Below are positions 1-64,000 of a DNA stretch of 64,000 nt, one piece after another (position 1 is the stretch's first letter; each line of letters starts with the position of its first letter). The translations under genes and the position numbers were made by a program. This DNA is from Pseudobdellovibrionaceae bacterium (GTDB lineage Bacteria > Bdellovibrionota > Bdellovibrionia > Bdellovibrionales > Bdellovibrionaceae), in NCBI GenBank assembly GCA_039810425.1, contig JBDHWW010000013.1, positions 11,250 to 75,249 on the forward strand, given 5' to 3'. Under the pieces are notes generated by a model. The model saw only the letters and a program-made list of their open reading frames with translations. It had not been told where the DNA came from and did no database searches.

Positions 1-115
1 ACGGCCGGGACAGAAGCAAGAGGCCGAGGTCCCCTCTTTGACAGAACCCCTCATAATTCAGAAGTAGATTTGCAATTCATGGATTCAGTGGGACACGGGG
101 GCAAGGGCGTGGATT

Positions 116-556
116 TTACTGGACCGGCTTGAATGTCGGTACGTAGCGCACTTTATCAGTGCCGCGGACTTCCTTCTCATAGTTCGAGTAGGCTTGAGGA
201 TTCTCTTGATATTTTCGGACGGACTCTTCTTCGATGGCTTTATTGGCCACTTCGTTTTTCGCGTCAACTTGCGCAGCAGTTATTTCAGGCTCCCACTTTT
301 CTCCAACGTAGATAGCATTGCCCTCAAAGAATTGAACCTCTTTTTCATAGCGAACTCGGTCTTGATAGAACGTGTAAGACCACCGGTCTTTTCCATGGAA
401 GCGCTCGGTCCGCTGAGGGCTTCCCATGACCTCTAGGACGTCGTCTTTTTCCATTCCAATGTGAAGTTTATTGTACTCTTTAAGCATGTTCGTTTGGCAT
501 GCGGATAGGATGAGGCTGCTACCGACTAATGAAATCGCAAGAATGGATCGCAGCAT
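116..556 (-). CDS. bamE: Outer membrane protein assembly factor BamE/SmpA-like lipoprotein
   Basis: Lipobox LSAC; SmpA motif 'LHIGMEKDDVLEVMGSP...WSY'. Start moved to ATG 556. Confidence 0.75.
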   Translation of the reverse strand: MLRSILAISLVGSSLILSACQTNMLKEYNKLHIGMEKDDVLEVMGSPQRTERFHGKDRWSYTFYQDRVRYEKEVQFFEGNAIYVGEKWEPEITAAQVDAKNEVANKAIEEESVRKYQENPQAYSNYEKEVRGTDKVRYVPTFKPVQ

Positions 557-657
557 ATGGCACCTCACCCCTTTCCCTTATTTTCGCCTGATTCTTAAAA
601 AAAATAAACGATCAGCCGCTGGAAACCACTCCGGCGTCTCAGATTGGGACGAGTTCA

Positions 658-2154
658 TCAAAAAGTGGATGACAATGGGGCTGCGACCTCAGCGAGCTTT
701 CTTTTGAGGATTTTTCCGCTGTCACCTTTGGGCAATTCGTTAAGAAAAACAAAAAATTTCGGGATTTTGAACTTTGCAAGGTTCTTAAGGCAGTGGGCAT
801 GCAAGTCTTCTGTGGAAAGATCGGGACGGTCTTTCACGACAAACGCTTTGCCGACCTCGCCCCATTTTTCGTCCGGGACGCCGATCACCGCAACCTCGCG
901 GACGCCGGGAAGAGTGCGAATGACTTGTTCGAGTTCCGGCGGGTAAACATTTTCGCCACCACTGATGTACATGTCTTTCTTACGGCCAACGACGTACACA
1001 AAGCCTTCTTCATCACGGCGTACGAGATCGCCGGTATGAAGCCAGCCGTTTTTGATCGTTTCACGGGTGGCTTTTTCGTTGTGCCAGTAACCGGCCATGC
1101 ACATAGGGCCTTTTAGCACCAACTCGCCAACCTCGTTTGCCGGAACTTCATTGCCATCGTTGTCAACGACACGGATTTCAATATAGAAATTAGGAAAACC
1201 GATCGAGCCGATTTTTCTCAAAGCATCTTCCTCATTCAAAGAAAATACATTCGGGCCGAACTCAGTCAGTCCGTATCCCTGGCGCACGGGAATGCCCTTG
1301 TCATCCCAGATCTTAATCAACGGAATCGGCATAGGTTCGCCGCCGCAGATCGCATAGCGGATAGCCGAAATGTCGATTTTCTCAAACAGCGGCGAACGCG
1401 CCATCATATCCATTGTGGTCGGAACGCCAAATAAAATCGTGGCATTTTCACTGGAAGAAAGTTCGAGGATTTTGTCGCCGTCGAATTTCTTTAAGAGAAT
1501 GATAGTGCCGCCGCGGTGAAGAATCGGAGTGGTTAAAACATTCCAGCCACCAGTGTGGAAGAATGGCAAGAAAATCACCGTGCAGTCGTTTTGCGACAGG
1601 TTCAGGCGCATCGTTGTATTGATGGAGTTCCAGAAAAGCATGTCGTGCGTAAGCACGGCCCCCTTTGGGGTCCCCGTGGTGCCCGAAGTGTAAAGAATCA
1701 TCACGGGATCCGATGGTGATCCCAAAAAGCTCTCGTCGAGTGGTTCACCCGCGGGAATTCTGGAGCTTAACAAAGCCTTCTGGGGTACTTTTTTATTTTC
1801 AAATAACTGGGCGGCGAGATCCGCGAACACTTCTTGGTAAACAAGCAGAGCCGGCTCGCTGTCGTTCACGATATGCTCCACCTCACGATAGGTAAGGCGA
1901 AAGTTCACCGGAACTAAAATCGCGCCCAAGCGTTGGGCGGCGAAGAACAGAACCACATAGTCGAGATCATTATGAGAGATCGCAGCGATACGGTCATTTT
2001 TTTGGAGGCCATACCGAGTGCGAAGCTCGTGGGCCTTTGCGAGAGATGCTTGATAGAGTTGGCTATAAGTTAAAGAGCGGCCGGTCTCGCCGTCTTTCAG
2101 GGCGATTTTTCCGGGGGAATACTGGTTCCAGCGCTTCAGCCAATCTAATTCCAT
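658..2154 (-). CDS. Long-chain fatty acid/acyl-CoA ligase (AMP-binding)
   Basis: YTSGTTGTPKG, QGYGLTE, WLHTGD, GRKKDMYISGGENVYP, LPKGDSGKILK. Start at MELDW (2154). Confidence 0.9.
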   Translation of the reverse strand: MELDWLKRWNQYSPGKIALKDGETGRSLTYSQLYQASLAKAHELRTRYGLQKNDRIAAISHNDLDYVVLFFAAQRLGAILVPVNFRLTYREVEHIVNDSEPALLVYQEVFADLAAQLFENKKVPQKALLSSRIPAGEPLDESFLGSPSDPVMILYTSGTTGTPKGAVLTHDMLFWNSINTTMRLNLSQNDCTVIFLPFFHTGGWNVLTTPILHRGGTIILLKKFDGDKILELSSSENATILFGVPTTMDMMARSPLFEKIDISAIRYAICGGEPMPIPLIKIWDDKGIPVRQGYGLTEFGPNVFSLNEEDALRKIGSIGFPNFYIEIRVVDNDGNEVPANEVGELVLKGPMCMAGYWHNEKATRETIKNGWLHTGDLVRRDEEGFVYVVGRKKDMYISGGENVYPPELEQVIRTLPGVREVAVIGVPDEKWGEVGKAFVVKDRPDLSTEDLHAHCLKNLAKFKIPKFFVFLNELPKGDSGKILKRKLAEVAAPLSSTF

Positions 2155-2167
2155 GAGCGACCTCTTA

Positions 2168-3166
2168 CTACGTGTTGTAGCCCCATTCAAGTGCGAGTGC
2201 GGCCATTGACATTCCTCCGCCAGAACCTAAAAGAACTACAAGGTCGCCCTTTTTCATCTTGTGGTCATGGGCGGCGTCCGCCAATGCCATACCTATGGAA
2301 GCGCTGCCGGTGTAACCGAACCGATCCATAATATAGTGAGCTTTATCGCGAGAAACTTCGAGGCGATCCATTGTTTCGTAAATGCTCTGAACGTTAAACT
2401 GAGTAATAAAGAAGTGAGAAATATCCTGAGGGCGCTTATCCATACGCTCGAGCAAGGTTTTTGTCAGGCGTGGCCAGTGGATGCCGTTTGTTTCAGGCGG
2501 AATACGCTTGGGAAAGGCTAAAAGGTGTTTCTTCGAATGCAAGACATCTTCGTTCACTGGAATTGCGGAGCCACCGGCATAGATCCCCATATAGTCATGG
2601 TATTGGCCATCAGTATAAAGTTCGCTTGTGATAAAACCCGCGGTATCTGCCGTCGGCTGAAGAACTGCCGCACCGGCACCATCCGCGAATAAAGAGGCGA
2701 TCTTATAGTCATCGAAGTTGAGGTACTTGCTCATGGCGTATGCACCGACGACGAGTATATTTTGATATTTGGAATCACTCGCGATATATTTGCTCGCGAT
2801 ATCACAACCAGTCACGAAGCCTGCACAAGCAGTGTTGATATCAAATGTGCCGGCCTTCGTTGCCCCCATGCGATATTGGACAACGGACGCTGTTGAAGGG
2901 GAAAGATAGTCGGGCGTGTCTGTTGACACAATAATAAGGTCGAGATCTTTTGCGCTGATACCGGCATTTTTCAAGGCTTCTTCAGCCGCAGGAATAATGA
3001 GGTCGGATGTGGTCTGATCTGATTTCATCCAACGACGTTCTCGGATATTTCTGTTTTCTGCCAGAAAGGTTCCGATGTCTTTCTTATAGAGATCATTGAA
3101 GTATTGATTTGTAACAACACGTTCAGGTGCATACATACCAGTGCCGGCAATCGTTGCTTTTCTCAT
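2168..3166 (-). CDS. KAS III/FabH-family protein with atypical active site
   Basis: DINTACAGF (catalytic Cys) and LFADGAGA; usual HQAN and GNT motifs read TQFN and GYT. Confidence 0.85.
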   Translation of the reverse strand: MRKATIAGTGMYAPERVVTNQYFNDLYKKDIGTFLAENRNIRERRWMKSDQTTSDLIIPAAEEALKNAGISAKDLDLIIVSTDTPDYLSPSTASVVQYRMGATKAGTFDINTACAGFVTGCDIASKYIASDSKYQNILVVGAYAMSKYLNFDDYKIASLFADGAGAAVLQPTADTAGFITSELYTDGQYHDYMGIYAGGSAIPVNEDVLHSKKHLLAFPKRIPPETNGIHWPRLTKTLLERMDKRPQDISHFFITQFNVQSIYETMDRLEVSRDKAHYIMDRFGYTGSASIGMALADAAHDHKMKKGDLVVLLGSGGGMSMAALALEWGYNT

Positions 3167-3319
3167 ATAATTATTCCTTTCAAACCAATTCGTGTAAGAC
3201 GATGTACAAATCTTTTTTTGGCTTTGGCAAGAAGTAAAATATAGAGTTTTTACTCAAAACGCAGAGTGAAAAAATCATATATGTTGACCGGGCAATATGC
3301 CTGGGGGATATCAGCATTC

Positions 3320-4072
3320 ATGACAAACTTAAGTTTTAACTTCAATAATAAATCCGCGATCGTTACTGGAGGAGCTTCTGGTATCGGTTTTCAAATCACA
3401 AAATCTTTCCTCGCCGCAAGCGCAAATGTCAGCGTGTGGGACTACTCGGACAGTGCTCTTGCGCAAGCAAAAGCGGAACTTGGCCAGTTCACAAGCCAAT
3501 TGCATTTCGCGAAAGTAGATGTGGGTAACAGGGACTCGTGCGCGCAAGCGGCTTCATCTGTTCCTTGGGCTGTGGATATCTTGGTGAATAACGCGGGAAT
3601 CACGCGCGATAAATCTTTTGCCAAGATGACGGGCGAAGAGTGGGACGCCGTGATCGGCACAAATCTTACTGGTTTGTTCAACGTCACAAAATCTGTTTTT
3701 GAAAAATTCAATGCCACGTCGGCTCATAAGCGCATCGTGAACATTTCGAGTGTCGTTGCTCTCTATGGAAACTTTGGCCAAACGAACTACGTTGCGGCAA
3801 AGGCGGGTGTCATTGGAATGACCAAAACATGGGGTAAAGAATTCGCTCGTAAAGGTTTTACAGTGAACGCCATTGCGCCTGGCTTTATCAAGACGGCCAT
3901 GACACAAGCGATGCCGAAAGAGGTGTTGGAACAAATGGCTTCTAAGGTTCCGGCGCAACGTCTGGGCGAAGTTGAAGACATCGCCAACACGGTGTTGTTC
4001 CTTTCGTCTGAACAAGCAACTTACATCAACGGAGCGGTGATCAACGTTGATGGCGGTCTAGTGATAGGTTAA
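3320..4072 (+). CDS. fabG: 3-oxoacyl-ACP reductase / acetoacetyl-CoA reductase (SDR)
   Basis: TGGASGIG, NNAGITRD, NFGQTNYVAAKAG, VNAIAPGFI. Confidence 0.85.
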   Translation: MTNLSFNFNNKSAIVTGGASGIGFQITKSFLAASANVSVWDYSDSALAQAKAELGQFTSQLHFAKVDVGNRDSCAQAASSVPWAVDILVNNAGITRDKSFAKMTGEEWDAVIGTNLTGLFNVTKSVFEKFNATSAHKRIVNISSVVALYGNFGQTNYVAAKAGVIGMTKTWGKEFARKGFTVNAIAPGFIKTAMTQAMPKEVLEQMASKVPAQRLGEVEDIANTVLFLSSEQATYINGAVINVDGGLVIG

Positions 4073-4091
4073 CTCTGAGGGGGGTTTGAAA

Positions 4092-5051
4092 ATGAAAGTA
4101 GTAATCAGTGTTTTTTCGTTTCTATTGGTATTGATGATTTCGGGTTTCGCATTTGCTTTTAGCACTGGCAATAGTGCCGACAATTTCAAAGGCGAAACTT
4201 TTAAAGGATTCATCAAAATCCGCGAAGGCCGCGAACTCTTTGTTGATTATGTTAAACCTGAGGCCGGACAGCCTATGCTGATCATTCTCAATGGCCTGAC
4301 CTACAGCACTGTTCAATGGAATCGTTTCGTCGCTGAAATTAGTAAGCGCGGCGTAGGCCTTCTTCGTTATGATATGTTCGGCATGGGCCAAACTTTGTTG
4401 AAGTATGCGCCAGCGACCGATGTGATCTCTTATCAAGATCAAGCGGAGGATTTGAAAAAACTTTTGACCGTGATGAAGTTGAAAGGCCCCTATAACTTCG
4501 TAGGGCTTTCTTACGGTGGCGGCATCGGGCTCGCTTACTCTTTCGTCTACCCGCAAGATATTAAGAATCTAATCTTGATGGCGCCTTACACGGAGCCACT
4601 CGAAGGACAATACAAGTGGATCATGTCGCAGATCTGGGCGACCCGCCAAGTCTATCCTTATAATCCGGCGTCTGATGACGAGCTCTATGACTATTTCTTG
4701 CATCAGATCGTGTATGCGACTTACCCGCAAGCGGAGCCTGTTGTGTTGCAGAATCCATTCATTCTTGAAGGCGTCTTCAGAATGGTTCAGGGCATTCGCA
4801 AGTTCCGTCCAGTGGATTTGACAAGACAAATCCCCGCAACCACTCACTTGATGATTGCGGAGTTTGACCAATATATCCCGCGTCCCGTCCTGAATACCTT
4901 CTGGGACGCAGTTCCTGCAGCTTCCAAAGGAACTTGTGTGATCGTGAAAAACTCTGAGCACAAGATTCCGGAGGCAATGCCGGCGTTTGCCGCGAAATGG
5001 GTTTACGACATTCTTCAGGGAGCCAATCATGCCTCTTCTAAATGTCAATGA
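4092..5051 (+). CDS. Secreted alpha/beta hydrolase
   Basis: Signal peptide (AFA); nucleophile elbow GLSYGG; C-terminal Asp (EFDQ) and His (SEHK). Confidence 0.8.
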   Translation: MKVVISVFSFLLVLMISGFAFAFSTGNSADNFKGETFKGFIKIREGRELFVDYVKPEAGQPMLIILNGLTYSTVQWNRFVAEISKRGVGLLRYDMFGMGQTLLKYAPATDVISYQDQAEDLKKLLTVMKLKGPYNFVGLSYGGGIGLAYSFVYPQDIKNLILMAPYTEPLEGQYKWIMSQIWATRQVYPYNPASDDELYDYFLHQIVYATYPQAEPVVLQNPFILEGVFRMVQGIRKFRPVDLTRQIPATTHLMIAEFDQYIPRPVLNTFWDAVPAASKGTCVIVKNSEHKIPEAMPAFAAKWVYDILQGANHASSKCQ

Positions 5052-5847
5052 TGGCACAGGCTTTCAGTTAAACTACGAGGTCCATCAGGGCCTCGTTCCT
5101 GAGACGACTCTTTTCCTCCATGGCAACTTGGCCTCTAATCGCTGGTGGCAGCCGGCCCATGAGTTTTGGCAAGCGCAAGCCCGCACGAAAAACCATGCGG
5201 GGTCTTTGATTTATGCAGAATTCCGCGGTTGCGGTAAAAGCTCGGCACCTAAAAATGAATCGGAAGTCGACATGCACCGTTTTGCTGACGACTTTATTAC
5301 GCTTGTTAAAAATTTGAATGCTGGCCCTGTTCACTTGGTAGGGCATTCCACGGGCGGTTTGATCGCGGCATTGATGATGACTCAGGCACCGGAGCTTTTT
5401 AAAAAGGCTGTCCTCTTGGATCCGGTCGGGGCGACGGGTGTTCAATTTGATAACTCCATGATCGCGGCCTTTGAGCAAATGAAAGTCGATAGAGATCTTG
5501 TCGGAACGGTCATGCACTCGACGATCTGGCAAAATAATAAAGACTCTGAGTTCTTTAAAAATGTGGTGGTTGAGGACGCATTTCATGCGGTGAAGTCCGT
5601 AGGACACCTCGTGTTAAAGGCTCTTGATGGACTCGACTCACGTCAAAGCATTGCTAAAATCACACACCCTGTCCTTGTTTTGCACGGTGAGCACGACAAA
5701 CTCTTGCCCATGCAGGATTCCGAGGCGATGGCGGGGCTTATGAAAAATGCCCAATTTAGAGTCATCAACAGCCAGGGTCATTGCGCAAATGTCGAGGCAC
5801 CAGAAAAATTTGTCGGACTTGTGCGAGAATTTTTGTTTTCAAAATAG
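5029..5847 (+). CDS. Alpha/beta hydrolase (enol-lactonase / PhaZ-like)
   Basis: FLHGN oxyanion motif, GHSTGG, HGEHD, QGHCANVE. Confidence 0.85.
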   Translation: MPLLNVNDGTGFQLNYEVHQGLVPETTLFLHGNLASNRWWQPAHEFWQAQARTKNHAGSLIYAEFRGCGKSSAPKNESEVDMHRFADDFITLVKNLNAGPVHLVGHSTGGLIAALMMTQAPELFKKAVLLDPVGATGVQFDNSMIAAFEQMKVDRDLVGTVMHSTIWQNNKDSEFFKNVVVEDAFHAVKSVGHLVLKALDGLDSRQSIAKITHPVLVLHGEHDKLLPMQDSEAMAGLMKNAQFRVINSQGHCANVEAPEKFVGLVREFLFSK

Positions 5848-6004
5848 GGCTCATTCGAAAATTGCGGATCAATAATACAACGCAATAAGACATCGGAAGG
5901 ATTGGCATAAATTCTTGCGGGCACTTTCGTTATACGCTAGTAATCAATGATACAAATGTGAAAACCAATTGATTACAAATCGTCCCTCTGGGGAGTGCAG
6001 TTCT

Positions 6005-6541
6005 ATGTCTGAATCTAGAGATGAATACAATCGCGGTGGAATGAATGCCTTTATTTTCTCAATGGTGTTCGTTTGCCTATTTTTTATCTATATTGTTGCG
6101 ATCCATCCAGGTGTAAACCTCGGTGAGAAAGTTGTTGATCCCAATGCAGTGGTTGCTGCTTCGGGCGAACCGGCTTTCGATATCACAACGGTGAAAGAGC
6201 CTTGGGTTAAAGACGATAAAGTCGTGGCTTACGGTGCAAAACTCTTCGCCACTAACTGTGCAATGTGCCACGGTAGTGAAGGGAAAGGCGATGGCCCTGC
6301 CGGGCAAGGTTTGAACCCAAAACCACGTAACATGGTTGAAGGTAAATGGACTCAGGGTGGTGGCGCTACCGATCACTTCAAAGTTATTACTGACGGTATT
6401 CCAGGATCTTCGATGGCGGCTTTCGGTCACTTCAAAGTTGCTGACCGTTGGGCGTTGGTTCAATTCATCGAATCGATTACTACAAATAAATCCAAAGATT
6501 CTCCTGAAAAGGTTGCGGAGTTCGCAAAAACTGCGAAATAG
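6005..6541 (+). CDS. Membrane-anchored cytochrome c
   Basis: N-terminal TM helix; CAMCH; GKGDGP...PKPRN; first gene of the cox operon. Confidence 0.85.
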   Translation: MSESRDEYNRGGMNAFIFSMVFVCLFFIYIVAIHPGVNLGEKVVDPNAVVAASGEPAFDITTVKEPWVKDDKVVAYGAKLFATNCAMCHGSEGKGDGPAGQGLNPKPRNMVEGKWTQGGGATDHFKVITDGIPGSSMAAFGHFKVADRWALVQFIESITTNKSKDSPEKVAEFAKTAK

Positions 6542-6547
6542 GGAAGC

Positions 6548-7429
6548 ATGATGAAGCTCGGTCGTTGGAACACGCAGAAGAGGGTTCAAGGAGTCGCGGT
6601 GGCGGCTCTTTTTGCGCTTTTATTTGCGCCAACGGTACAGGCGGCTTACGAGCCTAAACCTGCAGAGATGCTGGCGGGTGAGCAAGCCAAGGAACTTCAA
6701 GGTGTTGGTATTGATGAAAAGATCGGTACAAACATCGACCTCAATCTGACTTTTAAAGATGAAAACGGCGAAACTGTCACGCTGGCGAAATATATTAACG
6801 GCAGCCACATTCCCGTGATCATTAGCCCGGTTTATTATAGTTGCCCGGGTCTTTGTAATTTCCACCTCAACGGTCTGACAGATGCTTTGAAGCTGATGGA
6901 CTGGAATGTGGGCGATAAATTCAAAGTTGTTGCAATCAGCTTTGACGCAAAAGAGACCCCGGACCTTGCACTCAAGAAAAAAGCCTCTTATATGAAGATC
7001 TACAACCGCGCGGGAACTGAGGGTGGCTGGAGTTTCTTAACGGGTGATGAGGCGAATATTAAAGCTCTTACTTCTGCGGTGGGCTTTAAGTTCAAATGGA
7101 ATGAAGAAGCAAAAGAGTGGGCACATGCATCGGCTGCGATCGTGGTCACTCCAGATGGTAAAATCTCACGTTATTTGCCAGGGATTATGTTTGATCCTAA
7201 AGACGTGAAGCTTGCGATTAACGAAGCTTCAAACGGCAAAATGGGAACCTTTGTCGACAATTTGGTTCTCTATTGTTTTCAGTACAATCCACATCAGAGC
7301 AAGTACACCCTGTATGCTTTCAATATCATGAAGCTGGGCGGGGCGCTGATGGTTCTGGTGTTGGCTTTATGGTTATTGCCGGTTTGGGTTCGCTCACGTA
7401 GGGCGGGCGCAAAAGTGGCGAGGAGTTGA
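6548..7429 (+). CDS. SCO family copper chaperone
   Basis: YYSCPGLC (CxxxC), WAHAS His, C-terminal TM helix. Confidence 0.9.
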   Translation: MMKLGRWNTQKRVQGVAVAALFALLFAPTVQAAYEPKPAEMLAGEQAKELQGVGIDEKIGTNIDLNLTFKDENGETVTLAKYINGSHIPVIISPVYYSCPGLCNFHLNGLTDALKLMDWNVGDKFKVVAISFDAKETPDLALKKKASYMKIYNRAGTEGGWSFLTGDEANIKALTSAVGFKFKWNEEAKEWAHASAAIVVTPDGKISRYLPGIMFDPKDVKLAINEASNGKMGTFVDNLVLYCFQYNPHQSKYTLYAFNIMKLGGALMVLVLALWLLPVWVRSRRAGAKVARS

Positions 7430-7435
7430 GGTTTC

Positions 7436-8392
7436 ATGATGTGGTTTAATTTAGCACAGGCACAGTCCTTTATGCCGGCGGAAGGAACGAAGATTGCGAC
7501 TCAAGTCGACAATCTCTATGCATTCCTTCTTTTGGCGAGTTTCGTATCGTGTGTCATCCTCATTGGGGGGATGGTCTACTTTGTATGGAAATACAGACGT
7601 AAGACAAACAGCGATAAAACTGCCTATATCACTCACAATACATTCTTGGAGTTCTTGTGGTCATTCATTCCACTCGTGATTTTCTTGGGTGTCTTTGGTT
7701 GGGGCTGGTATATTTACCACGATATGCGCTCTATGCCAACAGACGCGCTGGAAATTCACGTATTTGGCAAGCAATGGGCTTGGGAGTTTGAATATAAGTC
7801 TGGTGTTAAGACTGGTAATATGATCGTTGTTCCGGTGAACAAAGACGTGAAACTGATCATGACTTCTAAAGACGTTATCCACAGCTTCTACATTCCATCA
7901 TTCCGTATCAAGCAAGACGTGGTTCCGGGCCGTTACACCGCTTTGTGGTTCAACGCTGACAAGCTGGGTGAATTCCACGTTTTCTGCGCAGAATTCTGCG
8001 GAACCCAGCACTCAGGCATGTTGGCGACTTTGAAAGTTGTTCCGCAGGCTGAATACGAAGCTTGGTTGGAAGAAGAGTCTCAGGTTGGGAATTTGCCATT
8101 AGCTAAACGTGGTGAGAAAATTTTTGCGGTGAAAGCCTGCGCATCTTGCCACTCTGTCGCGGATGCTTCTACGAAAGTAGGCCCTTCTCTTTGGAAGAAA
8201 TTTGCCGCCTCCGAGCATGTCGAGGGTGAAGCGGATGTTAACGTAGATGAAAACTACCTTCGTGAATCTATCTTGAATCCAAATGCGAAGATCGTAAAGG
8301 GCTTCCCGAAAGGGGTTATGCCTACGTTCCAGGGTCAATTGAACGAAACCGAGCTTAATGCGCTTATTGAGTACATTAAGACGTTGAAATAA
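7436..8392 (+). CDS. coxB: Cytochrome c oxidase subunit II with fused cytochrome c
   Basis: DVIHSF, CAEFCGTQHSGM (CuA), C-terminal CASCH. Confidence 0.95.
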   Translation: MMWFNLAQAQSFMPAEGTKIATQVDNLYAFLLLASFVSCVILIGGMVYFVWKYRRKTNSDKTAYITHNTFLEFLWSFIPLVIFLGVFGWGWYIYHDMRSMPTDALEIHVFGKQWAWEFEYKSGVKTGNMIVVPVNKDVKLIMTSKDVIHSFYIPSFRIKQDVVPGRYTALWFNADKLGEFHVFCAEFCGTQHSGMLATLKVVPQAEYEAWLEEESQVGNLPLAKRGEKIFAVKACASCHSVADASTKVGPSLWKKFAASEHVEGEADVNVDENYLRESILNPNAKIVKGFPKGVMPTFQGQLNETELNALIEYIKTLK

Positions 8393-8402
8393 GGAGGGCA
8401 CG

Positions 8403-9998
8403 ATGGCAAATGCAGCAGCCCACGGCAGTGATAAAAATTATCTAAATGAAACCAGCGGTATTTGGTCTTGGTTAACGACTTTGGACCATAAGCGTATCGG
8501 TATCATGTACTTTGTTACAGTGATGTTCTTCTTCCTATTGGGTGGAATCATGGCTCTCTTGATCCGCTTGGAGCTCATGTCTCCAGGCCCGACGATCATG
8601 ACAGCTGATACATACAATCAAGTCATGACTTACCACGGGGCCATCATGGTCTTCATGGTGATCATCCCGGGTATTCCGGCGATTCTGGGGAACTTCTTTC
8701 TGCCGATTCATATCGGTGCGAAAGACGTCGCCTTCCCGAAGCTGAACCTTCTTTCTTGGTACTGCTTGATGGCGGGCGCTCTTCTGGCTTTCTCGACTTT
8801 GTTCACACACAAGATCGATACGGGCTGGACGTTCTACACCCCTTACTCTATTAAAACAGGAACTTCAGTTGTCACAATGGTGATCGCGGCTTTCATCATG
8901 GGTATGTCATCCATCCTGACGGGCTTGAACTTCATTGCGACTGTTCACAAGCTTCGTGCTCCCGGCATGACGATGTACCGCATCCCACTCTTTGTTTGGG
9001 CGCTTTATTCGACAGCGATCCTGCAGGTTTTGGCGACTCCGGTTTTGGGTATCACGTTGTTACTTCTTACGATGGAGCGCACCTTCGGCGTGGGGATCTT
9101 CGATCCCGCACTGGGCGGTGATCCGGTCTTGTTCCAGCACTTTTTCTGGTTCTATTCGCATCCTGCGGTTTACATCATGATTCTTCCGGCGATGGGTGTG
9201 GTTTCTGAGTTGATCGCGACGTTCTCTCGCAAAACAATCTTCGGTTATACGGCGATTGCATATTCTTCATTGGGCATCGCGGGCGTTTCTTTCTTCGTAT
9301 GGGGCCATCACATGTTTGTGTCTGGTCAATCCACAACGGCGGGTGTGTTGTTCTCATTCATCACGATGCTCGTGGGTGTTCCTACGGCAATCAAAATGTT
9401 CAACTGGATTTCAACGATGTACAAAGGCTCCGTGCAGATGCAGTCGCCTATGTTATTTGCGTTGGGTTTCTTGTTCTTGTTCGCAATTGGTGGTGTGACA
9501 GGAATTATGTTGGCGGTTTTGCCAGTCGACGTTCACTTTCATGATACTTACTTTGTGGTCGCCCACTTCCACTACGTGATGGTGGGTGGTACTTTGATGG
9601 CGATCATGGGTGGTTTCTACTATTGGTTCCCGAAGATGTTCGGAAAGATGTACAGCGAAGCTTTGGCACGTTTTTCTTTCGTGTTCATCTTTATCGGTTT
9701 TAACGTGACCTTCTTCCCTCAATTCGTATTGGGTGCGATGGGTATGCCACGTCGTTATTTCGACTATATTCCGGCATATCACTCTTTGAATACGATTTCG
9801 ACTGTGGGATCTTGGTTGATTGCTACAGGTTTCTTGATCGGATTGTACACAATCATCAATGGTTTGACGAAAGGTGCGAAAGCTCCAGCTAATCCATGGG
9901 GAGGTAAAACTCTTGAGTGGACGACGACTTCTCCACCACCTCACTTCAACTTTGATGTAGAACCAGTTATTACAGCGGGGCCTTATGAGTACAGATAG
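8403..9998 (+). CDS. coxA: Cytochrome c oxidase subunit I (type A2)
   Basis: DHKRIG, WFYSHPAVY, WGHHMF, HDTYFVVAHFHY. Confidence 0.97.
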   Translation: MANAAAHGSDKNYLNETSGIWSWLTTLDHKRIGIMYFVTVMFFFLLGGIMALLIRLELMSPGPTIMTADTYNQVMTYHGAIMVFMVIIPGIPAILGNFFLPIHIGAKDVAFPKLNLLSWYCLMAGALLAFSTLFTHKIDTGWTFYTPYSIKTGTSVVTMVIAAFIMGMSSILTGLNFIATVHKLRAPGMTMYRIPLFVWALYSTAILQVLATPVLGITLLLLTMERTFGVGIFDPALGGDPVLFQHFFWFYSHPAVYIMILPAMGVVSELIATFSRKTIFGYTAIAYSSLGIAGVSFFVWGHHMFVSGQSTTAGVLFSFITMLVGVPTAIKMFNWISTMYKGSVQMQSPMLFALGFLFLFAIGGVTGIMLAVLPVDVHFHDTYFVVAHFHYVMVGGTLMAIMGGFYYWFPKMFGKMYSEALARFSFVFIFIGFNVTFFPQFVLGAMGMPRRYFDYIPAYHSLNTISTVGSWLIATGFLIGLYTIINGLTKGAKAPANPWGGKTLEWTTTSPPPHFNFDVEPVITAGPYEYR

Positions 9999-10650
9999 TC
10001 ACTCAGCACACGGACACGAACATCATGTTGCTCACCACTTCAGAAGTGCTGAGCATGAGTACCTTACGAGCAAAGAAGGCATTTGGTTATTTATGGTAAC
10101 TGAGATCCTTATGTTCGGTGGTCTCTTCGTTGGTTACTCGATTTTCCACAACATCTATCCGGAGATGTTTGCTGAGGGTGCGAAGTCTCTTGATTGGAAG
10201 ATGGGTTTCACGAACACTTTGGTTCTGATCTTTTCTTCTTTGACAATGGCTTTGGGTATTTACTTCTTGCAGAGGAATCAGGCGAAGAAAGCGGCGATGT
10301 CCTTGGCGATCACCATCTTTTGCGGTGCGATCTTCATGGTCATCAAGTACTTCGAATACACCCATAAGTTCCACTTGGGTCTCTATCCAGGCCGTTTCTT
10401 GGACGTGACGAAAGTCGGAGCTGAGCATGCGAACCTGGGTATGTACTTCGGCTTCTACTACTGCATGACGGGTCTTCACGGGATTCACGTTCTTTTGGGA
10501 ATGGGTTTGATTTCTTGGGTTCTTTTTAGGACTGTCCGTGGCGATTTCAATTCGAACTACTATACTGCGGTTGAAGGTGTCGGTATCTTCTGGCACATCG
10601 TCGATTTGATCTGGATTTTCTTGTTCCCATTACTTTACTTGGTTGGATAG
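9985..10650 (+). CDS. coxC: Cytochrome c oxidase subunit III
   Basis: WLFMVTEILMF, TGLHGIHV, FWHIVDLIW. Confidence 0.95.
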   Translation: MSTDSHSAHGHEHHVAHHFRSAEHEYLTSKEGIWLFMVTEILMFGGLFVGYSIFHNIYPEMFAEGAKSLDWKMGFTNTLVLIFSSLTMALGIYFLQRNQAKKAAMSLAITIFCGAIFMVIKYFEYTHKFHLGLYPGRFLDVTKVGAEHANLGMYFGFYYCMTGLHGIHVLLGMGLISWVLFRTVRGDFNSNYYTAVEGVGIFWHIVDLIWIFLFPLLYLVG

Positions 10651-10662
10651 GAGAGGATTGCA

Positions 10663-10989
10663 ATGGCAAATTCACATGACGACAGTCAGGGACATCATAT
10701 CACTCCGTTTGCGACCTATTTGAAAGTGGCGGGCGCGTTGTTCGCCCTTACTTTCTTGACGGTCATTGCTCACCACTTTAACCAACAGCTTGGCGCATTG
10801 GCGGCTCCGGTTGCGTTTTTGATCGCGACGGTAAAGGCAGTTTTGGTTATGCTGTGGTTTATGCATTTGAAATACGACAGCGTGATGAACCGTGTGATCT
10901 TCGGTGCAGGATTCTTCTTCTTGGCACTGTTGCTCGCGTTTAGCGGTTTAGATATTTGGACGCGTGTTATAGAGACCAGCACGTTGTAA
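10663..10989 (+). CDS. Cytochrome c oxidase subunit IV
   Basis: Three TM helices; 'KAVLVMLWFMHLKYD'. Confidence 0.9.
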   Translation: MANSHDDSQGHHITPFATYLKVAGALFALTFLTVIAHHFNQQLGALAAPVAFLIATVKAVLVMLWFMHLKYDSVMNRVIFGAGFFFLALLLAFSGLDIWTRVIETSTL

Positions 10990-10992
10990 TTT

Positions 10993-11871
10993 GTGCTTCG
11001 TATCTACGCGGACCTTACTAAGTTTGGCATAGTCATCTTCGTCCTTCTTTCTGGACTGGCTGGCTATGCCACCAGCTTTCAAATCGAAGCCGCGTTTGAC
11101 TGGCATCACTTTCTTAGATTCATTGCTGGTTTGTACTTCTTGAGCTCTGGCAGCTTGGCGCTAAACCAAGTACAAGAGTGGAAGCTTGATCAAAAAATGC
11201 CCCGCACATCGAAACGTCCTATTGCTGCTGGTAAAATAAAACCTATGGCGGCAGGTATTTTGGCGTTTGCTTTGCTTTTCGTGGGTGTGAACTGGTTGTT
11301 CGAGACTGCGCCGATGGCCGGGTGGGTGGGTTTATTCACGGTGATTTTCTATAACGTGGTCTACACGATGTACTTAAAACCGAGATGGATCTATGCTGCG
11401 GTTCCGGGGGCTTTGCCGGGGGCTTTGCCAGTGACGATCGGTTATGCGGCGCACTCTTCGGATATTTTCAATTCTGAATCTGTATATCTGTTCTTAATTA
11501 TGTTTTTGTGGCAGATGCCGCATTTTTGGACTTTGGCGATCAAGTTCAAAGATGATTATGCTAAGGGCGGTATTCCGGTTTTGCCGACGGCGTTAGGTAT
11601 GGAAACGACTTTGTTCCAAATCGGTTTGTACACGATCTTGTACGTGGCAGTGGCCTTGGCCTCGCCATGGTTTGTGCGTTCCAGCTGGATTTATCTTTTA
11701 GTCTGCTTACCGTTTGCCTTTAAGGTGATGCAGGAATTTGTTCGTTTTTACCGCTCGAAAGGCGCTGAGCGCTGGTTTGCGTTTTTTATGTGGACCAACA
11801 TCAGCATGCTGGTCTTCCTATTCGTCCCAGTAATAGACAAATGGAACTTCCTCTTCATCGGCCGTAACTAA
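10993..11871 (+). CDS. ctaB: Protoheme IX farnesyltransferase (heme O synthase)
   Basis: LNQVQEWKLDQKMPRTSKRP, WQMPHFW, DDYAKGGIPVLP. Confidence 0.92.
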   Translation: MLRIYADLTKFGIVIFVLLSGLAGYATSFQIEAAFDWHHFLRFIAGLYFLSSGSLALNQVQEWKLDQKMPRTSKRPIAAGKIKPMAAGILAFALLFVGVNWLFETAPMAGWVGLFTVIFYNVVYTMYLKPRWIYAAVPGALPGALPVTIGYAAHSSDIFNSESVYLFLIMFLWQMPHFWTLAIKFKDDYAKGGIPVLPTALGMETTLFQIGLYTILYVAVALASPWFVRSSWIYLLVCLPFAFKVMQEFVRFYRSKGAERWFAFFMWTNISMLVFLFVPVIDKWNFLFIGRN

Positions 11872-11929
11872 AAGGTACCAGGTCGCTTTTCTGAATTGAC
11901 TCCAGTATTTGTCCGGGGGTTCGGACAGC

Positions 11930-12589
11930 CTACTTGATTCGCATTTCCTCTGGGCAATCGGCCTGCCTGAAAGGGTGCGCCTTGGTGAAGGCCTCGATTT
12001 TCTGACAGTTCTTGAAGATTTTTGTGATTGTTGCGTATTTTTCGGTGTTGGTTTTGAAACGCTGGCAAGTAATGACCTGTGGAATGATGAAGATGTCGGC
12101 CATTGTGATTTGGTCACCGAAGCTGTAGGTACCGGAGAATTGTTCGAGGTTCTTTTCAAGAGCATCGAGTCCGCGATAGGCCCATTCTTGAAACCATTCT
12201 TCTTTTTGCTCTTGGGTATAACCCTTGGCTTTTTCTAAATAACTGAGAACTCTCAAATTTCCCATCGGGTGCATCGATGAGTTTACGATTTCACAGACTT
12301 GGCGGACGCGGGCGCGCGTGTAGTGATCTTTGGGCAGAAGGGCTGGGTTTGGGTAAAGCTCTTCAAGATACTCGATAATTGCGTAGGAGTCTGGAATGAC
12401 TTTTCCGTTGTGAACAAGTGAGGGAACCCCGCCGATGGGATTTAGTTTTTTGTATTCGGGACTTTGTTGTTCACCCTTCAAAAGGTTTACGGCCTGATAG
12501 TCATAGGTGAGGCCCTTTAAGTTCATTGCGATACGGGCGCGGAAAGACGTCGAGCTACGAAAATAGTTGTGTAAAATAAATTCTGCCAT
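11930..12589 (-). CDS. maiA: Maleylacetoacetate isomerase (GST zeta)
   Basis: LHNYFRSSTSFRARIA, NPIGGVPSL, AHPFRQADCP. Confidence 0.9.
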   Translation of the reverse strand: MAEFILHNYFRSSTSFRARIAMNLKGLTYDYQAVNLLKGEQQSPEYKKLNPIGGVPSLVHNGKVIPDSYAIIEYLEELYPNPALLPKDHYTRARVRQVCEIVNSSMHPMGNLRVLSYLEKAKGYTQEQKEEWFQEWAYRGLDALEKNLEQFSGTYSFGDQITMADIFIIPQVITCQRFKTNTEKYATITKIFKNCQKIEAFTKAHPFRQADCPEEMRIK

Positions 12590-12626
12590 AGTCTGATAAC
12601 ACTACTAGATATCCAGCGAGTCAAAG

Positions 12627-13382
12627 GTGATTGCGATGATGAATGCACTGAATAGATCCACTCAGATCTTTACAAAACTGATGTACGTCAATGGCTCAGT
12701 ACTGTTTTCCATGAGCTTGCAACGCTTCGTTTTATTCCTAATTGTGGTTCGTCATTGGCTTTTTGGTGCTGATGGACTGACAATTGCCATGGGTTTCATT
12801 AACGGGGCACGTTTTGATCTTTGTGTATTGGGTTTCCTCAATTTGCCGGTGCTTTTTATAGTCTGGATTCTTAGTACGGATAAGGTTACCAATAGCACGA
12901 GCAAGCTTGTTCAGCTCCTCCGCCGTTGGGTACTCTGGATTTACTTTGGCGTGACTACTCTGATTATCCATGCGTTGGGATTGTTTGATTTGATGTTCTT
13001 TACGGCGAATCGTCACCGTTGGACTTACTATGATTGGCAAGACAGCGGGCTTAGTTTCGTAGGAGAGGTCGCGTCCGGGTGGGGTGGGTTATTCACCTTT
13101 GGCGTTATTATGCTATTCATTGTGCTGTGGCTTTTTCGCAGCATCTTTACTTTGTATAAGGTTCAGCTCAATTCCGTGTCGCTCGGGAAGTTGAAGGCCA
13201 ACGAGTCAAAAGCTGCTTTGGTCGCGACGGGCTTCCTCCTTCCGCTTTTTATTACAGCTCTGGCGGCTCGGGGTACTTGGACTGCGCATCATATTAACAT
13301 CGAGCATTCTGAAATTAGCGGCGTCCAAGCCCTGAACCAAATGACATTAAGCCCGGTATGGGCCTTTGATAAAAAGTTTTAA
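12627..13382 (+). CDS. Membrane protein resembling the N-terminal domain of the LTA-synthase family, without a sulfatase domain
   Basis: Five TM segments; GARFDL and 'RG...LNQMTLSP' motifs; stops before any catalytic domain. Confidence 0.55.
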   Translation: MIAMMNALNRSTQIFTKLMYVNGSVLFSMSLQRFVLFLIVVRHWLFGADGLTIAMGFINGARFDLCVLGFLNLPVLFIVWILSTDKVTNSTSKLVQLLRRWVLWIYFGVTTLIIHALGLFDLMFFTANRHRWTYYDWQDSGLSFVGEVASGWGGLFTFGVIMLFIVLWLFRSIFTLYKVQLNSVSLGKLKANESKAALVATGFLLPLFITALAARGTWTAHHINIEHSEISGVQALNQMTLSPVWAFDKKF

Positions 13383-13444
13383 ATTCATTCAAGTTATGAA
13401 AGAATGGGTCTCAAGCGCTCCCTATTGGAGCAGAAGAGGTATCT

Positions 13445-13999
13445 ATGTTTCAGAAACTCGCAGTTTTTACAACAGCATTAGTGGCTCTTGTTTCTTTGAA
13501 TGCATCCGCGCAATTCATGGGGGTCGAGTTAGGTGTTCGCCAGCAATCTGCCGACGCCGTGGCCGCCGGTGTTTCAACGAGCACTGAAATGGCTTACCAG
13601 TTTGGTTTGGTGGGCGCATTCCCTATGACTGAAACGTTCTTGTTCCGCTCCGGTTTCTTGTACACCCAAAGACCAGTGACTGCGAAGTCAGGAACTCCAT
13701 CAGTCGCTAGAAAGTTCACTTACAACTATTTTGATATTCCACTCACGTTCCTTTGGAAGATGAATGACTTCGGGGGAGTTTACGGTGGTGTCAACGTCGC
13801 ATTGGCGGCATCGGCTGACTGTGATAACTGCGGAACTTCACCTGCTAAGAAGGGAGCGATGCCCGTGGTAATCGGGGGCTCCTTCAAGTTCGCTCCGAAT
13901 TTCGGTGTTGATGTTTACTACGAAGCCATCGGTAAAATCGGTGAAGACTTCGAAAAAGGTTCCGCGGTGGGTGCGAACCTTTTGATTACTTTTGACTAA
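13445..13999 (+). CDS. Small outer membrane beta-barrel protein
   Basis: Signal peptide; amphipathic strands (YFDIPLTF); ends LLITFD. Confidence 0.7.
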   Translation: MFQKLAVFTTALVALVSLNASAQFMGVELGVRQQSADAVAAGVSTSTEMAYQFGLVGAFPMTETFLFRSGFLYTQRPVTAKSGTPSVARKFTYNYFDIPLTFLWKMNDFGGVYGGVNVALAASADCDNCGTSPAKKGAMPVVIGGSFKFAPNFGVDVYYEAIGKIGEDFEKGSAVGANLLITFD

Positions 14000-14009
14000 G
14001 GACGAGCGC

Positions 14010-14996
14010 ATGAAGTTGGGTTCTCTAAAATCCACGAAATCTCTTGATGGGGAACTGGTTGTTGTCAGTCGTGACAACAAGAAGGCTGTTAAGGTCCCTC
14101 AAATTGCTCCTTCGCTGCGTGAGGCCGTTGAAAAATGGTCTCAGGTAGAAGCGGACCTGCAACGAGTTTCTGATGAACTCAATGCGGGTAAAACCACGGG
14201 TGCCTTTGACGTGAAAGAGTCGGATTTCCATTCGGCTCTTCCACGCACTTGGCTCTTTGCAGATGGTTCGGCGTTCATTCATCACATTAAACTCGTGCGC
14301 ATGGCCCGTAAGGCGGAGTTGCCGGAAACGTTGTCGACAGTTCCCTTGATGTACCAAGGGGAGTGCGGCGGCTTTCTTGCTCCGACAGAAGACATTCCGC
14401 AGGTGGATTTCTCGCACGGAACGGATTTCGAGGGTGAGGTCGGGGTGATCACGGACTTCGTTCCGATGAGCATTCCTCCTGAAGAAGCCTTAAAGAAAAT
14501 CCGCCTGTTTGTGTTGATCAATGATGTGTCTTTGCGCGGGTTGATTCCTGAGGAGTTGGCGCAAGGCTTTGGTTTTTTCCAAAGTAAGCCGGCGTCCGCA
14601 CTGTCTCCGTTTGCGGTGACGGCGGATGAGTTGGGCGAGGCTTGGCAAGGTGGCCGGATTCACCTGCCACTCGAAGTGAACTACAATGGCGCGTTCTTCG
14701 GTAAAGCGAATGCGAAAGACATGTTCTTTCATTTCGGTCAGCTGATTGCCCACGCGGCGAAGACGCGTAATTTGGCAGCGGGTTCTGTGATCGGAAGTGG
14801 CACTGTTTCTAACGAAGATATGGCGATGGGTTCTAGCTGTTTGGCTGAGAAGCGCACGCTTGAGAAAATTCACGAGGGTAAAATTTCAACTCCGTTTATG
14901 AAAGACGGGGATACTGTTGAAATGAAAATGAAGAATGCTCAAGGCGAAAATATCTTTGGAACGATCTTCCAAAAAGTTCGTGCAACCAAGAAGTAA
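14010..14996 (+). CDS. Fumarylacetoacetate hydrolase family protein
   Basis: DFEGE, LINDVSLR, GFFQSKP, IGSGTVSN. Confidence 0.9.
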   Translation: MKLGSLKSTKSLDGELVVVSRDNKKAVKVPQIAPSLREAVEKWSQVEADLQRVSDELNAGKTTGAFDVKESDFHSALPRTWLFADGSAFIHHIKLVRMARKAELPETLSTVPLMYQGECGGFLAPTEDIPQVDFSHGTDFEGEVGVITDFVPMSIPPEEALKKIRLFVLINDVSLRGLIPEELAQGFGFFQSKPASALSPFAVTADELGEAWQGGRIHLPLEVNYNGAFFGKANAKDMFFHFGQLIAHAAKTRNLAAGSVIGSGTVSNEDMAMGSSCLAEKRTLEKIHEGKISTPFMKDGDTVEMKMKNAQGENIFGTIFQKVRATKK

Positions 14997-15123
14997 GTTT
15001 TAAAATCATTGAGAAAGAAAAGCTCCGCGGATGCGAAGGGTGCTCCAGACCTCGATTCACAGGATAAAGGAAGGCCGGCGGAGCCAGCTCTCCCTTATCA
15101 ACATTTAAAGGGGCCGGTTTTTA

Positions 15124-15690
15124 TTATTTAAGAGATTCAATCACGCCGCAAGCCCAACGGCCGCCTGCATTTCCAGTAGGAGCGGTTTTCATATCGTCCG
15201 CCTTTTCGTGGATGATAACTGCTTTACCAACGAGGCCTTCTGGACCTCCCAGAGAAGCGTCAGTCAACTCGAGAGTGAGTTTTGCTTTGCCTTTAGAGTC
15301 TGCAATGATGTTACCCATGTCGCCGGCATGCTTTTCAGCCGCACTTGGCGCACCATGAGCTTTGTGGCCCGGATTGAAGTGGCCACCTGCTGAAGCGAAA
15401 TCTTTAGCGCTGCAATCGCCAGTTTCATGAATATGAAAGCCATGAGGGCCTGGTTTCAAACCTTCGATATTGGCTTCAACTTTCACATTGGAGCCTTCTT
15501 GAGTGAAGTGGATAACGCCTTTCACTTTTTGTTTTTTCACAGGCTTCATTGTTGCCTGAGCAGCGGACGGTCCTGGTTCCGGAGTCGGAGCAGGGGTTGT
15601 TGCAGGAGTTACGGGTTGAATTTTTTCTTTGCTGGCACAAGCGACGCAAAGGGCTACTGTGACGATGGATATGTATAAAAAGTTTTTCAT
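15124..15690 (-). CDS. sodC: Cu/Zn superoxide dismutase (lipoprotein)
   Basis: HGFHIH, GGHFNP, HAGDMGN, IIHEKADD, GNAGGRWACGVI. Confidence 0.95.
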   Translation of the reverse strand: MKNFLYISIVTVALCVACASKEKIQPVTPATTPAPTPEPGPSAAQATMKPVKKQKVKGVIHFTQEGSNVKVEANIEGLKPGPHGFHIHETGDCSAKDFASAGGHFNPGHKAHGAPSAAEKHAGDMGNIIADSKGKAKLTLELTDASLGGPEGLVGKAVIIHEKADDMKTAPTGNAGGRWACGVIESLK

Positions 15691-15738
15691 GGATGAAACG
15701 CTAGTACATTTACGTATCAAGCACAAGTGACATTCACA

Positions 15739-16146
15739 CTACAACGTGTAATGAAACTGCATTGGCAATTCCATATCCGGATGCAGGCTCTTTTTCACCG
15801 GGCAGGTTGCCGCCGTGTTTTCCAGTTTTTTCCTATAAGGGCTCTCGATATTTTTCGGCATGAATACATTGATTGTGAGTTTGCCGATGCGACGTGGATT
15901 CAAAACCATTTCTTTTTCAACCGAGGCGTAAGAACCTCTGAGGCTCACCCCATCTTTTTCGGCGACGATGGCCATCACAGTCAGAATGCAACTGGCGGTA
16001 GCGGCTGCCACAAGGTCCGTGGGAGAGAACAACTCGCCTCGACCATTGTTGTCTTTTGGCGCGTCTGTAGAGATTGTAGATTGAGAAGGACCATGTTCGA
16101 TTTCACAGTGTTTGTCGCCTTCGTACTTTGCAATCACCTTTACCAT
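15739..16146 (-). CDS. OsmC family protein
   Basis: TDAPKDNNGRG, SPTDL...ASC, TCPVKKSL. Confidence 0.9.
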   Translation of the reverse strand: MVKVIAKYEGDKHCEIEHGPSQSTISTDAPKDNNGRGELFSPTDLVAAATASCILTVMAIVAEKDGVSLRGSYASVEKEMVLNPRRIGKLTINVFMPKNIESPYRKKLENTAATCPVKKSLHPDMELPMQFHYTL

Positions 16147-16243
16147 AAGAGCTCCTTGAATATAGGCGGTTCACGACTTTTGCTGAGTCTAGCTGGTCTT
16201 TACATGATTCACAAGACTCCATCATCATAAGAATACGGGATAA

Positions 16244-17467
16244 TTGGGGAAGTCTGTGAAGAAGCTGCAGAAAATATCGCGTCAAAGCCGGGCTGTTTTA
16301 CTTGCGCATCCATTTTTGGTGGCGACCATTTTTTTCCTGACTATTTGGCTCGGTAACGCGTACATCGTGTACCTCTGTGAGCAAGGTGTTCCAGGCTCAA
16401 ACATTACCAGCTATACAGATTCGCTGTGGTGGGAAATCGTCACAATGCTGACTGTTGGTTACGGAGATCGCTATCCCATCACTCAATGGGGTCGTTTTGC
16501 GGGCTCGATCAGTATGTTTTCCGGTGTCGCGGCAACGGCCATCATCACTGCGAAAATTTCTTCGGTATTTTTAGAAATGGCACTCAGAGACAGGAGGGGA
16601 CTCGTGGATAGCGATGCTCTCAATAACCACTACATTATCTGCGGTTGGAAAAACGAAATGCACAGTCTTTTGACTCACATCCTGGATTCAAATCCCGGAC
16701 TGCCGGCTTCAAAGATTGTTCTCGTGAATAATGTGGCGGACCCGGAAATCGAAGCGCTGCATGAGTTTCCGAAATTGAAAAATATCAAAATTATTCACGG
16801 GGAGTTTTTTTCTGCTGACGTGCTAAAGCGTGCAGCGCCTGAGAAAGCCCAGAAGGTTTTGATTCTGGCGGATGCGGCTCCAAATGCGCGCGGTGGGATT
16901 CCGACCGTGACGGAAGCCGACGCCCGCACGATCATGACGGCCATGTCTTTGAATAATATCGCAAAGGGCGTGCCCGTGGCAGCGGAGATTCTCGATGCCG
17001 ATATGGCGCAGTACTTGAAGTTGGCGCATGTGCATGAAATTATTTATAGCCGTGACTATTCGCGCTTGCTGCTGGCGATGGCTTCAACCGGCACGGGGCT
17101 AACAAATATTTTTCATGACCTTTTGAATCCTCAGGGCGGCTTTTCTTTAGGCACACGGGAGTTGCCTGAAGAGGCCATGAATCAATCCTATGGAAAATTG
17201 CGTGAGATCTTTGAAGCCAAACATCCCGAGATGACCTTGCTTGGTGTTCTGGAAAATTCCGGGAACGGTCACAAGGCGAAAGAGTTGGCTTTACGTAAAG
17301 CACAGCTAACCCCTAATGTGACTCAACTTGTAAAAAACTTGCAAGGAGTGAAAGATCTTCGTTTTAACCGTCCGGTGTTTTCGCCGAAGGATGACTATGT
17401 GATTGGCGAAGGTGCTATGGCAATCGTTATTCGTAGCCGAGGTAACAATGAATCCATCGGCGTCTAA
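16244..17467 (+). CDS. Two-TM potassium channel with RCK/TrkA domain
   Basis: Selectivity filter TVGYGD; 'HYIICGW' RCK start; DARTI. Confidence 0.88.
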   Translation: MGKSVKKLQKISRQSRAVLLAHPFLVATIFFLTIWLGNAYIVYLCEQGVPGSNITSYTDSLWWEIVTMLTVGYGDRYPITQWGRFAGSISMFSGVAATAIITAKISSVFLEMALRDRRGLVDSDALNNHYIICGWKNEMHSLLTHILDSNPGLPASKIVLVNNVADPEIEALHEFPKLKNIKIIHGEFFSADVLKRAAPEKAQKVLILADAAPNARGGIPTVTEADARTIMTAMSLNNIAKGVPVAAEILDADMAQYLKLAHVHEIIYSRDYSRLLLAMASTGTGLTNIFHDLLNPQGGFSLGTRELPEEAMNQSYGKLREIFEAKHPEMTLLGVLENSGNGHKAKELALRKAQLTPNVTQLVKNLQGVKDLRFNRPVFSPKDDYVIGEGAMAIVIRSRGNNESIGV

Positions 17468-17957
17468 GAGTCCGTCCCGCCACGTTTTGGCGCAGGTAAT
17501 TTTGTTTCAAGATATCAAGCATCTGCCGGAGGCCTTGAATGGTTTTGAGCGCATTATGAAGCCGGTTCGGTTTGCAAAAGGCCACATTCTGATTCGGCAA
17601 GGCGATGCGGGTCATGAGTTCTTTGTGTTACTCCGAGGACAGGTCAGCATCGAGAAGGTGACGACAGAAGGTGACTGCTATAAGGTGGCCGTTCTGAATG
17701 GCGATCATCACGCGGCTTTTGGTGAAGGTGGCTTGATCGAGGGCGAGGCCCGGTCGGCAACGGTTACTTGTGATTCCGAAGTTGAATGTTTAGTACTTCA
17801 CCGTGACGAGTTCAACCAGTTCGCGGTGGAGCAACCGCATTTTGCAGTACCGGTTTTAAAACGCATTGCTCTGATTTTGATGAATCGTCTGAATCAAACG
17901 AGCAACGATCTGATGTTGTTGCATAAAGCCCTCATGAGCGAGATCCGCTCGAGTTAA
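17448..17957 (+). CDS. Stand-alone cyclic-nucleotide-binding domain protein
   Basis: LIRQGDAG and FGEGGLIEGEARSATV cassette; no HTH. Confidence 0.85.
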   Translation: MNPSASKSPSRHVLAQVILFQDIKHLPEALNGFERIMKPVRFAKGHILIRQGDAGHEFFVLLRGQVSIEKVTTEGDCYKVAVLNGDHHAAFGEGGLIEGEARSATVTCDSEVECLVLHRDEFNQFAVEQPHFAVPVLKRIALILMNRLNQTSNDLMLLHKALMSEIRSS

Positions 17958-18084
17958 TCTTTACCAGCCGGCGCGGTTATGGTGATCTTCGTCAGCATTG
18001 GCTCAATCTCCATTTGAGTCTTCTGAAAATCTCCTGTCGTCTAAGGGGCGGAAAAACTGAGTTTCCCTTCATAGAGGAGTATCC

Positions 18085-19254
18085 ATGAGTACATCTTTCT
18101 GGCTGGATCGGACTTCGACCACCGCGAAGAAGAATTATGACGTCGTTATCGTGGGTGCGGGGATTTCGGGTTTGTCCACGGCCTTTTGGCTGAATAAAGA
18201 AGATCCTTCGCTCAGGATTGCCATCATAGAACGCTCTCGATTGGGGTTCGGCGCCAGCGGAAGAAACGCGGGCTTCATTACTTGCGGCTCCGTGGAGCAC
18301 TTTAACCGAATGATTCAGAAACATGGACGTGAGAGAGCCATCGAGATCTGGCGTTTTGCCGAAGAGAATCAACGGCTTTTAAAAGAAGAAGTTATCCACG
18401 ACGAAGCGGGGCATCTTGAATACGAACGAAACGGCGCCTTCTCGTTGGCCGCTCAAGAGAATGAGTACGAAGAACTTAAATCCGTCGCCGATATTATGGG
18501 TGGGATCGGCATTCCAACAGAGTGCCTGGACGGGGACCAAATTTACAACCAAGTCGGCGCGGTGAGTTTTGTCGGCGGAATCAGATACCTTGGCGATGCT
18601 TCGGTAAATCCTGTTAAATTATTAAGACGGCTTAGCTTGTTGGTCAAGGCGGACATTTTTGAGGGAGTGGAGGCTTATCAGATTGAGAGGCCTTCGTCCG
18701 GCTCCAGAATTCTTAAAACCGATCATGGAGATTTTGAAGCGCCCCTCTTGGCGCTGAATCTCAATGGGTATTCATCTCTTTTACATCCGTGGTTCAAAGA
18801 TAAAATTTATCCTACCCGAGCACAGTGCTTGATGATGGAAGCGGTCCCTCACTTTATGAAGGGACCCTGTTATGCTAATTTTTATTTGGACTACTTTCGG
18901 CAAATTCCCACGGGAGAGCTTTTAATCGGCGGCTTTCGGCAAATAGAAAAGGATATCGAAGTCGGTTACTCCGATCATGTTACGGATCCTATTCAATCTG
19001 CACTTCATCATTTTGTACGGACTCACTTACCTCAATTCAAAGAAGCCCGGGTGACGCACCGGTGGTCTGGGGTCATGGGATTTTCCGCGGATGGAGAGCC
19101 CATGGTGGGAGCGCTTCCCGAAGATCCTCAGATTTTCTTTGCCGGAGGATATACAGGCCATGGCATGGGCATGGCTTTCCACACTGGGAAGAGACTGGTG
19201 GATGTCGTATTTGGCCGAGAAATTCCTCCGTGGTTGTCGGCGCGCCGCTTCTGA
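18085..19254 (+). CDS. FAD-dependent oxidoreductase (DAO/PuuB family)
   Basis: VGAGISG, GASGRNAG, GGYTGHGM. Confidence 0.88.
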   Translation: MSTSFWLDRTSTTAKKNYDVVIVGAGISGLSTAFWLNKEDPSLRIAIIERSRLGFGASGRNAGFITCGSVEHFNRMIQKHGRERAIEIWRFAEENQRLLKEEVIHDEAGHLEYERNGAFSLAAQENEYEELKSVADIMGGIGIPTECLDGDQIYNQVGAVSFVGGIRYLGDASVNPVKLLRRLSLLVKADIFEGVEAYQIERPSSGSRILKTDHGDFEAPLLALNLNGYSSLLHPWFKDKIYPTRAQCLMMEAVPHFMKGPCYANFYLDYFRQIPTGELLIGGFRQIEKDIEVGYSDHVTDPIQSALHHFVRTHLPQFKEARVTHRWSGVMGFSADGEPMVGALPEDPQIFFAGGYTGHGMGMAFHTGKRLVDVVFGREIPPWLSARRF

Positions 19255-19274
19255 GGACTTTGATTTCTTAAGGC

Positions 19275-20996
19275 CTAAAAACGTCTTCGGAAACATGCAT
19301 CCATCAGAACGGACTCGGTCCCTTTCAACTCCGGGGCTCGGATCGAGGCCGGGGGCGTCGTCACTGCCGGTCTCAACCAAAGGCGGCGATACGCGGCCTC
19401 GGAAACGGCTTTGAGTGATGGCTGCCGACTTGCTTCGAGCAGGCGAATTAAAATGTAAGTGCGGGCGGATTTTTGCAGCCATTCGAGGGCGGTTCTCTGC
19501 TGGTCCTCCTCTGGGGCCCCGAGCAGGTTGTTCAAAAAAACTTTCTCGTCGGTCACGCGCTCCTTGAGACTCGCGATCACCGGGTTGGGAGAATAATCCG
19601 AGCACGAATCCATGAGGCCCTGCAGCTGTTGATAGTAAGTTTGAGCCCCGTACTTTTTAAGAACTCTGATGGTATCGAGGGCGAGAATATTTGTTGTGCC
19701 TTCCCAGATCGGCAGTACCTGGCTGTCGCGGAGAATCCGTGGCATGATATGCTCTTCAATATAAGCATTTCCGCCGATAGCTTCCATCGCCTCACTCGCC
19801 GTGAAGACGGCCAATTTGCCCGTGAGCGCCTTACTCATAGGAGTTAAGAGACGTGCCATATACTCCGCAGCTTTGTCTCCGCCGTCTGCCTGGTCTAAGT
19901 ACTTTGTCACTGAGAAAACCAGGTGCATCGCCCCGATATGTTCGGCGATGAGGTCGGCCATCGTCGCTCTCCACAGGGGCAGTTCCCAGAGAGGTTTTTC
20001 AAAAGCTTTTCGTTGGTCGCCATAGGCCAGGGCTTCAAGAACCGAGCGTCTCATCGCCGCGACACTGGCAACGGAGTTGTAAAGCCGTGACATGTTCAGC
20101 ATTTCCGTCATCAGTTTAAATCCCTCGCCGGCTCCACCCACGAGAAAGGCTTCGGATTTGTCCAAGGTGACCTCTCCGGTCGGCATGGAGCGGACACCCA
20201 ATTTGTCTTTGATTCTATGAATTTTGATGGTGTTCTCGTTGCCAGCGGGAAATGGGCGAAGCACGAGAAATAAGCCAAGCCCTCGGGTTCCCGGCTGTGT
20301 CTGGCCTTTTTCATCCATGATGCGGGCTAAAACAAGAATGGCTTGGGCGTCGACGTTGGAGCAAAACCATTTATCGCCGTGGATGAACCACTGCGGTCCG
20401 GATTGTTTCGCGAAGACAGAGTTGGTTCCAACGTCGGAGCCGCCTTGCCTTTCGGTTAAGAACATCGCGCCCTGCCAAAGCGAGGAGAGATCTTTTGCGC
20501 CAATGTGTTTTAAAACCTGCGCCTTCATGTCATGAGACCAATGTCTTTCTAAAACTCGGCCAAGGCCGTCCGTCATGCATATCGGACAATAGAGGCTCAT
20601 CTCGGATTGGGCGAAGTAGTAGCCGATGGCAAAGTTCGCAAGATGACGGATGGAGCGGAAGTCTTTGAGAAAATCAGGATCGTATTTTCTGCTGATGATG
20701 CCTCCGCCGTAAGCGAGCTCTTGAAGCTTCTTGAAGTCAGGGTGATATTCGACTGCGCTCGTTCGGTCGCCCTTAGCATTATGGGTTTTTAAAAAAGGCG
20801 GAAACCGATCGGCTCGGGCGGACAAAGGCGTGGCCTCAGCGGCACGTTTTCCCATATCTAAAAAGGCACTACGCAATTCTTGAAACTCTTTTTTGCCGAG
20901 CCAGTAGGACCAGAACATTTCGGCCAGTGGGTCTTCCAAAAATAAGTTTTCAAATTGGATGTCCGGAATATTGCTGATGTCGTCAGTCATTTCCAC
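19275..20996 (-). CDS. AidB-like acyl-CoA dehydrogenase
   Basis: CPICMT, MFLTERQGGSDV, KWFCSN, KDKLGVRSMPTGE, GGNAYIE, IWEGTTN. Confidence 0.88.
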   Translation of the reverse strand: MEMTDDISNIPDIQFENLFLEDPLAEMFWSYWLGKKEFQELRSAFLDMGKRAAEATPLSARADRFPPFLKTHNAKGDRTSAVEYHPDFKKLQELAYGGGIISRKYDPDFLKDFRSIRHLANFAIGYYFAQSEMSLYCPICMTDGLGRVLERHWSHDMKAQVLKHIGAKDLSSLWQGAMFLTERQGGSDVGTNSVFAKQSGPQWFIHGDKWFCSNVDAQAILVLARIMDEKGQTQPGTRGLGLFLVLRPFPAGNENTIKIHRIKDKLGVRSMPTGEVTLDKSEAFLVGGAGEGFKLMTEMLNMSRLYNSVASVAAMRRSVLEALAYGDQRKAFEKPLWELPLWRATMADLIAEHIGAMHLVFSVTKYLDQADGGDKAAEYMARLLTPMSKALTGKLAVFTASEAMEAIGGNAYIEEHIMPRILRDSQVLPIWEGTTNILALDTIRVLKKYGAQTYYQQLQGLMDSCSDYSPNPVIASLKERVTDEKVFLNNLLGAPEEDQQRTALEWLQKSARTYILIRLLEASRQPSLKAVSEAAYRRLWLRPAVTTPPASIRAPELKGTESVLMDACFRRRF

Positions 20997-21378
20997 CTGA
21001 CGCCTTCGGGGAAGTCTCTAAGTTTTGTTTAACGAGTTGAAATATTTCTTCCACTTGATCTTTGGAAAAGTCCCCGTGCTGTACTTTTTTAACGCCGAGA
21101 TTTGAAAGGTCATAGTGGCGTTCAGGGATGATGCCATGGCGTCGCAGGCAGTTCTTCGCACAGTGCAACGGACACCCGTCGATTACTGTGATAGGTCGCC
21201 CTGATTTAGCGACGCGGACTAAGGGAATGACATCGCCACCGACACCCGCAATACAGGACATCTCGGCGAGACCCTCGCGATCAATCCGTACGGCAATAGC
21301 ATTGGCGGTTTGTGCGGCACTGGAGCAGCCGGAGCAAGAATAGACCAGTTGTTTTTTTGCATAGTCCATAAATGACAT
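20983..21378 (-). CDS. DGC-domain putative zinc-binding protein
   Basis: YSCSGCSSAAQ, MSCIAGVG, IDGCPLHC. Confidence 0.85.
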   Translation of the reverse strand: MSFMDYAKKQLVYSCSGCSSAAQTANAIAVRIDREGLAEMSCIAGVGGDVIPLVRVAKSGRPITVIDGCPLHCAKNCLRRHGIIPERHYDLSNLGVKKVQHGDFSKDQVEEIFQLVKQNLETSPKASGGND

Positions 21379-21421
21379 GTCCTTTCTATCCCTATGCTAC
21401 TCTTGGACTATAGCCAAAACC

Positions 21422-21435
21422 TTGATCTGAATCAA
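21422..21435. promoter_or_regulatory. FNR/DNR-type box for the DGC-aidB-like operon
   Basis: TTGATCTGAATCAA, perfect TTGAT-N4-ATCAA; minus-strand TAGCAT -10 at 21399-21394 gives -41.5 geometry. Confidence 0.8.
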
Positions 21436-21473
21436 AAACCGCCACCTGATAGGGACTAAAATCTCGCGGAGCC

Positions 21474-21487
21474 CTGATATGTATCAT
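21474..21487. promoter_or_regulatory. Degenerate FNR/DNR-type box upstream of the OFOR operon
   Basis: CTGATATGTATCAT; TATGGT -10 at 21511-21516. Confidence 0.5.
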
Positions 21488-21522
21488 AACAAGCTTCTTA
21501 TAAAGCGCGCTATGGTGAGACT

Positions 21523-23313
21523 ATGGAAATTCCATGGCCCATAGATAATTTCGTGATCAATGTCGCTACCGTCAATGGCAGCGGCACTCAGACCGCCAAT
21601 ACTGTTTTGCTAAAATCGCTCTTTCGTCTGGGAGTCCCCGTGGGCGGAAAAAATGTGTTTCCGTCGAACATTTCGGGGATGCCGACCTGGTTTTGGATCC
21701 GTGCCCATGAAAAGGGTTTTGTTGGCGCGACCCAACTGGCCGATATTGTCGTTGCACTGAATCCGCAAACTCTCGAGGCGGATCAGACCTGCTTGCGGCC
21801 CGGGGGTTTTTATTTTTACCCACCGGAAAAGTTCGTTGGCAAAACTCTGCGCGCGGATATCGTGGCCGTGCCACTGCCATTGCAAACTCTAAGTGAAAAA
21901 CTCTCCGCTCCGATCAAGAATAAAAAACTGGCGGCGAACATGATTTATGTCGGCGTGCTCGCGGAGCTGTTAAAAATTCCCGAAGAAATCGTGATTCAAG
22001 CAGTGCGGGACCAGCTCCACAAGAAGACCGCGGCCTTGAGCGCGAACCTTGAAGCGCTGGTGATCGGCCGCACCTATGCACGCGAGTCTTTGGCGGAAAT
22101 TTCCTGGCCCTATCTGGCTAAAGCCGGGGCGCCTCCGGACGGCAAGGTGTTGATGGACGGGAACACAGCGGCAGCTCTGGGAATTCTGGCTGGCGGTTGT
22201 CAGGTGGTGTCTTGGTATCCGATCACGCCGTCGACCTCTTTGGTGGAAAACTTTGGCCGCTTCGCCGAAAAAGCACGGAAGGATGAGGCTGGAAAAAATA
22301 AATTTGCCTTGATTCAAAGCGAGGACGAGCTGTCGGCTTTTGCCATGGTGCTTGGAGCGGGCTGGGCTGGAACGCGCGCGCTGACGGCGACCTCGGGCCC
22401 AGGTTTAAGTTTGATGGCTGAAGGAGCGGGCTATGCGTACTACGCGGAAATTCCTTCGGTGATCTGGGATGTGCAGCGCCTCGGGCCTTCTACTGGACTG
22501 CCCACTCGAACCGCGCAAGGGGACATTGCCTTTGCCGCGCATCTGTCCCATGGTGATGCCAAACACGTTTTACTTTTTCCCGGCAATATTCAAGAGTGTT
22601 TTGAGTTCGGGCAGGTGTGTTTTGATCTGGCGGAAAGGCTCCAACAACTCGTGATCGTGCTGAGCGATCTGGATTTGGGAATGAACCTGTGGGTGAGTGA
22701 CCGCTTAAAATCCCCGAGTCGTCCGTATGACCGGGGCAAGGTCGTGCGCGCCATTGACTCCGAAAAACCTTTTTATCGTTACGAAGATCTGGACGGTGAC
22801 GGCATTTGTAGCCGCACTTTACCGGGAAGTCCTGACCCCCGGGCCGCTTACTTTACCCGGGGGTCGGGACATAATGCCCGCGCCCAGTACAGCGAGAAGC
22901 CTGAGGAGTATGAAGCCAACATGCGACGCCTGGAGCGCAAATGGGAGTCCGCCAAAGAACTGGTCCCGGGGCCTGAGATCATTCGGCGAAACCGCCGCGA
23001 AGGAATTCTCTATTACGGCAGCACCGAGGCGGTGATCCCTGAGTTGGAGTATTTATTGGCATTGCAAAATCACGAGTTTGATCTCTGTCGCGTGCGCGCT
23101 TATCCATTTTCGGAAACGCTTGAAAAATTTCTGGCCGAGCATGACAGAGTCTATGTGCTTGAACAAAACCGCGATGCTCAGTTGGGCTCGCTACTGAAGC
23201 AACAGTTTCCGCAATGGGCCCCTCGTTTAGAGCCGGTTCTGCACTTTGCCGGCACACCAGTCACGGCAGAGGATTTTCAGAAAAAAATTCTCGCAAAGCG
23301 GGGGCACTCATGA
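21523..23313 (+). CDS. 2-oxoacid:ferredoxin oxidoreductase alpha subunit
   Basis: ATVNGSG, WYPITPS, QSEDE, TATSGPG, QRLGPSTGLPT. Confidence 0.92.
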   Translation: MEIPWPIDNFVINVATVNGSGTQTANTVLLKSLFRLGVPVGGKNVFPSNISGMPTWFWIRAHEKGFVGATQLADIVVALNPQTLEADQTCLRPGGFYFYPPEKFVGKTLRADIVAVPLPLQTLSEKLSAPIKNKKLAANMIYVGVLAELLKIPEEIVIQAVRDQLHKKTAALSANLEALVIGRTYARESLAEISWPYLAKAGAPPDGKVLMDGNTAAALGILAGGCQVVSWYPITPSTSLVENFGRFAEKARKDEAGKNKFALIQSEDELSAFAMVLGAGWAGTRALTATSGPGLSLMAEGAGYAYYAEIPSVIWDVQRLGPSTGLPTRTAQGDIAFAAHLSHGDAKHVLLFPGNIQECFEFGQVCFDLAERLQQLVIVLSDLDLGMNLWVSDRLKSPSRPYDRGKVVRAIDSEKPFYRYEDLDGDGICSRTLPGSPDPRAAYFTRGSGHNARAQYSEKPEEYEANMRRLERKWESAKELVPGPEIIRRNRREGILYYGSTEAVIPELEYLLALQNHEFDLCRVRAYPFSETLEKFLAEHDRVYVLEQNRDAQLGSLLKQQFPQWAPRLEPVLHFAGTPVTAEDFQKKILAKRGHS

Positions 23314-24206
23314 GCCTTGAACTGAAAGACTACCAGGGAAGCCCATCCACTTTGTGTGTGGGGTGCGGGCATGACTCCATTTCCAAGCATATCATCACGG
23401 CCTGCTATCAGAGCGGAATCCCGCCTTGGAAAGTGGCGAAGATGTCGGGCATCGGCTGTTCGTCAAAGATTCCAGCGTACTTCATGTCGGCGAGTTTTGC
23501 TTTTAACTCCATGCATGGGCGCATGGCGCCGGTGGCAACCGGTGCTCTGGTGGCCAATCGAGGGCTTTTATATCTCGGTGTCAGCGGTGACGGTGATACT
23601 GGCAATATCGGCGTGGGTGGATTCATACATCTCATCCGTCGGAACGCGCCGGTGGTTTACCTGATTGCCAATAACGGTGTTTTTGGTCTGACTAAGGGGC
23701 AGTTCTCGGCGTCGGCGGATGAGGGCAGTATTTCTAAGTCGGGGCAGAGTGCCTCGTTGCCGGCCTTGGATTTTTGCGCGCTGGCGATTGAAGCCGGTTG
23801 CGGTTTCGTCGCCCGTTCTTTTTCCGGCGACGCTAAACAATTCGTGCCTCTTTTGCAAGCGGCCTTTCGCCATCGCGGGACTGCGGTGATTGATATTGTT
23901 TCACCGTGCATCACCTTCAACAATCACGAGGGTTCGACCAAGTCCTACGACTACATCAAAGAGCACGATCTTCCGTTACAGGAACTACACCAGCACGATG
24001 TGCGGGATGCGGCTCAGGCGTTGGCGCGTTTGCAAAACGCCCGTCGCAGTGGAGAAATTTTAACCGGGCTCTTTTACGTCAGCGAGGCCAGGCCGACGGT
24101 GGCGGAGGATCTGAATCTGACGGCGCGGCCCTTGTGCGACCTGCAAGAAGCGGATCTGCGGCCATCGCCCGAAGTCCTGGATGAGTTGCAAAATGAATTC
24201 ACCTGA
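23310..24206 (+). CDS. 2-oxoacid:ferredoxin oxidoreductase beta subunit
   Basis: CVGCGH, SGIGCS, HGR, GDGD...NN TPP motif; ATGA overlap with alpha. Confidence 0.92.
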   Translation: MSLELKDYQGSPSTLCVGCGHDSISKHIITACYQSGIPPWKVAKMSGIGCSSKIPAYFMSASFAFNSMHGRMAPVATGALVANRGLLYLGVSGDGDTGNIGVGGFIHLIRRNAPVVYLIANNGVFGLTKGQFSASADEGSISKSGQSASLPALDFCALAIEAGCGFVARSFSGDAKQFVPLLQAAFRHRGTAVIDIVSPCITFNNHEGSTKSYDYIKEHDLPLQELHQHDVRDAAQALARLQNARRSGEILTGLFYVSEARPTVAEDLNLTARPLCDLQEADLRPSPEVLDELQNEFT

Positions 24207-24289
24207 AAAAGAACGCAGAAACTATATCGAAGCAATATTTAATGCGATCTTCGTGTGCACACGGGGACGCCAGCCACGGGAGTAAACCC

Positions 24290-25459
24290 ATGAAGACCTT
24301 TACCGCTCCGGATTTTATGCTGTTGGATGCGCAGTTGAGCGAAGAAGAGAAAATGATTCGCACGGCGGTCCGGGAATATGTTGACGCCGAAGTGCTGCCG
24401 GTGATTGCCGAGCACTATGACAAAGGCACGTTTCCGAAAAATCTTATTCGGGGACTTGCTGACCTTGGAACTCTGGGCGCGACGATCCCGGGCTATGGCT
24501 GTGCCGGTGTCAGCTACACCGCCTATGGTTTGATGATGCAGGAACTCGAGCGTGGCGACAGCGGTGTGCGCAGCTTTGTCAGTGTGCAAGGTGCCCTTTG
24601 TATGTATCCGATCTTTCGCTTCGGCACGGAAGAGCACAAAAACAAATATCTTCCCAAGATGGCCCGTGGAGAATGGATCGGCTGTTTTGGCCTCACCGAG
24701 CCGGATTTTGGCTCCAATCCCGGGGGGATGCGCACGCGCGCCATTCGCGACGGCAGCGATTATATTTTGAACGGCGCTAAGATGTGGATCACGAACGGAG
24801 GGCTGGCGGAGCTGGCTATTGTCTGGGCCAAGGATGACGCCGGTAAAGTTCGCGGCTTTATCGTGGACCGCGACACGCCTGGCTTTACCGTGCGGGATAT
24901 CGGGAAAAAGTTTTCTTTGCGGGCTTCGGTCACCTCGGAGCTAATCTTTGAGGACTGCCGGGTGCCGGCTTCGCAAATGTTGCAAGTAGAAGGTTTAAAA
25001 GGACCCTTTGCCTGTTTGAATCATGCGCGTTACGGAATTTCTTGGGGTGCTGTCGGTGCCGCCATGGCCTGCTATGATGAGGCGCTGAATTATGCAAAGA
25101 CGCGGATCCAATTCGATAAGCCCATTGCCAGTTTTCAGCTGGTTCAGGCGAAGCTGGTTGAAATGTTCACGGAAATCACCAAGGCGCAGCTTTTGTTGCT
25201 GCAATTAGGCCGTCTCAAAGATCAGGATTTGGCCCAGCCCGTGCACATTTCTATGGCAAAAATGAACAATGTTTCGATGGCCCTTAAGACCGCACGCCAG
25301 GCCCGGGATATTCTCGGCGCGAGCGGTATTACCTATGAATATCAAGTGGGCCGCCACCTGTTAAATCTGGAGTCTGTAAACACCTATGAAGGTACGGAAG
25401 ACATCCATCGCTTGATCCTCGGGGAGCATATCACGGGCCTTCCGGCTTTTAGAGGCTAA
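24290..25459 (+). CDS. gcdH: Glutaryl-CoA dehydrogenase-like acyl-CoA dehydrogenase
   Basis: ELERGDSG, GCFGLTEPDFGSNP, LRASVT, NLESVNTYEGT. Confidence 0.85.
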   Translation: MKTFTAPDFMLLDAQLSEEEKMIRTAVREYVDAEVLPVIAEHYDKGTFPKNLIRGLADLGTLGATIPGYGCAGVSYTAYGLMMQELERGDSGVRSFVSVQGALCMYPIFRFGTEEHKNKYLPKMARGEWIGCFGLTEPDFGSNPGGMRTRAIRDGSDYILNGAKMWITNGGLAELAIVWAKDDAGKVRGFIVDRDTPGFTVRDIGKKFSLRASVTSELIFEDCRVPASQMLQVEGLKGPFACLNHARYGISWGAVGAAMACYDEALNYAKTRIQFDKPIASFQLVQAKLVEMFTEITKAQLLLLQLGRLKDQDLAQPVHISMAKMNNVSMALKTARQARDILGASGITYEYQVGRHLLNLESVNTYEGTEDIHRLILGEHITGLPAFRG

Positions 25460-25488
25460 GAAGAAAAAAAGATTTGCTTCTGAGAAAA

Positions 25489-25502
25489 TTGATCCAAATC
25501 AA
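25489..25502. promoter_or_regulatory. FNR/DNR-type box upstream of norC
   Basis: TTGATCCAAATCAA, perfect; CATGAT -10 at 25525-25530 gives -41.5 geometry. Confidence 0.85.
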
Positions 25503-25561
25503 CGATTTGAAAAAGGCCTGACGGCATGATAGAAGTACTTCACACGGAAGGATCTTTTTTC

Positions 25562-26254
25562 ATGCTAACGAAGTCACAAGCTAAGACGTTTTTTTTAGTG
25601 GGCACCGCCGTGTGCTCTCTCGCGTTTGTCCTGCTCACCTTGGATACTTTTAAAAGAATCCCGGAGCAAACCCGCCAGGCCGATCTGAATGAATCGGCCA
25701 TTCGAGGAAAGCATCTCTTCGACCAGAATAACTGTATGGGGTGCCATACTATTTTTGGTGAGGGGGCTTACTATGCGCCGGAACTCACCAAGGTGTGGGA
25801 GCGTCGCGGAGAAGCTTTCATCAAAGCGATGTTGAAAGACCCACAGGCGATGTATCCGAATGACCGCAAGATGACAAACTTTCATTTGACCGACCAGCAA
25901 ATTGACGATTTGACGGCTTTTCTAAAATGGGCCGGTAATGTGGATCTCAACGGTTTTCCAGCAAAACCGGATCTGAAACCCGCCGAACCTGCCGCAGTAG
26001 CAGCGGCGGAAGGTCAGGGGGTCGCGCAGCCGGCCGTCTTCGGTCAAGTCTGCGTTGCCTGTCATGCCCTGCAGGGCCGTGGCGGCAATGTCGGGCCCGC
26101 GCTTGATGGTGTGGGCTCACTCCGGGACGAAGTCTATTTGCAAAAGTGGCTCGTGAACCCTCAGGATGTCAAACCCGATGCGAAGATGCCAAAGCTTCCG
26201 TTGACGGAAAAAGACATTCAAGAGCTTGTCGCGTATTTGTCAAAATTGAAATGA
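25562..26254 (+). CDS. norC: Nitric oxide reductase cytochrome c subunit with extra C-terminal cytochrome c domain
   Basis: MLTKSQAK N-terminus, CMGCHTIFGEGAYYAPELT; second motif CVACH. Confidence 0.9.
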   Translation: MLTKSQAKTFFLVGTAVCSLAFVLLTLDTFKRIPEQTRQADLNESAIRGKHLFDQNNCMGCHTIFGEGAYYAPELTKVWERRGEAFIKAMLKDPQAMYPNDRKMTNFHLTDQQIDDLTAFLKWAGNVDLNGFPAKPDLKPAEPAAVAAAEGQGVAQPAVFGQVCVACHALQGRGGNVGPALDGVGSLRDEVYLQKWLVNPQDVKPDAKMPKLPLTEKDIQELVAYLSKLK

Positions 26255-26261
26255 GGATGTC

Positions 26262-27590
26262 ATGAAATACCAAACACAAAAAATCTCATATTGGTTCTTC
26301 GCAACATGCATGCTGCTCTTTTTCCTGCAGCTGGTTTATGGCTTTATCATGGGCTTCGCGCACATGGGGTTTGACGGTCTTCACCAATGGATTCCGTTCA
26401 ATGCCGCCCGCGCGACTCACACCAACTTATTGGTGATGTGGTTGCTGGCGGGCTTTATGGGGTCTGCTTATTACATAATTCCTGAAGAGGCGGGGCGGGA
26501 ACTTATTTATCCGAAGCTCGCGCTGGTACAGCTCGGAGCTTTCGTCGCCGTCGGTGTTACGGCCATCATCGGCTTTCACTTTAATTGGTGGGAAGGGCGC
26601 AAGTTTTTGGAAATTCCGCGTCCTCTGGACTATCTAGTGGTTGTCGATGTGTTGCTTTTCATTTTTCTCATTGGCGGAACTATCTGGAAGGGACGTCGGT
26701 ATACAACAACGAGTATGGTGTTATTCTTTGGCTTGTTGACGGCGGCTTTGCTGTATCTGCCCGGCATGATTGAGACCGATAATCAGACCCATGATTCCTA
26801 CTGGCGTTGGTGGGTTGTGCATCTGTGGGTGGAAGGAGTTTGGGAACTCATCATGGGTGCGATTCTTTCCTTCTTGCTTATTAAATTGACCGGCGTTGAT
26901 CGCGAGATCATTGAGAAATGGCTTTATATTATTGTCGGCTTCACCTTTCTTTCGGGAATTTTAGGGACCGGCCACCATTACTACTTCATTGGCACGCCGA
27001 AATATTGGCTATGGATCGGCGGAGTGTTTAGTGCGCTGGAGCCCGTGGCCTTTTTAGGAATGGCGATTTACGCCATTGCAATGGCGAAAAAGGGCGGGAA
27101 AATTCCGGACAATAAGATGGCTTTGTCATGGACGATCTGTACGGCGGTTTTGTCGTTTGTCGGCGGGGGATTCCTGGGGTTCGCGCACACGCTCCCTCAA
27201 GTGAATCTTTATACCCACGGAACTTTGGTCACGGCGATGCATGGCCACTTGGCGTTCTGGGGAGCATACGCCTGCTTGGTGCTGGCGATTATCACCTATG
27301 CGATGCCTCATTTGACTGGGCGTAAACTACAAGACACCGCCATGAATATTTTCGCCTTTTGGACTTCCAATATCGGTATGGTGGCGATGACCGTGGCATT
27401 TGGTATTGCTGGTGTGGCACAGGTGTATCTTGAACGGCGCATTGGTATTGAATTCCTTACCGTGCAAAAAGAGATCGCCGTGCATTTTCTGGGGCTTGTG
27501 CTAGCCGCGACTCTCTTCACCGGCGGAATCATCGCCTTCATCTGGAACTTCATCCGCTTCGGTAAACCTGTCGGAGAAGTGCAGAAATGA
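26262..27590 (+). CDS. norB: Nitric oxide reductase large subunit (cNOR)
   Basis: HTNLL, WWVVHLWVEGVWE, GTGHHY, HGHLAFWG. Confidence 0.95.
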   Translation: MKYQTQKISYWFFATCMLLFFLQLVYGFIMGFAHMGFDGLHQWIPFNAARATHTNLLVMWLLAGFMGSAYYIIPEEAGRELIYPKLALVQLGAFVAVGVTAIIGFHFNWWEGRKFLEIPRPLDYLVVVDVLLFIFLIGGTIWKGRRYTTTSMVLFFGLLTAALLYLPGMIETDNQTHDSYWRWWVVHLWVEGVWELIMGAILSFLLIKLTGVDREIIEKWLYIIVGFTFLSGILGTGHHYYFIGTPKYWLWIGGVFSALEPVAFLGMAIYAIAMAKKGGKIPDNKMALSWTICTAVLSFVGGGFLGFAHTLPQVNLYTHGTLVTAMHGHLAFWGAYACLVLAIITYAMPHLTGRKLQDTAMNIFAFWTSNIGMVAMTVAFGIAGVAQVYLERRIGIEFLTVQKEIAVHFLGLVLAATLFTGGIIAFIWNFIRFGKPVGEVQK

Positions 27591-28357
27591 AAACCTACTA
27601 CCGGTCGGTCGCGGATGAAGTCGAAGTTTTTGAAAAGTGTTTTCAAAATCAACTTCCGTTACTGATCAAGGGACCGACAGGTTGTGGGAAAAGTCAGCTC
27701 GTCTCTTTTATGGCTGAAAAATTGGACCGCCCCCTGGTGAAAGTCGCTTGCAACGAAGACACCAGCAGCTCGGACTTGCTAGGCCGGTTCCTCATTCAGG
27801 GAGCCGAGACTGTTTGGCAAGATGGGCCGGTGGCCCGGGCCGTCAGAGAAGGCGCAATTCTTTATTTAGATGAAATCGCCGAAGCCCGTGAGGACGTGAT
27901 CGTAGCCTTGCACCCGCTGACGGATCATCGGCGCCAGCTATATTTGGATCGCACCAATGAAGAGTTGGTGGCGCCTCCTGGTTTTATGTGCGTTGCCAGT
28001 TTCAATCCTGGCTACCAGCGTGGTTTTAAAGAGTTAAAACCCTCGACCCGGCAGCGATTTGTGACAACGAGCCTTGGCTATCCTCCACCGGAGACGGAGA
28101 CAGAGATTGTTCATCATGTGTCCGGCCTTGATATCAAAAATTGCGGAAAACTTGTGGAGCTTGCGGCAAAAATTCGCGGGCAGGCTCACTTGGATCTGCG
28201 CGAGACCGTTTCAACACGACTGCTGGTTCATGCGGCCCGGCTGGCGCAGGCGGGGCTGCCGTTGCGCCGAAGCTGTGTTTTTGCGATCGCCCAATGTCTG
28301 TCGGATGACGTCCAAGTCGTTGAGGGGTTACGGGATCTGATTCACTTGAGTTTGTAG
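27587..28357 (+). CDS. norQ: NorQ/CbbQ AAA+ ATPase
   Basis: GPTGCGKS, LYLDE, NPGYQ...KPSTRQRF. Confidence 0.93.
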   Translation: MKTYYRSVADEVEVFEKCFQNQLPLLIKGPTGCGKSQLVSFMAEKLDRPLVKVACNEDTSSSDLLGRFLIQGAETVWQDGPVARAVREGAILYLDEIAEAREDVIVALHPLTDHRRQLYLDRTNEELVAPPGFMCVASFNPGYQRGFKELKPSTRQRFVTTSLGYPPPETETEIVHHVSGLDIKNCGKLVELAAKIRGQAHLDLRETVSTRLLVHAARLAQAGLPLRRSCVFAIAQCLSDDVQVVEGLRDLIHLSL

Positions 28358-28358
28358 T

Positions 28359-30086
28359 ATGGATATCGGTGAAAAGATTTTTGGACTTGTCTCGAATTGG
28401 CGGCGGCGACGGCTTGAAGAGAACCGTTTTTTAAATCGCTATGATCTTCAAGACTGTGAAAAAGCTTTGGCCCTGGTGGTACAGCCGTTTTTCGAAGAGC
28501 CCGTGGAAATTCATCCGGCAAAACAAAGCGGGGTGTGCGGCGGCGCTTTTTATTTACCAGCAACCATTCATTTCTTCAGAGACCGGGAAAAAAACCGGGA
28601 TCTTTATCTTCACCAGATTTTGATGTTGGCCGGAGCACAGCACCTGGCTTTGGCGTGGCCGACGGCCCTGGCTGAAGAGTCGGAGCGGACCCGGTACTAC
28701 GCCGAAAAAAAAGAACGCATCACCGAGGCGGTTGCCCGGATCTATCCCTATTTTCGTGAATTTCAAACAACTCTTTTGCAGGCTTTTACGCGTGAGGTGG
28801 ATTCGCACACCAATCCCTGGTTGTTGTGGGGCGGCCTGAGTTCTGGCACGATTTCCGCTTCCGCGCGATGGGATCAAAAACGGGACGAGCGTCCGCCATC
28901 CCGGCAAAAGAACGAGCGAAACCTAGAGACCAGTTTCGAGCGCGAAGAAGTGGATTTGGATAAGGAACAACACAATCCCGTGACTCATTCCTTCGAAAAA
29001 ATGGAGACGGCAGATGAATATCAAGGCGGCTCTAGAACCACCGACGGCTCTGATCAGCTGAGCGATCACGAGGAAGCTCTTAAAGAGTTAAAGCTAAATA
29101 AAGTCACCCGTTCCGGCGAAACCGCGGCAGCTTTCTTGAGTTCCGATTATCAACATTCCAGCAACGAGAGTCTCAATGGGTTGTCGGCGGCAGAAAATTC
29201 GCCGCGGGTCCTGTTTTATCCTGAGTGGCACTATAAGAAAAAAACATTTTTGAAAAATTACTGCCGGTTGTGGCTGTCGACGGCGGAGAATGCGACAACC
29301 GGCGGGTTCCGTGAAAGGCTTTTGCAGGAACAGAAGTCTCGGATTGAGCACTATAAAAAACGTCTTCAACAAGTCTGCAATCAGCGGAAATGGAAGAGCC
29401 AGCAGCTTGAAGGATCTGAAATCGACATTGATTCTTTTGTACGGCACCTGACGGACGTGCGGAATCAAGTGCCGTCCTCAGGGCGCATGTATCTTAACCA
29501 GCTTCGTCAAGCGCGGGATTATCAGGTTTTGGTGTTAGTGGATTTGAGTCTGTCGACGGATTCCTATGTCGAGAACCGGCGGGTTCTTGATGTCGAGCTG
29601 GAGGCGGTCGGTTTGATGGGCCTTTTGGCGGAAAGCGACCGTGATAATACCATCGTGGCGGGAACTTTTTCTGAGACCCGCCATCGCTGTGTGTTTGAGT
29701 ATCTGAAGCAGGCCAACGAGGGTTGGTCGGCTTTCTACAAACGGGCACCGGCGGTGGTTCCTCGTGGATACACCCGGTTGGCGCCGGCGATTCGTCATGC
29801 GACAGAAATTCTGTCCGCCAGTTCCGCAAAAAGTAAAATTTTGATTTTACTGACCGATGGCAAACCGACGGACTATGACGGCTACGAGGGGCGCTATGGT
29901 ATTGAGGACATTCATAAAGCTTGCATGGAGGCTTCACAGCGAAGAATTCTGACGAAAGCTTTTGCGATTGAGAAAAATGCCAAACATTATTTTCCGCGGA
30001 TGTTTCCATCCTATGAAATTCTGGCCTCCGCCGAAAAACTTCCCGCGAGTCTGGTGAAGATTCTTTTTGAAGCCCGCTCAGGATAG
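28359..30086 (+). CDS. norD: NorD VWA-domain activation protein
   Basis: YPEW, DLSLST MIDAS, YTRL, LLTDGKPTD..YEGRYG. Confidence 0.9.
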   Translation: MDIGEKIFGLVSNWRRRRLEENRFLNRYDLQDCEKALALVVQPFFEEPVEIHPAKQSGVCGGAFYLPATIHFFRDREKNRDLYLHQILMLAGAQHLALAWPTALAEESERTRYYAEKKERITEAVARIYPYFREFQTTLLQAFTREVDSHTNPWLLWGGLSSGTISASARWDQKRDERPPSRQKNERNLETSFEREEVDLDKEQHNPVTHSFEKMETADEYQGGSRTTDGSDQLSDHEEALKELKLNKVTRSGETAAAFLSSDYQHSSNESLNGLSAAENSPRVLFYPEWHYKKKTFLKNYCRLWLSTAENATTGGFRERLLQEQKSRIEHYKKRLQQVCNQRKWKSQQLEGSEIDIDSFVRHLTDVRNQVPSSGRMYLNQLRQARDYQVLVLVDLSLSTDSYVENRRVLDVELEAVGLMGLLAESDRDNTIVAGTFSETRHRCVFEYLKQANEGWSAFYKRAPAVVPRGYTRLAPAIRHATEILSASSAKSKILILLTDGKPTDYDGYEGRYGIEDIHKACMEASQRRILTKAFAIEKNAKHYFPRMFPSYEILASAEKLPASLVKILFEARSG

Positions 30087-30099
30087 AGAGTCCGTGGTT

Positions 30100-31872
30100 T
30101 CACGGACCCGGGGCCAAAATCTTGCGGAGCGAATCAATAAAGAGGCTTTGATAGTCCACATCCATCTCTTTGGATTTAAAAAACGGATTCATGATACAAA
30201 GACGAATTAAAACAATTTCGTCACAGTCAATGACACCGTCCCAGGAACCGACGATATTTTCAATGTAGGCCTTGTAGTTGTCCCTATGAAGATGGGTTTT
30301 GGAAACAAAAAAGACTTCTTCTTTAGGCTCATGAAAGGCTTTGAAAATCTGCAGCGTTCGTGCGTTCGTTTCACTTAAGGATTCGCCGGGGCGCGCGATA
30401 CAGAAACCTATGAGATTGCTGTCCGGTGCTGGAACCAGACGGAGATTTACGACTGTCTCGCGGAGTTTTTGTTCGAACTCCGTTTTCAGCTGAATGGTAC
30501 GGGCGATAATTTTTCCGTATCCTTCCTGGGAAAGCCCGATGCATTTTGCAGTCATCCACGTCGCGACGGCGCCGGCTGCCGACCGCGAACCTTCCAGCGT
30601 AAAAGGGCCTTTATCAGGGAGTTCTTTTTGAATTCTAAAATTCACATAGGGACCGCCGAAATGATTTTGAAAATAGTCCCGTGGATTGGCGGCGAGGAAG
30701 GTTCCGGAAGAATAGGGGACATAGCCTAATTTGTGGGGATCAATCGTCAAGGAAGTCACCCGGGAAACGCTGGCCAAGGCGAGCAGGCTTTCCGGTGAGA
30801 GAACCTGATTCACGCTTTGGTCAGGCCCGGGCAGAGAGCACAGGAAACCGCCATAGGCGGCATCAATATGATGCCAGAAATGCCAGTTTCTTGTTTCGCG
30901 ATAATGATCCAAAAGGTCTTGAACTTTGTGAATCGGATCGATCATGCCGAGTTCGGTGGTGCCTAAAACGGACACGATCATCAGGATCGGACGGTCCTCA
31001 GTTTCGGCGCGAAGGATTTGCCGCTCCAGGTCCGCGACATCCATGCGGCCTTGACCATCGAGGCGAACCGCCCAAAAGGATTCGGCACCTAAACCAAAGA
31101 CATTCGCCGCCTTTACCCAGGAATAGTGTTTATGTTCAGGTACCAGCAGCACGGGCCCCAAAAAAGGCCGACGGGTCCGCTCCGCAATCCGTTGCGCGGC
31201 TTGGAAGGGATTTCCCTGAAGTGGATGAAACTCCGAGGCCGCTTTTCGCAGGGATTCCGAATGAGACTCGTAGTGATCCCAGCCGCTCACGGCACCGTTA
31301 AAAAGAGAGTTCTCTCCGGCGGCGAGGGCCGTTGACAGCCACGAAAAGCTTCTTGCACGAGCGCGGTACAAAGCTTCAAAGTTGGCGATGGTGCCTCCTG
31401 AAGTGAAGTGGCCCACACCCTTTTGGGTGAAACCGCACATCTTCATCAATGCTTGAACGGCCTCTTCTTCGATGAAGGTGCCGACCTTGGAGGATTCTCC
31501 AGAGATATTATTCGGATTGTGTAAAAGAGTCAGAATATGACCAAACAGCGCGGGCAGGGAAATTTCTGAAAACATATGCCCGATATATCGCGGTGAAAAT
31601 TTAGGAATCTCTTTTTCGAAAAGGGCGGTCAGGTATTTCAAAACGTCTTCAGTATTCTTGCGGCGTTCACAGTACTCTGCGCCTAACATGTCTTCACGGG
31701 AAATAGCGCTGCCGTCTTGGGGAAAGGATTGGCGGCGCCAGTTGAACCAGGATTCCAGTAAGATTGCGACTTGCTCGGCAACCCAGTCACGGTTTTCAGC
31801 TTGGGGCCCTAGAAAAAGACCCTTCAGAGCGATTTCAGCGGCACGACAGTCATTGGCGGGAGTATGTTGCAT
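30100..31872 (-). CDS. Group II PLP-dependent decarboxylase (tyrosine decarboxylase-like)
   Basis: PRYIGHM, GGTIANFEAL, HIDAAYGG, TIDPHKLGY, LEGSR. Confidence 0.85.
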   Translation of the reverse strand: MQHTPANDCRAAEIALKGLFLGPQAENRDWVAEQVAILLESWFNWRRQSFPQDGSAISREDMLGAEYCERRKNTEDVLKYLTALFEKEIPKFSPRYIGHMFSEISLPALFGHILTLLHNPNNISGESSKVGTFIEEEAVQALMKMCGFTQKGVGHFTSGGTIANFEALYRARARSFSWLSTALAAGENSLFNGAVSGWDHYESHSESLRKAASEFHPLQGNPFQAAQRIAERTRRPFLGPVLLVPEHKHYSWVKAANVFGLGAESFWAVRLDGQGRMDVADLERQILRAETEDRPILMIVSVLGTTELGMIDPIHKVQDLLDHYRETRNWHFWHHIDAAYGGFLCSLPGPDQSVNQVLSPESLLALASVSRVTSLTIDPHKLGYVPYSSGTFLAANPRDYFQNHFGGPYVNFRIQKELPDKGPFTLEGSRSAAGAVATWMTAKCIGLSQEGYGKIIARTIQLKTEFEQKLRETVVNLRLVPAPDSNLIGFCIARPGESLSETNARTLQIFKAFHEPKEEVFFVSKTHLHRDNYKAYIENIVGSWDGVIDCDEIVLIRLCIMNPFFKSKEMDVDYQSLFIDSLRKILAPGP

Positions 31873-31924
31873 GTCTTTAAATTAACCCGGATTCAATCTC
31901 AGAATATCGCGAAAGGTGTGGATC

Positions 31925-31938
31925 ATGATATAAATCAG
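31925..31938. promoter_or_regulatory. Degenerate FNR/DNR-type box upstream of the decarboxylase
   Basis: ATGATATAAATCAG (8/10 match), about 55 bp upstream of the start. Confidence 0.45.
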
Positions 31939-31955
31939 CAAATTGTTGAGCCCCC

Positions 31956-32708
31956 TTATCGTGAGCTGCGAGGGGGAGCTGAATGGGTGGACGTCGTTCG
32001 AGACGGACGACGGGAGCTCTTTTTTTCATTTTTGATTTCCTCTAATTTGGCGCGGTTTAAAATTTCAATATGTTTGCCTTCGGTGCAGAGCCAGCCATTC
32101 TTGGTCCATTCACTGATGAAGCGAATGACGGTTTCAGCCTGGGAACCGATTTTTCTGGCAATATCATAGCGGGTGGTTGGGATCATCAGCCGGGTCCCAT
32201 GTTCCTTGGGCTGTCGATCCAGAGTTCTTAGCAGAAAGTCCGCAAGCTTTTGGGGCGTCCGAGCTTTGGCCATGCAGCGGTCATTTTGAAATTCGAAAAA
32301 TCTTTCGGAAATTTGCAGGTGGATGATTTGACGAAGTGTTGCGTGCTGCATGAATCTTTCAATAAAGAATTGAAGCGGCAGTTTCAACACCGCGCTTTCT
32401 TCGTTCGCGATGGCGGAGGCCGGATAGTTCGCATTTTTAACACTGGCCATCGCGATCCCCAAGAAATCACCCTGACTGAGAAACGAAAATACGACGGCCT
32501 CTTGGTTCGGCGGCGTCTGCTGAATCTTGAACGAGCCGTATAAAACCAAGTAAACCGATTCGATCTTAGATCCCTCTGTAAAAAGAGGCTGATGATGGCC
32601 GACATGGACGATTTGGCTCTGGGAAGCGATGGCTTTCAACTCCAGTTCGGGAATCGTTTTAAAAAAGCTAAAGCTTAGAAGCTTTCGATAAATTGCTGGG
32701 TCTGTCAT
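31956..32708 (-). CDS. Crp/Fnr family transcriptional regulator (DNR/NnrR-like, no N-terminal Cys cluster)
   Basis: cNMP-fold N-terminus (YPASA); HTH 'TRYDIARKIGSQAETVIR'. Confidence 0.88.
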   Translation of the reverse strand: MTDPAIYRKLLSFSFFKTIPELELKAIASQSQIVHVGHHQPLFTEGSKIESVYLVLYGSFKIQQTPPNQEAVVFSFLSQGDFLGIAMASVKNANYPASAIANEESAVLKLPLQFFIERFMQHATLRQIIHLQISERFFEFQNDRCMAKARTPQKLADFLLRTLDRQPKEHGTRLMIPTTRYDIARKIGSQAETVIRFISEWTKNGWLCTEGKHIEILNRAKLEEIKNEKKSSRRPSRTTSTHSAPPRSSR

Positions 32709-32752
32709 AAAGTCCTCTCAGTGAGATTCTGCCTGGATTGGCGGGAGACTCC

Positions 32753-32766
32753 ATGATCCGAATCAA
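32753..32766. promoter_or_regulatory. FNR/DNR-type box upstream of the Crp/Fnr gene (possible autoregulation)
   Basis: ATGATCCGAATCAA (9/10); minus-strand CAGAAT -10 at 32731-32726. Confidence 0.65.
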
Positions 32767-32781
32767 CTTTTGCGTGTTTTT

Positions 32782-32814
32782 TGTGACCCGTGGAAGTGGT
32801 TTCCACGGGTCACA
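32782..32814. repeat. Perfect 14-bp inverted repeat downstream of nrdD
   Basis: TGTGACCCGTGGAA-GTGGT-TTCCACGGGTCACA. Confidence 0.8.
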
Positions 32815-32838
32815 TGGCAGGAGTTTGGCTCCTCAACC

Positions 32839-34677
32839 TCAAAGGGTTGTTGTTTGATGCATCGACTCCAGGGCCGCCCGAATCGGACGGGGCGGGTGAG
32901 AAGCCGGATGGTAGAAACGCTTGGCGGCCTCTTTACGGCGATCGTTGCTGAAGTTCGAAATACGCTTTAAATATCCGATCACCCGTGTGGCATGGTCGAT
33001 ATTTTCGCTGCCGCACTTGCTACAGTGATAGAGCGTGCGTTTGTCGATATGCTCGCATTCATTACAAATCGTGATTTTGATATTGACGCACCAATAGTTA
33101 CATCCGGAAAGAGCCGCTGCTTTGAGCAGTTTGTAAAATCCTTCGGAAGTCAGCTTTTCCTCAAGATTGAGATGGAGAGCCGATCCACCGTCGAGATATT
33201 GCATCATTTCCTGGCCATGCAGCTCCATCTTGTCTAGAGCGTTGCAGGACTCATCCTCGACCACATAAAAATACGAGTTGTAACAGTCCCGTGGCACCTT
33301 TAAGCCATCCTTGCGATCCCAGTTGGCATTCTTCACACCTAGGTTTTCAGCAGGGACAAATTCCGTATTGAACATGTAGTGGTATTGACTGCGAGCTTGC
33401 TTATTGGCGTCGTAGATGATTTTAAGTTTTTCGCGAACGAAGTCTTTGTAAGGCTTGTCATTGCGTACCGCAATTCCGCAAGCCTCCGCGGCCTCCGCCA
33501 TACCATTGATACCAATTGTTAAGAACTGTTTGTCCAATGAAATAAAGCCTGCCGAATAGGCGGTCAGAAGGCCGGACTCATAGTACTCTTCCATGAGGCG
33601 ACGGTAGGCCACCTGGTATTTCTGCACTTTCTCGACAGTCGCCAGCAGATCGATTTTTTTCTGAACCAGGCGATTCATATTGATTGTGATGACATTGATG
33701 GAACCCGTTGCGACGCCTCCCGCGCCGAGCGAGTAGCTAAAGGTGTTGTCAGAAATTTCATTTCTGAGGCGGCAGCAACTGGCCAGGCTGTCCGCTGAAG
33801 GACTCATGTACATAAAGAAACTGTTGCCCTCGCTGAGTTCTTTGGCGCACATTCTCGCGAAACTCTCATCCTTGGGTCCGTCATCGGCGGTCAGCATCGC
33901 CGCCGTAACGACCGGGAATGTTAACACGGCTTTTTTTCTTTCTTCATTGAACCAGTGCATGAAATGATTTTGCAGTTTCTGAACACTTTCCCATTGAGGT
34001 TTTTGTCCGTTCGGAAAAACAAAATCGCCGAACAAAGAGCCAAAGTAATATTGGTCGTAGACAGAAATATTCCAGAAGACGGATTGGTAACCGCGGGCCG
34101 CCGCCGGCTGATTCAGGGCATAGACGACGTGTTGTAAGTGATTATTAATTTGTTTCTGATGTGTGTTCAGGTAGTCCGGGCCATAATCTTGGCGGGCAAA
34201 GTGATCGAAATACATGAGCCATTCGACGGTTGCCACGGCTCCGGCAAACTGTGAGGAAATTGCAAAGACCAAATTGACAAAACAGCCACAGAAGCTTTCA
34301 AGGTGCTTAGGCACTGCCGACTCACCGCCGAGGTCTTTCAATCCCTGCAGTAGAAGAGGATACATTGAGATCGAAGCGCAGTACGGTTTCAGGGATGTTT
34401 CGTCATGAACATAGATTTCATGCTCTTCGATTTGGCGCTGGTATTCCCTACCCAAGTCGGGGCCGAAAAGGTCGCTGATCTTGGCTGCGACCAGGGCCCG
34501 GTTCACCTGAATATTGATGTCCTTATTGATTTCGGCCTCCAGGGTCGCAATATTTTTATGAGTCACATTGGCATTGGCATCCAGCTTAGACCCATCGGCG
34601 GCATTCTTTGCGTGTTGATAGTTTTTTATAAAATCCATTTTTTGCCGAATTTGATCGGCGCTCAGTCGAACCATCAT
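32839..34677 (-). CDS. nrdD: Anaerobic (class III) ribonucleoside-triphosphate reductase
   Basis: IYVHD, SCCRLR, CNEC/CSKC zinc ribbon, TRVIGYL glycyl-radical loop; no ATP cone evident. Confidence 0.95.
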   Translation of the reverse strand: MMVRLSADQIRQKMDFIKNYQHAKNAADGSKLDANANVTHKNIATLEAEINKDINIQVNRALVAAKISDLFGPDLGREYQRQIEEHEIYVHDETSLKPYCASISMYPLLLQGLKDLGGESAVPKHLESFCGCFVNLVFAISSQFAGAVATVEWLMYFDHFARQDYGPDYLNTHQKQINNHLQHVVYALNQPAAARGYQSVFWNISVYDQYYFGSLFGDFVFPNGQKPQWESVQKLQNHFMHWFNEERKKAVLTFPVVTAAMLTADDGPKDESFARMCAKELSEGNSFFMYMSPSADSLASCCRLRNEISDNTFSYSLGAGGVATGSINVITINMNRLVQKKIDLLATVEKVQKYQVAYRRLMEEYYESGLLTAYSAGFISLDKQFLTIGINGMAEAAEACGIAVRNDKPYKDFVREKLKIIYDANKQARSQYHYMFNTEFVPAENLGVKNANWDRKDGLKVPRDCYNSYFYVVEDESCNALDKMELHGQEMMQYLDGGSALHLNLEEKLTSEGFYKLLKAAALSGCNYWCVNIKITICNECEHIDKRTLYHCSKCGSENIDHATRVIGYLKRISNFSNDRRKEAAKRFYHPASHPPRPIRAALESMHQTTTL

Positions 34678-35144
34678 AGGGTCTCCTTTGGTATTTCTGG
34701 TTGTTGAAATAAATGATTGAGTTTGAGGTTGTTTTTAATGTCCCAAAAAACCTGATTGGTCGTAGGGGCCGCCAAGCCGCCCAAGTGCTCCCGCCACGGA
34801 CCACATTTTAAAAAGTCCAAGGGCTGTTTGAGAGAGTCGGGGATGTCGTCAAGACCGGTATAGAGCGCGGTCTTGAATCCCCGGTCTTGTGCCAGCCTAA
34901 GAAAATGAGTCAGGTCTTGCGGTCGCCACTCGCCACCGAGAAAAAGGACGCAGGTGATCTTGGAACCGTATTTTTCTAAAAGAGAAAGAAAAAGTTCTTC
35001 AGTTAAGGGAAAGCCATTTTTTTCAGACCACAGCTCCGGGGAATGACATCCAGGGCAACGCAGGGAACAGCCACAGACGTAAAACCCCAGACTGATGTGA
35101 TTTGGAACCTCCTGGAATAAAATATCGAACTTATAGATTTTCAC
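34674..35144 (-). CDS. nrdG: Anaerobic RNR activating radical-SAM protein
   Basis: QEVP, GCSLRCPGCHSPELW, FLGGEW, TTNQ; GTG start after AAAGGA. Confidence 0.9.
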   Translation of the reverse strand: MKIYKFDILFQEVPNHISLGFYVCGCSLRCPGCHSPELWSEKNGFPLTEELFLSLLEKYGSKITCVLFLGGEWRPQDLTHFLRLAQDRGFKTALYTGLDDIPDSLKQPLDFLKCGPWREHLGGLAAPTTNQVFWDIKNNLKLNHLFQQPEIPKETL

Positions 35145-35194
35145 GGTGATCGAGTCCTTTCGATAACCAAACGATAACCGTGATATTCGGAAAG

Positions 35195-35243
35195 GCACTA
35201 GGGATTGGGGGATTTCATGATCTAGCTCACTAGATACGGATTT
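35195..35243. promoter_or_regulatory. Putative tandem NrdR boxes
   Basis: CACTAGGGATTGGG (35196) and CACTAGATACGGAT (35228), 32 bp apart, upstream of nrdGD. Confidence 0.4.
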
Positions 35244-35280
35244 AGTGGTCTAGTTTTTTTTATCATGATACGAGGTGGCT

Positions 35281-35316
35281 AAAACCCACGCCTTGGCAGC
35301 GTGGGTTTTGTTTTTT
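35281..35316. terminator. Rho-independent terminator, possibly bidirectional
   Basis: AAAACCCACGC-CTTGGCA-GCGTGGGTTTT followed by a T-run; just past the C1 peptidase stop. Confidence 0.7.
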
Positions 35317-35330
35317 AGCGGTAAACAGTC

Positions 35331-36854
35331 CTAGTTCTGAACAGTGACTGTGAAGTGTTGGCTTTCGGTTTTAAGGTCCATGGTGTTGGACTGCAAGCGG
35401 CCCACCATCCAGATTTCGTAGGAGCCGTTTGGTACTAGATTTGTTCTCCAGCCGGTGACCATGTTGTTCAAAACAACGTTGCTCACGCGGGTTGTTTCTT
35501 TGCCGGAAGCATCTTTAAAGTGGAACTCCAAAGAGCTCATTGGGACGCCACTGGATTGTGCCGTGATTGCGAACTCGATGCGATCACTTACGGGACGGCG
35601 CAGGTCTGTTTTACCGGTAAATGACAAGCTCAATGTCGGAGCTTTGTTCACCACGTAGAAGAATTGACGAGTGGATGTACCCAAGGTGTCGCCGTGGGCG
35701 TTGGTCGCCATCGCCTGGATTTCGTAGCGGCCGTCGGCCAATTTCATGCTGTCAAAGTTTGCCGTGCAATTCGCGCCCGCACAGGACGAAGCCCATACAG
35801 CAGCTTTGTTAGTCGGTCCAAAGACGGAGAAGTTTACGGCGTCTGTGGATTGGATCGTGGATTCCGCCTGGAAGTTCGTAACGCCGGTGACGTAAGTGTA
35901 ATCGCGCGGGCTTAGCATGGAAACCGCGCCGCCCATTGCCGGAACGTCGAAACCCCAAGTCGAACTGCCTACGCCCGAGGAATCCGAGTAAGCAACGTGA
36001 CCAAAACCACCTTCACCCCAGTCTTCGCCCCAGCTGTTGCGGATGATAAAGGACTGGGTTGCATCGTCGTAGCCAATGATTGAGATCGCATGACCGCCCA
36101 GGTATTCTCCGGCTGTATGTTTGTAAACTCCACCAGCGTAAGACATGAAGTCGGCATATACTGACAAAGATGTCATCACAGGACCGTGCTGAAGAGCTCT
36201 TTTCACGGAGTCTACGTTTTTCGCGTAGCTTGTGGGAGTCGTGTAGTTAGAGATCTTAAATGTTCTTTGTGCGACGTCCGCGCAAGCAGAGTTGCATGCG
36301 ACGTCTTCACCTGTTGCACCGGAAAGATAAGGCATGCACGCTTCATCCGTTACTCCAGTTCTCATTAATTGACGGGCGGCCGATTCTGGCATCCAACCAT
36401 AGTTACACGCTCCGCCGCCGCATGAAAACAAGTGGGATGGCGACAAGCGGATATTCATGCTCGGTAGAAGTGATGAAATATTCAATTGGGTTTCAAGGAC
36501 CCCGATAGCGGCAAAAGCGACGCAGCTCCCACAGTTTCCTTGATTCAAGATGGGTGAGACCCAGTTGCGACCTTCTTTATTTCTCCAGTCCAAAGAAGCA
36601 GGCAAGACGTCCTGCATGTTCGTTTGTTGAGGCACAACGAACTCGACGTCCACCGCCGGGGCTTGTTGTAAACCCATCATTCTTTTTATTTCGGCCTTCG
36701 GCAATTGAGTGAGCCAATTGTCCTTTGCCACCCAAGTTGCATTTTGCTTCTTCAAAGTTTGATTCAGATTTGTCACGTTGATGACAGACTCCGCCCAGCT
36801 TGTGGACGCGGCCAGAATTATCCACAGCAGTGGATTTAACATAGTAGTTTTCAT
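35331..36854 (-). CDS. Secreted papain-family (C1A) cysteine peptidase with C-terminal beta-rich domains
   Basis: Signal peptide, LPASLDWR, QGNCGSCVAF, GGHAISIIGY, IRNSWG. Confidence 0.9.
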   Translation of the reverse strand: MKTTMLNPLLWIILAASTSWAESVINVTNLNQTLKKQNATWVAKDNWLTQLPKAEIKRMMGLQQAPAVDVEFVVPQQTNMQDVLPASLDWRNKEGRNWVSPILNQGNCGSCVAFAAIGVLETQLNISSLLPSMNIRLSPSHLFSCGGGACNYGWMPESAARQLMRTGVTDEACMPYLSGATGEDVACNSACADVAQRTFKISNYTTPTSYAKNVDSVKRALQHGPVMTSLSVYADFMSYAGGVYKHTAGEYLGGHAISIIGYDDATQSFIIRNSWGEDWGEGGFGHVAYSDSSGVGSSTWGFDVPAMGGAVSMLSPRDYTYVTGVTNFQAESTIQSTDAVNFSVFGPTNKAAVWASSCAGANCTANFDSMKLADGRYEIQAMATNAHGDTLGTSTRQFFYVVNKAPTLSLSFTGKTDLRRPVSDRIEFAITAQSSGVPMSSLEFHFKDASGKETTRVSNVVLNNMVTGWRTNLVPNGSYEIWMVGRLQSNTMDLKTESQHFTVTVQN

Positions 36855-36976
36855 GATGATTCCCCTTCCGAAGTTGATCATCCTGCTGCGGATAGGGAGA
36901 GCCAAGCGGTGATCCTGGTTCCAAATTAGAACTGGACCAAGGTCTTGCGTTTGTGGAAAAATGGCCCCATGATAAA

Positions 36977-38191
36977 TTAGGGCTGAATTTTCGGAGCGCG
37001 ATGAGCGGCAAAGATCACTCCGGAAATTACGGTAATGATGGAAGCCGCCACATAAGGGGCGCCAGGGAAGGGCTTTTCAATTCCCGTCGCCGTCAGGCGT
37101 GCAAATAATTCGGTATAGAGGAGCGGTCCTAAGATCGCGGTGAGGCTGATTAAAGCCACGAGGGTACCCTGAAGTTCACCTTGTTCTTGCGATGGAGTCT
37201 CGCGCGAAATCAAAGACTGCAAAGCCGGCCCGGCAATGCCCGCGATAGCAGAGGGAATCAAAATCGCATACATTATCCAACTCTCTGTTGCAAAGGCATA
37301 GCCCGCGTAAGCCAAGGCGCTCACGACAATAGCGATAAAAACAGAGCGCCATTCGCCCAACTTCGGAATCAAAATGCGGGTCAAGCCACCTTGAACTACG
37401 GCCGTTGCAATCCCCACCACTGAAAGAGAAATACCGATGTCCGTCGGCGACCACCTAAATTTGTACTCAGTAAAAAGCGCCCAGCTAGCCGGATGCACTT
37501 GGCCCGCGAAATAAAGGAGAAAATTCACCCAAATCAATGCGAGAATCGGCGAAGGCTTTAGGATCTTTGCCAGAGACTTTAATGGATTCAATTTTTTGAT
37601 ATCGATCTGACGGCGAAGGTCTTTTGGTAAGGACTCCGGTAAGATAAAGACGCCGAATACGAAGTTCAAAAGATTCAAAGCCGCCGCTGCGAGGAACGGA
37701 TACTGGTGACCCAAGGAACCTGTGAAACCACCGATGGCGGGACCGACGATGAAGCCAAAGCCAAACGCGGCGCCGATCAAACCGAAATTCGCCGCGCGAT
37801 TGTTGTCATCACTAATATCCGCCATGTAGGCCGTCGCCACCGTCATGCTCGCCCCCGTGAGGCCCGCGATCACGCGCCCAATGAAAAGAATCGAAAGATT
37901 CGGTGCAAACGCCATGAGGATGTAGTCGAGAACCGCGCCGATAAGGGATACTAGCAAAACCGGGCGCCGGCCGAAGCGATCTGAAAGCGCGCCAAGGACC
38001 GGCGAGGCAATAAACTGCATCAATGCGTAGACAGAAATAAAGTAGCCATAGTAGTGGCTGACAAAACTGGGGTCGTCAGAAAAACGGCGGATCAAGTCCG
38101 GCAGAACGGGAATCAAAATGCCGATCCCCAATGCATCCAAGAAAATGGTGGCAAAAATAAACTGTACGCTGGCTTTTTTCTTATTCATCAA
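36977..38191 (-). CDS. TCR/Tet-family MFS efflux transporter
   Basis: LDALGIGILIPVLP, GALSDRFGRRPVLL, QGELQG. Confidence 0.88.
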   Translation of the reverse strand: MMNKKKASVQFIFATIFLDALGIGILIPVLPDLIRRFSDDPSFVSHYYGYFISVYALMQFIASPVLGALSDRFGRRPVLLVSLIGAVLDYILMAFAPNLSILFIGRVIAGLTGASMTVATAYMADISDDNNRAANFGLIGAAFGFGFIVGPAIGGFTGSLGHQYPFLAAAALNLLNFVFGVFILPESLPKDLRRQIDIKKLNPLKSLAKILKPSPILALIWVNFLLYFAGQVHPASWALFTEYKFRWSPTDIGISLSVVGIATAVVQGGLTRILIPKLGEWRSVFIAIVVSALAYAGYAFATESWIMYAILIPSAIAGIAGPALQSLISRETPSQEQGELQGTLVALISLTAILGPLLYTELFARLTATGIEKPFPGAPYVAASIITVISGVIFAAHRAPKIQP

Positions 38192-38586
38192 TTGCTGAGG
38201 TTAGTGCAAAATAGTTGTTGTTGCAAAGAACCTTTGTGGTAGGTGGCTGGAAAGGTCCTGTTAGAGCCCGTTAGCGACATTTGCGAATCCACGCGGACTT
38301 CTTTGGAATACCAAATCTGCAGATAGAATTGCTGTTCTATAAAGGGAATCTGGTAGACAAGAACCGGGGCGCTTTCTACAGAAACGAAATTATCCAATAG
38401 GTCAACTTTACCCGCGCGCTGCGCGAGCTGCGTATCGAAATAGTCTTTCATACGCACACTTTGGGTTGTCACGAAATTATTCTGAAAACTGCATTCATAG
38501 ACTGAACTCGTGAGCTGCTGGGCCACGGCGGTCGTGCAAAGAAGCGGGAAAAAAAAGAAAACAGAGAAAACAGAGAAAAACCTCAT
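38188..38586 (-). CDS. Hypothetical secreted protein
   Basis: Signal peptide (AVA-Q); ATGA overlap with the MFS gene. Confidence 0.55.
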   Translation of the reverse strand: MRFFSVFSVFFFFPLLCTTAVAQQLTSSVYECSFQNNFVTTQSVRMKDYFDTQLAQRAGKVDLLDNFVSVESAPVLVYQIPFIEQQFYLQIWYSKEVRVDSQMSLTGSNRTFPATYHKGSLQQQLFCTNLSN

Positions 38587-38732
38587 GCATTCTTATCGCG
38601 GTTTAACAGGCCTGACTTAATGGCCGGGCCCTTGGCTATGGACTAGTTTAGCGAGAAAAAAGAAAAAGGGCCCCAGATGATTCGTAAAATCCCCTTTGAC
38701 TTTCAGAGGTGAAACCTGTTTATCTTTTTGGC

Positions 38733-40016
38733 ATGGAAAAACAATACTTGTCAGGCTTTGGAAATCACTTTTCGTCAGAGGCACGCGCAAATGCATTGCC
38801 ACTGAATCAAAACTCTCCGCAGGTTGTGCAGCAGGGACTTTATGCCGAACAACTGAGTGGCACGGCGTTCACGGCGCCGCGTGCTCATAATTTGGCAAGC
38901 TGGCTTTATCGTATTCGTCCTTCTGTTATGCATAAACCCTTTGTGCCGATGAAAGAGCTCACTGAAAAGACTCTTTTCAAGCCGAAACACATTAATCCAA
39001 ATCAAATGCGCTGGAATCCACTTCCACTCCCTGCGGCTTCACAGGATTTCGTTGAAAGCTTGCGCACGGTTTGCGGTATCGGTTCTGCCATAGAGCAAAG
39101 GGGGTTGCATATTCACCTCTACGCCTTCAACAAAGTCATGGGCTCCCGTTACTTCATGGATGCGGACGGCGACATGATGTTTGTGCTGCAGTCAGGCTCT
39201 ATTCAGGTGAAAACTGAAATGGGGACCATTGATGCAGAGCCTGGTGAAATCGTTGTGGTTCCACGCGGTATGAGGTTTCAAGTAAATCCATTGTCCGCCG
39301 TTTGCCGCGGTTATGTTGGTGAAAACTTCGGTGCACCTTTCCGCTTGCCGGAATTGGGCCCCATTGGCGCAAATGGTCTTGCACATCCTCGGCACTTTGA
39401 AACTCCCCAAGCCGCCTTTGAGGATATCGAAGGCAAGATGGAGATTGTCGGTAAATTCTCTGATCGGCTGTGGAGCGCGGAGATGAACCATTCGCCCCTG
39501 GATGTTGTTGCTTGGCACGGGAACTATGTGCCATTCAAGTACGATCTTCGTAAATTCAATACCATCAACACGGTGAGCTTTGACCATCCGGATCCTTCGA
39601 TCTTTACCGTACTGACTTCACCAAGTGATACGCAGGGAACGGCGAATGTGGACTTTGCGATCTTCCCGCCACGTTGGATGGTGGGTGAGCACACGTTCCG
39701 TCCACCATACTTCCACCGCAATTGCATGAGCGAATACATGGGCTTGATCTATGGTGTGTACGACGCAAAAACCAGCGGGGGTTTCGTTCCTGGTGGCGGC
39801 AGTCTTCATAACTTCTATTCGGCCCATGGGCCTGATGCTGACACTTTTGAGAATGCCAGCAGTGCGGATTTAAAGCCGCACAAGCTTGAAAACACTTTGG
39901 CTTTCATGTTTGAAAGTCGTGCGCCTTACCTGCTGACGGAATTTGCAATGCAGAAAGATTTCCTCCAAGAGGACTATCAAGACTGCTGGCAAGGCTTTAA
40001 AAAGAACTTCAAGTAA
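38733..40016 (+). CDS. hmgA: Homogentisate 1,2-dioxygenase
   Basis: YLSGFGNHFSSEA, LYAEQLSGTAFT, DHPDPSIFTVLT, RPPYFHRNCMSE, HGPD. Confidence 0.96.
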   Translation: MEKQYLSGFGNHFSSEARANALPLNQNSPQVVQQGLYAEQLSGTAFTAPRAHNLASWLYRIRPSVMHKPFVPMKELTEKTLFKPKHINPNQMRWNPLPLPAASQDFVESLRTVCGIGSAIEQRGLHIHLYAFNKVMGSRYFMDADGDMMFVLQSGSIQVKTEMGTIDAEPGEIVVVPRGMRFQVNPLSAVCRGYVGENFGAPFRLPELGPIGANGLAHPRHFETPQAAFEDIEGKMEIVGKFSDRLWSAEMNHSPLDVVAWHGNYVPFKYDLRKFNTINTVSFDHPDPSIFTVLTSPSDTQGTANVDFAIFPPRWMVGEHTFRPPYFHRNCMSEYMGLIYGVYDAKTSGGFVPGGGSLHNFYSAHGPDADTFENASSADLKPHKLENTLAFMFESRAPYLLTEFAMQKDFLQEDYQDCWQGFKKNFK

Positions 40017-40696
40017 TGTTAGCTTTCGAAACCGGCGACTCGCAGCAAAAGTATCTTTTGCAGGTTCATCAGTTCGTTACGGACTTTAAAGAGCCTGCAC
40101 CGTCTTTTCTGAACCTAGAAGAGATCGCTTATCTCGGCGCACTCACTAATGAAAAACGCAAAAACGAATATCTGCAGACACGTTTTGTACTGAAGAATCT
40201 TTTGGCGAAGTACATGGGGTTAGCTCCCAACGTCATTCAATTCAAAAAGGTCGGTGAGGGCAAGCCGGTTTTGATGAACCCCACTGTGCACCTCGATTTT
40301 AACTTATCCCACAGCGCCGACTACTTCGCGCTTGCGCTGTCAGAGAAGGGCGAAGTTGGTGTTGATATTGAAAAGATCCGTCAGCCTCAACATTTGACTC
40401 AGATCGCAGAGAAGTTCTTTTCAGCTTCAGAAACAGATTTGATTAAGCAGGAACCCGATCCCGCAAAGCAGACGGAGATCTTCGCCAAGTTCTGGTCCGG
40501 CAAAGAGGCCCTTGTGAAGGCTGTTGGCGGCGGTGTCTTTAAGAATGTTCACGAAGTTTTGGTCGATGAGACCCATTGGAAAATAAAAAGGCTTCCGTTG
40601 GAATTCGGAAGCCTTTCTGATTGGGATCTACAGTTTTTTGAAACCGTTCCCGGTTACACTTGCAGTGTTGCTTATAAAACTAGTGTAAGTTCTTAA
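40016..40696 (+). CDS. Sfp-type 4'-phosphopantetheinyl transferase
   Basis: GKP, FNLSHS, VGVDIE, WSGKEALVKAVG; TAATG overlap with hmgA. Confidence 0.9.
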   Translation: MLAFETGDSQQKYLLQVHQFVTDFKEPAPSFLNLEEIAYLGALTNEKRKNEYLQTRFVLKNLLAKYMGLAPNVIQFKKVGEGKPVLMNPTVHLDFNLSHSADYFALALSEKGEVGVDIEKIRQPQHLTQIAEKFFSASETDLIKQEPDPAKQTEIFAKFWSGKEALVKAVGGGVFKNVHEVLVDETHWKIKRLPLEFGSLSDWDLQFFETVPGYTCSVAYKTSVSS

Positions 40697-41819
40697 ACTT
40701 ATCGGTTACTTTTTTACTGATCGTCATAATCTTTTCACCTTCTTCCGCGTGCGAGCAACCAACGTGTGAAGGTGCTGCGCCAGAAAGAAGAACGCCACCC
40801 TGAGACTCGTTAGTGTAAGGGAAACGATCTGTCAAAGCCGCAATAGTTACTTTACGTTTTTCTATGCTTGCTTTCAAGTCTGCAATTGCAGCTCTTTCTG
40901 CAACTGCAGAAGACGGCAAGTAATTCAGCAATTGGCTTGCAACATCGCTTATGTCTTCATACAGTTTAAGAGCTTTTTTTGCACTTTCGTAAATATACCA
41001 GTTTCCTTCTTCTGTCGGAACGTACTTCAGAACACCATTTGAAGAGGCATCTTTCAAGATTGCTTCGATAGTGATTTCTTCAAGGAAGTAGTGCAAAAGC
41101 AAGGTGTCTTGAGCTTTTGCGAATCTTGCGAATGGCAAAGCGCTCTTTTGGCTTTTTTTGTTATCATCCAAAGACTCATCAGAAAAGATATTTTCAATGA
41201 TCGCTTTAGTAATAGAGTATTCTGCTCTAATACCCTCATCGTCATAACCTGTTTCATCTGCGCGAAGCATGAACAAGTGATGCATGAACTCATGCACAAG
41301 AGTCCATCTGTTTGTGTTTTCGCGAACGATGATAGCCGCGCCCTTATGAAGCGAAGGGAAAAGAGAAGAATCTTTCTTAGGTAAATAGAGACCCAAGATT
41401 ACCTGACCTTTTGGCAAATCTTTGTTTGAAGACTTCCATTTGTCAGAAATATCTGAAGGCATTGTTTGCGCGCCAGTGTAGAGGCTTGAAGAGCAGAGGT
41501 TTGTTGGAATCAATTCAGACTTATAGACAGTCGCGCCCGTCAAGTTAACGAAACGAAGAGTTTCATCAACACTGGATGTATATACAGCTGCCAAGTAGTT
41601 CAAGTTGAACTCTTTTTCGAAGTAAGTCCGAGCTGTTTTAGACGTACCTAAAGCACTATAATCAGCAGTCCCACCTTCCGTTAAAGTGAACTGACAGCTG
41701 AAAGTGTTCATCTCTTTTGGTGCCGTTAAATTTTTGCCGTCATCAGAGCCGCTAGAACAAGCGGCGACAGAACCCAAAACAAATCCTGTTACCAGAAATT
41801 TTCCCATAACCCCAGACAT
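40680..41819 (-). CDS. Hypothetical lipoprotein with HExxH metallopeptidase motif
   Basis: Lipobox VAAC; TLVHEFMHH with downstream LEE. Confidence 0.6.
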   Translation of the reverse strand: MSGVMGKFLVTGFVLGSVAACSSGSDDGKNLTAPKEMNTFSCQFTLTEGGTADYSALGTSKTARTYFEKEFNLNYLAAVYTSSVDETLRFVNLTGATVYKSELIPTNLCSSSLYTGAQTMPSDISDKWKSSNKDLPKGQVILGLYLPKKDSSLFPSLHKGAAIIVRENTNRWTLVHEFMHHLFMLRADETGYDDEGIRAEYSITKAIIENIFSDESLDDNKKSQKSALPFARFAKAQDTLLLHYFLEEITIEAILKDASSNGVLKYVPTEEGNWYIYESAKKALKLYEDISDVASQLLNYLPSSAVAERAAIADLKASIEKRKVTIAALTDRFPYTNESQGGVLLSGAAPSHVGCSHAEEGEKIMTISKKVTDKFKNLH

Positions 41820-41957
41820 AGTGTCTCCTTTAATTTGGAAAAGGTTATAGCGAGAAACTGCCGAAAATTGTTATTTTTTAGCCTGGGCGAAACTTATACA
41901 GAAGTGGCAAATATTTATACAAAGTGAATTTTTTCTAAACGCAGGGATTCCGCGGGA

Positions 41958-43214
41958 TTAGCGGTTCCACTTGAAGCCGATTTGGCCGCTGGCTCTCTCG
42001 AGGGCTGAGAGCTCCTGAGTGTTGTTTCCGAAGCTATAGTTTGCCTCGGCAAAGAAAGTCCAAGCATCACCCACAGCCGTGTCCCACGCCAGTTGGACGG
42101 AGGAGGACTGGTCGGTCAGGGACTGAATATAGCGAAGAAATACGTTGTTATTCTGAATAAGGAGATCGGGTATGCGCAACGAGGCATAGCCATAGTGCTG
42201 CCCTAAGAGCTCGCGACCGGAATTTAAGATGCGTTCTAAATTTTCATTGCCACGCGGGTGTTGCGGGACTGCCGACTGGAAAGCGGCAAGCATATCTTCT
42301 TGCAACAGGCCGCAAGAGTTGTAAACATACTCTAAGCGGAAGTCCATGCCTCCTTCCCAGCGAATTCCGCCGACGGCAAGAGTATTCCAAGTTTCATTGT
42401 TACGAACATAGACCATATCGTAGAGAAGACTAGGCGAGATGTCCGGCATGTACTGGGCAGAACCTTGGGTATGGCGGGCATCGAGGTAGATGCTGAATCC
42501 TGGAGTGAGCTCCGAGTTAAAATATTCGCCGGCAAATGGGATCGTGTCATCGATGGTACCACCCGCCATGCCAAGGTAGTTCAAAGCATTACGGCCCCGG
42601 TATTCAATCTTAACGACTCCCTTTGGCTTGAATTTCTGCTCGTAGGTCCAGAAGGACTGACCGTTATTCATGGGCTCCGCGATGGTAATCACGCTCCAGC
42701 GGCTATTGGGGCTCCAATTGGCACGCAGAAGAAAACGTCCGTCTTCACGGTAAGTATAGGAGCGCTGATCGCGGCGGAAATGAAAGAATGGATTTGTTGG
42801 GCTGATAAACTCTGCCGGCCCCCATTGGTAGTTTTGCAGGCCTGCTGCCAAAGTCAGGCGGCGATTCGGATCGCCTTCAAGGAAAGCCTCGGGAAGAGAG
42901 GCCTCACCCGTGAATGTAGTCTTCGTCTCCTCCGTATCCAGATAGCGATACTGATTCACCCAGCCCTGAAAGCGGGGACGAAAGACCCAATGCGTGCCAC
43001 TTTGCCAAGTGTACTTGGTATTGATTCGGAGGTCCGACTGAAAACGGGCTTCTGGATTATCAAGGCGTCGGCCCGTTGGATCGATCAGGCTTTCCTGGCC
43101 CCGCTCCGTGCCTTGAGCAGAGTTGTACCACTCGATATCCCAGCGAAAGCTCTGTGCGGCGGCTGGAAGAGTCGCGCACAAGAGCAGGGCTAGAATGACC
43201 AAATTTCTAAACAT
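41958..43214 (-). CDS. Putative outer-membrane beta-barrel protein
   Basis: Signal peptide; 'AAGLQNYQWGPAEFISPTNPF'; aromatic amphipathic strands; ends QIGFKWNR. Confidence 0.65.
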   Translation of the reverse strand: MFRNLVILALLLCATLPAAAQSFRWDIEWYNSAQGTERGQESLIDPTGRRLDNPEARFQSDLRINTKYTWQSGTHWVFRPRFQGWVNQYRYLDTEETKTTFTGEASLPEAFLEGDPNRRLTLAAGLQNYQWGPAEFISPTNPFFHFRRDQRSYTYREDGRFLLRANWSPNSRWSVITIAEPMNNGQSFWTYEQKFKPKGVVKIEYRGRNALNYLGMAGGTIDDTIPFAGEYFNSELTPGFSIYLDARHTQGSAQYMPDISPSLLYDMVYVRNNETWNTLAVGGIRWEGGMDFRLEYVYNSCGLLQEDMLAAFQSAVPQHPRGNENLERILNSGRELLGQHYGYASLRIPDLLIQNNNVFLRYIQSLTDQSSSVQLAWDTAVGDAWTFFAEANYSFGNNTQELSALERASGQIGFKWNR

Positions 43215-44523
43215 AAGTTAAGTTTTCAGCAGTGCTATTTTTAAGAGTTGAACGGCACACAATCCATGTAGTCACGGCCGCCAAAAGACTCAAGAAAATA
43301 AAGCTAAAAACATAAAGATTCGGACTTATAAGGATGCGGAACGGGACAGGTTCAACCAGAACACCGGCTTTGTAAACGATACCCACTCCATTGAGGATAA
43401 AGGTTCCTACAATAGCAATGAGACTTCCGATCACTCCGCCAATAAACGACAGGGTTACGGCTTCGCTCACAAAGATATACAAGATCTGTTTCGGCACAAA
43501 ACCGATACTGCGAAGAGTTCCGATTTCGCGCGTCCGTTCTTTCACAAGCTTCATCATGGTGTTGAAGATGGAAAGACCCGCGATTGCTACGATGATTGAA
43601 ACCACGAAGTTTCTGAAAACTCCGAGGAGGCTCATCGTGCGCACGTACATTTCACCGATGATGTGGTTTTCCCAGCGAGACATGCGCTGCTGGAGACCGG
43701 CTTTCTCGGCTTCAGCGTTGAACTCTTTGATGATGCCGTCGATGTAGCTGCCTTTATCGAGGAACTTCACCGTGATGTAGCTGATATTTTTCGTGTTCAT
43801 CAGCGTCTGAGCATCCTCAAGAGAGGTCGCGAGGAACTTATCGTCGATATCCTTGTAGAGCGCATCCATCAAGCCCACGACTTGCAAATCCAAAGCGTTT
43901 AATTGACCTTCAGGTGTCGTGATGTTGAGCTGAATATCCGGAGAGCTGCAGTGGAAAGGGCGGACTTCTGGTTTATAACCTGCCACTGCGTTCATCATCT
44001 TTACTTTTTGATCAGGAACGCAGCCAAGAATTTTACCGAGGGACTGTCCGACTAAAACCGTGTGCTGTTCTTTGAGGGGGCTTCCGTAAAGAGCATTCCA
44101 GGCCCAGTCGGGGGCGCGGGTTTTTTCACCCTCAGCAAGGTCGTAGCCATAGCCACGGAAGATCGTCGACGTCTTACCGTTCGTCACCATTCCGTTAATG
44201 GAAAGGAAACGGTTGTAAGCATCGATTTTGTTTTTATATTGATCGAAGAACTTATGTACGAACTCTTGTTCAGAAGGAGTGACTTCATACTTCCAAGGTT
44301 CTGCGCGGCCTTCGGCATGGCGGAGGTTGAGGTTCTCGACAACCACATCTCCCCACATCATGCGAGAGCGGAAGGACTCCTGATAGATTCTTTCAACGTC
44401 CTTCATGTATCCCTGGAACATCACCAGAGAAATCAAGCCCGCGGCAAGACTGATCGTTGCCGCCAAGCTTTGGCGCCAGTGCAAGAACACATTTCTAAGG
44501 GCAATTTTTAACAGACTATTCAT
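43207..44523 (-). CDS. ABC transporter permease (FtsX/LolE-like)
   Basis: IALRNV, large periplasmic loop, ERTREIGTLRSIGF. Confidence 0.9.
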   Translation of the reverse strand: MNSLLKIALRNVFLHWRQSLAATISLAAGLISLVMFQGYMKDVERIYQESFRSRMMWGDVVVENLNLRHAEGRAEPWKYEVTPSEQEFVHKFFDQYKNKIDAYNRFLSINGMVTNGKTSTIFRGYGYDLAEGEKTRAPDWAWNALYGSPLKEQHTVLVGQSLGKILGCVPDQKVKMMNAVAGYKPEVRPFHCSSPDIQLNITTPEGQLNALDLQVVGLMDALYKDIDDKFLATSLEDAQTLMNTKNISYITVKFLDKGSYIDGIIKEFNAEAEKAGLQQRMSRWENHIIGEMYVRTMSLLGVFRNFVVSIIVAIAGLSIFNTMMKLVKERTREIGTLRSIGFVPKQILYIFVSEAVTLSFIGGVIGSLIAIVGTFILNGVGIVYKAGVLVEPVPFRILISPNLYVFSFIFLSLLAAVTTWIVCRSTLKNSTAENLTYV

Positions 44524-45257
44524 CGGCTCAAGTTATTCACGTTAAAAAGAGAAGCCGGAAGGGATTCCGCCTTTGGTTTAGTGTATTCAATGATACTGCG
44601 GTTCTTAGGAAACTTAGAATCAGTGATTGTCATTTTGCTGATGAAAGCAAAGGTCTTACCTTCCGCCGTCATTTTATTATCATACTCAAAATTCGCCCCT
44701 TTGAACGGCGTCCCTTGAAGAGTCATGAACTCCGCCTTCAAGGCCAATTTTGACTTCTTAGAGATCCAGTACTTGATCTGATCGTAAGTAACTTGGTTCG
44801 ACTTCGCTTTGAGCATCAAGACTGTCGCGTCTTCACCATTTACTTTATCACTGCCGGCATCCTTGGCGTCGTAGTCACGGGCATAGTTTGTTGAAGCGAT
44901 GTCACCATTTGCCGCTTGGCCGGAAAGCTTTTGGCGGGCCGAGATTGAAACCGGTTTACGCAGGCTTGGTTTAAAGAACCACATATTGCGGTCATTGAAC
45001 AAGAAGACTTCGCCTTTGTTACGGGCGGGAGTCAGCGCTTCGACATTGGCGTCATTGCCTTTTGCTTTAATCGTAAATGTTCTTTCGCTCTGGTCACCGT
45101 CTTCTTCAGTGATGATTTTTGCATCCCAAACAACGCCGTCTTTCAGGCCGCCGCGTGCACGGTCGCTGACTTTTAATAGCTCCGCCGCACTTTCAGCCGC
45201 TGCGGAGTGAAGCGAGTAAACTGACATGATGGCACAAAGAATAACTAACTTTTTCAT
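44520..45257 (-). CDS. Outer membrane lipoprotein-sorting (LolA-like) periplasmic protein
   Basis: Signal peptide; 'MWFFKPSLRKPVSISARQKLSGQAANGDIA', 'TYDQIKYWI'. Confidence 0.8.
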   Translation of the reverse strand: MKKLVILCAIMSVYSLHSAAAESAAELLKVSDRARGGLKDGVVWDAKIITEEDGDQSERTFTIKAKGNDANVEALTPARNKGEVFLFNDRNMWFFKPSLRKPVSISARQKLSGQAANGDIASTNYARDYDAKDAGSDKVNGEDATVLMLKAKSNQVTYDQIKYWISKKSKLALKAEFMTLQGTPFKGANFEYDNKMTAEGKTFAFISKMTITDSKFPKNRSIIEYTKPKAESLPASLFNVNNLSR

Positions 45258-45268
45258 AAACACACCCA

Positions 45269-46570
45269 CTAGTTTGCCTGTTGTAAAAGGTGAATAATTG
45301 GCTTGTTAACAAGTTTCTTGGAAACAACGTATGCACAAATAAGACAAATAATCATAATCGGAATCGCCAAGATGATGCAGAACCAAGTGTCTGGATTCAT
45401 CATGAACTGCATATCGCCCGCAATCCCCGGGGGATCAAAGCGGATGTTTAACGAATTCATAAGGAAGGCAATGACTTGAGCTAGAATGTAACCGCAAACT
45501 AAGCTGATCGCCGTTAAGAAAAGACTCTCAAGCGTGAATAGCCACGCGGTCTGCGCGTTCGTAAAACCAATGGCGCGTAAAGTTCCGATTTCGCGGACGC
45601 GCTCAAGGATTCCGATGGTCATAGAGTTCACAATCGACAAGGCCACAGCACTAAAGATCAAGAAGATGAAGAAGCCCGCCATGATGTACAAGAACCCAAC
45701 AGTGCCCACGTAGAAAAGGCCAATCGAGTCGTCATTAAAAGGAATCGTCTGGAAGTCGAGGCCCGCAGCATCGATCTTTGCCTGGAGTTTCTTTTGAATG
45801 CTACTAACGCTGGCGTCAGGATTCAAATAGATCGCGAGATAAGTCGCGCCGTCTGTTGCATAGAGGTTTTGTAAAACACTCAGCGGAGCAATGAGGCTCG
45901 TATCTTCGGCCATCATCATACCTGTCGTATGTTTAAAACCTAAGTTCGCGTTCACCGCATTCAGATCGCCATCAAAAGTGCGGCCTGCAAGCTGAACATC
46001 TCTTTCAGCAACTGACAAATCCGTGAACGGGGCCTTACGACCGATCAAAGTGCCTAGCTGCTTTGTCACAGAGACTGTTTCAGCAAGCGCTCCTTCAGCG
46101 TCCTTGATCGAAGGCTCTTTTGCAGAAGGCACCAGTTCAGGAGTCCAACGACTTACTTGCGGATGAGATTGAATACGTTTTTCGTCAGAAGGGGTAATAC
46201 CGTAAGCAACGAAAGGAACGGATTTGTTTCCGTTACTGAGAAGTCCCATGCCTTGCAGAACAGGAACCGTGAATTCAACCGCAGGTTCTTGTGCTGTGAT
46301 CTCGCGGATTTTCTGCATATCGTCCGCGCTGAGGTGAAACTTACGAGGATTATTGTAGAAGCCGTCCACGCCGCCTTTTTTGTAAATGGCGATATGGCCC
46401 GTGTGATTCACGTACACGGAGCTCGTGCGCATGAAGTGCTCTACGTAGATAATGTAACCGCCTAAGAGGCAAAGGCCTGTAAAGCCCGCGATGATCGCAA
46501 TCCCGGTTGAAAAGCTACGACGCTTGTTCTTCCAGAGGTTGCGAAGGGCCATTTTGCTAAACAACGTCAT
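45269..46570 (-). CDS. ABC transporter permease (FtsX/LolC-like)
   Basis: MALRNLWKNKRRS, ERVREIGTLRAIGF. Confidence 0.9.
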   Translation of the reverse strand: MTLFSKMALRNLWKNKRRSFSTGIAIIAGFTGLCLLGGYIIYVEHFMRTSSVYVNHTGHIAIYKKGGVDGFYNNPRKFHLSADDMQKIREITAQEPAVEFTVPVLQGMGLLSNGNKSVPFVAYGITPSDEKRIQSHPQVSRWTPELVPSAKEPSIKDAEGALAETVSVTKQLGTLIGRKAPFTDLSVAERDVQLAGRTFDGDLNAVNANLGFKHTTGMMMAEDTSLIAPLSVLQNLYATDGATYLAIYLNPDASVSSIQKKLQAKIDAAGLDFQTIPFNDDSIGLFYVGTVGFLYIMAGFFIFLIFSAVALSIVNSMTIGILERVREIGTLRAIGFTNAQTAWLFTLESLFLTAISLVCGYILAQVIAFLMNSLNIRFDPPGIAGDMQFMMNPDTWFCIILAIPIMIICLICAYVVSKKLVNKPIIHLLQQAN

Positions 46571-47250
46571 TCTGTGATCACTCCGTCTTGGATGCGGATG
46601 ATACGGCCGACGCGATCAATGAGCTTTTCATCATGTGAACAGAACAAGAACGTGATTTGCTTCTTTTGATTGAGTTCCAAAAGAAGGTCGATGATCTTAT
46701 GGCTTGTTTTAGAATCTAAGTTCGCTGTTGGCTCATCGGCAAGAACAAGTGTCGGATGAGTCACAAGGGCGCGAGCAATCGCCACACGCTGGCGCTGACC
46801 GCCTGAGAGCTTGTCCGGCGGGTAGTGAGCAAACTGCTCAAGCTCAACGTCTTTCAACGCCGCCATTACGCGGTTCTTTCTTTCTTCAGCGCTGACTTCA
46901 GGTTGGATTACGAGTGGCAACTCGATGTTTTCATAAACATTGAGAACCGGGATCAGATTGAATGATTGAAAGATAAAACCGATTTTATGATTTCTGAGAG
47001 AGCTTTTTTGAACTTCGTCTAAGTGAGTGATGTCTTGGCCGTCGAAAACGATTTGTCCGTTATCAGGTGAATCGATGCAACCGACGAGGTTGAGAAGAGT
47101 ACTTTTGCCTGAACCTGATTTTCCGATGAGAGCTGTGAACTCTCCTTTTTTAATTGAGAGATTCAGACCGCGCAATGCTGGCACGGTCGTCTCGCCCAGG
47201 TGATAAGTCTTAACAACGTTCTTTAAGGCGAGAATTTCATTTGATTGCAT
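46567..47250 (-). CDS. ABC transporter ATP-binding protein (LolD/MacB-like)
   Basis: GKSGSGKST, LSGGQRQRVAIARAL, LADEPTANLD. Confidence 0.95.
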   Translation of the reverse strand: MQSNEILALKNVVKTYHLGETTVPALRGLNLSIKKGEFTALIGKSGSGKSTLLNLVGCIDSPDNGQIVFDGQDITHLDEVQKSSLRNHKIGFIFQSFNLIPVLNVYENIELPLVIQPEVSAEERKNRVMAALKDVELEQFAHYPPDKLSGGQRQRVAIARALVTHPTLVLADEPTANLDSKTSHKIIDLLLELNQKKQITFLFCSHDEKLIDRVGRIIRIQDGVITE

Positions 47251-47258
47251 TGGGGTCC

Positions 47259-47486
47259 CTAAGTTTTGCTATTCATGACCGAGATCAGATCCCCCACTGT
47301 TTTCACCGGGATCAAATCCTCTTGGTTTAATCTAATATTAAAAGTGTTCTGGAGATCGATGACCATGTCAATGAGGATAAAGGAGTCGATAACCAGTTCT
47401 TGAAGGACTGCGTTGTCAGTAATCTTCTCTGAAGGAACACTCAAAATCTGGCTAATGCGAGTTTTAATCTTATTATTATCTAACAT
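47259..47486 (-). CDS. Acyl carrier protein
   Basis: 75 aa; LVIDSF phosphopantetheine Ser; KTVGDL. Confidence 0.85.
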   Translation of the reverse strand: MLDNNKIKTRISQILSVPSEKITDNAVLQELVIDSFILIDMVIDLQNTFNIRLNQEDLIPVKTVGDLISVMNSKT

Positions 47487-47495
47487 GGTTCTACC

Positions 47496-48068
47496 TTAGT
47501 CCTTCTTAAATTTTAAAATACCAGCGATGCGCTCTTCATGCTCTTTAACTGTCTTCTGATAGACTTCTTTGTCCGCATCGTAGAAGCGTTTGAGCGTCTT
47601 ATCGATGTGTTCTTTGCCGTATTCGCCCTCCATGTTTTTCAGAGCTTGTGTCACCCATTCGATGTGCCACTTTTCATCTTCAACAATGAGGTCGAGTGTC
47701 TTTTTAATCTCAGGATTTAAGTCCTGAGCCTGACGATGTAGAGCATACTGTCCAATCACGCGTTTTTCAAAGATCAACGTGATGCCCAAAACTTCCATGA
47801 TATTCGCCGGCATTCCCGCAGCAGAAATATACTGGTCCTGATAAGCGGTATCGAGTTTGATGGGTTCGTGTCCAAGAGTTTGTAAGCAACGAGTCCAGAA
47901 CCAAGAGTGCTGAGATTCATCGGCAAAATGTTTTGTGAGATCCGTTTGAATCGGACCTGGCGGCAATGATTTTGCGAGACGGCCGAAAAAGAGAGCGCCC
48001 GAGATTTCACTCGTGCGATAAAAGCTCAGAAGCCATCTTTCATTCTCTGTTAAAGGCTGGATTTTCAT
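47496..48068 (-). CDS. Ferritin-like diiron protein
   Basis: E (TSEIS), DESQH, E (FEKR), DEKWH four-helix ligand pattern. Confidence 0.8.
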   Translation of the reverse strand: MKIQPLTENERWLLSFYRTSEISGALFFGRLAKSLPPGPIQTDLTKHFADESQHSWFWTRCLQTLGHEPIKLDTAYQDQYISAAGMPANIMEVLGITLIFEKRVIGQYALHRQAQDLNPEIKKTLDLIVEDEKWHIEWVTQALKNMEGEYGKEHIDKTLKRFYDADKEVYQKTVKEHEERIAGILKFKKD

Positions 48069-49159
48069 TAGGCGCCTCCTTTAGTGAATTTTGTTTGAGC
48101 AAGGTGCTGGCAGGTTTTTCGAACGATATCTTCCATGGCTGCCGTCTTGTAACCAGGGAGCAAAGACTGAAGAGCTTCGTTAGAAACTTCTTTCTTCACG
48201 AAGAGCTGACGGCCAAACGGAGAAATACTCGCAAGGCCCTGATTCAGAACGCTGCCGCCGAAACCTTTCATATTTGTCACGAGCGTATCAAAAGATTTCT
48301 CGTCAGCAAAAAGAGGCTTTAGCAAACGTCTTGATTTAAACATTTCGTCTTTGTTGAATTCTTCAAAAGCAATATCAATAAATCGACCGAGTGGAATACT
48401 CGCGGCTTGGTCGTAACAGACGTGATAGATTTTCTGACTCTGACCTTTGTTCACGACTGCGGCTAAAGACTTCGCAGTGAATTCGCCGTCCACAAGGTGA
48501 ATCGGTGTTTCAGCACGGCCCGGAAGCAAAGAAATCAAACCATAGTAGAAAAGCTTAAGAGTGTTATGAATGGCGTTGTGCTGAATCACGGTGCCGCTAT
48601 CGCCATCCGCGATGATTGTAGCAACGCGAGCGATTCTCCACGGGAGGTTCGAGAATTGAGTGCGAATGGCTTCTTCGACTTCCCATTTTGAGCGTTCGTA
48701 GTGATTTGCAAAAACAGGAGAGCTAAAGAATTCTTCCTTGATCGGGCCCGCTGCCATACCTGAAGCATAAAGAGTGCTCACGTAAGTGAAGTTTTCCAGC
48801 TTCGGCAACTCAGATACAAATTTTAATAGTGCCAAAGAGCCATCGCGGTTCACAGAGTTCGCAGTGACTTCATCAACGTTAAACGCGGTTTTTGCGGCGT
48901 TGTGGATAATGATGTTGATATCGTTACGTTGAGCTTGCAGGTTCTCAACGAGATTTGCCAAATCACTCTGGACTATTTCAACGCGAGCGTGCTTAGCCGC
49001 AGGCACATCTTTCAAAAGATCTGCTTTGCGCTTTTCTAGCTCTTCTGCGGAACCTGCACGCACAGGAACTAATAGAGTCTCCGAGCGTTCTGTCAGAAGT
49101 TGCTCGAGGAGTTTTTTGCCGATGTAGCCGGTGGCACCGGTCAGAAGAATCTTAGCCAT
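48068..49159 (-). CDS. Thioester/fatty-acyl reductase-like extended SDR
   Basis: TGATGYIG, HNAA, YVST, NHYERSKWEVE. Confidence 0.82.
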   Translation of the reverse strand: MAKILLTGATGYIGKKLLEQLLTERSETLLVPVRAGSAEELEKRKADLLKDVPAAKHARVEIVQSDLANLVENLQAQRNDINIIIHNAAKTAFNVDEVTANSVNRDGSLALLKFVSELPKLENFTYVSTLYASGMAAGPIKEEFFSSPVFANHYERSKWEVEEAIRTQFSNLPWRIARVATIIADGDSGTVIQHNAIHNTLKLFYYGLISLLPGRAETPIHLVDGEFTAKSLAAVVNKGQSQKIYHVCYDQAASIPLGRFIDIAFEEFNKDEMFKSRRLLKPLFADEKSFDTLVTNMKGFGGSVLNQGLASISPFGRQLFVKKEVSNEALQSLLPGYKTAAMEDIVRKTCQHLAQTKFTKGGA

Positions 49160-50024
49160 TTTGGATCTCCTTCATCGGCCAGTGAGCAGGATTTGTCCCG
49201 TAACGGCTGATAATAGCAAAGAGCCATCTTTCTAAACCGAAAGCGATGCAAGCGCTGGTCGCTGTTTCGCCTTGGTATTTGATGTTAAAACTTTCGCCAA
49301 AGTAGTCTTTGTGGAAATTGGTCGAACCAATCGAGAGGTCTTTGTTAAAGATCATCTCGTGTTTTACAGGGTCTAATTGCTGCATGATGAACTTCGGATT
49401 GCTCTCTGGATTAAAGAATGGATCCGTTGCTACTTCCCATGAAATGCCGAGATCGAGCTTCGCAAGCTTTTCAGTCACGATATCGCGGTACTTCTTTACG
49501 AAGCTGCGAACGTGATCTTGGGGGCCGATGCAAACGATCTCACGCATATTGAAAGACCACTGACGTTGCAAAGGTTTGTAGTAAAGTTCACGACGGAAGC
49601 AATTCGCACGTGTTGTCAGGTGCAAAGGCTCTTGCAGATCCTGATCTTGGAAGTGGATATAGAAATGATAACAAGCGGCCGGTGTTAAACAGTCGCAGAC
49701 CTTGTCGATTTCAGTAAGATGGACTTTGCCATCGCTAAAACGTGGGCCTTCAGTGAACTTTTCCAGGTTCTTGGCGTCGTTTTGATCCAAAGCCACCGGG
49801 AAAGTAATTAAATGAGGGAATGATTTAAAATAATCAAGCTTGTTGAGTTCCGCCGCTTGAATGAAAGGCGGGAAATAAAATTCACGAGCCTGGGCCGTCG
49901 CTGCGATTCTTAAAAACATCGCATCAAGAGCTTTAAAGAGCTCAAAAATAGATCCGCTCAGATTTGATTGTCCGTTTGGAATCCATTTATAGCCAGGAAT
50001 CTCGGTGAATTTGATTTCACTCAT
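49152..50024 (-). CDS. Amino acid:[carrier protein] ligase (SerRS catalytic-domain homolog)
   Basis: YFKSFPH, LTPAACYHFY, CFRRE, FNMREIVCIG, ATDPFF, SACIAFGLERW; no tRNA-binding domain. Confidence 0.85.
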   Translation of the reverse strand: MSEIKFTEIPGYKWIPNGQSNLSGSIFELFKALDAMFLRIAATAQAREFYFPPFIQAAELNKLDYFKSFPHLITFPVALDQNDAKNLEKFTEGPRFSDGKVHLTEIDKVCDCLTPAACYHFYIHFQDQDLQEPLHLTTRANCFRRELYYKPLQRQWSFNMREIVCIGPQDHVRSFVKKYRDIVTEKLAKLDLGISWEVATDPFFNPESNPKFIMQQLDPVKHEMIFNKDLSIGSTNFHKDYFGESFNIKYQGETATSACIAFGLERWLFAIISRYGTNPAHWPMKEIQNG

Positions 50025-50275
50025 GTCGCACTCCCAAAGAAGGAAGCATAAATGCTGTCAATCGTGTTGAAAGCACCTGGCTTGATGGCTTTGAGGTTAA
50101 ATTTGGAACCTTTGATTTTCTCAACTTCCAAAATCAACTCCATCACGTGGAGTGAGCTTAAAATGCGGGTTTCCAAAAGGTGTGTATCAAAGGCAAGCTC
50201 TGCCCCAGTCACTTTCTTAGACTTTTTCAAAACCCATTGGCGGAGTGTTTCTTTGACTTCTTGTTCTGTTTTCAT
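50021..50275 (-). CDS. Carrier protein (ACP/PCP-like)
   Basis: 84 aa; DTHLLETRILSSLHVMELI; FNTIDSI; ATGA overlaps on both sides. Confidence 0.75.
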   Translation of the reverse strand: MKTEQEVKETLRQWVLKKSKKVTGAELAFDTHLLETRILSSLHVMELILEVEKIKGSKFNLKAIKPGAFNTIDSIYASFFGSAT

Positions 50276-51135
50276 AACTCGAAAATCTCCTCGATAATGC
50301 CACATTTTTTCAGATAATTTAAACTTACACGAGATGCGCGGACGCGGTGTTCGCGGGCTTTGTCGCTTTCAAACACGCGAGAAGCCAAGTCGTAAGCGTC
50401 TTCAATGCCGGCATCTACGTAGATGTCTGGATTGTAGTATTCACGCCAAGTTGTTACATAGTAACCACGAATGTAGTCGCGAATCCCTTGCAGAGTTTCC
50501 GCCGACCACTGTGGAGAGAATGTTTTAAATAGATCGTTCAAAATCACACGGCCAAACGCCAAGTGACGAACTTCATCTTCGTGGTGATTCGCATTGATAT
50601 CGCGAGAAAGCTGCATCACGCGCTCATCTCGAGCTGTCGTTACGTTGTAATAGTCGACGATCTCTTCGAAAACGAAGACTTTAATAAAAAATAAAAACTC
50701 TTCTTCGCCGGTTGCATATTCACGCGGGAAAACGATTTTGCGATCAGGATAGATCTTGCCTGCGTACTTTTCACAGAAAGTACCGAAGAAGTACATGTGT
50801 TTGTTTTCTTCATCGATAAAGTGATGGATATAGTCCGTCACATCTTGGTTTTCACTCTCGTACAAACGGCGAGTAAGTCCCTCAAGCAAGGACTTTTCAC
50901 CATGAACATTCAGACTAAAGAAATTCACTTCTTCAAAGAAGCTGAGTTTTTTCTTTTGCTCTTCATTGAGAGCTTCCCATTCAGGGGAACCATAGATAGA
51001 GATGAGCTCGGGGCTTACAAACCAGTTATTCTTCTCAAGCTGCTCAGGGAATTGAATATGAGTAAACGGATTGTAGAATCCTTTAATCGATTGAGCAGTC
51101 AGTTTTTTAGCAACTTGTGAGATATCGTGGCTCAT
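50272..51135 (-). CDS. AurF/CmlI-family diiron oxygenase
   Basis: PELISIYG, GE, DEENKH, FEE, HHEDEVRH. Confidence 0.85.
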   Translation of the reverse strand: MSHDISQVAKKLTAQSIKGFYNPFTHIQFPEQLEKNNWFVSPELISIYGSPEWEALNEEQKKKLSFFEEVNFFSLNVHGEKSLLEGLTRRLYESENQDVTDYIHHFIDEENKHMYFFGTFCEKYAGKIYPDRKIVFPREYATGEEEFLFFIKVFVFEEIVDYYNVTTARDERVMQLSRDINANHHEDEVRHLAFGRVILNDLFKTFSPQWSAETLQGIRDYIRGYYVTTWREYYNPDIYVDAGIEDAYDLASRVFESDKAREHRVRASRVSLNYLKKCGIIEEIFEL

Positions 51136-51136
51136 A

Positions 51137-52087
51137 CTACACCTTCTCTAAGATGACGGCCTGCCAGTTCAAACCAAAGCCTGCCATGAAAAGCAGTAAC
51201 TTCTGGCCTGGTTTTACAAGCTTGTCTTCTTCGATTTTAACCAAGTTCACAATATTATCAGAACTGATGATGTGGCCGACTTCCTGAATAGATTTGAAGT
51301 AAACTTTTTCAAACTCAGTTCCCAAAAGGCGGGATAAAATCACCCATGCATTCACATTGGTGTTCTGAGGGATAATCCAGTCGATATCTTCGATTTTAAG
51401 ACCGGACTTATCAAAAAGCTCCGTGAGGAGTCTATGAGTATAACTGAAATAGCTGCCGACAGTTTCGTCGTCATTCGCTTGCGCCATAGCGCCGTTCGTC
51501 AACGCATGTGTTGCAATCAAGCGATAACCTTTTTCTTCGTCGCTCACCACACAAGCAGCAGCGCCGTCAGAAATTACATTATAAGCCTGTTCGTAAGAAG
51601 CGCCTTCTGGAAAGCGATCTGCTGTTACGCAGAGGATTTTCTTTTGCTCTGGCTCTGACAAGATCAAAGCACGGGCAAGGCGCAAAGATCCAAGCATGCT
51701 CGTGCAAGCCTGCTGGTTCAGTCCAAGTACGGCCGCACTTTCAAGACCAAAATCGGCTTGTAAGTGGCTCGCTGGATAGTCCATGAGGTATTTCACATCA
51801 CGGCTTTCTTTAAATTTATTAAAAGATCCGATATTGCCATTCAAAGGAAGGCATGTCGCATAGACAATCGAGTTCACGTTTGTCAGCGCGTTCTTAATCT
51901 GAGAAACTGCGCCCACAGCCAAGTCATAGGCATTTTGCGAAGGTGAACTCATGCGGTGAAACGCAAAGCCCGCCTCAACAAATTGCTGGTAGTCAGTGAG
52001 AAGACGGCCGGCCTTAGACGATTCTTCAATCGACACTCTCTGGTCACCCAGGAAATAAGCCAAATCGTGAACGAAAACGGATTTCAT
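51137..52087 (-). CDS. KAS III-like acyltransferase (CerJ/ChlB6-type motifs)
   Basis: QQACTS Cys, SDGAAA, IIPQNTN, GHIISSD, AGFGLNW. Confidence 0.8.
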   Translation of the reverse strand: MKSVFVHDLAYFLGDQRVSIEESSKAGRLLTDYQQFVEAGFAFHRMSSPSQNAYDLAVGAVSQIKNALTNVNSIVYATCLPLNGNIGSFNKFKESRDVKYLMDYPASHLQADFGLESAAVLGLNQQACTSMLGSLRLARALILSEPEQKKILCVTADRFPEGASYEQAYNVISDGAAACVVSDEEKGYRLIATHALTNGAMAQANDDETVGSYFSYTHRLLTELFDKSGLKIEDIDWIIPQNTNVNAWVILSRLLGTEFEKVYFKSIQEVGHIISSDNIVNLVKIEEDKLVKPGQKLLLFMAGFGLNWQAVILEKV

Positions 52088-52089
52088 TA

Positions 52090-52653
52090 TTAAGCTCCGA
52101 GTTTAGGGAAGAAGCGACCAGTCGTTTTCATATAGTTTTGGTATTCGGAACCGAATGCTGAGTTCGACAAGTTGTTTTCTTCGCGGGCCGCCGTGCGGTT
52201 CAAGATCACGATACACCAAACCATACCCAAGAATGTAATCAAGTGAGGCATCATGATGATTGAAGCCAACTGAGCCGTGATGAAAGAGCTATAGAATGGG
52301 TGACGGATGTATTTGTAAGCACCCCAAGTTACGATGTTTGCTGGTGCATCGTTGTTTTGGTGCCAAAGAGCGAGTGGGATACGGTGAGTACCCATCGTGT
52401 ATGAGATCATGCCGATAGAGAAAGAGCTCAAGATGACGACGGCGATTTCGCCAGCCAACGGAATTGACCAGTACAACTCGAGGCTGATGACGCCGAACTG
52501 TTGCAAGAAGATGAGGACTGCATTCAAGAACAAAGGACCCGCTGTCATCCACCACATCAAATTATAGCGGCCGTCTTTTTTAAAGAAAATGCGTGGAAGA
52601 ATGCCGATATAAGCGAAATTTACGAGGAGTAAAGTGACGAGAGTCCTGTTCAT
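52090..52653 (-). CDS. ICMT/PEMT-family membrane methyltransferase
   Basis: TM helices; GAYKYIRHPFYSS, REE, YQNYMKTTGRFFP. Confidence 0.85.
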   Translation of the reverse strand: MNRTLVTLLLVNFAYIGILPRIFFKKDGRYNLMWWMTAGPLFLNAVLIFLQQFGVISLELYWSIPLAGEIAVVILSSFSIGMISYTMGTHRIPLALWHQNNDAPANIVTWGAYKYIRHPFYSSFITAQLASIIMMPHLITFLGMVWCIVILNRTAAREENNLSNSAFGSEYQNYMKTTGRFFPKLGA

Positions 52654-54302
52654 ACGGTGATCCTTTGTTTTAATAAGAGTTCTTTAACTAAATTCTTTTT
52701 AACTTTTAATGTTGTTGTTTTAGGAAGCGGTTCGGTGAGGAAGATGAATTTCGAAGGACGCTTATAATAACTTAGTTGCATAGTCGCTTGGTGCAGTGAT
52801 TTTTGAATTTGTTCTTGAAGTATAGCATCCGCAGGATTGACGACAACAACTGCTGTCACGATTTCTGTTCCTTTTGTAGCGCCTTGGCTTGATTTCATCC
52901 CGAGGACACAAATTTCCTGGACGTTCGGGATTTCACGCAAGCTTTCTTCAACTTCTTCTGGAGCAACTTTTTTACCACTGCCAAGGACGATCAAGTCCTT
53001 GTTGCGGCCCTTGATAGTAATAAAACCATCAGAGTCGATTTCACCAACATCACCAGTATTAAACCAGCCATCGGCTGAAAGGCAGGCTGCTGTTGCCTCA
53101 GGATTTTTAAAATATCCTTGCATAACGATCGGACCGCGAACCAAAATCTCTTGGGTTTCAGAGTGAAGCTTCACTTCAATTCCATCAAGAGCTTTACCGA
53201 TGCTGCCGGGTTTGTTTATCCCTGGAGAGCTGCACGAAATAACTGGAGCAGTTTCGGTCATTCCGTAGCCTTCAAAGACAGAAACGCCGATGAGTTCAAA
53301 GAATTTTCCTACTTTTAAATCGAGCGCTGAAGCGCCGGAGATGATTTGATGAAGGTCACCACCAAACTTCTTATGAAGAGGATAAAATAAAAGGCGACGA
53401 ATAGATTTGCTCGGAATAAAGCGCGCTAAACGCACGGTCGAATAGAACCAAATGCGTTTTAAAGCGGAAGTGCGAATCTCGCTTTCTATGCCCTTTTTCA
53501 AAGTACGCAAGAACAGCGGTACAACCAGCAAATCGCGGATTTTATTTTCTTTAAAGAATGAAATAATTTGGTGTGGAATCAAAGAGTTTGCGTAATAAAC
53601 GCTGCCGCCACGGCTAAATGGTAATAAGAAGCCGCCGGTAATTTCAAACATATGGTGCAAAGGCAAAATAGACAGCAAGCGGAAGTCTTTCTTCGTGCTG
53701 AAGAGTTCGCCGGCAAGGTCGACTTGAAAATGGACACTTCTGAAAGTTAACATTACAGCTTTAGGCTGGCTTGTTGTGCCAGAAGTAAAAGCCATCAGGA
53801 AGGTCTCATCAGTAGGGCGTGTAAGGGAAGCGAGGTCCGCTGTCACAGCAAAATCCTCGGTCATGACGTCGTTGATACTGAGCAAGCGAAGTTCTTGCGC
53901 GGAGTTTTGCACAAGTTTTTCCCCAATAGCACGAGTCTCATCATTCATGCAGAGTACGAATTTAGCTTCAGAAAATTCAGAGATAAATTTTTGATCAGCA
54001 AGGCTTAAGCGAATATCGACTGGCACGATGATGCCGCCAGCGAGTGGAATCCCAAAGAAACCGACAGAGTATTCAGGGCGAGATTTTGCCAGGATAAGAA
54101 CGCGGTCACCTTTTTGAAGGCCCAAAGAACTCAGCTTTTGTGCGAGTTTCTCGGCATGATGGCAAACATCACTGTAAGTCAGTGGAATCCATGTATGGTT
54201 TTCGGCAGTGCCTTGACGGCCGAAGAATGCCGGACGGGAAGCGTATCGTTCTGAGACGCTTTTTAAGAAGCTATAAATGTCTGTTTGCTCCGGCTTTGCC
54301 AT
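52650..54302 (-). CDS. Long-chain acyl-CoA/ACP ligase (AMP-binding)
   Basis: FTSGTTSQPK, EGYGMTET, WFNTGD, GRNKDLIV, LPKTTTLKVKK. Confidence 0.9.
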   Translation of the reverse strand: MAKPEQTDIYSFLKSVSERYASRPAFFGRQGTAENHTWIPLTYSDVCHHAEKLAQKLSSLGLQKGDRVLILAKSRPEYSVGFFGIPLAGGIIVPVDIRLSLADQKFISEFSEAKFVLCMNDETRAIGEKLVQNSAQELRLLSINDVMTEDFAVTADLASLTRPTDETFLMAFTSGTTSQPKAVMLTFRSVHFQVDLAGELFSTKKDFRLLSILPLHHMFEITGGFLLPFSRGGSVYYANSLIPHQIISFFKENKIRDLLVVPLFLRTLKKGIESEIRTSALKRIWFYSTVRLARFIPSKSIRRLLFYPLHKKFGGDLHQIISGASALDLKVGKFFELIGVSVFEGYGMTETAPVISCSSPGINKPGSIGKALDGIEVKLHSETQEILVRGPIVMQGYFKNPEATAACLSADGWFNTGDVGEIDSDGFITIKGRNKDLIVLGSGKKVAPEEVEESLREIPNVQEICVLGMKSSQGATKGTEIVTAVVVVNPADAILQEQIQKSLHQATMQLSYYKRPSKFIFLTEPLPKTTTLKVKKNLVKELLLKQRITV

Positions 54303-54414
54303 GACTTAGGTGTTTGCAAAGCCGGTTCCAGGTCGGCGGTGTCAAAACGGCAGTATTCGAGGTGGGCTCGCGTTCTAACCGTTTGCTGTAGATCCGCTAG
54401 ACATGTGTGGGCGC

Positions 54415-54510
54415 TTCTTGTCCTTGTTCCCGGCCTCTGCGAGCTTTCGCTAAGACATCCGATTCATCTTGTCCTCAAGAGCTCAGGAAGTTCTTGTTTT
54501 GTTCCTGGCC
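54415..54510. repeat. Imperfect ~20-bp direct repeat upstream of the biosynthetic operon
   Basis: TTCTTGTCCTTGTTCCCGGCC (54415-54435) and TTCTTGTTTTGTTCCTGGCC (54491-54510). Confidence 0.65.
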
Positions 54511-54886
54511 ATCGTAAGATGGAGTTATTGATAAAGTCCCATGCCAAGAGGTATGGGATTCAACTTTATGAGGTTTCACTGAACTGGTCGCCTATCATGA
54601 GTTCAATGATTTAGAGGGGCGTGGGTTGCTGGTGAGAAAGAAGAAAACTCAACGCTCGGGATAATAGTGGCTGCGAGGCCCCGGTTCGGATCTCGCTTTA
54701 AAACGGAGAGGCTTGTTTCCGAGGAAGTAAGATCATCTGAGATCACATCAAACTTAGTGAGTGATGGGAATGTGTGCGTTGTTACCGGGACTGAGTCTAA
54801 AGAAAGCCCCGACATATGAGGCGACTCCGACAGATGCGAAGAAGCCTGCAGCGAAGCCAGCTACGAGCCAAAAAGCAGCCCAATAA

Positions 54887-55099
54887 CTAAGACCAACGGC
54901 ATTTCAAGCGGGGCACAAGCGGTGGGTTCTTTGAGATACGGAAGGATTTGCACTGATCCGTCATTTTCAAACCAACGTTTTCAGCCTTCATCAGGATCAA
55001 TTCACCCTGAGAGTCCAAAACTCGTGTGTTGTCCTGTACTGAGTACGCCGACGTTGCGAGCAGAGTGCAGATAAACAAAGTTGCAGTGTATTTAAGCAT
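54887..55099 (-). CDS. Small hypothetical secreted protein
   Basis: Signal-peptide-like MLKYTATLFICTLLATSAYS after GAGGA; two Cys. Confidence 0.4.
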   Translation of the reverse strand: MLKYTATLFICTLLATSAYSVQDNTRVLDSQGELILMKAENVGLKMTDQCKSFRISKNPPLVPRLKCRWS

Positions 55100-55436
55100 T
55101 TGAGTCCTCACCTGTTACATGCTGGATGTATAGTATATCGGCAATTTATACCGAGACTAAAGTCCTTTTTGAAAACTTCTTATACGAAAATTAAAACATT
55201 CCCCGGTGTATCAGTTTGAGACTTTCTTTCTTAAAATGAGACTCGAATCACTTACGAAAAGGTTAGTCTTATGGTACAGTGACGTATGCTTTTTGAACTT
55301 GTGCTTACAAAATCATATATTTCACACACTCGTCTTCTAGACAGGGTGACAGTCTCTATTTCTTAAGTCGGCTCTTAAGCGGCCGACGCACGTGGTTTTT
55401 TTTACAACTTAGTTTTTTAACAACCAGGAGGTCTTT

Positions 55437-55841
55437 ATGGCTATGGGTGAATCCATCTTAGTAACAGAACAAGATTTTGAACGATTGGCACTATTAATCC
55501 TGCATTCTCATGGGCCGAATGCTTCGGCCCTCGAGGAAGAGCTCGGTCGCGCAGAGGTGGTGAGTCAGAAAGAAATTCCCAATGACGTGGTCACCATGAA
55601 TTCCATCGTGACTTTTGTGGCCAAGGATACCGGCAAGGAATCAGAAATTAAGCTGGTGTTTCCAAAGGACGCAGATGTGACAAAAGGTCATGTTTCTGTG
55701 TTAGCGCCCGTTGGAATTGCGCTGATTGGACTACGCGTGGGGCAGAGCATTGATTGGCCGATGCCGAACGGTCAATCGCGTCAATTGACGGTTACAGGAA
55801 TTAAGTATCAGCCAGAAGCTTCTGGTGATTGGGAGCTCTAA
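55437..55841 (+). CDS. rnk: Regulator of nucleoside diphosphate kinase (GreA/GreB family)
   Basis: LEEELGRA, DVVTMNS, VSVLAPVGIALIGLRVGQSIDW, YQPEASG. Confidence 0.92.
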   Translation: MAMGESILVTEQDFERLALLILHSHGPNASALEEELGRAEVVSQKEIPNDVVTMNSIVTFVAKDTGKESEIKLVFPKDADVTKGHVSVLAPVGIALIGLRVGQSIDWPMPNGQSRQLTVTGIKYQPEASGDWEL

Positions 55842-56074
55842 AAGCATTCATAAGAATTTCTTATAGATGGATAAAAATCAATCAATTGGCCAGCCGGGCG
55901 AAGATCCTGATATTTATTTTTTCAGGTTCTCCTCTTCGCCCGCACCAGTTCAGGGTGGGCGCCACTAAAATCAAGCGCAGATCGCGCATTCCCACATCCC
56001 ACCATAAAATCCCACCTTCGGAGAACTCCGCGCATTTGGGTCCAATTAAGTGGGTCGGGGCATTTCCAAAAAAA

Positions 56075-57129
56075 CTAGTTCTTCAGTTTCCAGTCTTTTT
56101 CGGTGATGAGTCGGGAACCACGTTTTGAAAACAGATAATTCCAGGCCCATTGGGTCAGAACAGAAACGCGATTCTTGAAATCAATCAAATAGAAAATATG
56201 CACAAAGAGCCACGCCAGCCACGCAATATAACCGGTCATCTTCAAGTGGCCAGACAATGCAATTGCCCGGCGCTTGCCGATGGTTGCCATCTGGCCTTTA
56301 TCAAAATATGCGAACTCTTCGTGGGGGCTGTTTTTAAGGTCTCTGAGAATAGCTTCTGCGACAAAGTGGCCGGCTTGAATGGCTACGGGAGCAAGGCCTG
56401 GCAGCATTTTTCCAGGTGAATATTCGAACGCTGCCATGTCGCCGATGACGAAAACTTCGGGATGCCCCTTTAAAGTAAAGTCTTTGCCGACAAGGACACG
56501 GCCCGCGCGGTCTTTGGATCAATACGACGGAAATCTTTTACCAGAACGGTACGACTGATATCGGCAATAGCACCGGCGAGTTCGACTCCGGTTGGTCCCG
56601 CACCGACGACGACAAATGTTAGCAGGCTTTTGGTGCTTGCGATATCAAGAGCGTTCTCTGCTTGCTCAAAAGCTGCAAGAATACGGCGGCGGATCTCGGT
56701 GGCTTGTTCCAAGGTTTTCAGGCCCGGCGCAAAATCTTCCCAATCATTGCGGCCGAAGTAACTGTGTTGGGCGCCGCAAGCTAAGACAAGATAATCATAG
56801 GCCATCTCGACGGGCTCATCTTTCACCGTGGTGAGGATTGACTTCTTGTTGAGATTTACGCCGGTGATGCGGCCGAGATGGACTTCGATGTTGGAGGTAT
56901 TTGGAAACTGCGCCCGGATCGGGACCGCGATATCCGCGGGATTTAATCCGGCCGTGGCAACTTGATATAAGAGTGGTTGAAACAAGTGATGATTGCGTTG
57001 GTCGACGAGAAGAACGTGAAGTCCCTTTTGATCCGCAAGTTTCTTTGCGGTGTTAAGGCCGGCAAAGCCGCCGCCAACCACGATGGCGATTTTCTTTCCA
57101 TTGAGCTTTTCAGGATGAACAAATTGCAT
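56075..57129 (-). pseudogene. ndh: Type II NADH dehydrogenase with internal deletion and frameshift
   Basis: N-part (GGGFAG, FQPLLYQVAT, GAGPTGVELAG) runs to DPKTAR; C-part resumes in another frame at DRAGRV...FVIGD...DKGQMATIG; the middle segment is absent. Confidence 0.8.
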
Positions 57130-57202
57130 AGGATCCTCCGGGCGAATGCCCACAGAATGATCCTGTTCATCATAGTTTGGCAATCACTTGCGGCGAAGGT
57201 TC

Positions 57203-57236
57203 AAAGAAGAAAGGGGGAAAAGATGTCTTTTCCCCC
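57203..57236 (-). terminator. Rho-independent terminator of aspS2
   Basis: GGGGGAAAAGA-TG-TCTTTTCCCCC stem with TTCTTCTTT tail on the minus strand. Confidence 0.7.
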
Positions 57237-57248
57237 CCGAGTGTGTCT

Positions 57249-58550
57249 TTAAGGCGTCAGTCGATTTCTATCGCGCGGGTAGAGTGTCGCTTCACGCACG
57301 TTTGTAAGTCCTAGAATTTGCGCTGTAAGGCGTTCAGCCCCAATCGCAAAGCCGCCATGCGGTGGCATGCCGAGCTCAAACATACGCAAATGGCTTTCAA
57401 AGGAAGCCACTTCCATTCGGCGCTGCTTGATCGCGGCCTCGAGTTCACTGCGGCGATGTAATCTTTGACCACCAGTAGTAATTTCAAGACCACGGTAGAG
57501 TAAGTCGAAGCTTTGCGCTGCGCCCGCAGCACCACGAGATGCTGTATAGAACGGTCGCGCAGAGAGCGGAAACCCTAGAACAAAGACGGCAGGCACGCCA
57601 AACTCTTTTTCTGCAAGAGTGCACAGCTGTCGTTCGGCCTCACCATCCAAGTCGTCGACAAGGTCTGTTCTGCCAAACGCTTGTTTCAATCTTTCAAGGC
57701 ACTCGCCGAATTCCCATACAGGCGCTTTCTCAAGACTTGTCAGTGGCTTTTGCTGAAAAGTTTCAAGGGTCACGCGATGTTCTGAATTCAATCGCTCAAA
57801 CATAAAGTTGAGTAAACCGCGCTCAAGCTCGATGATCTCTTCGGGGCCTTGAATGAAACCCATCTCGACGTCGAGGGAATAGTACTCCGTTAAGTGCCGG
57901 CTTGTTGCGTGAGGCTCGGCCCTGTAAACGTGGCCGGTTTCAAACACGCGCTCAAATCCAGCGACTCCTTGCTCTTTGTAAAACTGCGGACTCTGTGCGA
58001 GGTACGCGACTTTATCGAAGTACTTCATCTGAAAGAGGTTCGTGCCTCCTTCGGTGCCTCCGGCAACAATTTTTGACGTCACGATCTCGGTGAAATGATT
58101 CTTTCGCAAGTATTCGCGAAAGAGCTCGATCACAGAAGCCTGCAACTTGAATATGCCGCCAGATTTTTCACTACGTAAGACCAGCGGGCGGTTTTCGATT
58201 TGCAGCTCCGAAGAAATCTTCTCGACTTGCGATGAAGAGTTAAACGGCAACTGCACGATCGAGGACTCGCTCAATTTTCGAATGGAAGTCACATGCAGTT
58301 CAAAGCCAGATTGAGAACGTGGTTCTAAATTCACATTACCATGAATTTCAACGCAATCATCCAGTCTGAGATGCAGATCATTATTATCCAAATTCGTCGG
58401 CATCACACACTGCAGGATTCCGGTGCAGTCTTTCACAACAATAAACGTGGTTTGCGCTAATACGCGGAGATAATAAATCCATCCGCAAATAGAAATGGTT
58501 TGTCCCTGTACCGGCGTTACTTCGCCGATAAAACTTCGCCCTTGATGCAC
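57249..58550 (-). CDS. aspS: Non-discriminating (archaeal-type) aspartyl-tRNA synthetase
   Basis: OB-fold N-terminus, TEGGTNLF, LAQSPQFYK, YRAEPHATSRHLTEY, GMPPHGGFAIGAERL, YPRD; no GAD insertion; GTG start after AGGAGGT. Confidence 0.88.
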   Translation of the reverse strand: MHQGRSFIGEVTPVQGQTISICGWIYYLRVLAQTTFIVVKDCTGILQCVMPTNLDNNDLHLRLDDCVEIHGNVNLEPRSQSGFELHVTSIRKLSESSIVQLPFNSSSQVEKISSELQIENRPLVLRSEKSGGIFKLQASVIELFREYLRKNHFTEIVTSKIVAGGTEGGTNLFQMKYFDKVAYLAQSPQFYKEQGVAGFERVFETGHVYRAEPHATSRHLTEYYSLDVEMGFIQGPEEIIELERGLLNFMFERLNSEHRVTLETFQQKPLTSLEKAPVWEFGECLERLKQAFGRTDLVDDLDGEAERQLCTLAEKEFGVPAVFVLGFPLSARPFYTASRGAAGAAQSFDLLYRGLEITTGGQRLHRRSELEAAIKQRRMEVASFESHLRMFELGMPPHGGFAIGAERLTAQILGLTNVREATLYPRDRNRLTP

Positions 58551-58700
58551 TTGGCACCTCCTATGGTGGCTCTTCATTTGTTTGTGTCTGATTACTGGAG
58601 CCCAAGACTCGTGTGGGCGGTGCCATCCAGCTTCCGGGAAATCCGGCGCTCTTTGATTCGTACTGTCGTGTGTATAGAGTTGTCATCCTCATCGACGAGT
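58551..58700 (-). ncRNA. Putative translational T-box riboswitch leader
   Basis: Minus strand CUGGA-UGGCACC-GCCCA...UGGGC-UCCAG (58630-58595) forms an antiterminator-like helix with a 7-nt UGGNACC bulge, directly upstream of an aaRS gene. Confidence 0.7.
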
Positions 58701-58779
58701 TGCAGCCAGAATAATGGAAAGCCTGTTATTTGTCTTATCAATTGTTTTTATGAGGGGGATAAGCAATTATGACTGTCAT

Positions 58780-59661
58780 ATGGAAGACATCATTATTCAC
58801 GGACGTGAAAGAGATTTAGGTGGTTTTTTAGTTCATCGTTCACTGCCAAGCGCTCAGCGACGCTTCTGTGGGCCGTTTGTTTTCTTGGATCACATGGGGC
58901 CGATGGAAGTGACGGAAGAGCGTCAGATGAACGTGCGCCCTCACCCGCACATTGGTCTTGCAACTGTGACATATCTTTTTGATGGTCGTGGTTATCATCG
59001 CGACAGCATCGGTTCAAAACAAATGATCACTCCTGGCGATCTGAATTGGATGACAGCAGGACGTGGAATCGTTCATTCAGAAAGAACTCCAAAAGAAGAT
59101 CAGGTCGCTCATCCGCACAAATGGATGCACGGAGTTCAAATCTGGGTGGGTTTGCCGGTTGAGCATGAAGAATGTGAACCGACGTTTGCACACTGGCCGA
59201 GTGATAAAATGCCACGTGTGAAATTCGGAAAGAATATTAACGCGAAAGTCATGATCGGTGAGCACGGCGAGGCAAAGTCTCCGGTGAAGTGCCTGTCACG
59301 CACGTTATTTATGGATATTCCATGCGAACAAGCAGGCCACGACAAATGGTCTTTCAATGAACAAGAGCTAGGTCTGTTTTTAGTAAATGGCTCTGCAACG
59401 GTCAACGGTCATGAGCTTAAGGGCGATGATTTGATTCTGGTGGCTGATCCGAAAAATATCGATATCAAGTACGCTGAGAACACGCGCATTCTTGCGATCG
59501 GCGGAGAGCCTTTCCCAGAGCCGCGCCACATCTGGTGGAATTTCGTTTCTTCAAGCAAAGAACGTATTCATCAAGCCGCAGCCGCTTGGAAGGAGCAAAC
59601 CTTCGGGCATGTCGAAGGCGAAGTCGACTTTATTCCGCTGCCAAATGATCAACTGCCTTAG
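58780..59661 (+). CDS. Pirin family protein
   Basis: GPFVFLDHMG, RPHPHIG, MTAGRGIVHSE, WWNFVSS. Confidence 0.95.
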   Translation: MEDIIIHGRERDLGGFLVHRSLPSAQRRFCGPFVFLDHMGPMEVTEERQMNVRPHPHIGLATVTYLFDGRGYHRDSIGSKQMITPGDLNWMTAGRGIVHSERTPKEDQVAHPHKWMHGVQIWVGLPVEHEECEPTFAHWPSDKMPRVKFGKNINAKVMIGEHGEAKSPVKCLSRTLFMDIPCEQAGHDKWSFNEQELGLFLVNGSATVNGHELKGDDLILVADPKNIDIKYAENTRILAIGGEPFPEPRHIWWNFVSSSKERIHQAAAAWKEQTFGHVEGEVDFIPLPNDQLP

Positions 59662-59672
59662 GAGTGCGCCCC

Positions 59673-60146
59673 ATGACGACAAAGTTTGCTGACGAAGATA
59701 GAGTTTTAGATCTTTACAAAGAGTTGCTGAATCAGTGGAATGAAAAGCAAGGCCAAGGCATGGCAAATCTTTTTACTGACGACGGCAGTTTGGTGGGTTT
59801 TGACGGTAGTCAGGTGAACACCTTAAAGGAGATCGAAGCGCACCTTACTCCGATCTTCGCGCAGTATCCGACAGCGCGTTTTATTCACATTGTCCGTGAA
59901 GTTCGTCAGCTGGCTGCCGACACGGCGATGGTTCGCGCCAATGTTGGTATGGTTCCTCGCGGTTATTCTGACATCAATCCCGCAGTGAATGCGGTGCAAA
60001 CAATGATTGCGGTGAAAAAAGGTGGGGACTGGAAAGTAGCGATGTTCCAGAATACGCCTGCGGCTTATCACGGGCGCCCGGAAGAAGCCGAGAAGCTGAC
60101 CACCGAGCTGCGTGCCGTTCTTGATAAGCAGATTCATACGAACTAG
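59673..60146 (+). CDS. SgcJ/EcaC-like NTF2/SnoaL-fold protein
   Basis: LFTDDGSLVGFDGS, NAVQT, WKVAMFQNTPA. Confidence 0.8.
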   Translation: MTTKFADEDRVLDLYKELLNQWNEKQGQGMANLFTDDGSLVGFDGSQVNTLKEIEAHLTPIFAQYPTARFIHIVREVRQLAADTAMVRANVGMVPRGYSDINPAVNAVQTMIAVKKGGDWKVAMFQNTPAAYHGRPEEAEKLTTELRAVLDKQIHTN

Positions 60147-60154
60147 GAGACAGT

Positions 60155-60790
60155 ATGAAAGTAGATATTTGGTCCGACATAGCTTGTCCTTTTTGTTACA
60201 TCGGAAAGCGAAACTTCGAAGCGGCGTTGGCTCAGTTCCTTCATAAAGATCAAGTTCAGGTGACGATGCATAGTTTTGAGTTAGATCCGAGCGCACCTAA
60301 GAATCAAAACGTCAGCATGGATCAGATGCTGGCGAAGAAATACAATATGACCGTCGAGAAAGCCCGTACACTGAACGCCTCTGTGACAGAGCGAGCGGCG
60401 CAAGCGGGAATTCACTTTGATCTAGAAGCCGCAGTTTTGACGAACCACTTCGATGGTCATCGACTTTTGCATTTAGCAAAAGACCGCGGTGTTCAGCCGT
60501 TGATGGCCGAGAAGCTCTTTGCCGCGTATTTCTCAGAAGGAAAAGATGTGAGCTCGCACCAAGAGTTGATTCAGCTGGGCTCGGAAGCGGGTTTAAAACC
60601 CGCGGAGATCAAAGATATGCTCGAGTCTGAAATGTACACCGCCGAAGTTCGTGAAGATGAGGCCGTTGCAAGCGAATTGGGAATTTCAGGTGTGCCTGCG
60701 TTCATTCTGACAGAAAAGTATTTAATTTCGGGCGCACAGCCTGTAGAAACATTTGTAGAAGCGCTCAATGCCGCTTGGAGAGAAAAATGA
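60155..60790 (+). CDS. DsbA-family (FrnE-like) oxidoreductase
   Basis: DIWSDIACPFCYIG, FELDP, GISGVPAF, SGAQP. Confidence 0.92.
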   Translation: MKVDIWSDIACPFCYIGKRNFEAALAQFLHKDQVQVTMHSFELDPSAPKNQNVSMDQMLAKKYNMTVEKARTLNASVTERAAQAGIHFDLEAAVLTNHFDGHRLLHLAKDRGVQPLMAEKLFAAYFSEGKDVSSHQELIQLGSEAGLKPAEIKDMLESEMYTAEVREDEAVASELGISGVPAFILTEKYLISGAQPVETFVEALNAAWREK

Positions 60791-61461
60791 GTAAAGATCT
60801 CGTAGTTAAAAGTTCTATTACAGTTGAAAAAGTCGCTCGCTATGTTGTGGAAAAAATCACGACCGAGTCTGAGTTGGAAAACAAACTTCGCAAAGAAACC
60901 AGCAAACTGCAGGCTGGCGGAATGATTAGCAGCAGTGATGTAGGAGCCTTCTTAGGAATTCTTGCGCAGGCGGTGAGTACCAAGAAAGCTTTGGAGATCG
61001 GTACTTTTACTGGCTATACAGCGATGAAAGTCGCAGCGGTTTTGCCTGAAGGCGGAAAGCTCATCTGCTGCGATGTCAGCGAAGAGTGGACCAATATCGG
61101 TAAAAAGTTTTGGGATGAAGCCAAGGTTTCGAGAAAAATTGACTTGCGATTGGCGCCAGCGATTGAGACGTTGAATGGCCTTATTAGCGATGGTCAGGCC
61201 GGGAGCTTTGATTTTGCATTTATCGATGCAGATAAAAAAGGCTACGATGGATATTATGAAGCCTGCTTAAAACTTCTTCGCCCGGGCGGTCTGATTGTTT
61301 TGGATAATATGCTTTGGGATGGCGCTGTGGCGGATCCAAGTGTTCAAGACGATACGACAAAAGCTCTTCGCACGATGAATGAAAAGGTCAGTAAAGATCT
61401 TCGCGTAAATTCTTGTTTGCTCACGGTTGGTGACGGCTTGATGCTTGCCTATAAGAAATAA
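60787..61461 (+). CDS. Class I SAM-dependent O-methyltransferase (CCoAOMT-like)
   Basis: LEIGTFTGY, FDFAFIDADK, LDNMLWDG. Confidence 0.92.
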   Translation: MSKDLVVKSSITVEKVARYVVEKITTESELENKLRKETSKLQAGGMISSSDVGAFLGILAQAVSTKKALEIGTFTGYTAMKVAAVLPEGGKLICCDVSEEWTNIGKKFWDEAKVSRKIDLRLAPAIETLNGLISDGQAGSFDFAFIDADKKGYDGYYEACLKLLRPGGLIVLDNMLWDGAVADPSVQDDTTKALRTMNEKVSKDLRVNSCLLTVGDGLMLAYKK

Positions 61462-61473
61462 TTTTTCCAGCTT

Positions 61474-62085
61474 CTAAATCAAAACCAGGTGGCGCTCGAC
61501 ATCGAGAATCGGAGACTTCAACGGCTCGATTGTTACTTTCAAATCTTTGAACTTCTTGCGTGAAAGAGCGACCTCCTCGTCGATCTTTTCGCGGCGACCT
61601 TTGAGCAAAAAGTACTTGCCACCATTTTTATAGTAGTCGCGGCTGACATCTAAAATCACATCCACGGGTTTAAACGCGCGGGCTGTAACGACATCAATCC
61701 CCGGTAAATTCTTGGGGATTTCTCCGTGGATTTCCAGATTCGGGGTCACAGTTTTACAGCGATTCAAAAATGCCTGCTTCAGCGGGCTTTTCTCGTACAA
61801 ATGATATGGAATTTTTGAAAACTGAATGGCGTAAATGACACCTGGCATGCCGCCGCCGGACCCAAAATCCGCCGCCGCTTTCACACCTTGGGGAAACTGC
61901 TTCAGTGGAAGCAGGCAATCGATGATGTGATTGTCGATAAGCTCTTCGAAAGTCATCTGACGGCTAACGAGATTCAGTTCTTCATTGGCGGCCCATAGAA
62001 GGTCCACGTAGGCCTTGAGCTGAGGTAGGGCCGCTTCACGGAAGCCAAGTTCAATCATCAATGGGATGCGCTTTTCAAAATGCAT
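61474..62085 (-). CDS. rsmG: 16S rRNA m7G527 methyltransferase RsmG/GidB
   Basis: NLVS, HIIDCL, DFGSGGGMPG, VTARAF, LKG. Confidence 0.8.
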   Translation of the reverse strand: MHFEKRIPLMIELGFREAALPQLKAYVDLLWAANEELNLVSRQMTFEELIDNHIIDCLLPLKQFPQGVKAAADFGSGGGMPGVIYAIQFSKIPYHLYEKSPLKQAFLNRCKTVTPNLEIHGEIPKNLPGIDVVTARAFKPVDVILDVSRDYYKNGGKYFLLKGRREKIDEEVALSRKKFKDLKVTIEPLKSPILDVERHLVLI

Positions 62086-62147
62086 AGTTCTAGTTAACTG
62101 ACTTTCACTTAAATGCCAAGGGCTAAGGGGGATTCTCAGAGCTCAAA

Positions 62148-63053
62148 TTACATCTCAAATTCTTCAAAAAGTTTTTTCAGCGGGTTGGTGGCAAAGCCCA
62201 TAAAGGCGCTGAGCTTTGGCGTCACATATTTCTGGGCCGGATAGATAAAGTGAACCGGCGAGGTCGTCGTTTGCCAATCCGGCAAAACGCGCGCAAGTTT
62301 GCCGGCGTGACAGTCAGAGTAAATCAAGTGCGTGGGCACCAATGCGATACCTTCTCCGCGAAGAACCAACATGCGAATCATCCTAAGGTCATTGGCGATA
62401 ATACGGCCGGGGACGGGTACATTAAAACCGCCTTTAGGGCTAACAAGTTTCCACTCATCAATTCCCAGAGGCGCGTAGATGATGCACTGATGATTTCTCA
62501 GATCCCGCGGATGAGATGGCGTTCCTTTGGCTTTCAGATATTTCGGCGAAGCCACGGGCACGAAGTACGCGGAGCCTAGGCGCTTGGCAATAAGGGATGA
62601 GTCCTTGAGCTCGCCGGCGCGGATGGCAAGATCCACACCCTCGGCAAGCAGATCCACGCGGCGATCTGTTAAGATCACTTCAGTACGAACTTTCGGATAC
62701 TTACCCGCAAACTCCGTCAAAATATCCGGCAGAATGGAGCTACCAAGTTCCACAGGTCCAGTGATTCTGAGAAGCCCGTTGGGCTCTCCTTGGACGCTGG
62801 CAAGTTCACTTTCAGCGGAGGTAATTTCTTCCAGGCCTTGCATGCAGCGTTTGAAATAGGCTTTGCCGGGTTCTGTGATATTGAGTTTACGGGTCGTGCG
62901 CTGGATGAGTGTCACTCCAAGGCGTTTTTCTAAAGAGGATACCTTGGCGCTGACTGTGGAATTTGGCATTGCCAATTTTTTAGCAGCCTGGCTAAAGCTG
63001 CCTTCTTGAACAACGTTTATAAACACAAATACTTCGTTTAGGTCGACACTCAT
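62148..63053 (-). CDS. LysR family regulator (CrgA-like)
   Basis: GSFSQAAKKL HTH, LIQRTTRKL, EGVDLAIRAG. Confidence 0.93.
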   Translation of the reverse strand: MSVDLNEVFVFINVVQEGSFSQAAKKLAMPNSTVSAKVSSLEKRLGVTLIQRTTRKLNITEPGKAYFKRCMQGLEEITSAESELASVQGEPNGLLRITGPVELGSSILPDILTEFAGKYPKVRTEVILTDRRVDLLAEGVDLAIRAGELKDSSLIAKRLGSAYFVPVASPKYLKAKGTPSHPRDLRNHQCIIYAPLGIDEWKLVSPKGGFNVPVPGRIIANDLRMIRMLVLRGEGIALVPTHLIYSDCHAGKLARVLPDWQTTTSPVHFIYPAQKYVTPKLSAFMGFATNPLKKLFEEFEM

Positions 63054-63169
63054 AGTGTGCAATAGTTTGAAATACAATTCTATTATTTGCTATTTAATAA
63101 ATTAGAAAAATGCACGATAGAGTGATGATGTAGTGAGTAATACGGAAACTAGTGAGTAATGCCTTTGTA

Positions 63170-63757
63170 CTATTTTGCCAAATACCGACGTCTGATTTTT
63201 GCACCGGTCAAAGTATTGATGCCGTTCAAGGTGACGGACTTCAATTTGCGGAACGGCGGTCCCATCGTCTTTGTAGCCTCAGAGTAGATTGAAGTCAGTT
63301 GCATAGTTGCCTTCTTATCTGAAGGTCCCAGGGTAAAGAGTGAACGGACTATGCACTCTCCTTGTTGTTGGTCGGCAACCACCATCAAACGCGGATCTTG
63401 CAGGTCAGAGTTCACTTCCTTCAAGTCATTAATCAAAATATAAAAGCCGGCGGATTCGCTTGTTGGAATCACTTGCAGACGATTTTTGATGCTGTTCTTG
63501 AGCATGCTATTTGTAGGCTTGTAAGTCAGGCGATCCATCAGCCAGTACATATCAAAAACCGGAACCTGGGCTTCTTCAGCGACATGACAGTTGTTATCGA
63601 GTTTTGTGTAAAGTACGAGAATATTTTGTGGATTTTCATTCTTTTCAAAAGTGAAAAGGGGGTAATGGCCGCCGATATCAGGGACCGTGCTAAGCTGTCG
63701 GGCCAACGCCGTTTGAAAGCCAAGAATGGTTAAAATGAGCAGAATCAGCGATTTCAT
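63170..63757 (-). CDS. Secreted protein, DUF4833-like
   Basis: Signal peptide; LFTFEKNENPQNILVLY and 'VTLNG...TG' patterns. Confidence 0.55.
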   Translation of the reverse strand: MKSLILLILTILGFQTALARQLSTVPDIGGHYPLFTFEKNENPQNILVLYTKLDNNCHVAEEAQVPVFDMYWLMDRLTYKPTNSMLKNSIKNRLQVIPTSESAGFYILINDLKEVNSDLQDPRLMVVADQQQGECIVRSLFTLGPSDKKATMQLTSIYSEATKTMGPPFRKLKSVTLNGINTLTGAKIRRRYLAK

Positions 63758-63780
63758 AGAAAGCTCCTTTCTGTTTTTAA

Positions 63781-63797
63781 AGCAATCGTTATGCCTA
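63781..63797 (-). promoter_or_regulatory. Possible sigma-54 promoter
   Basis: Minus strand TAGGCATAACGATTGCT has GG-N10-GC spacing just upstream of the RBS. Confidence 0.35.
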
Positions 63798-64000
63798 AAA
63801 CCCGCAGGCTATAAGTAAAAGACAAAGTGCTGGGGACGGGGGTGACAATTATGGCTAGTCACGTCTGTACAATCTACCTTCAATCCGAGCGCCTCTGCGA
63901 ATGCTTGGTGATAGTGTGTCGACGTGAAATCAAGGCTTTGGTGGAGAATACAGAGTTTTTTATTGCCGCAAAGTCACTGCAAACAGACATCCTGTCTGTT

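Follow-up and report, generated by a model that had tools for sequence, protein, structure and literature searches.

Gene organization of the locus

The window, a stretch of 64,000 nucleotides from a Pseudobdellovibrionaceae bacterium, contains 14 consecutive minus-strand open reading frames (ORFs) running from position 54302 down to 41958 (g01 to g14, Table 1). The 13 junctions between them comprise eight overlaps of 4, 4, 8, 1, 4, 1, 4 and 8 bp, gaps of 2, 1, 9 and 8 bp (maximum 9 bp), and a g04/g05 overlap that measures 34 bp on the longest ORF and 4 bp if g05 begins at the homologue-aligned Met (MKTE). The tight, same-strand packing reported in the initial annotation is thus confirmed, and its gene-by-gene families are essentially right. 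Pfam and NCBIfam back 12 of the 14 labels: AMP-binding ligase, ICMT, ACP_syn_III, AurF, tRNA-synt_2b with NF005479, NAD_binding_4/thioester reductase, Rubrerythrin-like, PP-binding, ABC_tran/LolD-like, two FtsX and LolA_like. The labels of g05 and g14, neither of which has a Pfam match, rest on weaker evidence. The set is composed of two separable parts, the g01-g09 cassette and the g10-g14 Lol-like exporter.

Two further genes lie beside the set. The Sfp-type phosphopantetheinyl transferase (PPTase) is probably the activator of the carriers g05 and g09. A PPTase homologue directly follows the acyl carrier protein (ACP) gene in two related loci (L001 and L002), and a PPTase gene lies between the thioester reductase (TR) and ferritin-like genes in many other phyla. 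The g15 gene is separated from g14 by a 138-bp gap. Its product has no Pfam match, none of the 80 related loci has a homologue, and g15 is probably outside the system.

Table 1. Genes of the locus, with positions counted from the first nucleotide of the window
Gene	Product	Position	Strand	Basis
g01	AMP-dependent acyl ligase, 550 aa	52650..54302	-	PF00501 2.6e-61
g02	ICMT-family integral-membrane methyltransferase, 187 aa	52090..52653	-	PF04140 1.1e-06
g03	KAS III-like protein, 316 aa	51137..52087	-	PF08541 + PF08545
g04	AurF/CmlI-like diiron oxygenase, 287 aa	50272..51135	-	PF11583 8.9e-30
g05	Small carrier protein, 94 aa (longest ORF)	50021..50305	-	Conserved motif, position
g06	Amino acid:[carrier protein] ligase, SerRS-like, 290 aa	49152..50024	-	NF005479, Bll0957 match
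g07	Stand-alone thioester reductase, 363 aa	48068..49159	-	PF07993 1.9e-32
g08	Small ferritin-like diiron protein, 190 aa	47496..48068	-	PF02915 1.1e-05
g09	Acyl carrier protein, 75 aa	47259..47486	-	PF00550 1.2e-08, several NCBIfam ACP models
g10	LolD/MacB-type ABC ATPase	46567..47250	-	PF00005 2.7e-37
g11	FtsX-type permease 1	45269..46570	-	PF02687 4.9e-20
g12	LolA-like periplasmic protein	44520..45269	-	PF17131 2.4e-32
g13	FtsX-type permease 2	43207..44523	-	PF02687 4.9e-17
g14	Secreted protein, probable outer-membrane barrel, 418 aa	41958..43214	-	Signal peptide, look-alikes
PPTase	Sfp-type phosphopantetheinyl transferase	40016..40696	+	PF01648 2.3e-20
g15	Lipoprotein with HEFMH motif, 379 aa	40680..41819	-	Lipobox-like N-terminus and HExxH seen in sequence

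Distribution of the cassette

A scan of the genome collection gave 256 confirmed g04 relatives, and the best 80 of these loci were analysed. Of these, 42 have flanks of 4.5 kb or more upstream and 5 kb or more downstream and are referred to as full loci. All nine cassette genes are present in 27 of the 42 full loci, and in 34 the genes run collinearly on a single strand. Genes g03, g07, g08 and g09 occur in all 42, g05 in 41 (always between g04 and g06), g01 and g06 in 38 each, and g02 in 34, being missing from the Actinomycetota loci. The most conserved gene of the cassette is g08. Judged from the record titles of the best 80 of the 256 loci, the cassette order is kept across at least 12 phylum-level labels, usually with the PPTase along (Bdellovibrionota, Acidobacteriota, Actinomycetota, Cyanobacteriota with Melainabacteria, Nitrospirota, Omnitrophota, Planctomycetota, Chloroflexota, Bacillota, Eisenbacteria, Myxococcota and Alpha-, Beta- and Gammaproteobacteria). 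The recurrence of the same g01-g09 order in dozens of unrelated genomes places the arrangement far beyond chance.

The exporter module

The g10-g14 module shares an ABC ATPase, two FtsX-type permeases and a LolA-like periplasmic protein with the LolCDE-LolA and MacB systems. However, all NCBIfam Lol equivalog scores are under cutoff (g10 reaches 242 bits with TIGR02211 LolD against a cutoff of 307.75, g13 matches lolCE at 1.1e-14, and g11 matches lolCE weakly), an outer-membrane protein gene is added, and the module lies inside a biosynthetic operon. The added protein, g14, has a signal peptide visible in its sequence and is probably an outer-membrane barrel; its language-model look-alikes, which serve only as a lead, are named 'alginate export' outer-membrane proteins. 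The module follows the cassette in 7 of the best 80 loci, all from Bdellovibrionota. Exporters near the cassette in other phyla are of the MMPL or HlyD/ABC type (MMPL genes in L017 and L076, and an HlyD gene with a nearby ABC ATPase match in the cyanobacterial L043).

Homologues of g14 were found in 12 of 41 relatives versus 3 of 41 for g08. In one relative (G001), the module is complete (68-91% identity) and occupies the syntenic HgmA...NDH2 site, ~480 kb from the cassette, and another (G002) keeps the module and the PPTase intact, with the cassette reduced to a stop-flanked 27-residue ACP remnant. Thus, the exporter is not dedicated to the cassette in any obvious way. In place of the single 14-gene system proposed in the initial annotation, the locus combines a mobile nine-gene cassette, with its PPTase, and an exporter that is specific to the lineage and also occurs without the cassette.

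The same observations are compatible with two independent adjoining systems, in which the role of g10-g14 would be that of a general envelope exporter of the Lol/MacB type, belonging to this lineage and unrelated to the cassette product. Also compatible is the result of a search for terminators and promoters, which gave no signal above chance either dividing the two parts or linking them. However, 6 further loci of distant Bdellovibrionota lineages have the module after the ACP gene with its gene order unchanged, and their cassette genes are just 37-73% identical (L006, L008, L012, L020, L023 and L077; g14 homologues follow the second FtsX gene in the first five). The g09/g10 gap is 8 bp here and, as the ACP remnant of G002 shows, the two parts were already adjacent in the ancestry of the genus. 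In addition, unrelated lipid exporters neighbour the cassette in other phyla, once fused to its methyltransferase. Full independence of the two parts is a possible but doubtful reading.

Proposed loading and oxidation of the amino acid

The g06 protein matches NF005479 at 9.9e-41, under the equivalog cutoff, and Bll0957 (PDB 3mey) at 2e-30 over the whole catalytic core. The alignment keeps the PAAC, FRRE, MRE..CIG and C.AFG..R blocks, and g06 is without a tRNA-binding domain. It is thus a true homologue of Bll0957, in line with its earlier labelling as a SerRS-like ligase. As for Bll0957 and Atu2573, characterised ligases with no known pathway, a small carrier gene adjoins it. Four full loci (L058, L063, L070 and L072) are without g06, so the loading chemistry is not universal; L058, the one of the four that was scanned, has a second AMP-binding enzyme. 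The likely start of g05 is Met11 at 50275, probably giving a protein of 84 residues. Its motif RI(I/L)SSLQVM(D/E)L is conserved, and the second Ser, which is almost invariant, aligns with the DS of the ACP g09. A Streptomyces homologue in the position of g05 shows a weak PP-binding match.

The AurF Pfam score of g04 is 104 bits against a cutoff of 29.6. The best Foldseek matches of its AF2 model (pLDDT 90.2) are CmlI (5hyh, TM 0.67) and AurF (2jcd, TM 0.66), and the model also resembles R2-like ligand-binding oxidases and RNR R2. A search against PDB sequences gave no match at E<=1, and the identity to AurF and CmlI is just 10-15% over the structural alignments; at this low identity, g04 may oxidize carbon or halogenate. 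Residues E80, E110, H113, E157/E158, H184/H185, E188 and H191 are invariant in the homologue alignment. The H184-x3-E188-x2-H191 pattern together with E80, E110-x2-H113 and E158 has what we take to be the three-His, four-carboxylate spacing of AurF.

Remote variants were surveyed in 4 plasmid loci out of 16 matching records. In three of the four, a 35-37% identical g04 homologue lies at most two genes from a 30-39% identical g06 homologue, with a small carrier-like ORF nearby, and an NMO-family gene is present. In the fourth, an A-T-TE NRPS-like protein is found instead. The retention of the oxygenase/carrier/ligase trio in such remote clusters argues that g04 would act on a carrier-tethered amino acid, as in the ham and pvf pathways.

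Proposed activation and transfer of the acyl chain

The best NCBIfam match of g01 is a long-chain-fatty-acid-CoA ligase, under cutoff, and its best PDB match is FadD13 (2.5e-44). In L010 and L061, the g01 homologue is part of a fusion protein that also has MFS and PlsC-type acyltransferase domains. The protein likely activates a fatty acid to CoA or to the ACP g09. Alignment of g03 with FabH (2ebd) and CerJ (3s3l) showed an active-site set of Cys/His/Asp rather than Cys/His/Asn: the His of the FabH 'PHQAN' motif is replaced by Q, and 'GHIISSD' aligns with 'GHVGAGD' of CerJ. C128, Q241, N242, H272 and D277 are invariant in 27 sequences. This CerJ-like residue set upholds the original assignment as an atypical KAS III, and g03 is likely an acyltransferase, not a decarboxylating condensing enzyme.

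Proposed release and tailoring

The g07 protein matches TIGR01746 at 1.1e-26, under cutoff, and its nearest PDB entries are the NRPS R domain 6vtj, the PKS TR 8v1x and MxaA. This proximity to NRPS/PKS terminal R domains supports its assignment as a thioester-releasing reductase. G11, Y154 and K158 are invariant, and T7 and G8 nearly so. In a Corallococcus protein, TR, alpha/beta hydrolase and AurF-like domains are joined in one chain, which supports a shared pathway for reductase and oxygenase.

In g08, E21, E51xxH54, E101 and E132xxH135 are invariant among 31 sequences. The top VIA-wide structure match of its AF2 model (pLDDT 90.4) has aldehyde-deformylating activity (5ux2_B, Z 18.6, 2.7 Å, 179 residues aligned), as do 5uwz (Z 17.1) and 8fhc (Z 16.8). 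Other matches are 3ez0 (Z 18.4) and the PaaA-like 4mud (Z 17.3), over a ferritin/Dps background of Z ~14. With this fold, nearest to aldehyde-deformylating oxygenases, g08 may remove a carbon after reduction, which would go beyond the simple scheme. The ferritin-like diiron identity given earlier stands, but the deformylation route had been missed. The cyanobacterial AAR/ADO alkane pathway likewise has a thioester-to-aldehyde reductase gene adjoining a small ferritin-like diiron gene, and its aldehyde-deformylating type of protein provides the nearest folds (Z 16.3-18.6). However, g07 is an SDR-type TR, not AAR, Pfam and PDB searches gave no sequence-level match of g08 to ADO, and alkane synthesis has nothing that corresponds to the remainder of the cassette.

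The PF04140 score of g02 is 29.4 bits against a cutoff of 24, and NF040696 matches at 2.1e-15, under cutoff. A domain scan of L058 showed an ICMT-like protein fused N-terminally to an MMPL transporter, and L063, L067 and L072 have the same ORF family. Reductive release would leave no carboxylate for the canonical ICMT-type reaction, a point against the pathway proposed below.

Both diiron enzymes might instead hydroxylate, desaturate or halogenate carbon positions of the acyl or aminoacyl chain. The amino-alcohol or N-acyl amino-alcohol lipid so formed would not be N-oxidized and would resemble ethanolamides, serinols or sphingoids. The R2-like resemblance of g04, the direct adjacency of g08 to the ACP g09 and the membrane-lipid-type exporters that accompany the cassette fit such chemistry, as do the CylC-type dimetal-carboxylate enzymes, distant N-oxygenase kin described as acting on acyl-ACPs (PMC8406957). 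We consider it unlikely, however: two N-oxygenases are the best structural matches of g04, the extra His of the H-x3-E-x2-H pattern is kept, and its remote kin stand with ligase, carrier and NMO-family genes or with an NRPS-like adenylating protein, neighbours that tie the g04 family to amino-acid nitrogen chemistry, not to fatty chains.

Comparison with known pathways

In the ham/pvf/mgo pathways (fragin, valdiazen, pyrazine N-oxides and leudiazen), as described, a thioester-held amino acid undergoes AurF-type N-oxidation and reductive release as an aldehyde. In the published account of the ham pathway, valine on the A-T-R NRPS HamD is oxidized by the AurF homologue HamC and released by the reductase domain, and later N-acylation with a fatty acid, by HamF, gives fragin (PMC11659414). 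Compared with these descriptions, g04-g05-g06-g07 distribute the same logic over separate proteins. However, an NRPS adenylation domain loads in ham/pvf, whereas here a SerRS-like ligase is combined with a free-standing carrier and reductase, and the acylation performed by a condensation domain for fragin would here fall to the CerJ-like KAS III. The cassette adds the ADO-like protein, the ICMT-like methyltransferase and lipid exporters, and no Pfam match corresponding to HamA (haem-oxygenase-like), HamB (cupin), HamE or HamG was found among the 14 genes.

The lit pathway of Streptomyces aureus (lipothrenin), by its description, is likewise an NRPS/PKS-independent lipo-amino-acid pathway. It is reported to comprise a FabH-like protein, a fatty acyl-AMP ligase, an ACP, the AurF-like N-oxygenase LitN and the R2-like diiron LitE, and to produce an N-hydroxylated N-acyl amino acid (PMC10616846). 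Unlike the cassette, the lit gene table lists no amino acid:carrier ligase, thioester reductase or ICMT-type methyltransferase (PMC10616846). According to the same description, the carboxylate of the amino acid is retained in the lit product, the probable role of LitB is the priming of fatty-acid synthesis and not acyl transfer, and export is by an MFS pump. No publication with the present gene combination was found in literature searches, in line with the earlier statement that no characterized pathway was known to match; ham/pvf and lit are nevertheless partial precedents.

Proposed pathway

The locus is best explained as a carrier-protein-based, NRPS/PKS-independent pathway that would join a small amino acid and a fatty acid. 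The PPTase would prime g05 and g09, and g06, judged from its Bll0957 homology and active-site blocks, would load a Gly/Ala/Ser-type amino acid on g05. The conserved trio and the fold and ligand pattern of g04 suggest that it oxidizes the amino acid on this carrier, with nitrogen the most likely site, as HamC and PvfB do with NRPS-tethered valine. A fatty acid would be activated by g01 and carried by g09; from its residue set, Cys128 of g03 would take the acyl group and pass it to the oxidized aminoacyl thioester without decarboxylation. The product would then be freed by g07 as an aldehyde or alcohol, g08 being a candidate for further oxidation or deformylation, and g02 would methylate an acidic group in the membrane. 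From its adjacency, the g10-g14 module would move the lipid to the outer membrane or beyond.

We favour, with moderate confidence, an exported lipid as the product, made from a small amino acid that is held on a carrier, probably N-oxygenated, and then acylated, reductively released and methylated. Its lipid nature is indicated by the ICMT-MMPL fusion, the MMPL, HlyD and Lol-like exporters nearby and the MFS-PlsC-AMP ligase fusion. The tether-oxidize-acylate-release-methylate-export logic of the initial annotation is consistent with the data, with a hypothetical step order and product, and is strengthened by the remote trio, the TR-hydrolase-AurF and ICMT-MMPL fusions and the lipid exporters that vary by phylum. 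It is improbable that the product is instead a small diffusible compound, either a signal or a metallophore, that resembles valdiazen, pyrazine N-oxides or hydroxamates and has an acyl group that is short or a transient handle: the g04-g05-g06-g07 block mirrors PvfB/HamC plus an A-T-R NRPS, described as makers of diffusible signals (PMC11659414), the similarly equipped lipothrenin cluster is described as yielding a hydroxamate siderophore (PMC10616846), and the patchy, mobile distribution is typical of accessory metabolites, but the Lol-like, MMPL and HlyD/ABC exporters, the membrane methyltransferase and the Aas-like ligase fusion point to a long-chain amphiphile, and g01 is nearest to long-chain fatty acyl-CoA synthetases. 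In the preferred pathway to an exported amino-acid lipid, g01-g09 would be a horizontally mobile cassette, with the exporter as its lineage-specific partner.

Organization of the gene cluster

The window comes from a non-pathogenic environmental bacterium that preys on other bacteria. Its ORF listing contains 14 successive minus-strand ORFs, as the initial annotation had correctly observed. Neighbouring ORFs overlap by 1-8 bp or are separated by gaps of 1-9 bp, except for g04/g05, where the overlap is 34 bp for the longest g05 ORF and 4 bp when g05 begins at the Met aligned to the homologue starts. The first nine genes, here called the cassette, encode an acyl ligase (g01), an ICMT-like methyltransferase (g02), a KAS III-like protein (g03), an AurF-like diiron oxygenase (g04), a carrier protein (g05), a ligase of the aa:CP type (amino acid to carrier protein; g06), a thioester reductase (g07), an ADO-like diiron protein (g08) and an ACP (g09). 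The last five form an export module of an ABC ATPase (g10), two FtsX permeases (g11 and g13) flanking a LolA-like protein (g12), and a probable outer-membrane barrel (g14). Pfam and NCBIfam support the labels first given to 12 of the genes. No Pfam match was found for g05 or g14. In g05, a carrier-like motif contains a Ser that hardly varies and that aligns with the DS motif of g09, and g14 carries a signal peptide and has outer-membrane barrels as its Atlas look-alikes, which are a lead only.

Features of the window in and around the gene cluster
Feature	Position	Strand	Remarks
Tyrosine-decarboxylase-like PLP enzyme, Crp-family regulator, anaerobic NrdD and activase	30100-35198		upstream of the studied region; ordinary genes
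Sfp-type PPTase	40016-40696		convergent to the cluster
Predicted lipoprotein, 379 aa	40680-41819	minus	HEFMH zinc-protease-like motif; between g14 and the PPTase gene
g01-g14	54302 down to 41958	minus	14 ORFs in succession
74-aa ORF	54887-55111	minus	signal-peptide-like N-terminus; in a 2-kb gene-poor stretch upstream of g01
NDH-2 type NADH dehydrogenase	56075-57183	minus	beside the cluster; broken

The lipoprotein and the 74-aa ORF have no Pfam match, and the lipoprotein has no counterpart in any of the 80 related loci described below. Set against its intact 466-aa homologue in G001, a genome of the window's order, the NDH-2 gene covers residues 35-249 and 320-465 in two different frames and lacks ~70 residues; it may be a pseudogene or the product of an assembly error.

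The numbers of promoters and terminators in a scan were those of chance (16 for 17.1 expected, and 25 for 17.4) and thus set no operon limits. Sequencing run X17, labelled RNA, gave contigs, putative transcripts only, over parts of g01, g02/g03, g07/g08, g10/g11 and g12/g13; these contigs are 90-98% alike to the window and hence come from a relative. From the study that is the likely source, two small RNA runs gave no contigs for the cluster, and a further run, X20, is probably DNA. The G+C content of the cassette is slightly lower than that of the flanks (0.44-0.47 vs. 0.48-0.51), a difference too weak to make a case for transfer.

Conservation of the cassette across phyla

A scan of species-representative genomes yielded 256 confirmed relatives of g04, and the best 80 loci were compared with the window proteins by tblastn. 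Only the 42 full loci, whose flanks reach 4.5 kb or more upstream and 5 kb or more downstream, entered the gene counts; the other 38 were too short on one side. Within these full loci, g03, g07, g08 and g09 are each present in 42 of 42, g05 in 41, g01 and g06 in 38 each and g02 in 34. The complete nine-gene cassette occurs in 27 of the 42, and the collinear single-strand order in 34. The methyltransferase gene g02 is missing from the Actinomycetota loci, and in many phyla a PPTase gene lies between g07 and g08. Four full loci lack g06 (L058, L063, L070 and L072); a neighbourhood scan of L058 showed a second AMP-binding enzyme, a membrane desaturase and a PF10118 protein. The oxygenase gene stands alone at three of the best 80 of the 256 loci (L055, L074 and L080). 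The cassette, a candidate cryptic lipid pathway, has probably spread horizontally.

Enzymes of the cassette

The g04 protein matches PF11583 with 104.2 bits against a gathering score of 29.6 and has no sequence match in the PDB. Its predicted model (pLDDT 90) is closest to CmlI (TM 0.67) and AurF (TM 0.66), with R2-like oxidases and RNR R2 ranking behind. The invariant residues are E80, E110, H113, E157/E158, H184/H185, E188 and H191, whose spacing may correspond to the three-His, four-carboxylate diiron site of AurF. Of 2101 candidates, 1183 proteins reach E<=0.001 and make up this large family, which retains 50-57% identity across phyla. Within the lipid reading developed below, g04 would on the balance of probability act by N-oxidation.

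The g06 protein contains the class II aaRS catalytic core (PF00587) without a tRNA-binding domain. It aligns with the aa:CP ligase Bll0957 (PDB 3mey) over residues 43-285 of 290 (2e-30), and the PAAC, FRRE, MRE..CIG and C.AFG..R blocks are identical between the two proteins. The zinc ligands (Cys/Glu/Cys, as in the methanogen-type SerRS site) are presumably located in the PAAC, MRE and C.AFG blocks. The score of 139.7 bits lies below the cutoff of 357 of the NCBIfam equivalog NF005479. Judged from its sequence, g06 is a relative of aa:CP ligases, short of a called equivalog, and the carrier gene g05 adjoins it.

The g03 protein keeps the FabH cysteine (C128) and is without the FabH Cys-His-Asn triad, the His site being occupied by Gln241 and the Asn site by His272. 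The latter begins a His272-x4-Asp277 motif in which 'GHIISSD' aligns with 'GHVGAGD' of the acyltransferase CerJ. C128, Gln241, H272 and D277 do not vary among 27 sequences drawn from many phyla. In CerJ and DpsC, the nucleophile, the His and the Asp are the catalytic residues, and g03 shows this acyltransferase pattern of a nucleophile with His-x4-Asp.

The g07 protein is closest to the terminal reductase domains of NRPSs and PKSs (PF07993, 1.9e-32) and scores below the TIGR01746 cutoff (93.9 vs. 213). Across 19 sequences, G11, Y154 and K158 never vary and T7 and G8 hardly do, giving a glycine-rich nucleotide motif and a Y-x3-K motif. The g08 protein has an E, ExxH, E, ExxH series, the two-His, four-carboxylate pattern, and its model (pLDDT 90) is closest to aldehyde-deformylating and PaaA-like proteins (Z 16.3-18.6; ordinary ferritins ~Z 14). 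The top fold match (Z 18.6) aligns 179 of 190 residues at 2.7 Å, without a sequence-level match to ADO. A search for longer forms of g08 returned one 418-aa protein without Pfam domains. The nearest relatives of g01 are long-chain acyl-CoA synthetases such as FadD13.

The export module as a separate part

The initial annotation had treated the 14 genes as a single system, but g10-g14 make up a distinct part that is specific to the lineage. Homologues of g11-g14 were found at 7 of the best 80 of the 256 loci, all labelled Bdellovibrionota, and in five of these seven the complete export module immediately follows the ACP gene. The exporter proteins miss the equivalog cutoffs for LolCDE and LolA (LolD, 242 vs. 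307.75; lolCE, 30-54 vs. 362), and g12 matches the broader LolA_like family PF17131 only.

Other lipid exporters accompany the cassette elsewhere. In gammaproteobacterial cassettes, the ICMT-like methyltransferase forms an N-terminal fusion with an MMPL/RND-type transporter (1020 aa), as a Pfam scan showed for L058 (positions 3826-6888), and ORFs of the same family occur in L063, L067 and L072. MMPL proteins lie beside the cassette in L017 and L076, and L043 has an HlyD protein beside it and an ABC ATPase match ~2.5 kb further on. The ligase of L010 and L061 carries fused MFS and PlsC-type acyltransferase domains.

Of the window's order, 41 genomes were compared, G000 among them: g08 occurs in three, all of one genus, and g14 in 12. 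Three genomes of this genus illustrate how cassette and exporter came apart. G001 has the whole export module (68-91% identity) at a site syntenic with the window flanks, between a papain-like protease, MFS and HgmA on one side and NDH2 and an aaRS on the other, while its cassette and accompanying PPTase gene lie ~480 kb away. A second genome, G002, from a sister species, has HgmA, then the PPTase gene, the export module and finally a remnant of the ACP gene g09. This remnant (L086, 14218-14298) is a stop-flanked stretch of 27 residues with the DSF serine motif, directly upstream of the intact export module. It is a deletion scar of a cassette that was once there and has since been lost. The two arrangements and the ACP remnant together indicate that the adjacency is ancestral in the genus, yet that the exporter outlives the cassette.

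Remote relatives and known systems

Sixteen plasmid records contain a g04 homologue, and four of them were examined. At the Tistrella, Agrobacterium vitis and Streptomyces loci, the oxygenase is 35-37% identical to g04 and is accompanied by a small carrier-like ORF and a g06 homologue (30-39% identical). All three also encode an NMO-family flavoenzyme (L083, Tistrella mobilis; L082, Agrobacterium vitis; L085, Streptomyces sp.), and a fifth gene encodes an O-methyltransferase in Tistrella, a FlK-like thioesterase in A. vitis and an alpha/beta hydrolase in Streptomyces. These plasmid genes make up another conserved set, smaller than the cassette, which might process a nitro-acyl thioester. At the Nostoc locus, the oxygenase adjoins an A-T-TE NRPS-like protein. 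In Corallococcus, one protein of 982 aa (P0124) combines a thioester reductase domain with an alpha/beta hydrolase and with an AurF-like diiron domain that shares 37% identity with g04 over 82% of its length. Through the plasmid loci and the Corallococcus fusion, the oxygenase is linked with carrier-bound amino acids and with the reductase.

In the ham pathway, the A-T-R NRPS HamD is loaded with valine, the AurF homologue HamC oxidises the valine while it is on the carrier, and release via an aldehyde is followed by acylation by HamF to give fragin (PMC11659414). The ham and pvf systems use an A-T-R NRPS, whereas the window locus has none and divides these roles among g06, g05 and g07. The products of the lipothrenin cluster are N-hydroxy-N-acyl-threonines, and the proteins that make them are a FabH-like protein, a FAAL, an ACP, an R2-like protein and the AurF-like LitN (PMC10616846). 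The aa:CP ligase, the CerJ-like KAS III, the ADO-like protein and the ICMT-like enzyme of the cassette occur in neither pathway. The gene combination of the cassette was not found in the literature searched; subscription journals and supplements lay outside its scope, and a described cluster may exist there. The nocuolin noc cluster, with a FAAL-ACP, the Claisen ketosynthase NocG and acyl-ACP dehydrogenases, has no matching gene set (PMC9486936) and was rejected. The CylC halogenase clusters with NMO genes were rejected as a different family (PMC8406957).

Proposed pathway and its implications

The initial annotation proposed that a tethered amino acid is oxidised, acylated, reductively released, methylated and exported. 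This is a sensible interpretation of a pathway that is real and conserved, with the product as a proposal only. We lean slightly towards an exported lipid in which a small amino acid, carrier-bound and oxidised by the diiron enzyme, would be joined to a fatty acyl group, reductively released and methylated.

The boldest reading, improbable but compatible with each of the nine enzymes, has a nitroacetyl-carrier 'extender unit' as the route to an exported nitro or methyl-nitronate lipid. Glycine on g05 would be fully oxidised to nitroacetyl-S-CP, whose acidic nitronate carbon would serve as an extender without decarboxylation and would be C-acylated with a fatty acyl group by g03. This would account for the loss of the FabH His/Asn pair from g03. 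The reductase would yield an aldehyde, the ADO-like g08 would strip that carbon as formate, and the ICMT-like enzyme would O-methylate the aci-nitro group, which resembles a carboxylate. OleABCD-like beta-lactone or olefin chemistry, suggested by the presence of a KAS III, an SDR and an AMP ligase, is not supported, as g03 is missing the thiolase His/Asn pair and the best matches of g07 are thioester reductases, with the 2-alkyl-3-oxoalkanoate reductase model giving only a weak match.

The structure and biochemistry of aa:CP ligases have reportedly been known since 2010. An earlier review covers their Gly/Ala loading chemistry only (PMC5370406), and a 2022 review still describes their biological role as unknown (PMC9437257). 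The cassette sets such a ligase in a fixed, phylum-spanning enzyme context and makes the pathway directly testable. The enzymology that it would offer is new: a diiron oxygenase whose substrate sits on an aaRS-loaded carrier, a KAS III that does not decarboxylate, and an ADO-like protein as partner to a thioester reductase. If the nitroacetyl alternative were true, the remote variants would also handle nitroacetyl thioesters, possibly as a nitrite source. Lineages with few classical natural-product genes (Nitrospirota, Omnitrophota, Melainabacteria, Acidimicrobiia and Bdellovibrionota) carry the cassette, whose product could represent a novel class of envelope lipid, signal or metal binder.

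Follow-up and report, generated by a model that had tools for sequence, protein, structure and literature searches.

What controls an archaeal-type aspartate--tRNA(Asn) ligase gene (aspS2) in a Gram-negative bacterium is the question raised by the 151 nucleotides (nt) that precede it in a 64,000-nt stretch of DNA, hereafter the window. A preliminary description, made from the letters alone, read this leader as a compact translational T-box riboswitch that would respond to limitation of aspartate or asparagine. Direct reading of the letters finds every sequence feature named in it on the minus strand, and the host, which had been taken to be Gram-negative, does look like a relative of Bdellovibrio.

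The aspS2 gene and its leader

The features of the locus are as follows.

57201-57238, minus: intrinsic terminator after aspS2, a 12-bp stem and then a U-rich tail
57249-58550, minus: aspS2, archaeal-type aspartate--tRNA(Asn) ligase, 433 aa, GTG start at 58548-58550
58551-58701, minus: leader, 151 nt, ahead of aspS2
58552-58561, minus: Shine-Dalgarno (SD) sequence and acceptor-end look-alike GGAGGUGCCA, before the GTG start; pairs with UGGCACCGCC
58561-58692, minus: 43-codon upstream open reading frame (uORF), ATG at 58692, second ATG at 58686, TAG at 58561-58563 overlapping the SD
58594-58631, minus: antisequestrator (T-box helix), consisting of A1, a 7-nt bulge and A2
58632-58633, minus: AA, the 3' flank of stem III
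58634-58646, minus: stem III CCGG/CCGG, arms at 58643-58646 and 58634-58637, loop AUUUC
58647-58651, minus: purine string GAGCG, the 5' flank of stem III
58652-58664, minus: linker AGUACGAAUCAAA, residue of the stem II and IIA/B region
58665-58701, minus: stem I remnant, with AACUC, the K-turn 5' strand GUCGAU and a weak hairpin
58708-58736, minus: candidate promoter, -35-like AAGACA at 58731-58736, 17-nt spacer, -10-like TATTCT at 58708-58713

The aspS2 gene is intact and its rate of evolution is normal. Its full-length ORF encodes a product with the Pfam tRNA-synt_2 domain and an OB fold that scores 469.6 bits with NF003483 (cut-off 353), the profile beginning at the GTG-start residue. This AspRS is 80-81% identical to that of a relative, L077, and in the AspRS tree it groups with L077 and L001 (SH-aLRT 100) inside a 50-row clade, on an end branch of 0.16 (L077, 0.15). 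Behind the gene, four nested terminator calls were made at 57238-57211, where shuffles would give 0.1. The 64-kb window was found to contain neither gatCAB nor asnS nor a second aspS. Upstream of the leader, the -10-like element of the candidate promoter lies 6 nt from the A of AACUC, a geometry like that of L077 (TTGGCA-N17-TAACTT-N7-AACUC) and L001 (TTGGCA-N17-TAATCT-N7-ACUC) in alignment A3, and TACAAT or TATAAT occurs 6-9 nt ahead of AACUC in many loci with related leaders; since a consensus promoter scan at its own thresholds called none, this promoter is regarded as putative.

On the minus strand, the stem I remnant starts with AACUC (58697-58701) and continues into a hairpin with GUCG (58693-58696), AU and GAG (58688-58690) on its 5' side and CUC (58677-58679) and CGAC (58665-58668) on its 3' side, enclosing the loop GAUGACAA (58680-58687), in which the putative specifier GAC (58682-58684) is followed by AAC. 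The isolated 5' 58 nt do fold into this hairpin as it was originally drawn, with a weak minimum free energy (MFE) of -6.7 kcal/mol. Of the K-turn (GA motif) at the base of stem I, the 5' strand is present and its UGAGAG 3' strand is missing. The discriminator domain that follows is intact. GAGCG-CCGG(AUUUC)CCGG-AA (58632-58651) reproduces the RRRxG-stem III-AA motif, which is the purine-flanked stem III of the T-box discriminator domain (PMC7583486). Helix A1 is (G)CUGGA/UCCAG(U), formed by CUGGA (58626-58630) and UCCAG (58595-58599), and A2 is formed by GCCCA (58614-58618) and UGGGC (58600-58604) around the loop CACGAGUCU. Between them lies the 7-nt bulge UGGCACC (58619-58625), of the UGGN-ACC form expected of T-boxes. 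The MFE of the whole leader is -39.3 kcal/mol, and with z = 0.02 relative to shuffles its thermodynamic stability gives no signal.

A family of related leaders

Within the AspRS clade of the window, 46 of 49 testable loci have a homologous leader ahead of aspS2, in Bdellovibrionota, Acidobacteriota, Pseudomonadota, Cyanobacteriota, Myxococcota and other phyla. In these leaders an ultrashort stem I, whose GAC loop does not vary, is followed by stem II, a IIA/B element, stem III and the bulged helix; RNAalifold predicts stems I, II and III, the helices A1 and A2 and the bulge between them. Stem I has the form CUC-NNNGAA-GAGG-A[C/A]AGACC-CCUC-UGA-GAG, and the motif GGAUGG[C/U]ACC is located 53-195 nt upstream of the start codon in the relatives. 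The covariation check that had been suggested for aspS2 leaders gave a strong signal: 95.0% of cells are paired, as opposed to 35-51% when the partners are slid, compensatory changes occur in 24 of the 34 pairs of the family structure, and none of 500 shuffles reaches any of five covariation measures. The bulged helices (helices 6 and 7) have 99.2% and 96.8% of their cells paired. Stem III (columns 184-188/211-215 of alignment A1) shows compensatory changes in four of its five pairs, and the bulge-adjacent pair of A2, G-C in the window, is G-U in 34 leaders of the family, G-C in 5 and A-U in 5.

A covariance model (R1) was built from 42 related leaders with the window left out. It detects 46 loci at 68-164 bits, including four outside its seed (L035, L024, L020 and L017), and it matches the window at 58594-58703 on the minus strand (47.2 bits, E ~1e-12, model positions 1-170), a significant match directly upstream of the aspS2 gene of a clade member, although the lowest score of the family. 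Canonical T-boxes of Bacillota, eleven in number, score 12.6-35 bits with the same model. By its sequence, the window leader is thus homologous to the covarying family. A second R1 match in the window (42538-42564, minus strand, GGGUGGUACC..., 10.4 bits) is situated inside a coding ORF of 418 aa and was dismissed as chance.

The Rfam scan that had been proposed as a check found no T-box in 58300-59000 even at E <= 10; over the whole window nothing reached a gathering score, and at E <= 10 only two snoRNA-type chance matches were returned. The Rfam T-box model, RF00230, has a gathering score of 93 bits. Three of nine family loci were matched below this threshold, end to end, and the other six gave no match. 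The three (L002, L042 and L077) were aligned over model positions 1-219 with 57.6, 49.9 and 42.2 bits, 74 distal stem I positions being replaced by 5 nt. With family scores of 42-58 bits against a threshold of 93, standard annotation therefore misses the family. Distant aspS2 homologues of Bacillota and Chloroflexota are preceded by canonical T-boxes, and those of L048, L051, L057 and L079 exceed the Rfam gathering score.

A chance resemblance to a T-box would accord with the lack of an Rfam match in the window and with the unremarkable folding energy, but it is refuted by the comparative data, namely the E-value with the family model, the discriminator motifs all standing in order and the homologous leaders in nearly all testable loci of the clade, and it can be given virtually no weight. 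The T-box interpretation of the preliminary description accordingly survives in its main parts: descent from a T-box is almost certain, the discriminator domain is intact, and the homologous, covarying family is one that Rfam itself aligns below threshold. That the compact form is a class in its own right was not supported, as discussed below.

Specifier, tRNA end and mode of control

Both GAC and AAC had been put forward as specifiers. GAC is found in the stem I loop of all 44 aligned leaders, the window included, where the hairpin is weak and the alignments differ. AAC, which would specify asparagine, is confined to the window, the family loop being A[C/A]AGACC, and was abandoned. Autoregulation by AspRS through an anticodon mimic was dismissed too, since what the conserved loop displays is the GAC codon and not the GUC anticodon. 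The fourth base of UGGN was likewise expected to fit a G73 discriminator, and it would do so, being C in 33 of 44 leaders (among them the window) and U in 11. Bacterial tRNA-Asp generally carries G73, and the tRNA-Asp and tRNA-Asn genes of L048 both end in G-CCA (G73). There are no tRNA genes in the window, and no tRNA-Asp gene was found in any family locus (the window and 50 loci).

The earlier suggestion that a strand of the T-box could cover the SD is sustained by the letters: UGGCACCGCC and GGAGGUGCCA form nine of ten possible Watson-Crick pairs. When the 46 nt separating helix and start were subjected to mononucleotide shuffling, 5 of 20000 trials attained this value. This pairing appears in the MFE structure of the platform, at -22.6 kcal/mol compared with -11.8 kcal/mol for the antisequestrator alone, and the predicted OFF state is hence 10.8 kcal/mol the more stable. 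In the ensemble, the probability of being unpaired is 0.066 for the bulge, 0.015 for UGCC and 0.23 for the SD. Prediction thus yields an SD-sequestering alternative fold with no terminator, the MFE structure pairing UGGCACCG.. with ..GGUGCCA. At the sequence level, complementarity to the SD region is conserved, GGAGGUGCC being retained in L077 and L001, although the three Bdellovibrio sequences that underlie this comparison hardly covary, and some complementarity to CACC(N)CC is inherent in an SD. Across the family, 32 of 44 folded platforms have an MFE structure in which the SD or start region pairs with a T-box strand, the 3' strand in 25 and the 5' strand in 7.

Nothing resembling a terminator was detected on the minus strand in 58300-59000, in agreement with the first reading, which had noted the want of a U-tract terminator. 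Together with the pairing of the T-box strand to the SD region in both MFE and ensemble, this makes translational control likely on these models. Attenuation of transcription, the mode of most Gram-positive T-boxes, has in its favor the canonical T-boxes ahead of distant aspS2 homologues in Bacillota and Chloroflexota, but is very improbable here: between the T-box and the start there is no hairpin with a U tract on the minus strand, the gap from helix to SD amounts to only 43 nt, and most of the family platforms pair the SD or start region instead. A similarly low probability is assigned to control by the uORF, whether as a leader peptide or by translational coupling. The frame noticed at the outset does exist, spanning the leader with its stop overlapping the SD, but it is not conserved. 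Its ATG belongs to a conserved RNA motif, the GAUGA of the K-turn strand, no ATG is found within the first 16 nt of 33 of the 44 family leaders, the corresponding frame of L077 stops after 11 codons, and no SD precedes the uORF in the sequence read. The uORF is consequently judged incidental.

On balance, the leader is more probably a translational T-box whose stem I is ultrashort, one that would be specific for tRNA-Asp and would have been inherited together with the archaeal-type AspRS gene under its control. In the absence of ligand, the T-box strand (A)UGGCACCGCC would pair with GGAGGUGCCA and hide the SD, the GCCA within GGAGGUGCCA occupying the UGGC that would otherwise be free to read the 3' end of a tRNA. 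Uncharged tRNA-Asp would offer its G73-C-C-A end to this UGGC. Binding of tRNA and the direction of regulation are inferred.

Reduction of the window copy and comparison with known T-boxes

The apparent lack of stem II in the window leader proved real in both the MAFFT alignment, where about 88 columns are empty in the window row, and the covariance model, where 45 stem II positions are deleted to 9 nt. AACUC and the T-box are 73 nt apart in the window, 137 nt in L077 and 126 nt in L001, so that the two closest relatives have 53-64 nt more. Having lost stem II, most of IIA/B and the 3' strand of the K-turn, the copy in the window is the most reduced, and it is without the stem II with S-turn and the IIA/B pseudoknot that, in class II T-boxes with an ultrashort stem I, make up for the absent distal part of stem I. 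Stem II is kept in 43 of 43 aligned relatives, among which IIA/B is absent from L004, L006 and L032. Because all of these relatives keep stem II and the closest two are longer, the window copy is a deletion derivative, and its compact form does not constitute a separate class. A single deletion, about 55-75 nt long, has removed all of the missing parts in this genome, and the decoding module is left as a weak hairpin with the loop GA-UGACA-A, its upper stem I helix weakened to 3 bp. The homology of the GAC loop is not certain, because the 5' remnant of the window is placed differently by MAFFT and by the covariance model.

That the reduced copy retains a response to tRNA, and so continues to switch, is given somewhat less than an even chance. 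It may instead be a T-box descendant in which the deletion destroyed tRNA recognition, leaving either constitutive damping through the SD pairing or decay, a possibility to be taken seriously though it is not favored. T-boxes with a short stem I need stem II, a complete K-turn and IIA/B alike (PMC7583486), and deletion of the IIA/B pseudoknot decreases tRNA binding about 1200-fold; as all three are missing from the window, decoding may be lost. The 3-bp upper helix, the weak 5' hairpin and the lowest R1 score in the family point in the same direction, and such decay is seen in L024, where the leader has no specifier loop and the aspS2 frame stops after 179 aa. The window gene, in contrast, is intact on a branch no longer than that of L077, every discriminator motif is present, and the fourth pair of stem III, G-C in the window and A-U in both L077 and L001, records a compensatory double change on the lineage of the window. 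Moreover, an SD locked at -22.6 kcal/mol with no means of release would be expected to leave a silent, decaying gene.

The alternative of a working minimal T-box, lacking K-turn, stem II and elbow platform and depending on loop-loop decoding, the discriminator and a copy of the tRNA end in the OFF state, is proposed only tentatively. In such a T-box, the loop-loop contact with tRNA-Asp would comprise 5 complementary bases in place of an original 3, with U-GAC-A of the window facing U33-GUC-A37 where the family loop reads A-GAC-C. The discriminator domain would then read the 3' end of the tRNA, and the SD-adjacent copy of the tRNA's own GCCA end would hold UGGC in the OFF state. If so, it would be the smallest natural T-box, in a family present in at least seven Gram-negative phyla and travelling with the archaeal-type AspRS gene.

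T-boxes have been described as a Gram-positive device and are regarded as rare in Gram-negative phyla. Among the 125 proteobacterial and 13 cyanobacterial genomes of a 2008 survey, T-boxes were found in only 2 of the former, each time ahead of leuA, and in none of the latter (PMC2494555), and the translational model of TBDB was run only on Actinobacteria and on class I matches with a truncated stem I (PMC7778990). No account of the family was found in the searchable literature, a prior one being possible in Vitreschak 2008, Sherwood 2015, Gutierrez-Preciado 2009 or the TBDB tables, and a search for T-box riboswitches in Acidobacteria, with or without aspS, found no literature. The family widens the known range of tRNA-sensing riboswitches and provides a second, independent set of short-stem-I T-boxes with which to test what stem II and the K-turn contribute. 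The window copy is a natural deletion experiment: if it switches, the accepted minimum of a T-box needs revision, and if it no longer does, it exemplifies the decay of a switch while the gene survives.

A T-box of Clostridium acetobutylicum, studied by Saad et al. in 2012 and 2013, reportedly controls a non-discriminating AspRS and GatCAB; it is said to be a canonical Gram-positive, transcriptional T-box that reads two codons. What it has in common with the family is its position ahead of genes for the tRNA-dependent route to asparagine, a non-discriminating AspRS among them; the family differs in that only GAC is conserved. With the canonical transcriptional T-box of RF00230 the family shares the T-box sequence, the bulged antiterminator-type helix and the element order with stem III, K-turn and stem II, and R1 cross-detects the eleven canonical T-boxes; unlike them, it lacks both a terminator and the long stem I that bears an AG bulge and a distal loop, and it scores far below 93 bits. 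The window is like the glyQS T-boxes in having no stem II domain, which in the latter is attributed to a strong codon-anticodon duplex (PMC7583486), but these keep a long stem I with an elbow-binding platform and K-turn, and the window has neither.

Among the closest known systems are also the actinobacterial translational (class II) ileS T-boxes with an ultrashort stem I (Sherwood et al., 2015, as covered in PMC7583486 and PMC7778990), with structures from M. tuberculosis and N. farcinica. In these and in the family, a short stem I devoid of the distal platform holds the specifier, stem II bears GAA/AGUA S-turn motifs, IIA/B and stem III are present, A1 and A2 enclose a 7-nt UGGN-ACC bulge, and SD sequestration replaces the terminator; in 25 of the 44 family platforms that were folded, the sequestrator likewise employs the antisequestrator's 3' strand. 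The family departs from the ileS T-boxes in its GAC specifier, in preceding an archaeal-type AspRS gene rather than ileS and in its occurrence in Gram-negative phyla. In the window and six relatives, it is the 5' strand of the T-box that is predicted to pair with the SD region, which may be a further difference from the ileS class, and the window has in addition lost stem II, IIA/B and half of the K-turn.

The aspS2 gene and its leader

The gene under study and its downstream neighbour lie in the window as follows:
57249-58550, minus strand: aspS2, class II synthetase of 433 aa (NF003483 and Pfam domains)
56470-57183 and 56075-56437, minus strand: two Pyr_redox_2 ORFs of 237 and 120 aa (ORF listing, Pfam)

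The aspS2 product scored 469.6 bits against NCBIfam NF003483 (aspartate--tRNA(Asn) ligase; cut-off 353) and carries a Pfam tRNA-synt_2 domain and an anticodon-binding OB fold; the GTG at 58550 is the residue where the profile match starts. Its stop codon is followed by a 12-bp hairpin and a U-rich tail, and a pirin gene lies upstream in opposite orientation. The pirin ORF called from ATG 58714 (+; region 58714-58790) would overlap the inferred aspS2 promoter; its Pirin domain does not begin until residue 40, which makes a start further inside the frame probable. Upstream of the promoter, the block CTTATCCC.C.CATAAAAACAATT (58737-58766, minus) is conserved with the Bdellovibrio locus L077 and partly with a second, L001. 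Downstream of aspS2, an NADH-dehydrogenase-like gene (56075-57183, minus) is split in two; its first ORF covers only profile positions 4-177 of 291, and the gene may be frameshifted or internally deleted. Elsewhere, acyl-CoA ligase-like, FabH-like, amino acid--[ACP] ligase-like and thioester-reductase-domain ORFs at 47496-54302 (minus), all below curated cut-offs, suggest a lipid or small-molecule biosynthesis locus. An MFS transporter at 36977-38191 (minus) is similar to the Tet(A)/(B)/(C) efflux family; its 391 bits fall short of the cut-off of 475, and it is not called a resistance gene.

Direct reading located every element that the preliminary description had listed for the 151-nt leader (58551-58701, minus), at the positions given. 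Tests confined to the window were negative or weak. At gathering score Rfam 15 found nothing anywhere in the window, and at E <= 10 no T-box in 58300-59000, just two snoRNA-type chance matches. The minimum free energy (MFE) of the whole leader equalled that of shuffles (z = 0.02), and the isolated 5' 58 nt formed the proposed hairpin, yet at just -6.7 kcal/mol. When the 46-nt linker was shuffled 20000 times, 5 shuffles matched the 9/10 complementarity of UGGCACCGCC to GGAGGUGCCA.

A T-box leader family in related loci

The identity of the leader is settled, on comparative grounds, by its relatives. A scan of genome contigs with the AspRS as query yielded 80 loci: L077 and L001 are closest (80 and 74% identity), about 50 more at 58-65% come from Acidobacteriota, Pseudomonadota, Cyanobacteriota (Calothrix), Myxococcota, Bdellovibrionota and other phyla, and the remainder, at about 40%, from Bacillota, Deinococcota, Spirochaetota and others. 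In the closer set GGAUGG[C/U]ACC occurs 53-195 nt upstream of the start, and the leaders share the 5' consensus AACUC-NNNGA(A/C)-GAGG-A(C/A)AGACC-CCUC-UGAGAGG. T-boxes above the Rfam threshold were found at distant Bacillota and Chloroflexota homologues (L048, L051, L057, L079). A permissive search of nine family loci with the Rfam T-box model RF00230 gave matches over the whole model at L002 (57.6 bits), L042 (49.9) and L077 (42.2), and none in the other six; these three aligned stem II (GAA...AGUA), the IIA/B region, stem III and the T-box helix, with 5 nt in place of 74 distal stem I positions.

A covariance model, R1, seeded with 42 leaders (window and L017 excluded), matched 46 loci at 68-164 bits, including L035 (144.5), L024 (104.2), L020 (71.0, cut at a contig end) and L017 (68.4) outside the seed. 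The window scored 47.2 bits, and eleven canonical Bacillota T-boxes 12.6-35 bits. The closer clade comprises 51 loci, two of them (L018, L027) without upstream DNA; 46 of the 49 testable loci carry the leader, and L003, L005 and L045 gave no R1 match despite upstream DNA being present.

Covariation among aspS2 leaders, bulged helix included, had been proposed as a check and was borne out. From a MAFFT alignment, A1, of 43 family leaders and the window, RNAalifold recovered, unprompted, lower and upper stem I helices with a 7-nt loop, stem II in 7 + 4 pairs, stem III, and the two halves of the antisequestrator (helices A1 and A2) around a 7-nt bulge. Standard pairs filled 95.0% of 1470 cells of this structure, compared with 34.9-50.7% when the 3' partners were slid by 1-3 columns, and 24 of 34 pairs had changes on both sides. 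None of 500 shuffles equalled any of five covariation measures, a control that overstates significance because the rows are related sequences; the slid-partner control is free of that flaw.

GAC stands within the stem I loop in all 44 aligned leaders, in keeping with the proposed Asp specificity. The AAC suggested as an Asn specifier follows GAC only in the window and thus lacks comparative support. The N of UGGN is C in 33 leaders, U in 11 and a purine in none; both C and U can pair with G73. There are no tRNA genes in the window and no tRNA-Asp gene in the family loci; at the distant homologue L048, the tRNA-Asp and tRNA-Asn genes both end G-CCA.

In an unrooted AspRS tree (79 rows, quick search, LG+G4; no donor is claimed), from which L024 and L060 were omitted (frames ending after 179 and 160 aa), all leader-bearing genes fall together to one side of a branch supported at SH-aLRT 100. 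Of the 50 rows there, 45 carry the leader and the other five are L018, L027, L003, L005 and L045, a distribution indicating that leader and gene have travelled together across at least seven phyla. The window AspRS groups with L077 and L001 (SH-aLRT 100).

Several loci depart from the common pattern. At L012 (182-345) and L039 (2439-2585) about 150 nt separate the T-box from the aligned AspRS start. A sequestrator-like hairpin there, CAGCAGUAC...GUACUGCUG, is immediately followed by GUG or AUG, which suggests that the protein is extended at its N terminus or that a short ORF lies upstream. The acidobacterial L004, L006 and L032 keep stem II and have no IIA/B element, so the family tolerates pseudoknot loss in nature. 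L067, from a record titled as a Mycobacterium leprae MAG, has a canonical T-box at its aspS2; the tree places it with Symbiobacteriaceae and Paenibacillaceae, and the contig is therefore probably mis-binned.

The reduced copy in the window

Between AACUC and the T-box the window has 73 nt, compared with 137 in L077 and 126 in L001; between the same boundaries family leaders span 147-211 nt and the window stretch in A1 111 nt. The two alignments place the loss differently. MAFFT aligned the window as far as GAGGAUG, left about 88 columns empty and resumed near the end of IIA/B, whereas R1 paired CUC with the GAG of GAUGAGG and reduced the stem I apex from 19 positions to 1 nt and stem II from 45 to 9 nt. 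Because GAUGAGGAU-GACAACUCU agrees with the family's GAAGAGGACAGACCCCUCU in 14 of 19 positions, the favoured reading has the specifier hairpin preserved and just one deletion, which would have taken UGAGAG and stem II together with the 5' part of IIA/B. The window copy has neither K-turn nor stem II. Its downstream part is complete (GAGCG, stem III, AA, A1, UGGCACC, A2); the A2 pair adjoining the bulge is G-C, among 44 leaders with G-U in 34 and G-C in 5. The copy is thus a deletion derivative, its compact form not being a class of its own, and the uORF noted across the leader is judged incidental.

If it still works, this copy is the smallest functional T-box; otherwise it is a recent relic, descended from a T-box and deprived of tRNA recognition by the deletion. 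Against a relic, the aspS2 ORF is full length, and its end branch in the AspRS tree is as long (0.16) as that of L077 (0.15), a locus with a complete leader. Stem III pair 4, A-U in L077 and in L001, is G-C in the window; both bases changed on the window lineage, and the pair was kept. Promoter geometry conserved with the relatives also places an inferred transcript start at AACUC, although a consensus promoter scan found none at the aspS2 leader. The opposite outcome, which lends the relic some plausibility, is seen in a Steroidobacteraceae MAG (L024), where a leader without stem I apex and GAC loop (2681-2837; R1 104 bits) precedes an interrupted aspS2 (2890-3829; frame ending after 179 aa); that copy is itself either decaying or an assembly error. 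The missing elements and the signs of life in the window copy might be reconciled by its loop, U-GAC-A, five bases of which are complementary to U33-G-U-C-A37 (the anticodon loop of the L048 tRNA-Asp is CUGUCAC), versus three for the family's A-GAC-C. A strong codon-anticodon duplex has been held to explain glycine T-boxes that have no stem II (reviewed in PMC7583486).

Expression platform and relation to known T-boxes

No terminator-like site lies between the T-box helix and the aspS2 start, and control is probably translational, as had been proposed. Platforms reaching from the T-box strand to 12 nt beyond the start were folded for 44 leaders (L012 and L039, with ambiguous starts, and L035 left out). 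In 25 MFE structures the antisequestrator 3' strand (GGUUCCAGCAG) forms a hairpin with the SD and start region (e.g., ...GGAAAGCUGCCAUGGAA), the arrangement described for actinobacterial ileS T-boxes. In seven (window, L077, L004, L006, L014, L060 and partly L034) it is the T-box 5' strand that takes up the SD region; in the other 12 this region is free or paired elsewhere, the antisequestrator being the MFE in 10. The predicted OFF fold is -22.6 kcal/mol in the window and -29.7 in L077, against -11.8 and -10.6 for the antisequestrator alone. In the whole-leader ensemble of the window, unpaired probabilities are 0.066 for the bulge, 0.015 for UGCC and 0.23 for GGAGG; L077 is similar and L001 differs (bulge 0.81). 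GGAGGUGCC is identical across the three Bdellovibrio leaders, three sequences with almost no covariation. Complementarity to CACC(N)CC is inherent in an SD, and it is the extension UGCC(A) that exceeds an ordinary SD.

The preliminary interpretation holds in kind, an Asp-specific, probably translational T-box in a Gram-negative host, and fails in detail, the copy being a deletion derivative with no Asn specifier. The family is the more important result. Wels et al. (2008; PMC2494555) list T-boxes in 2 of 125 proteobacterial genomes and in none of 13 cyanobacterial ones, and TBDB (PMC7778990) applied its class II model only to Actinobacteria and truncated class I hits. Archaeal-type second AspRS genes are rare in bacteria, and B. 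bacteriovorus HD100 has a single AspRS of bacterial type (PMC4206432). No description of the family appears in the literature searched, and an earlier one may exist elsewhere. The family falls below the threshold of Rfam RF00230 and is homologous to T-boxes in general; it is predicted to work like the actinobacterial translational ileS T-boxes with ultrashort stem I, and differs from them in specifier, gene and hosts.
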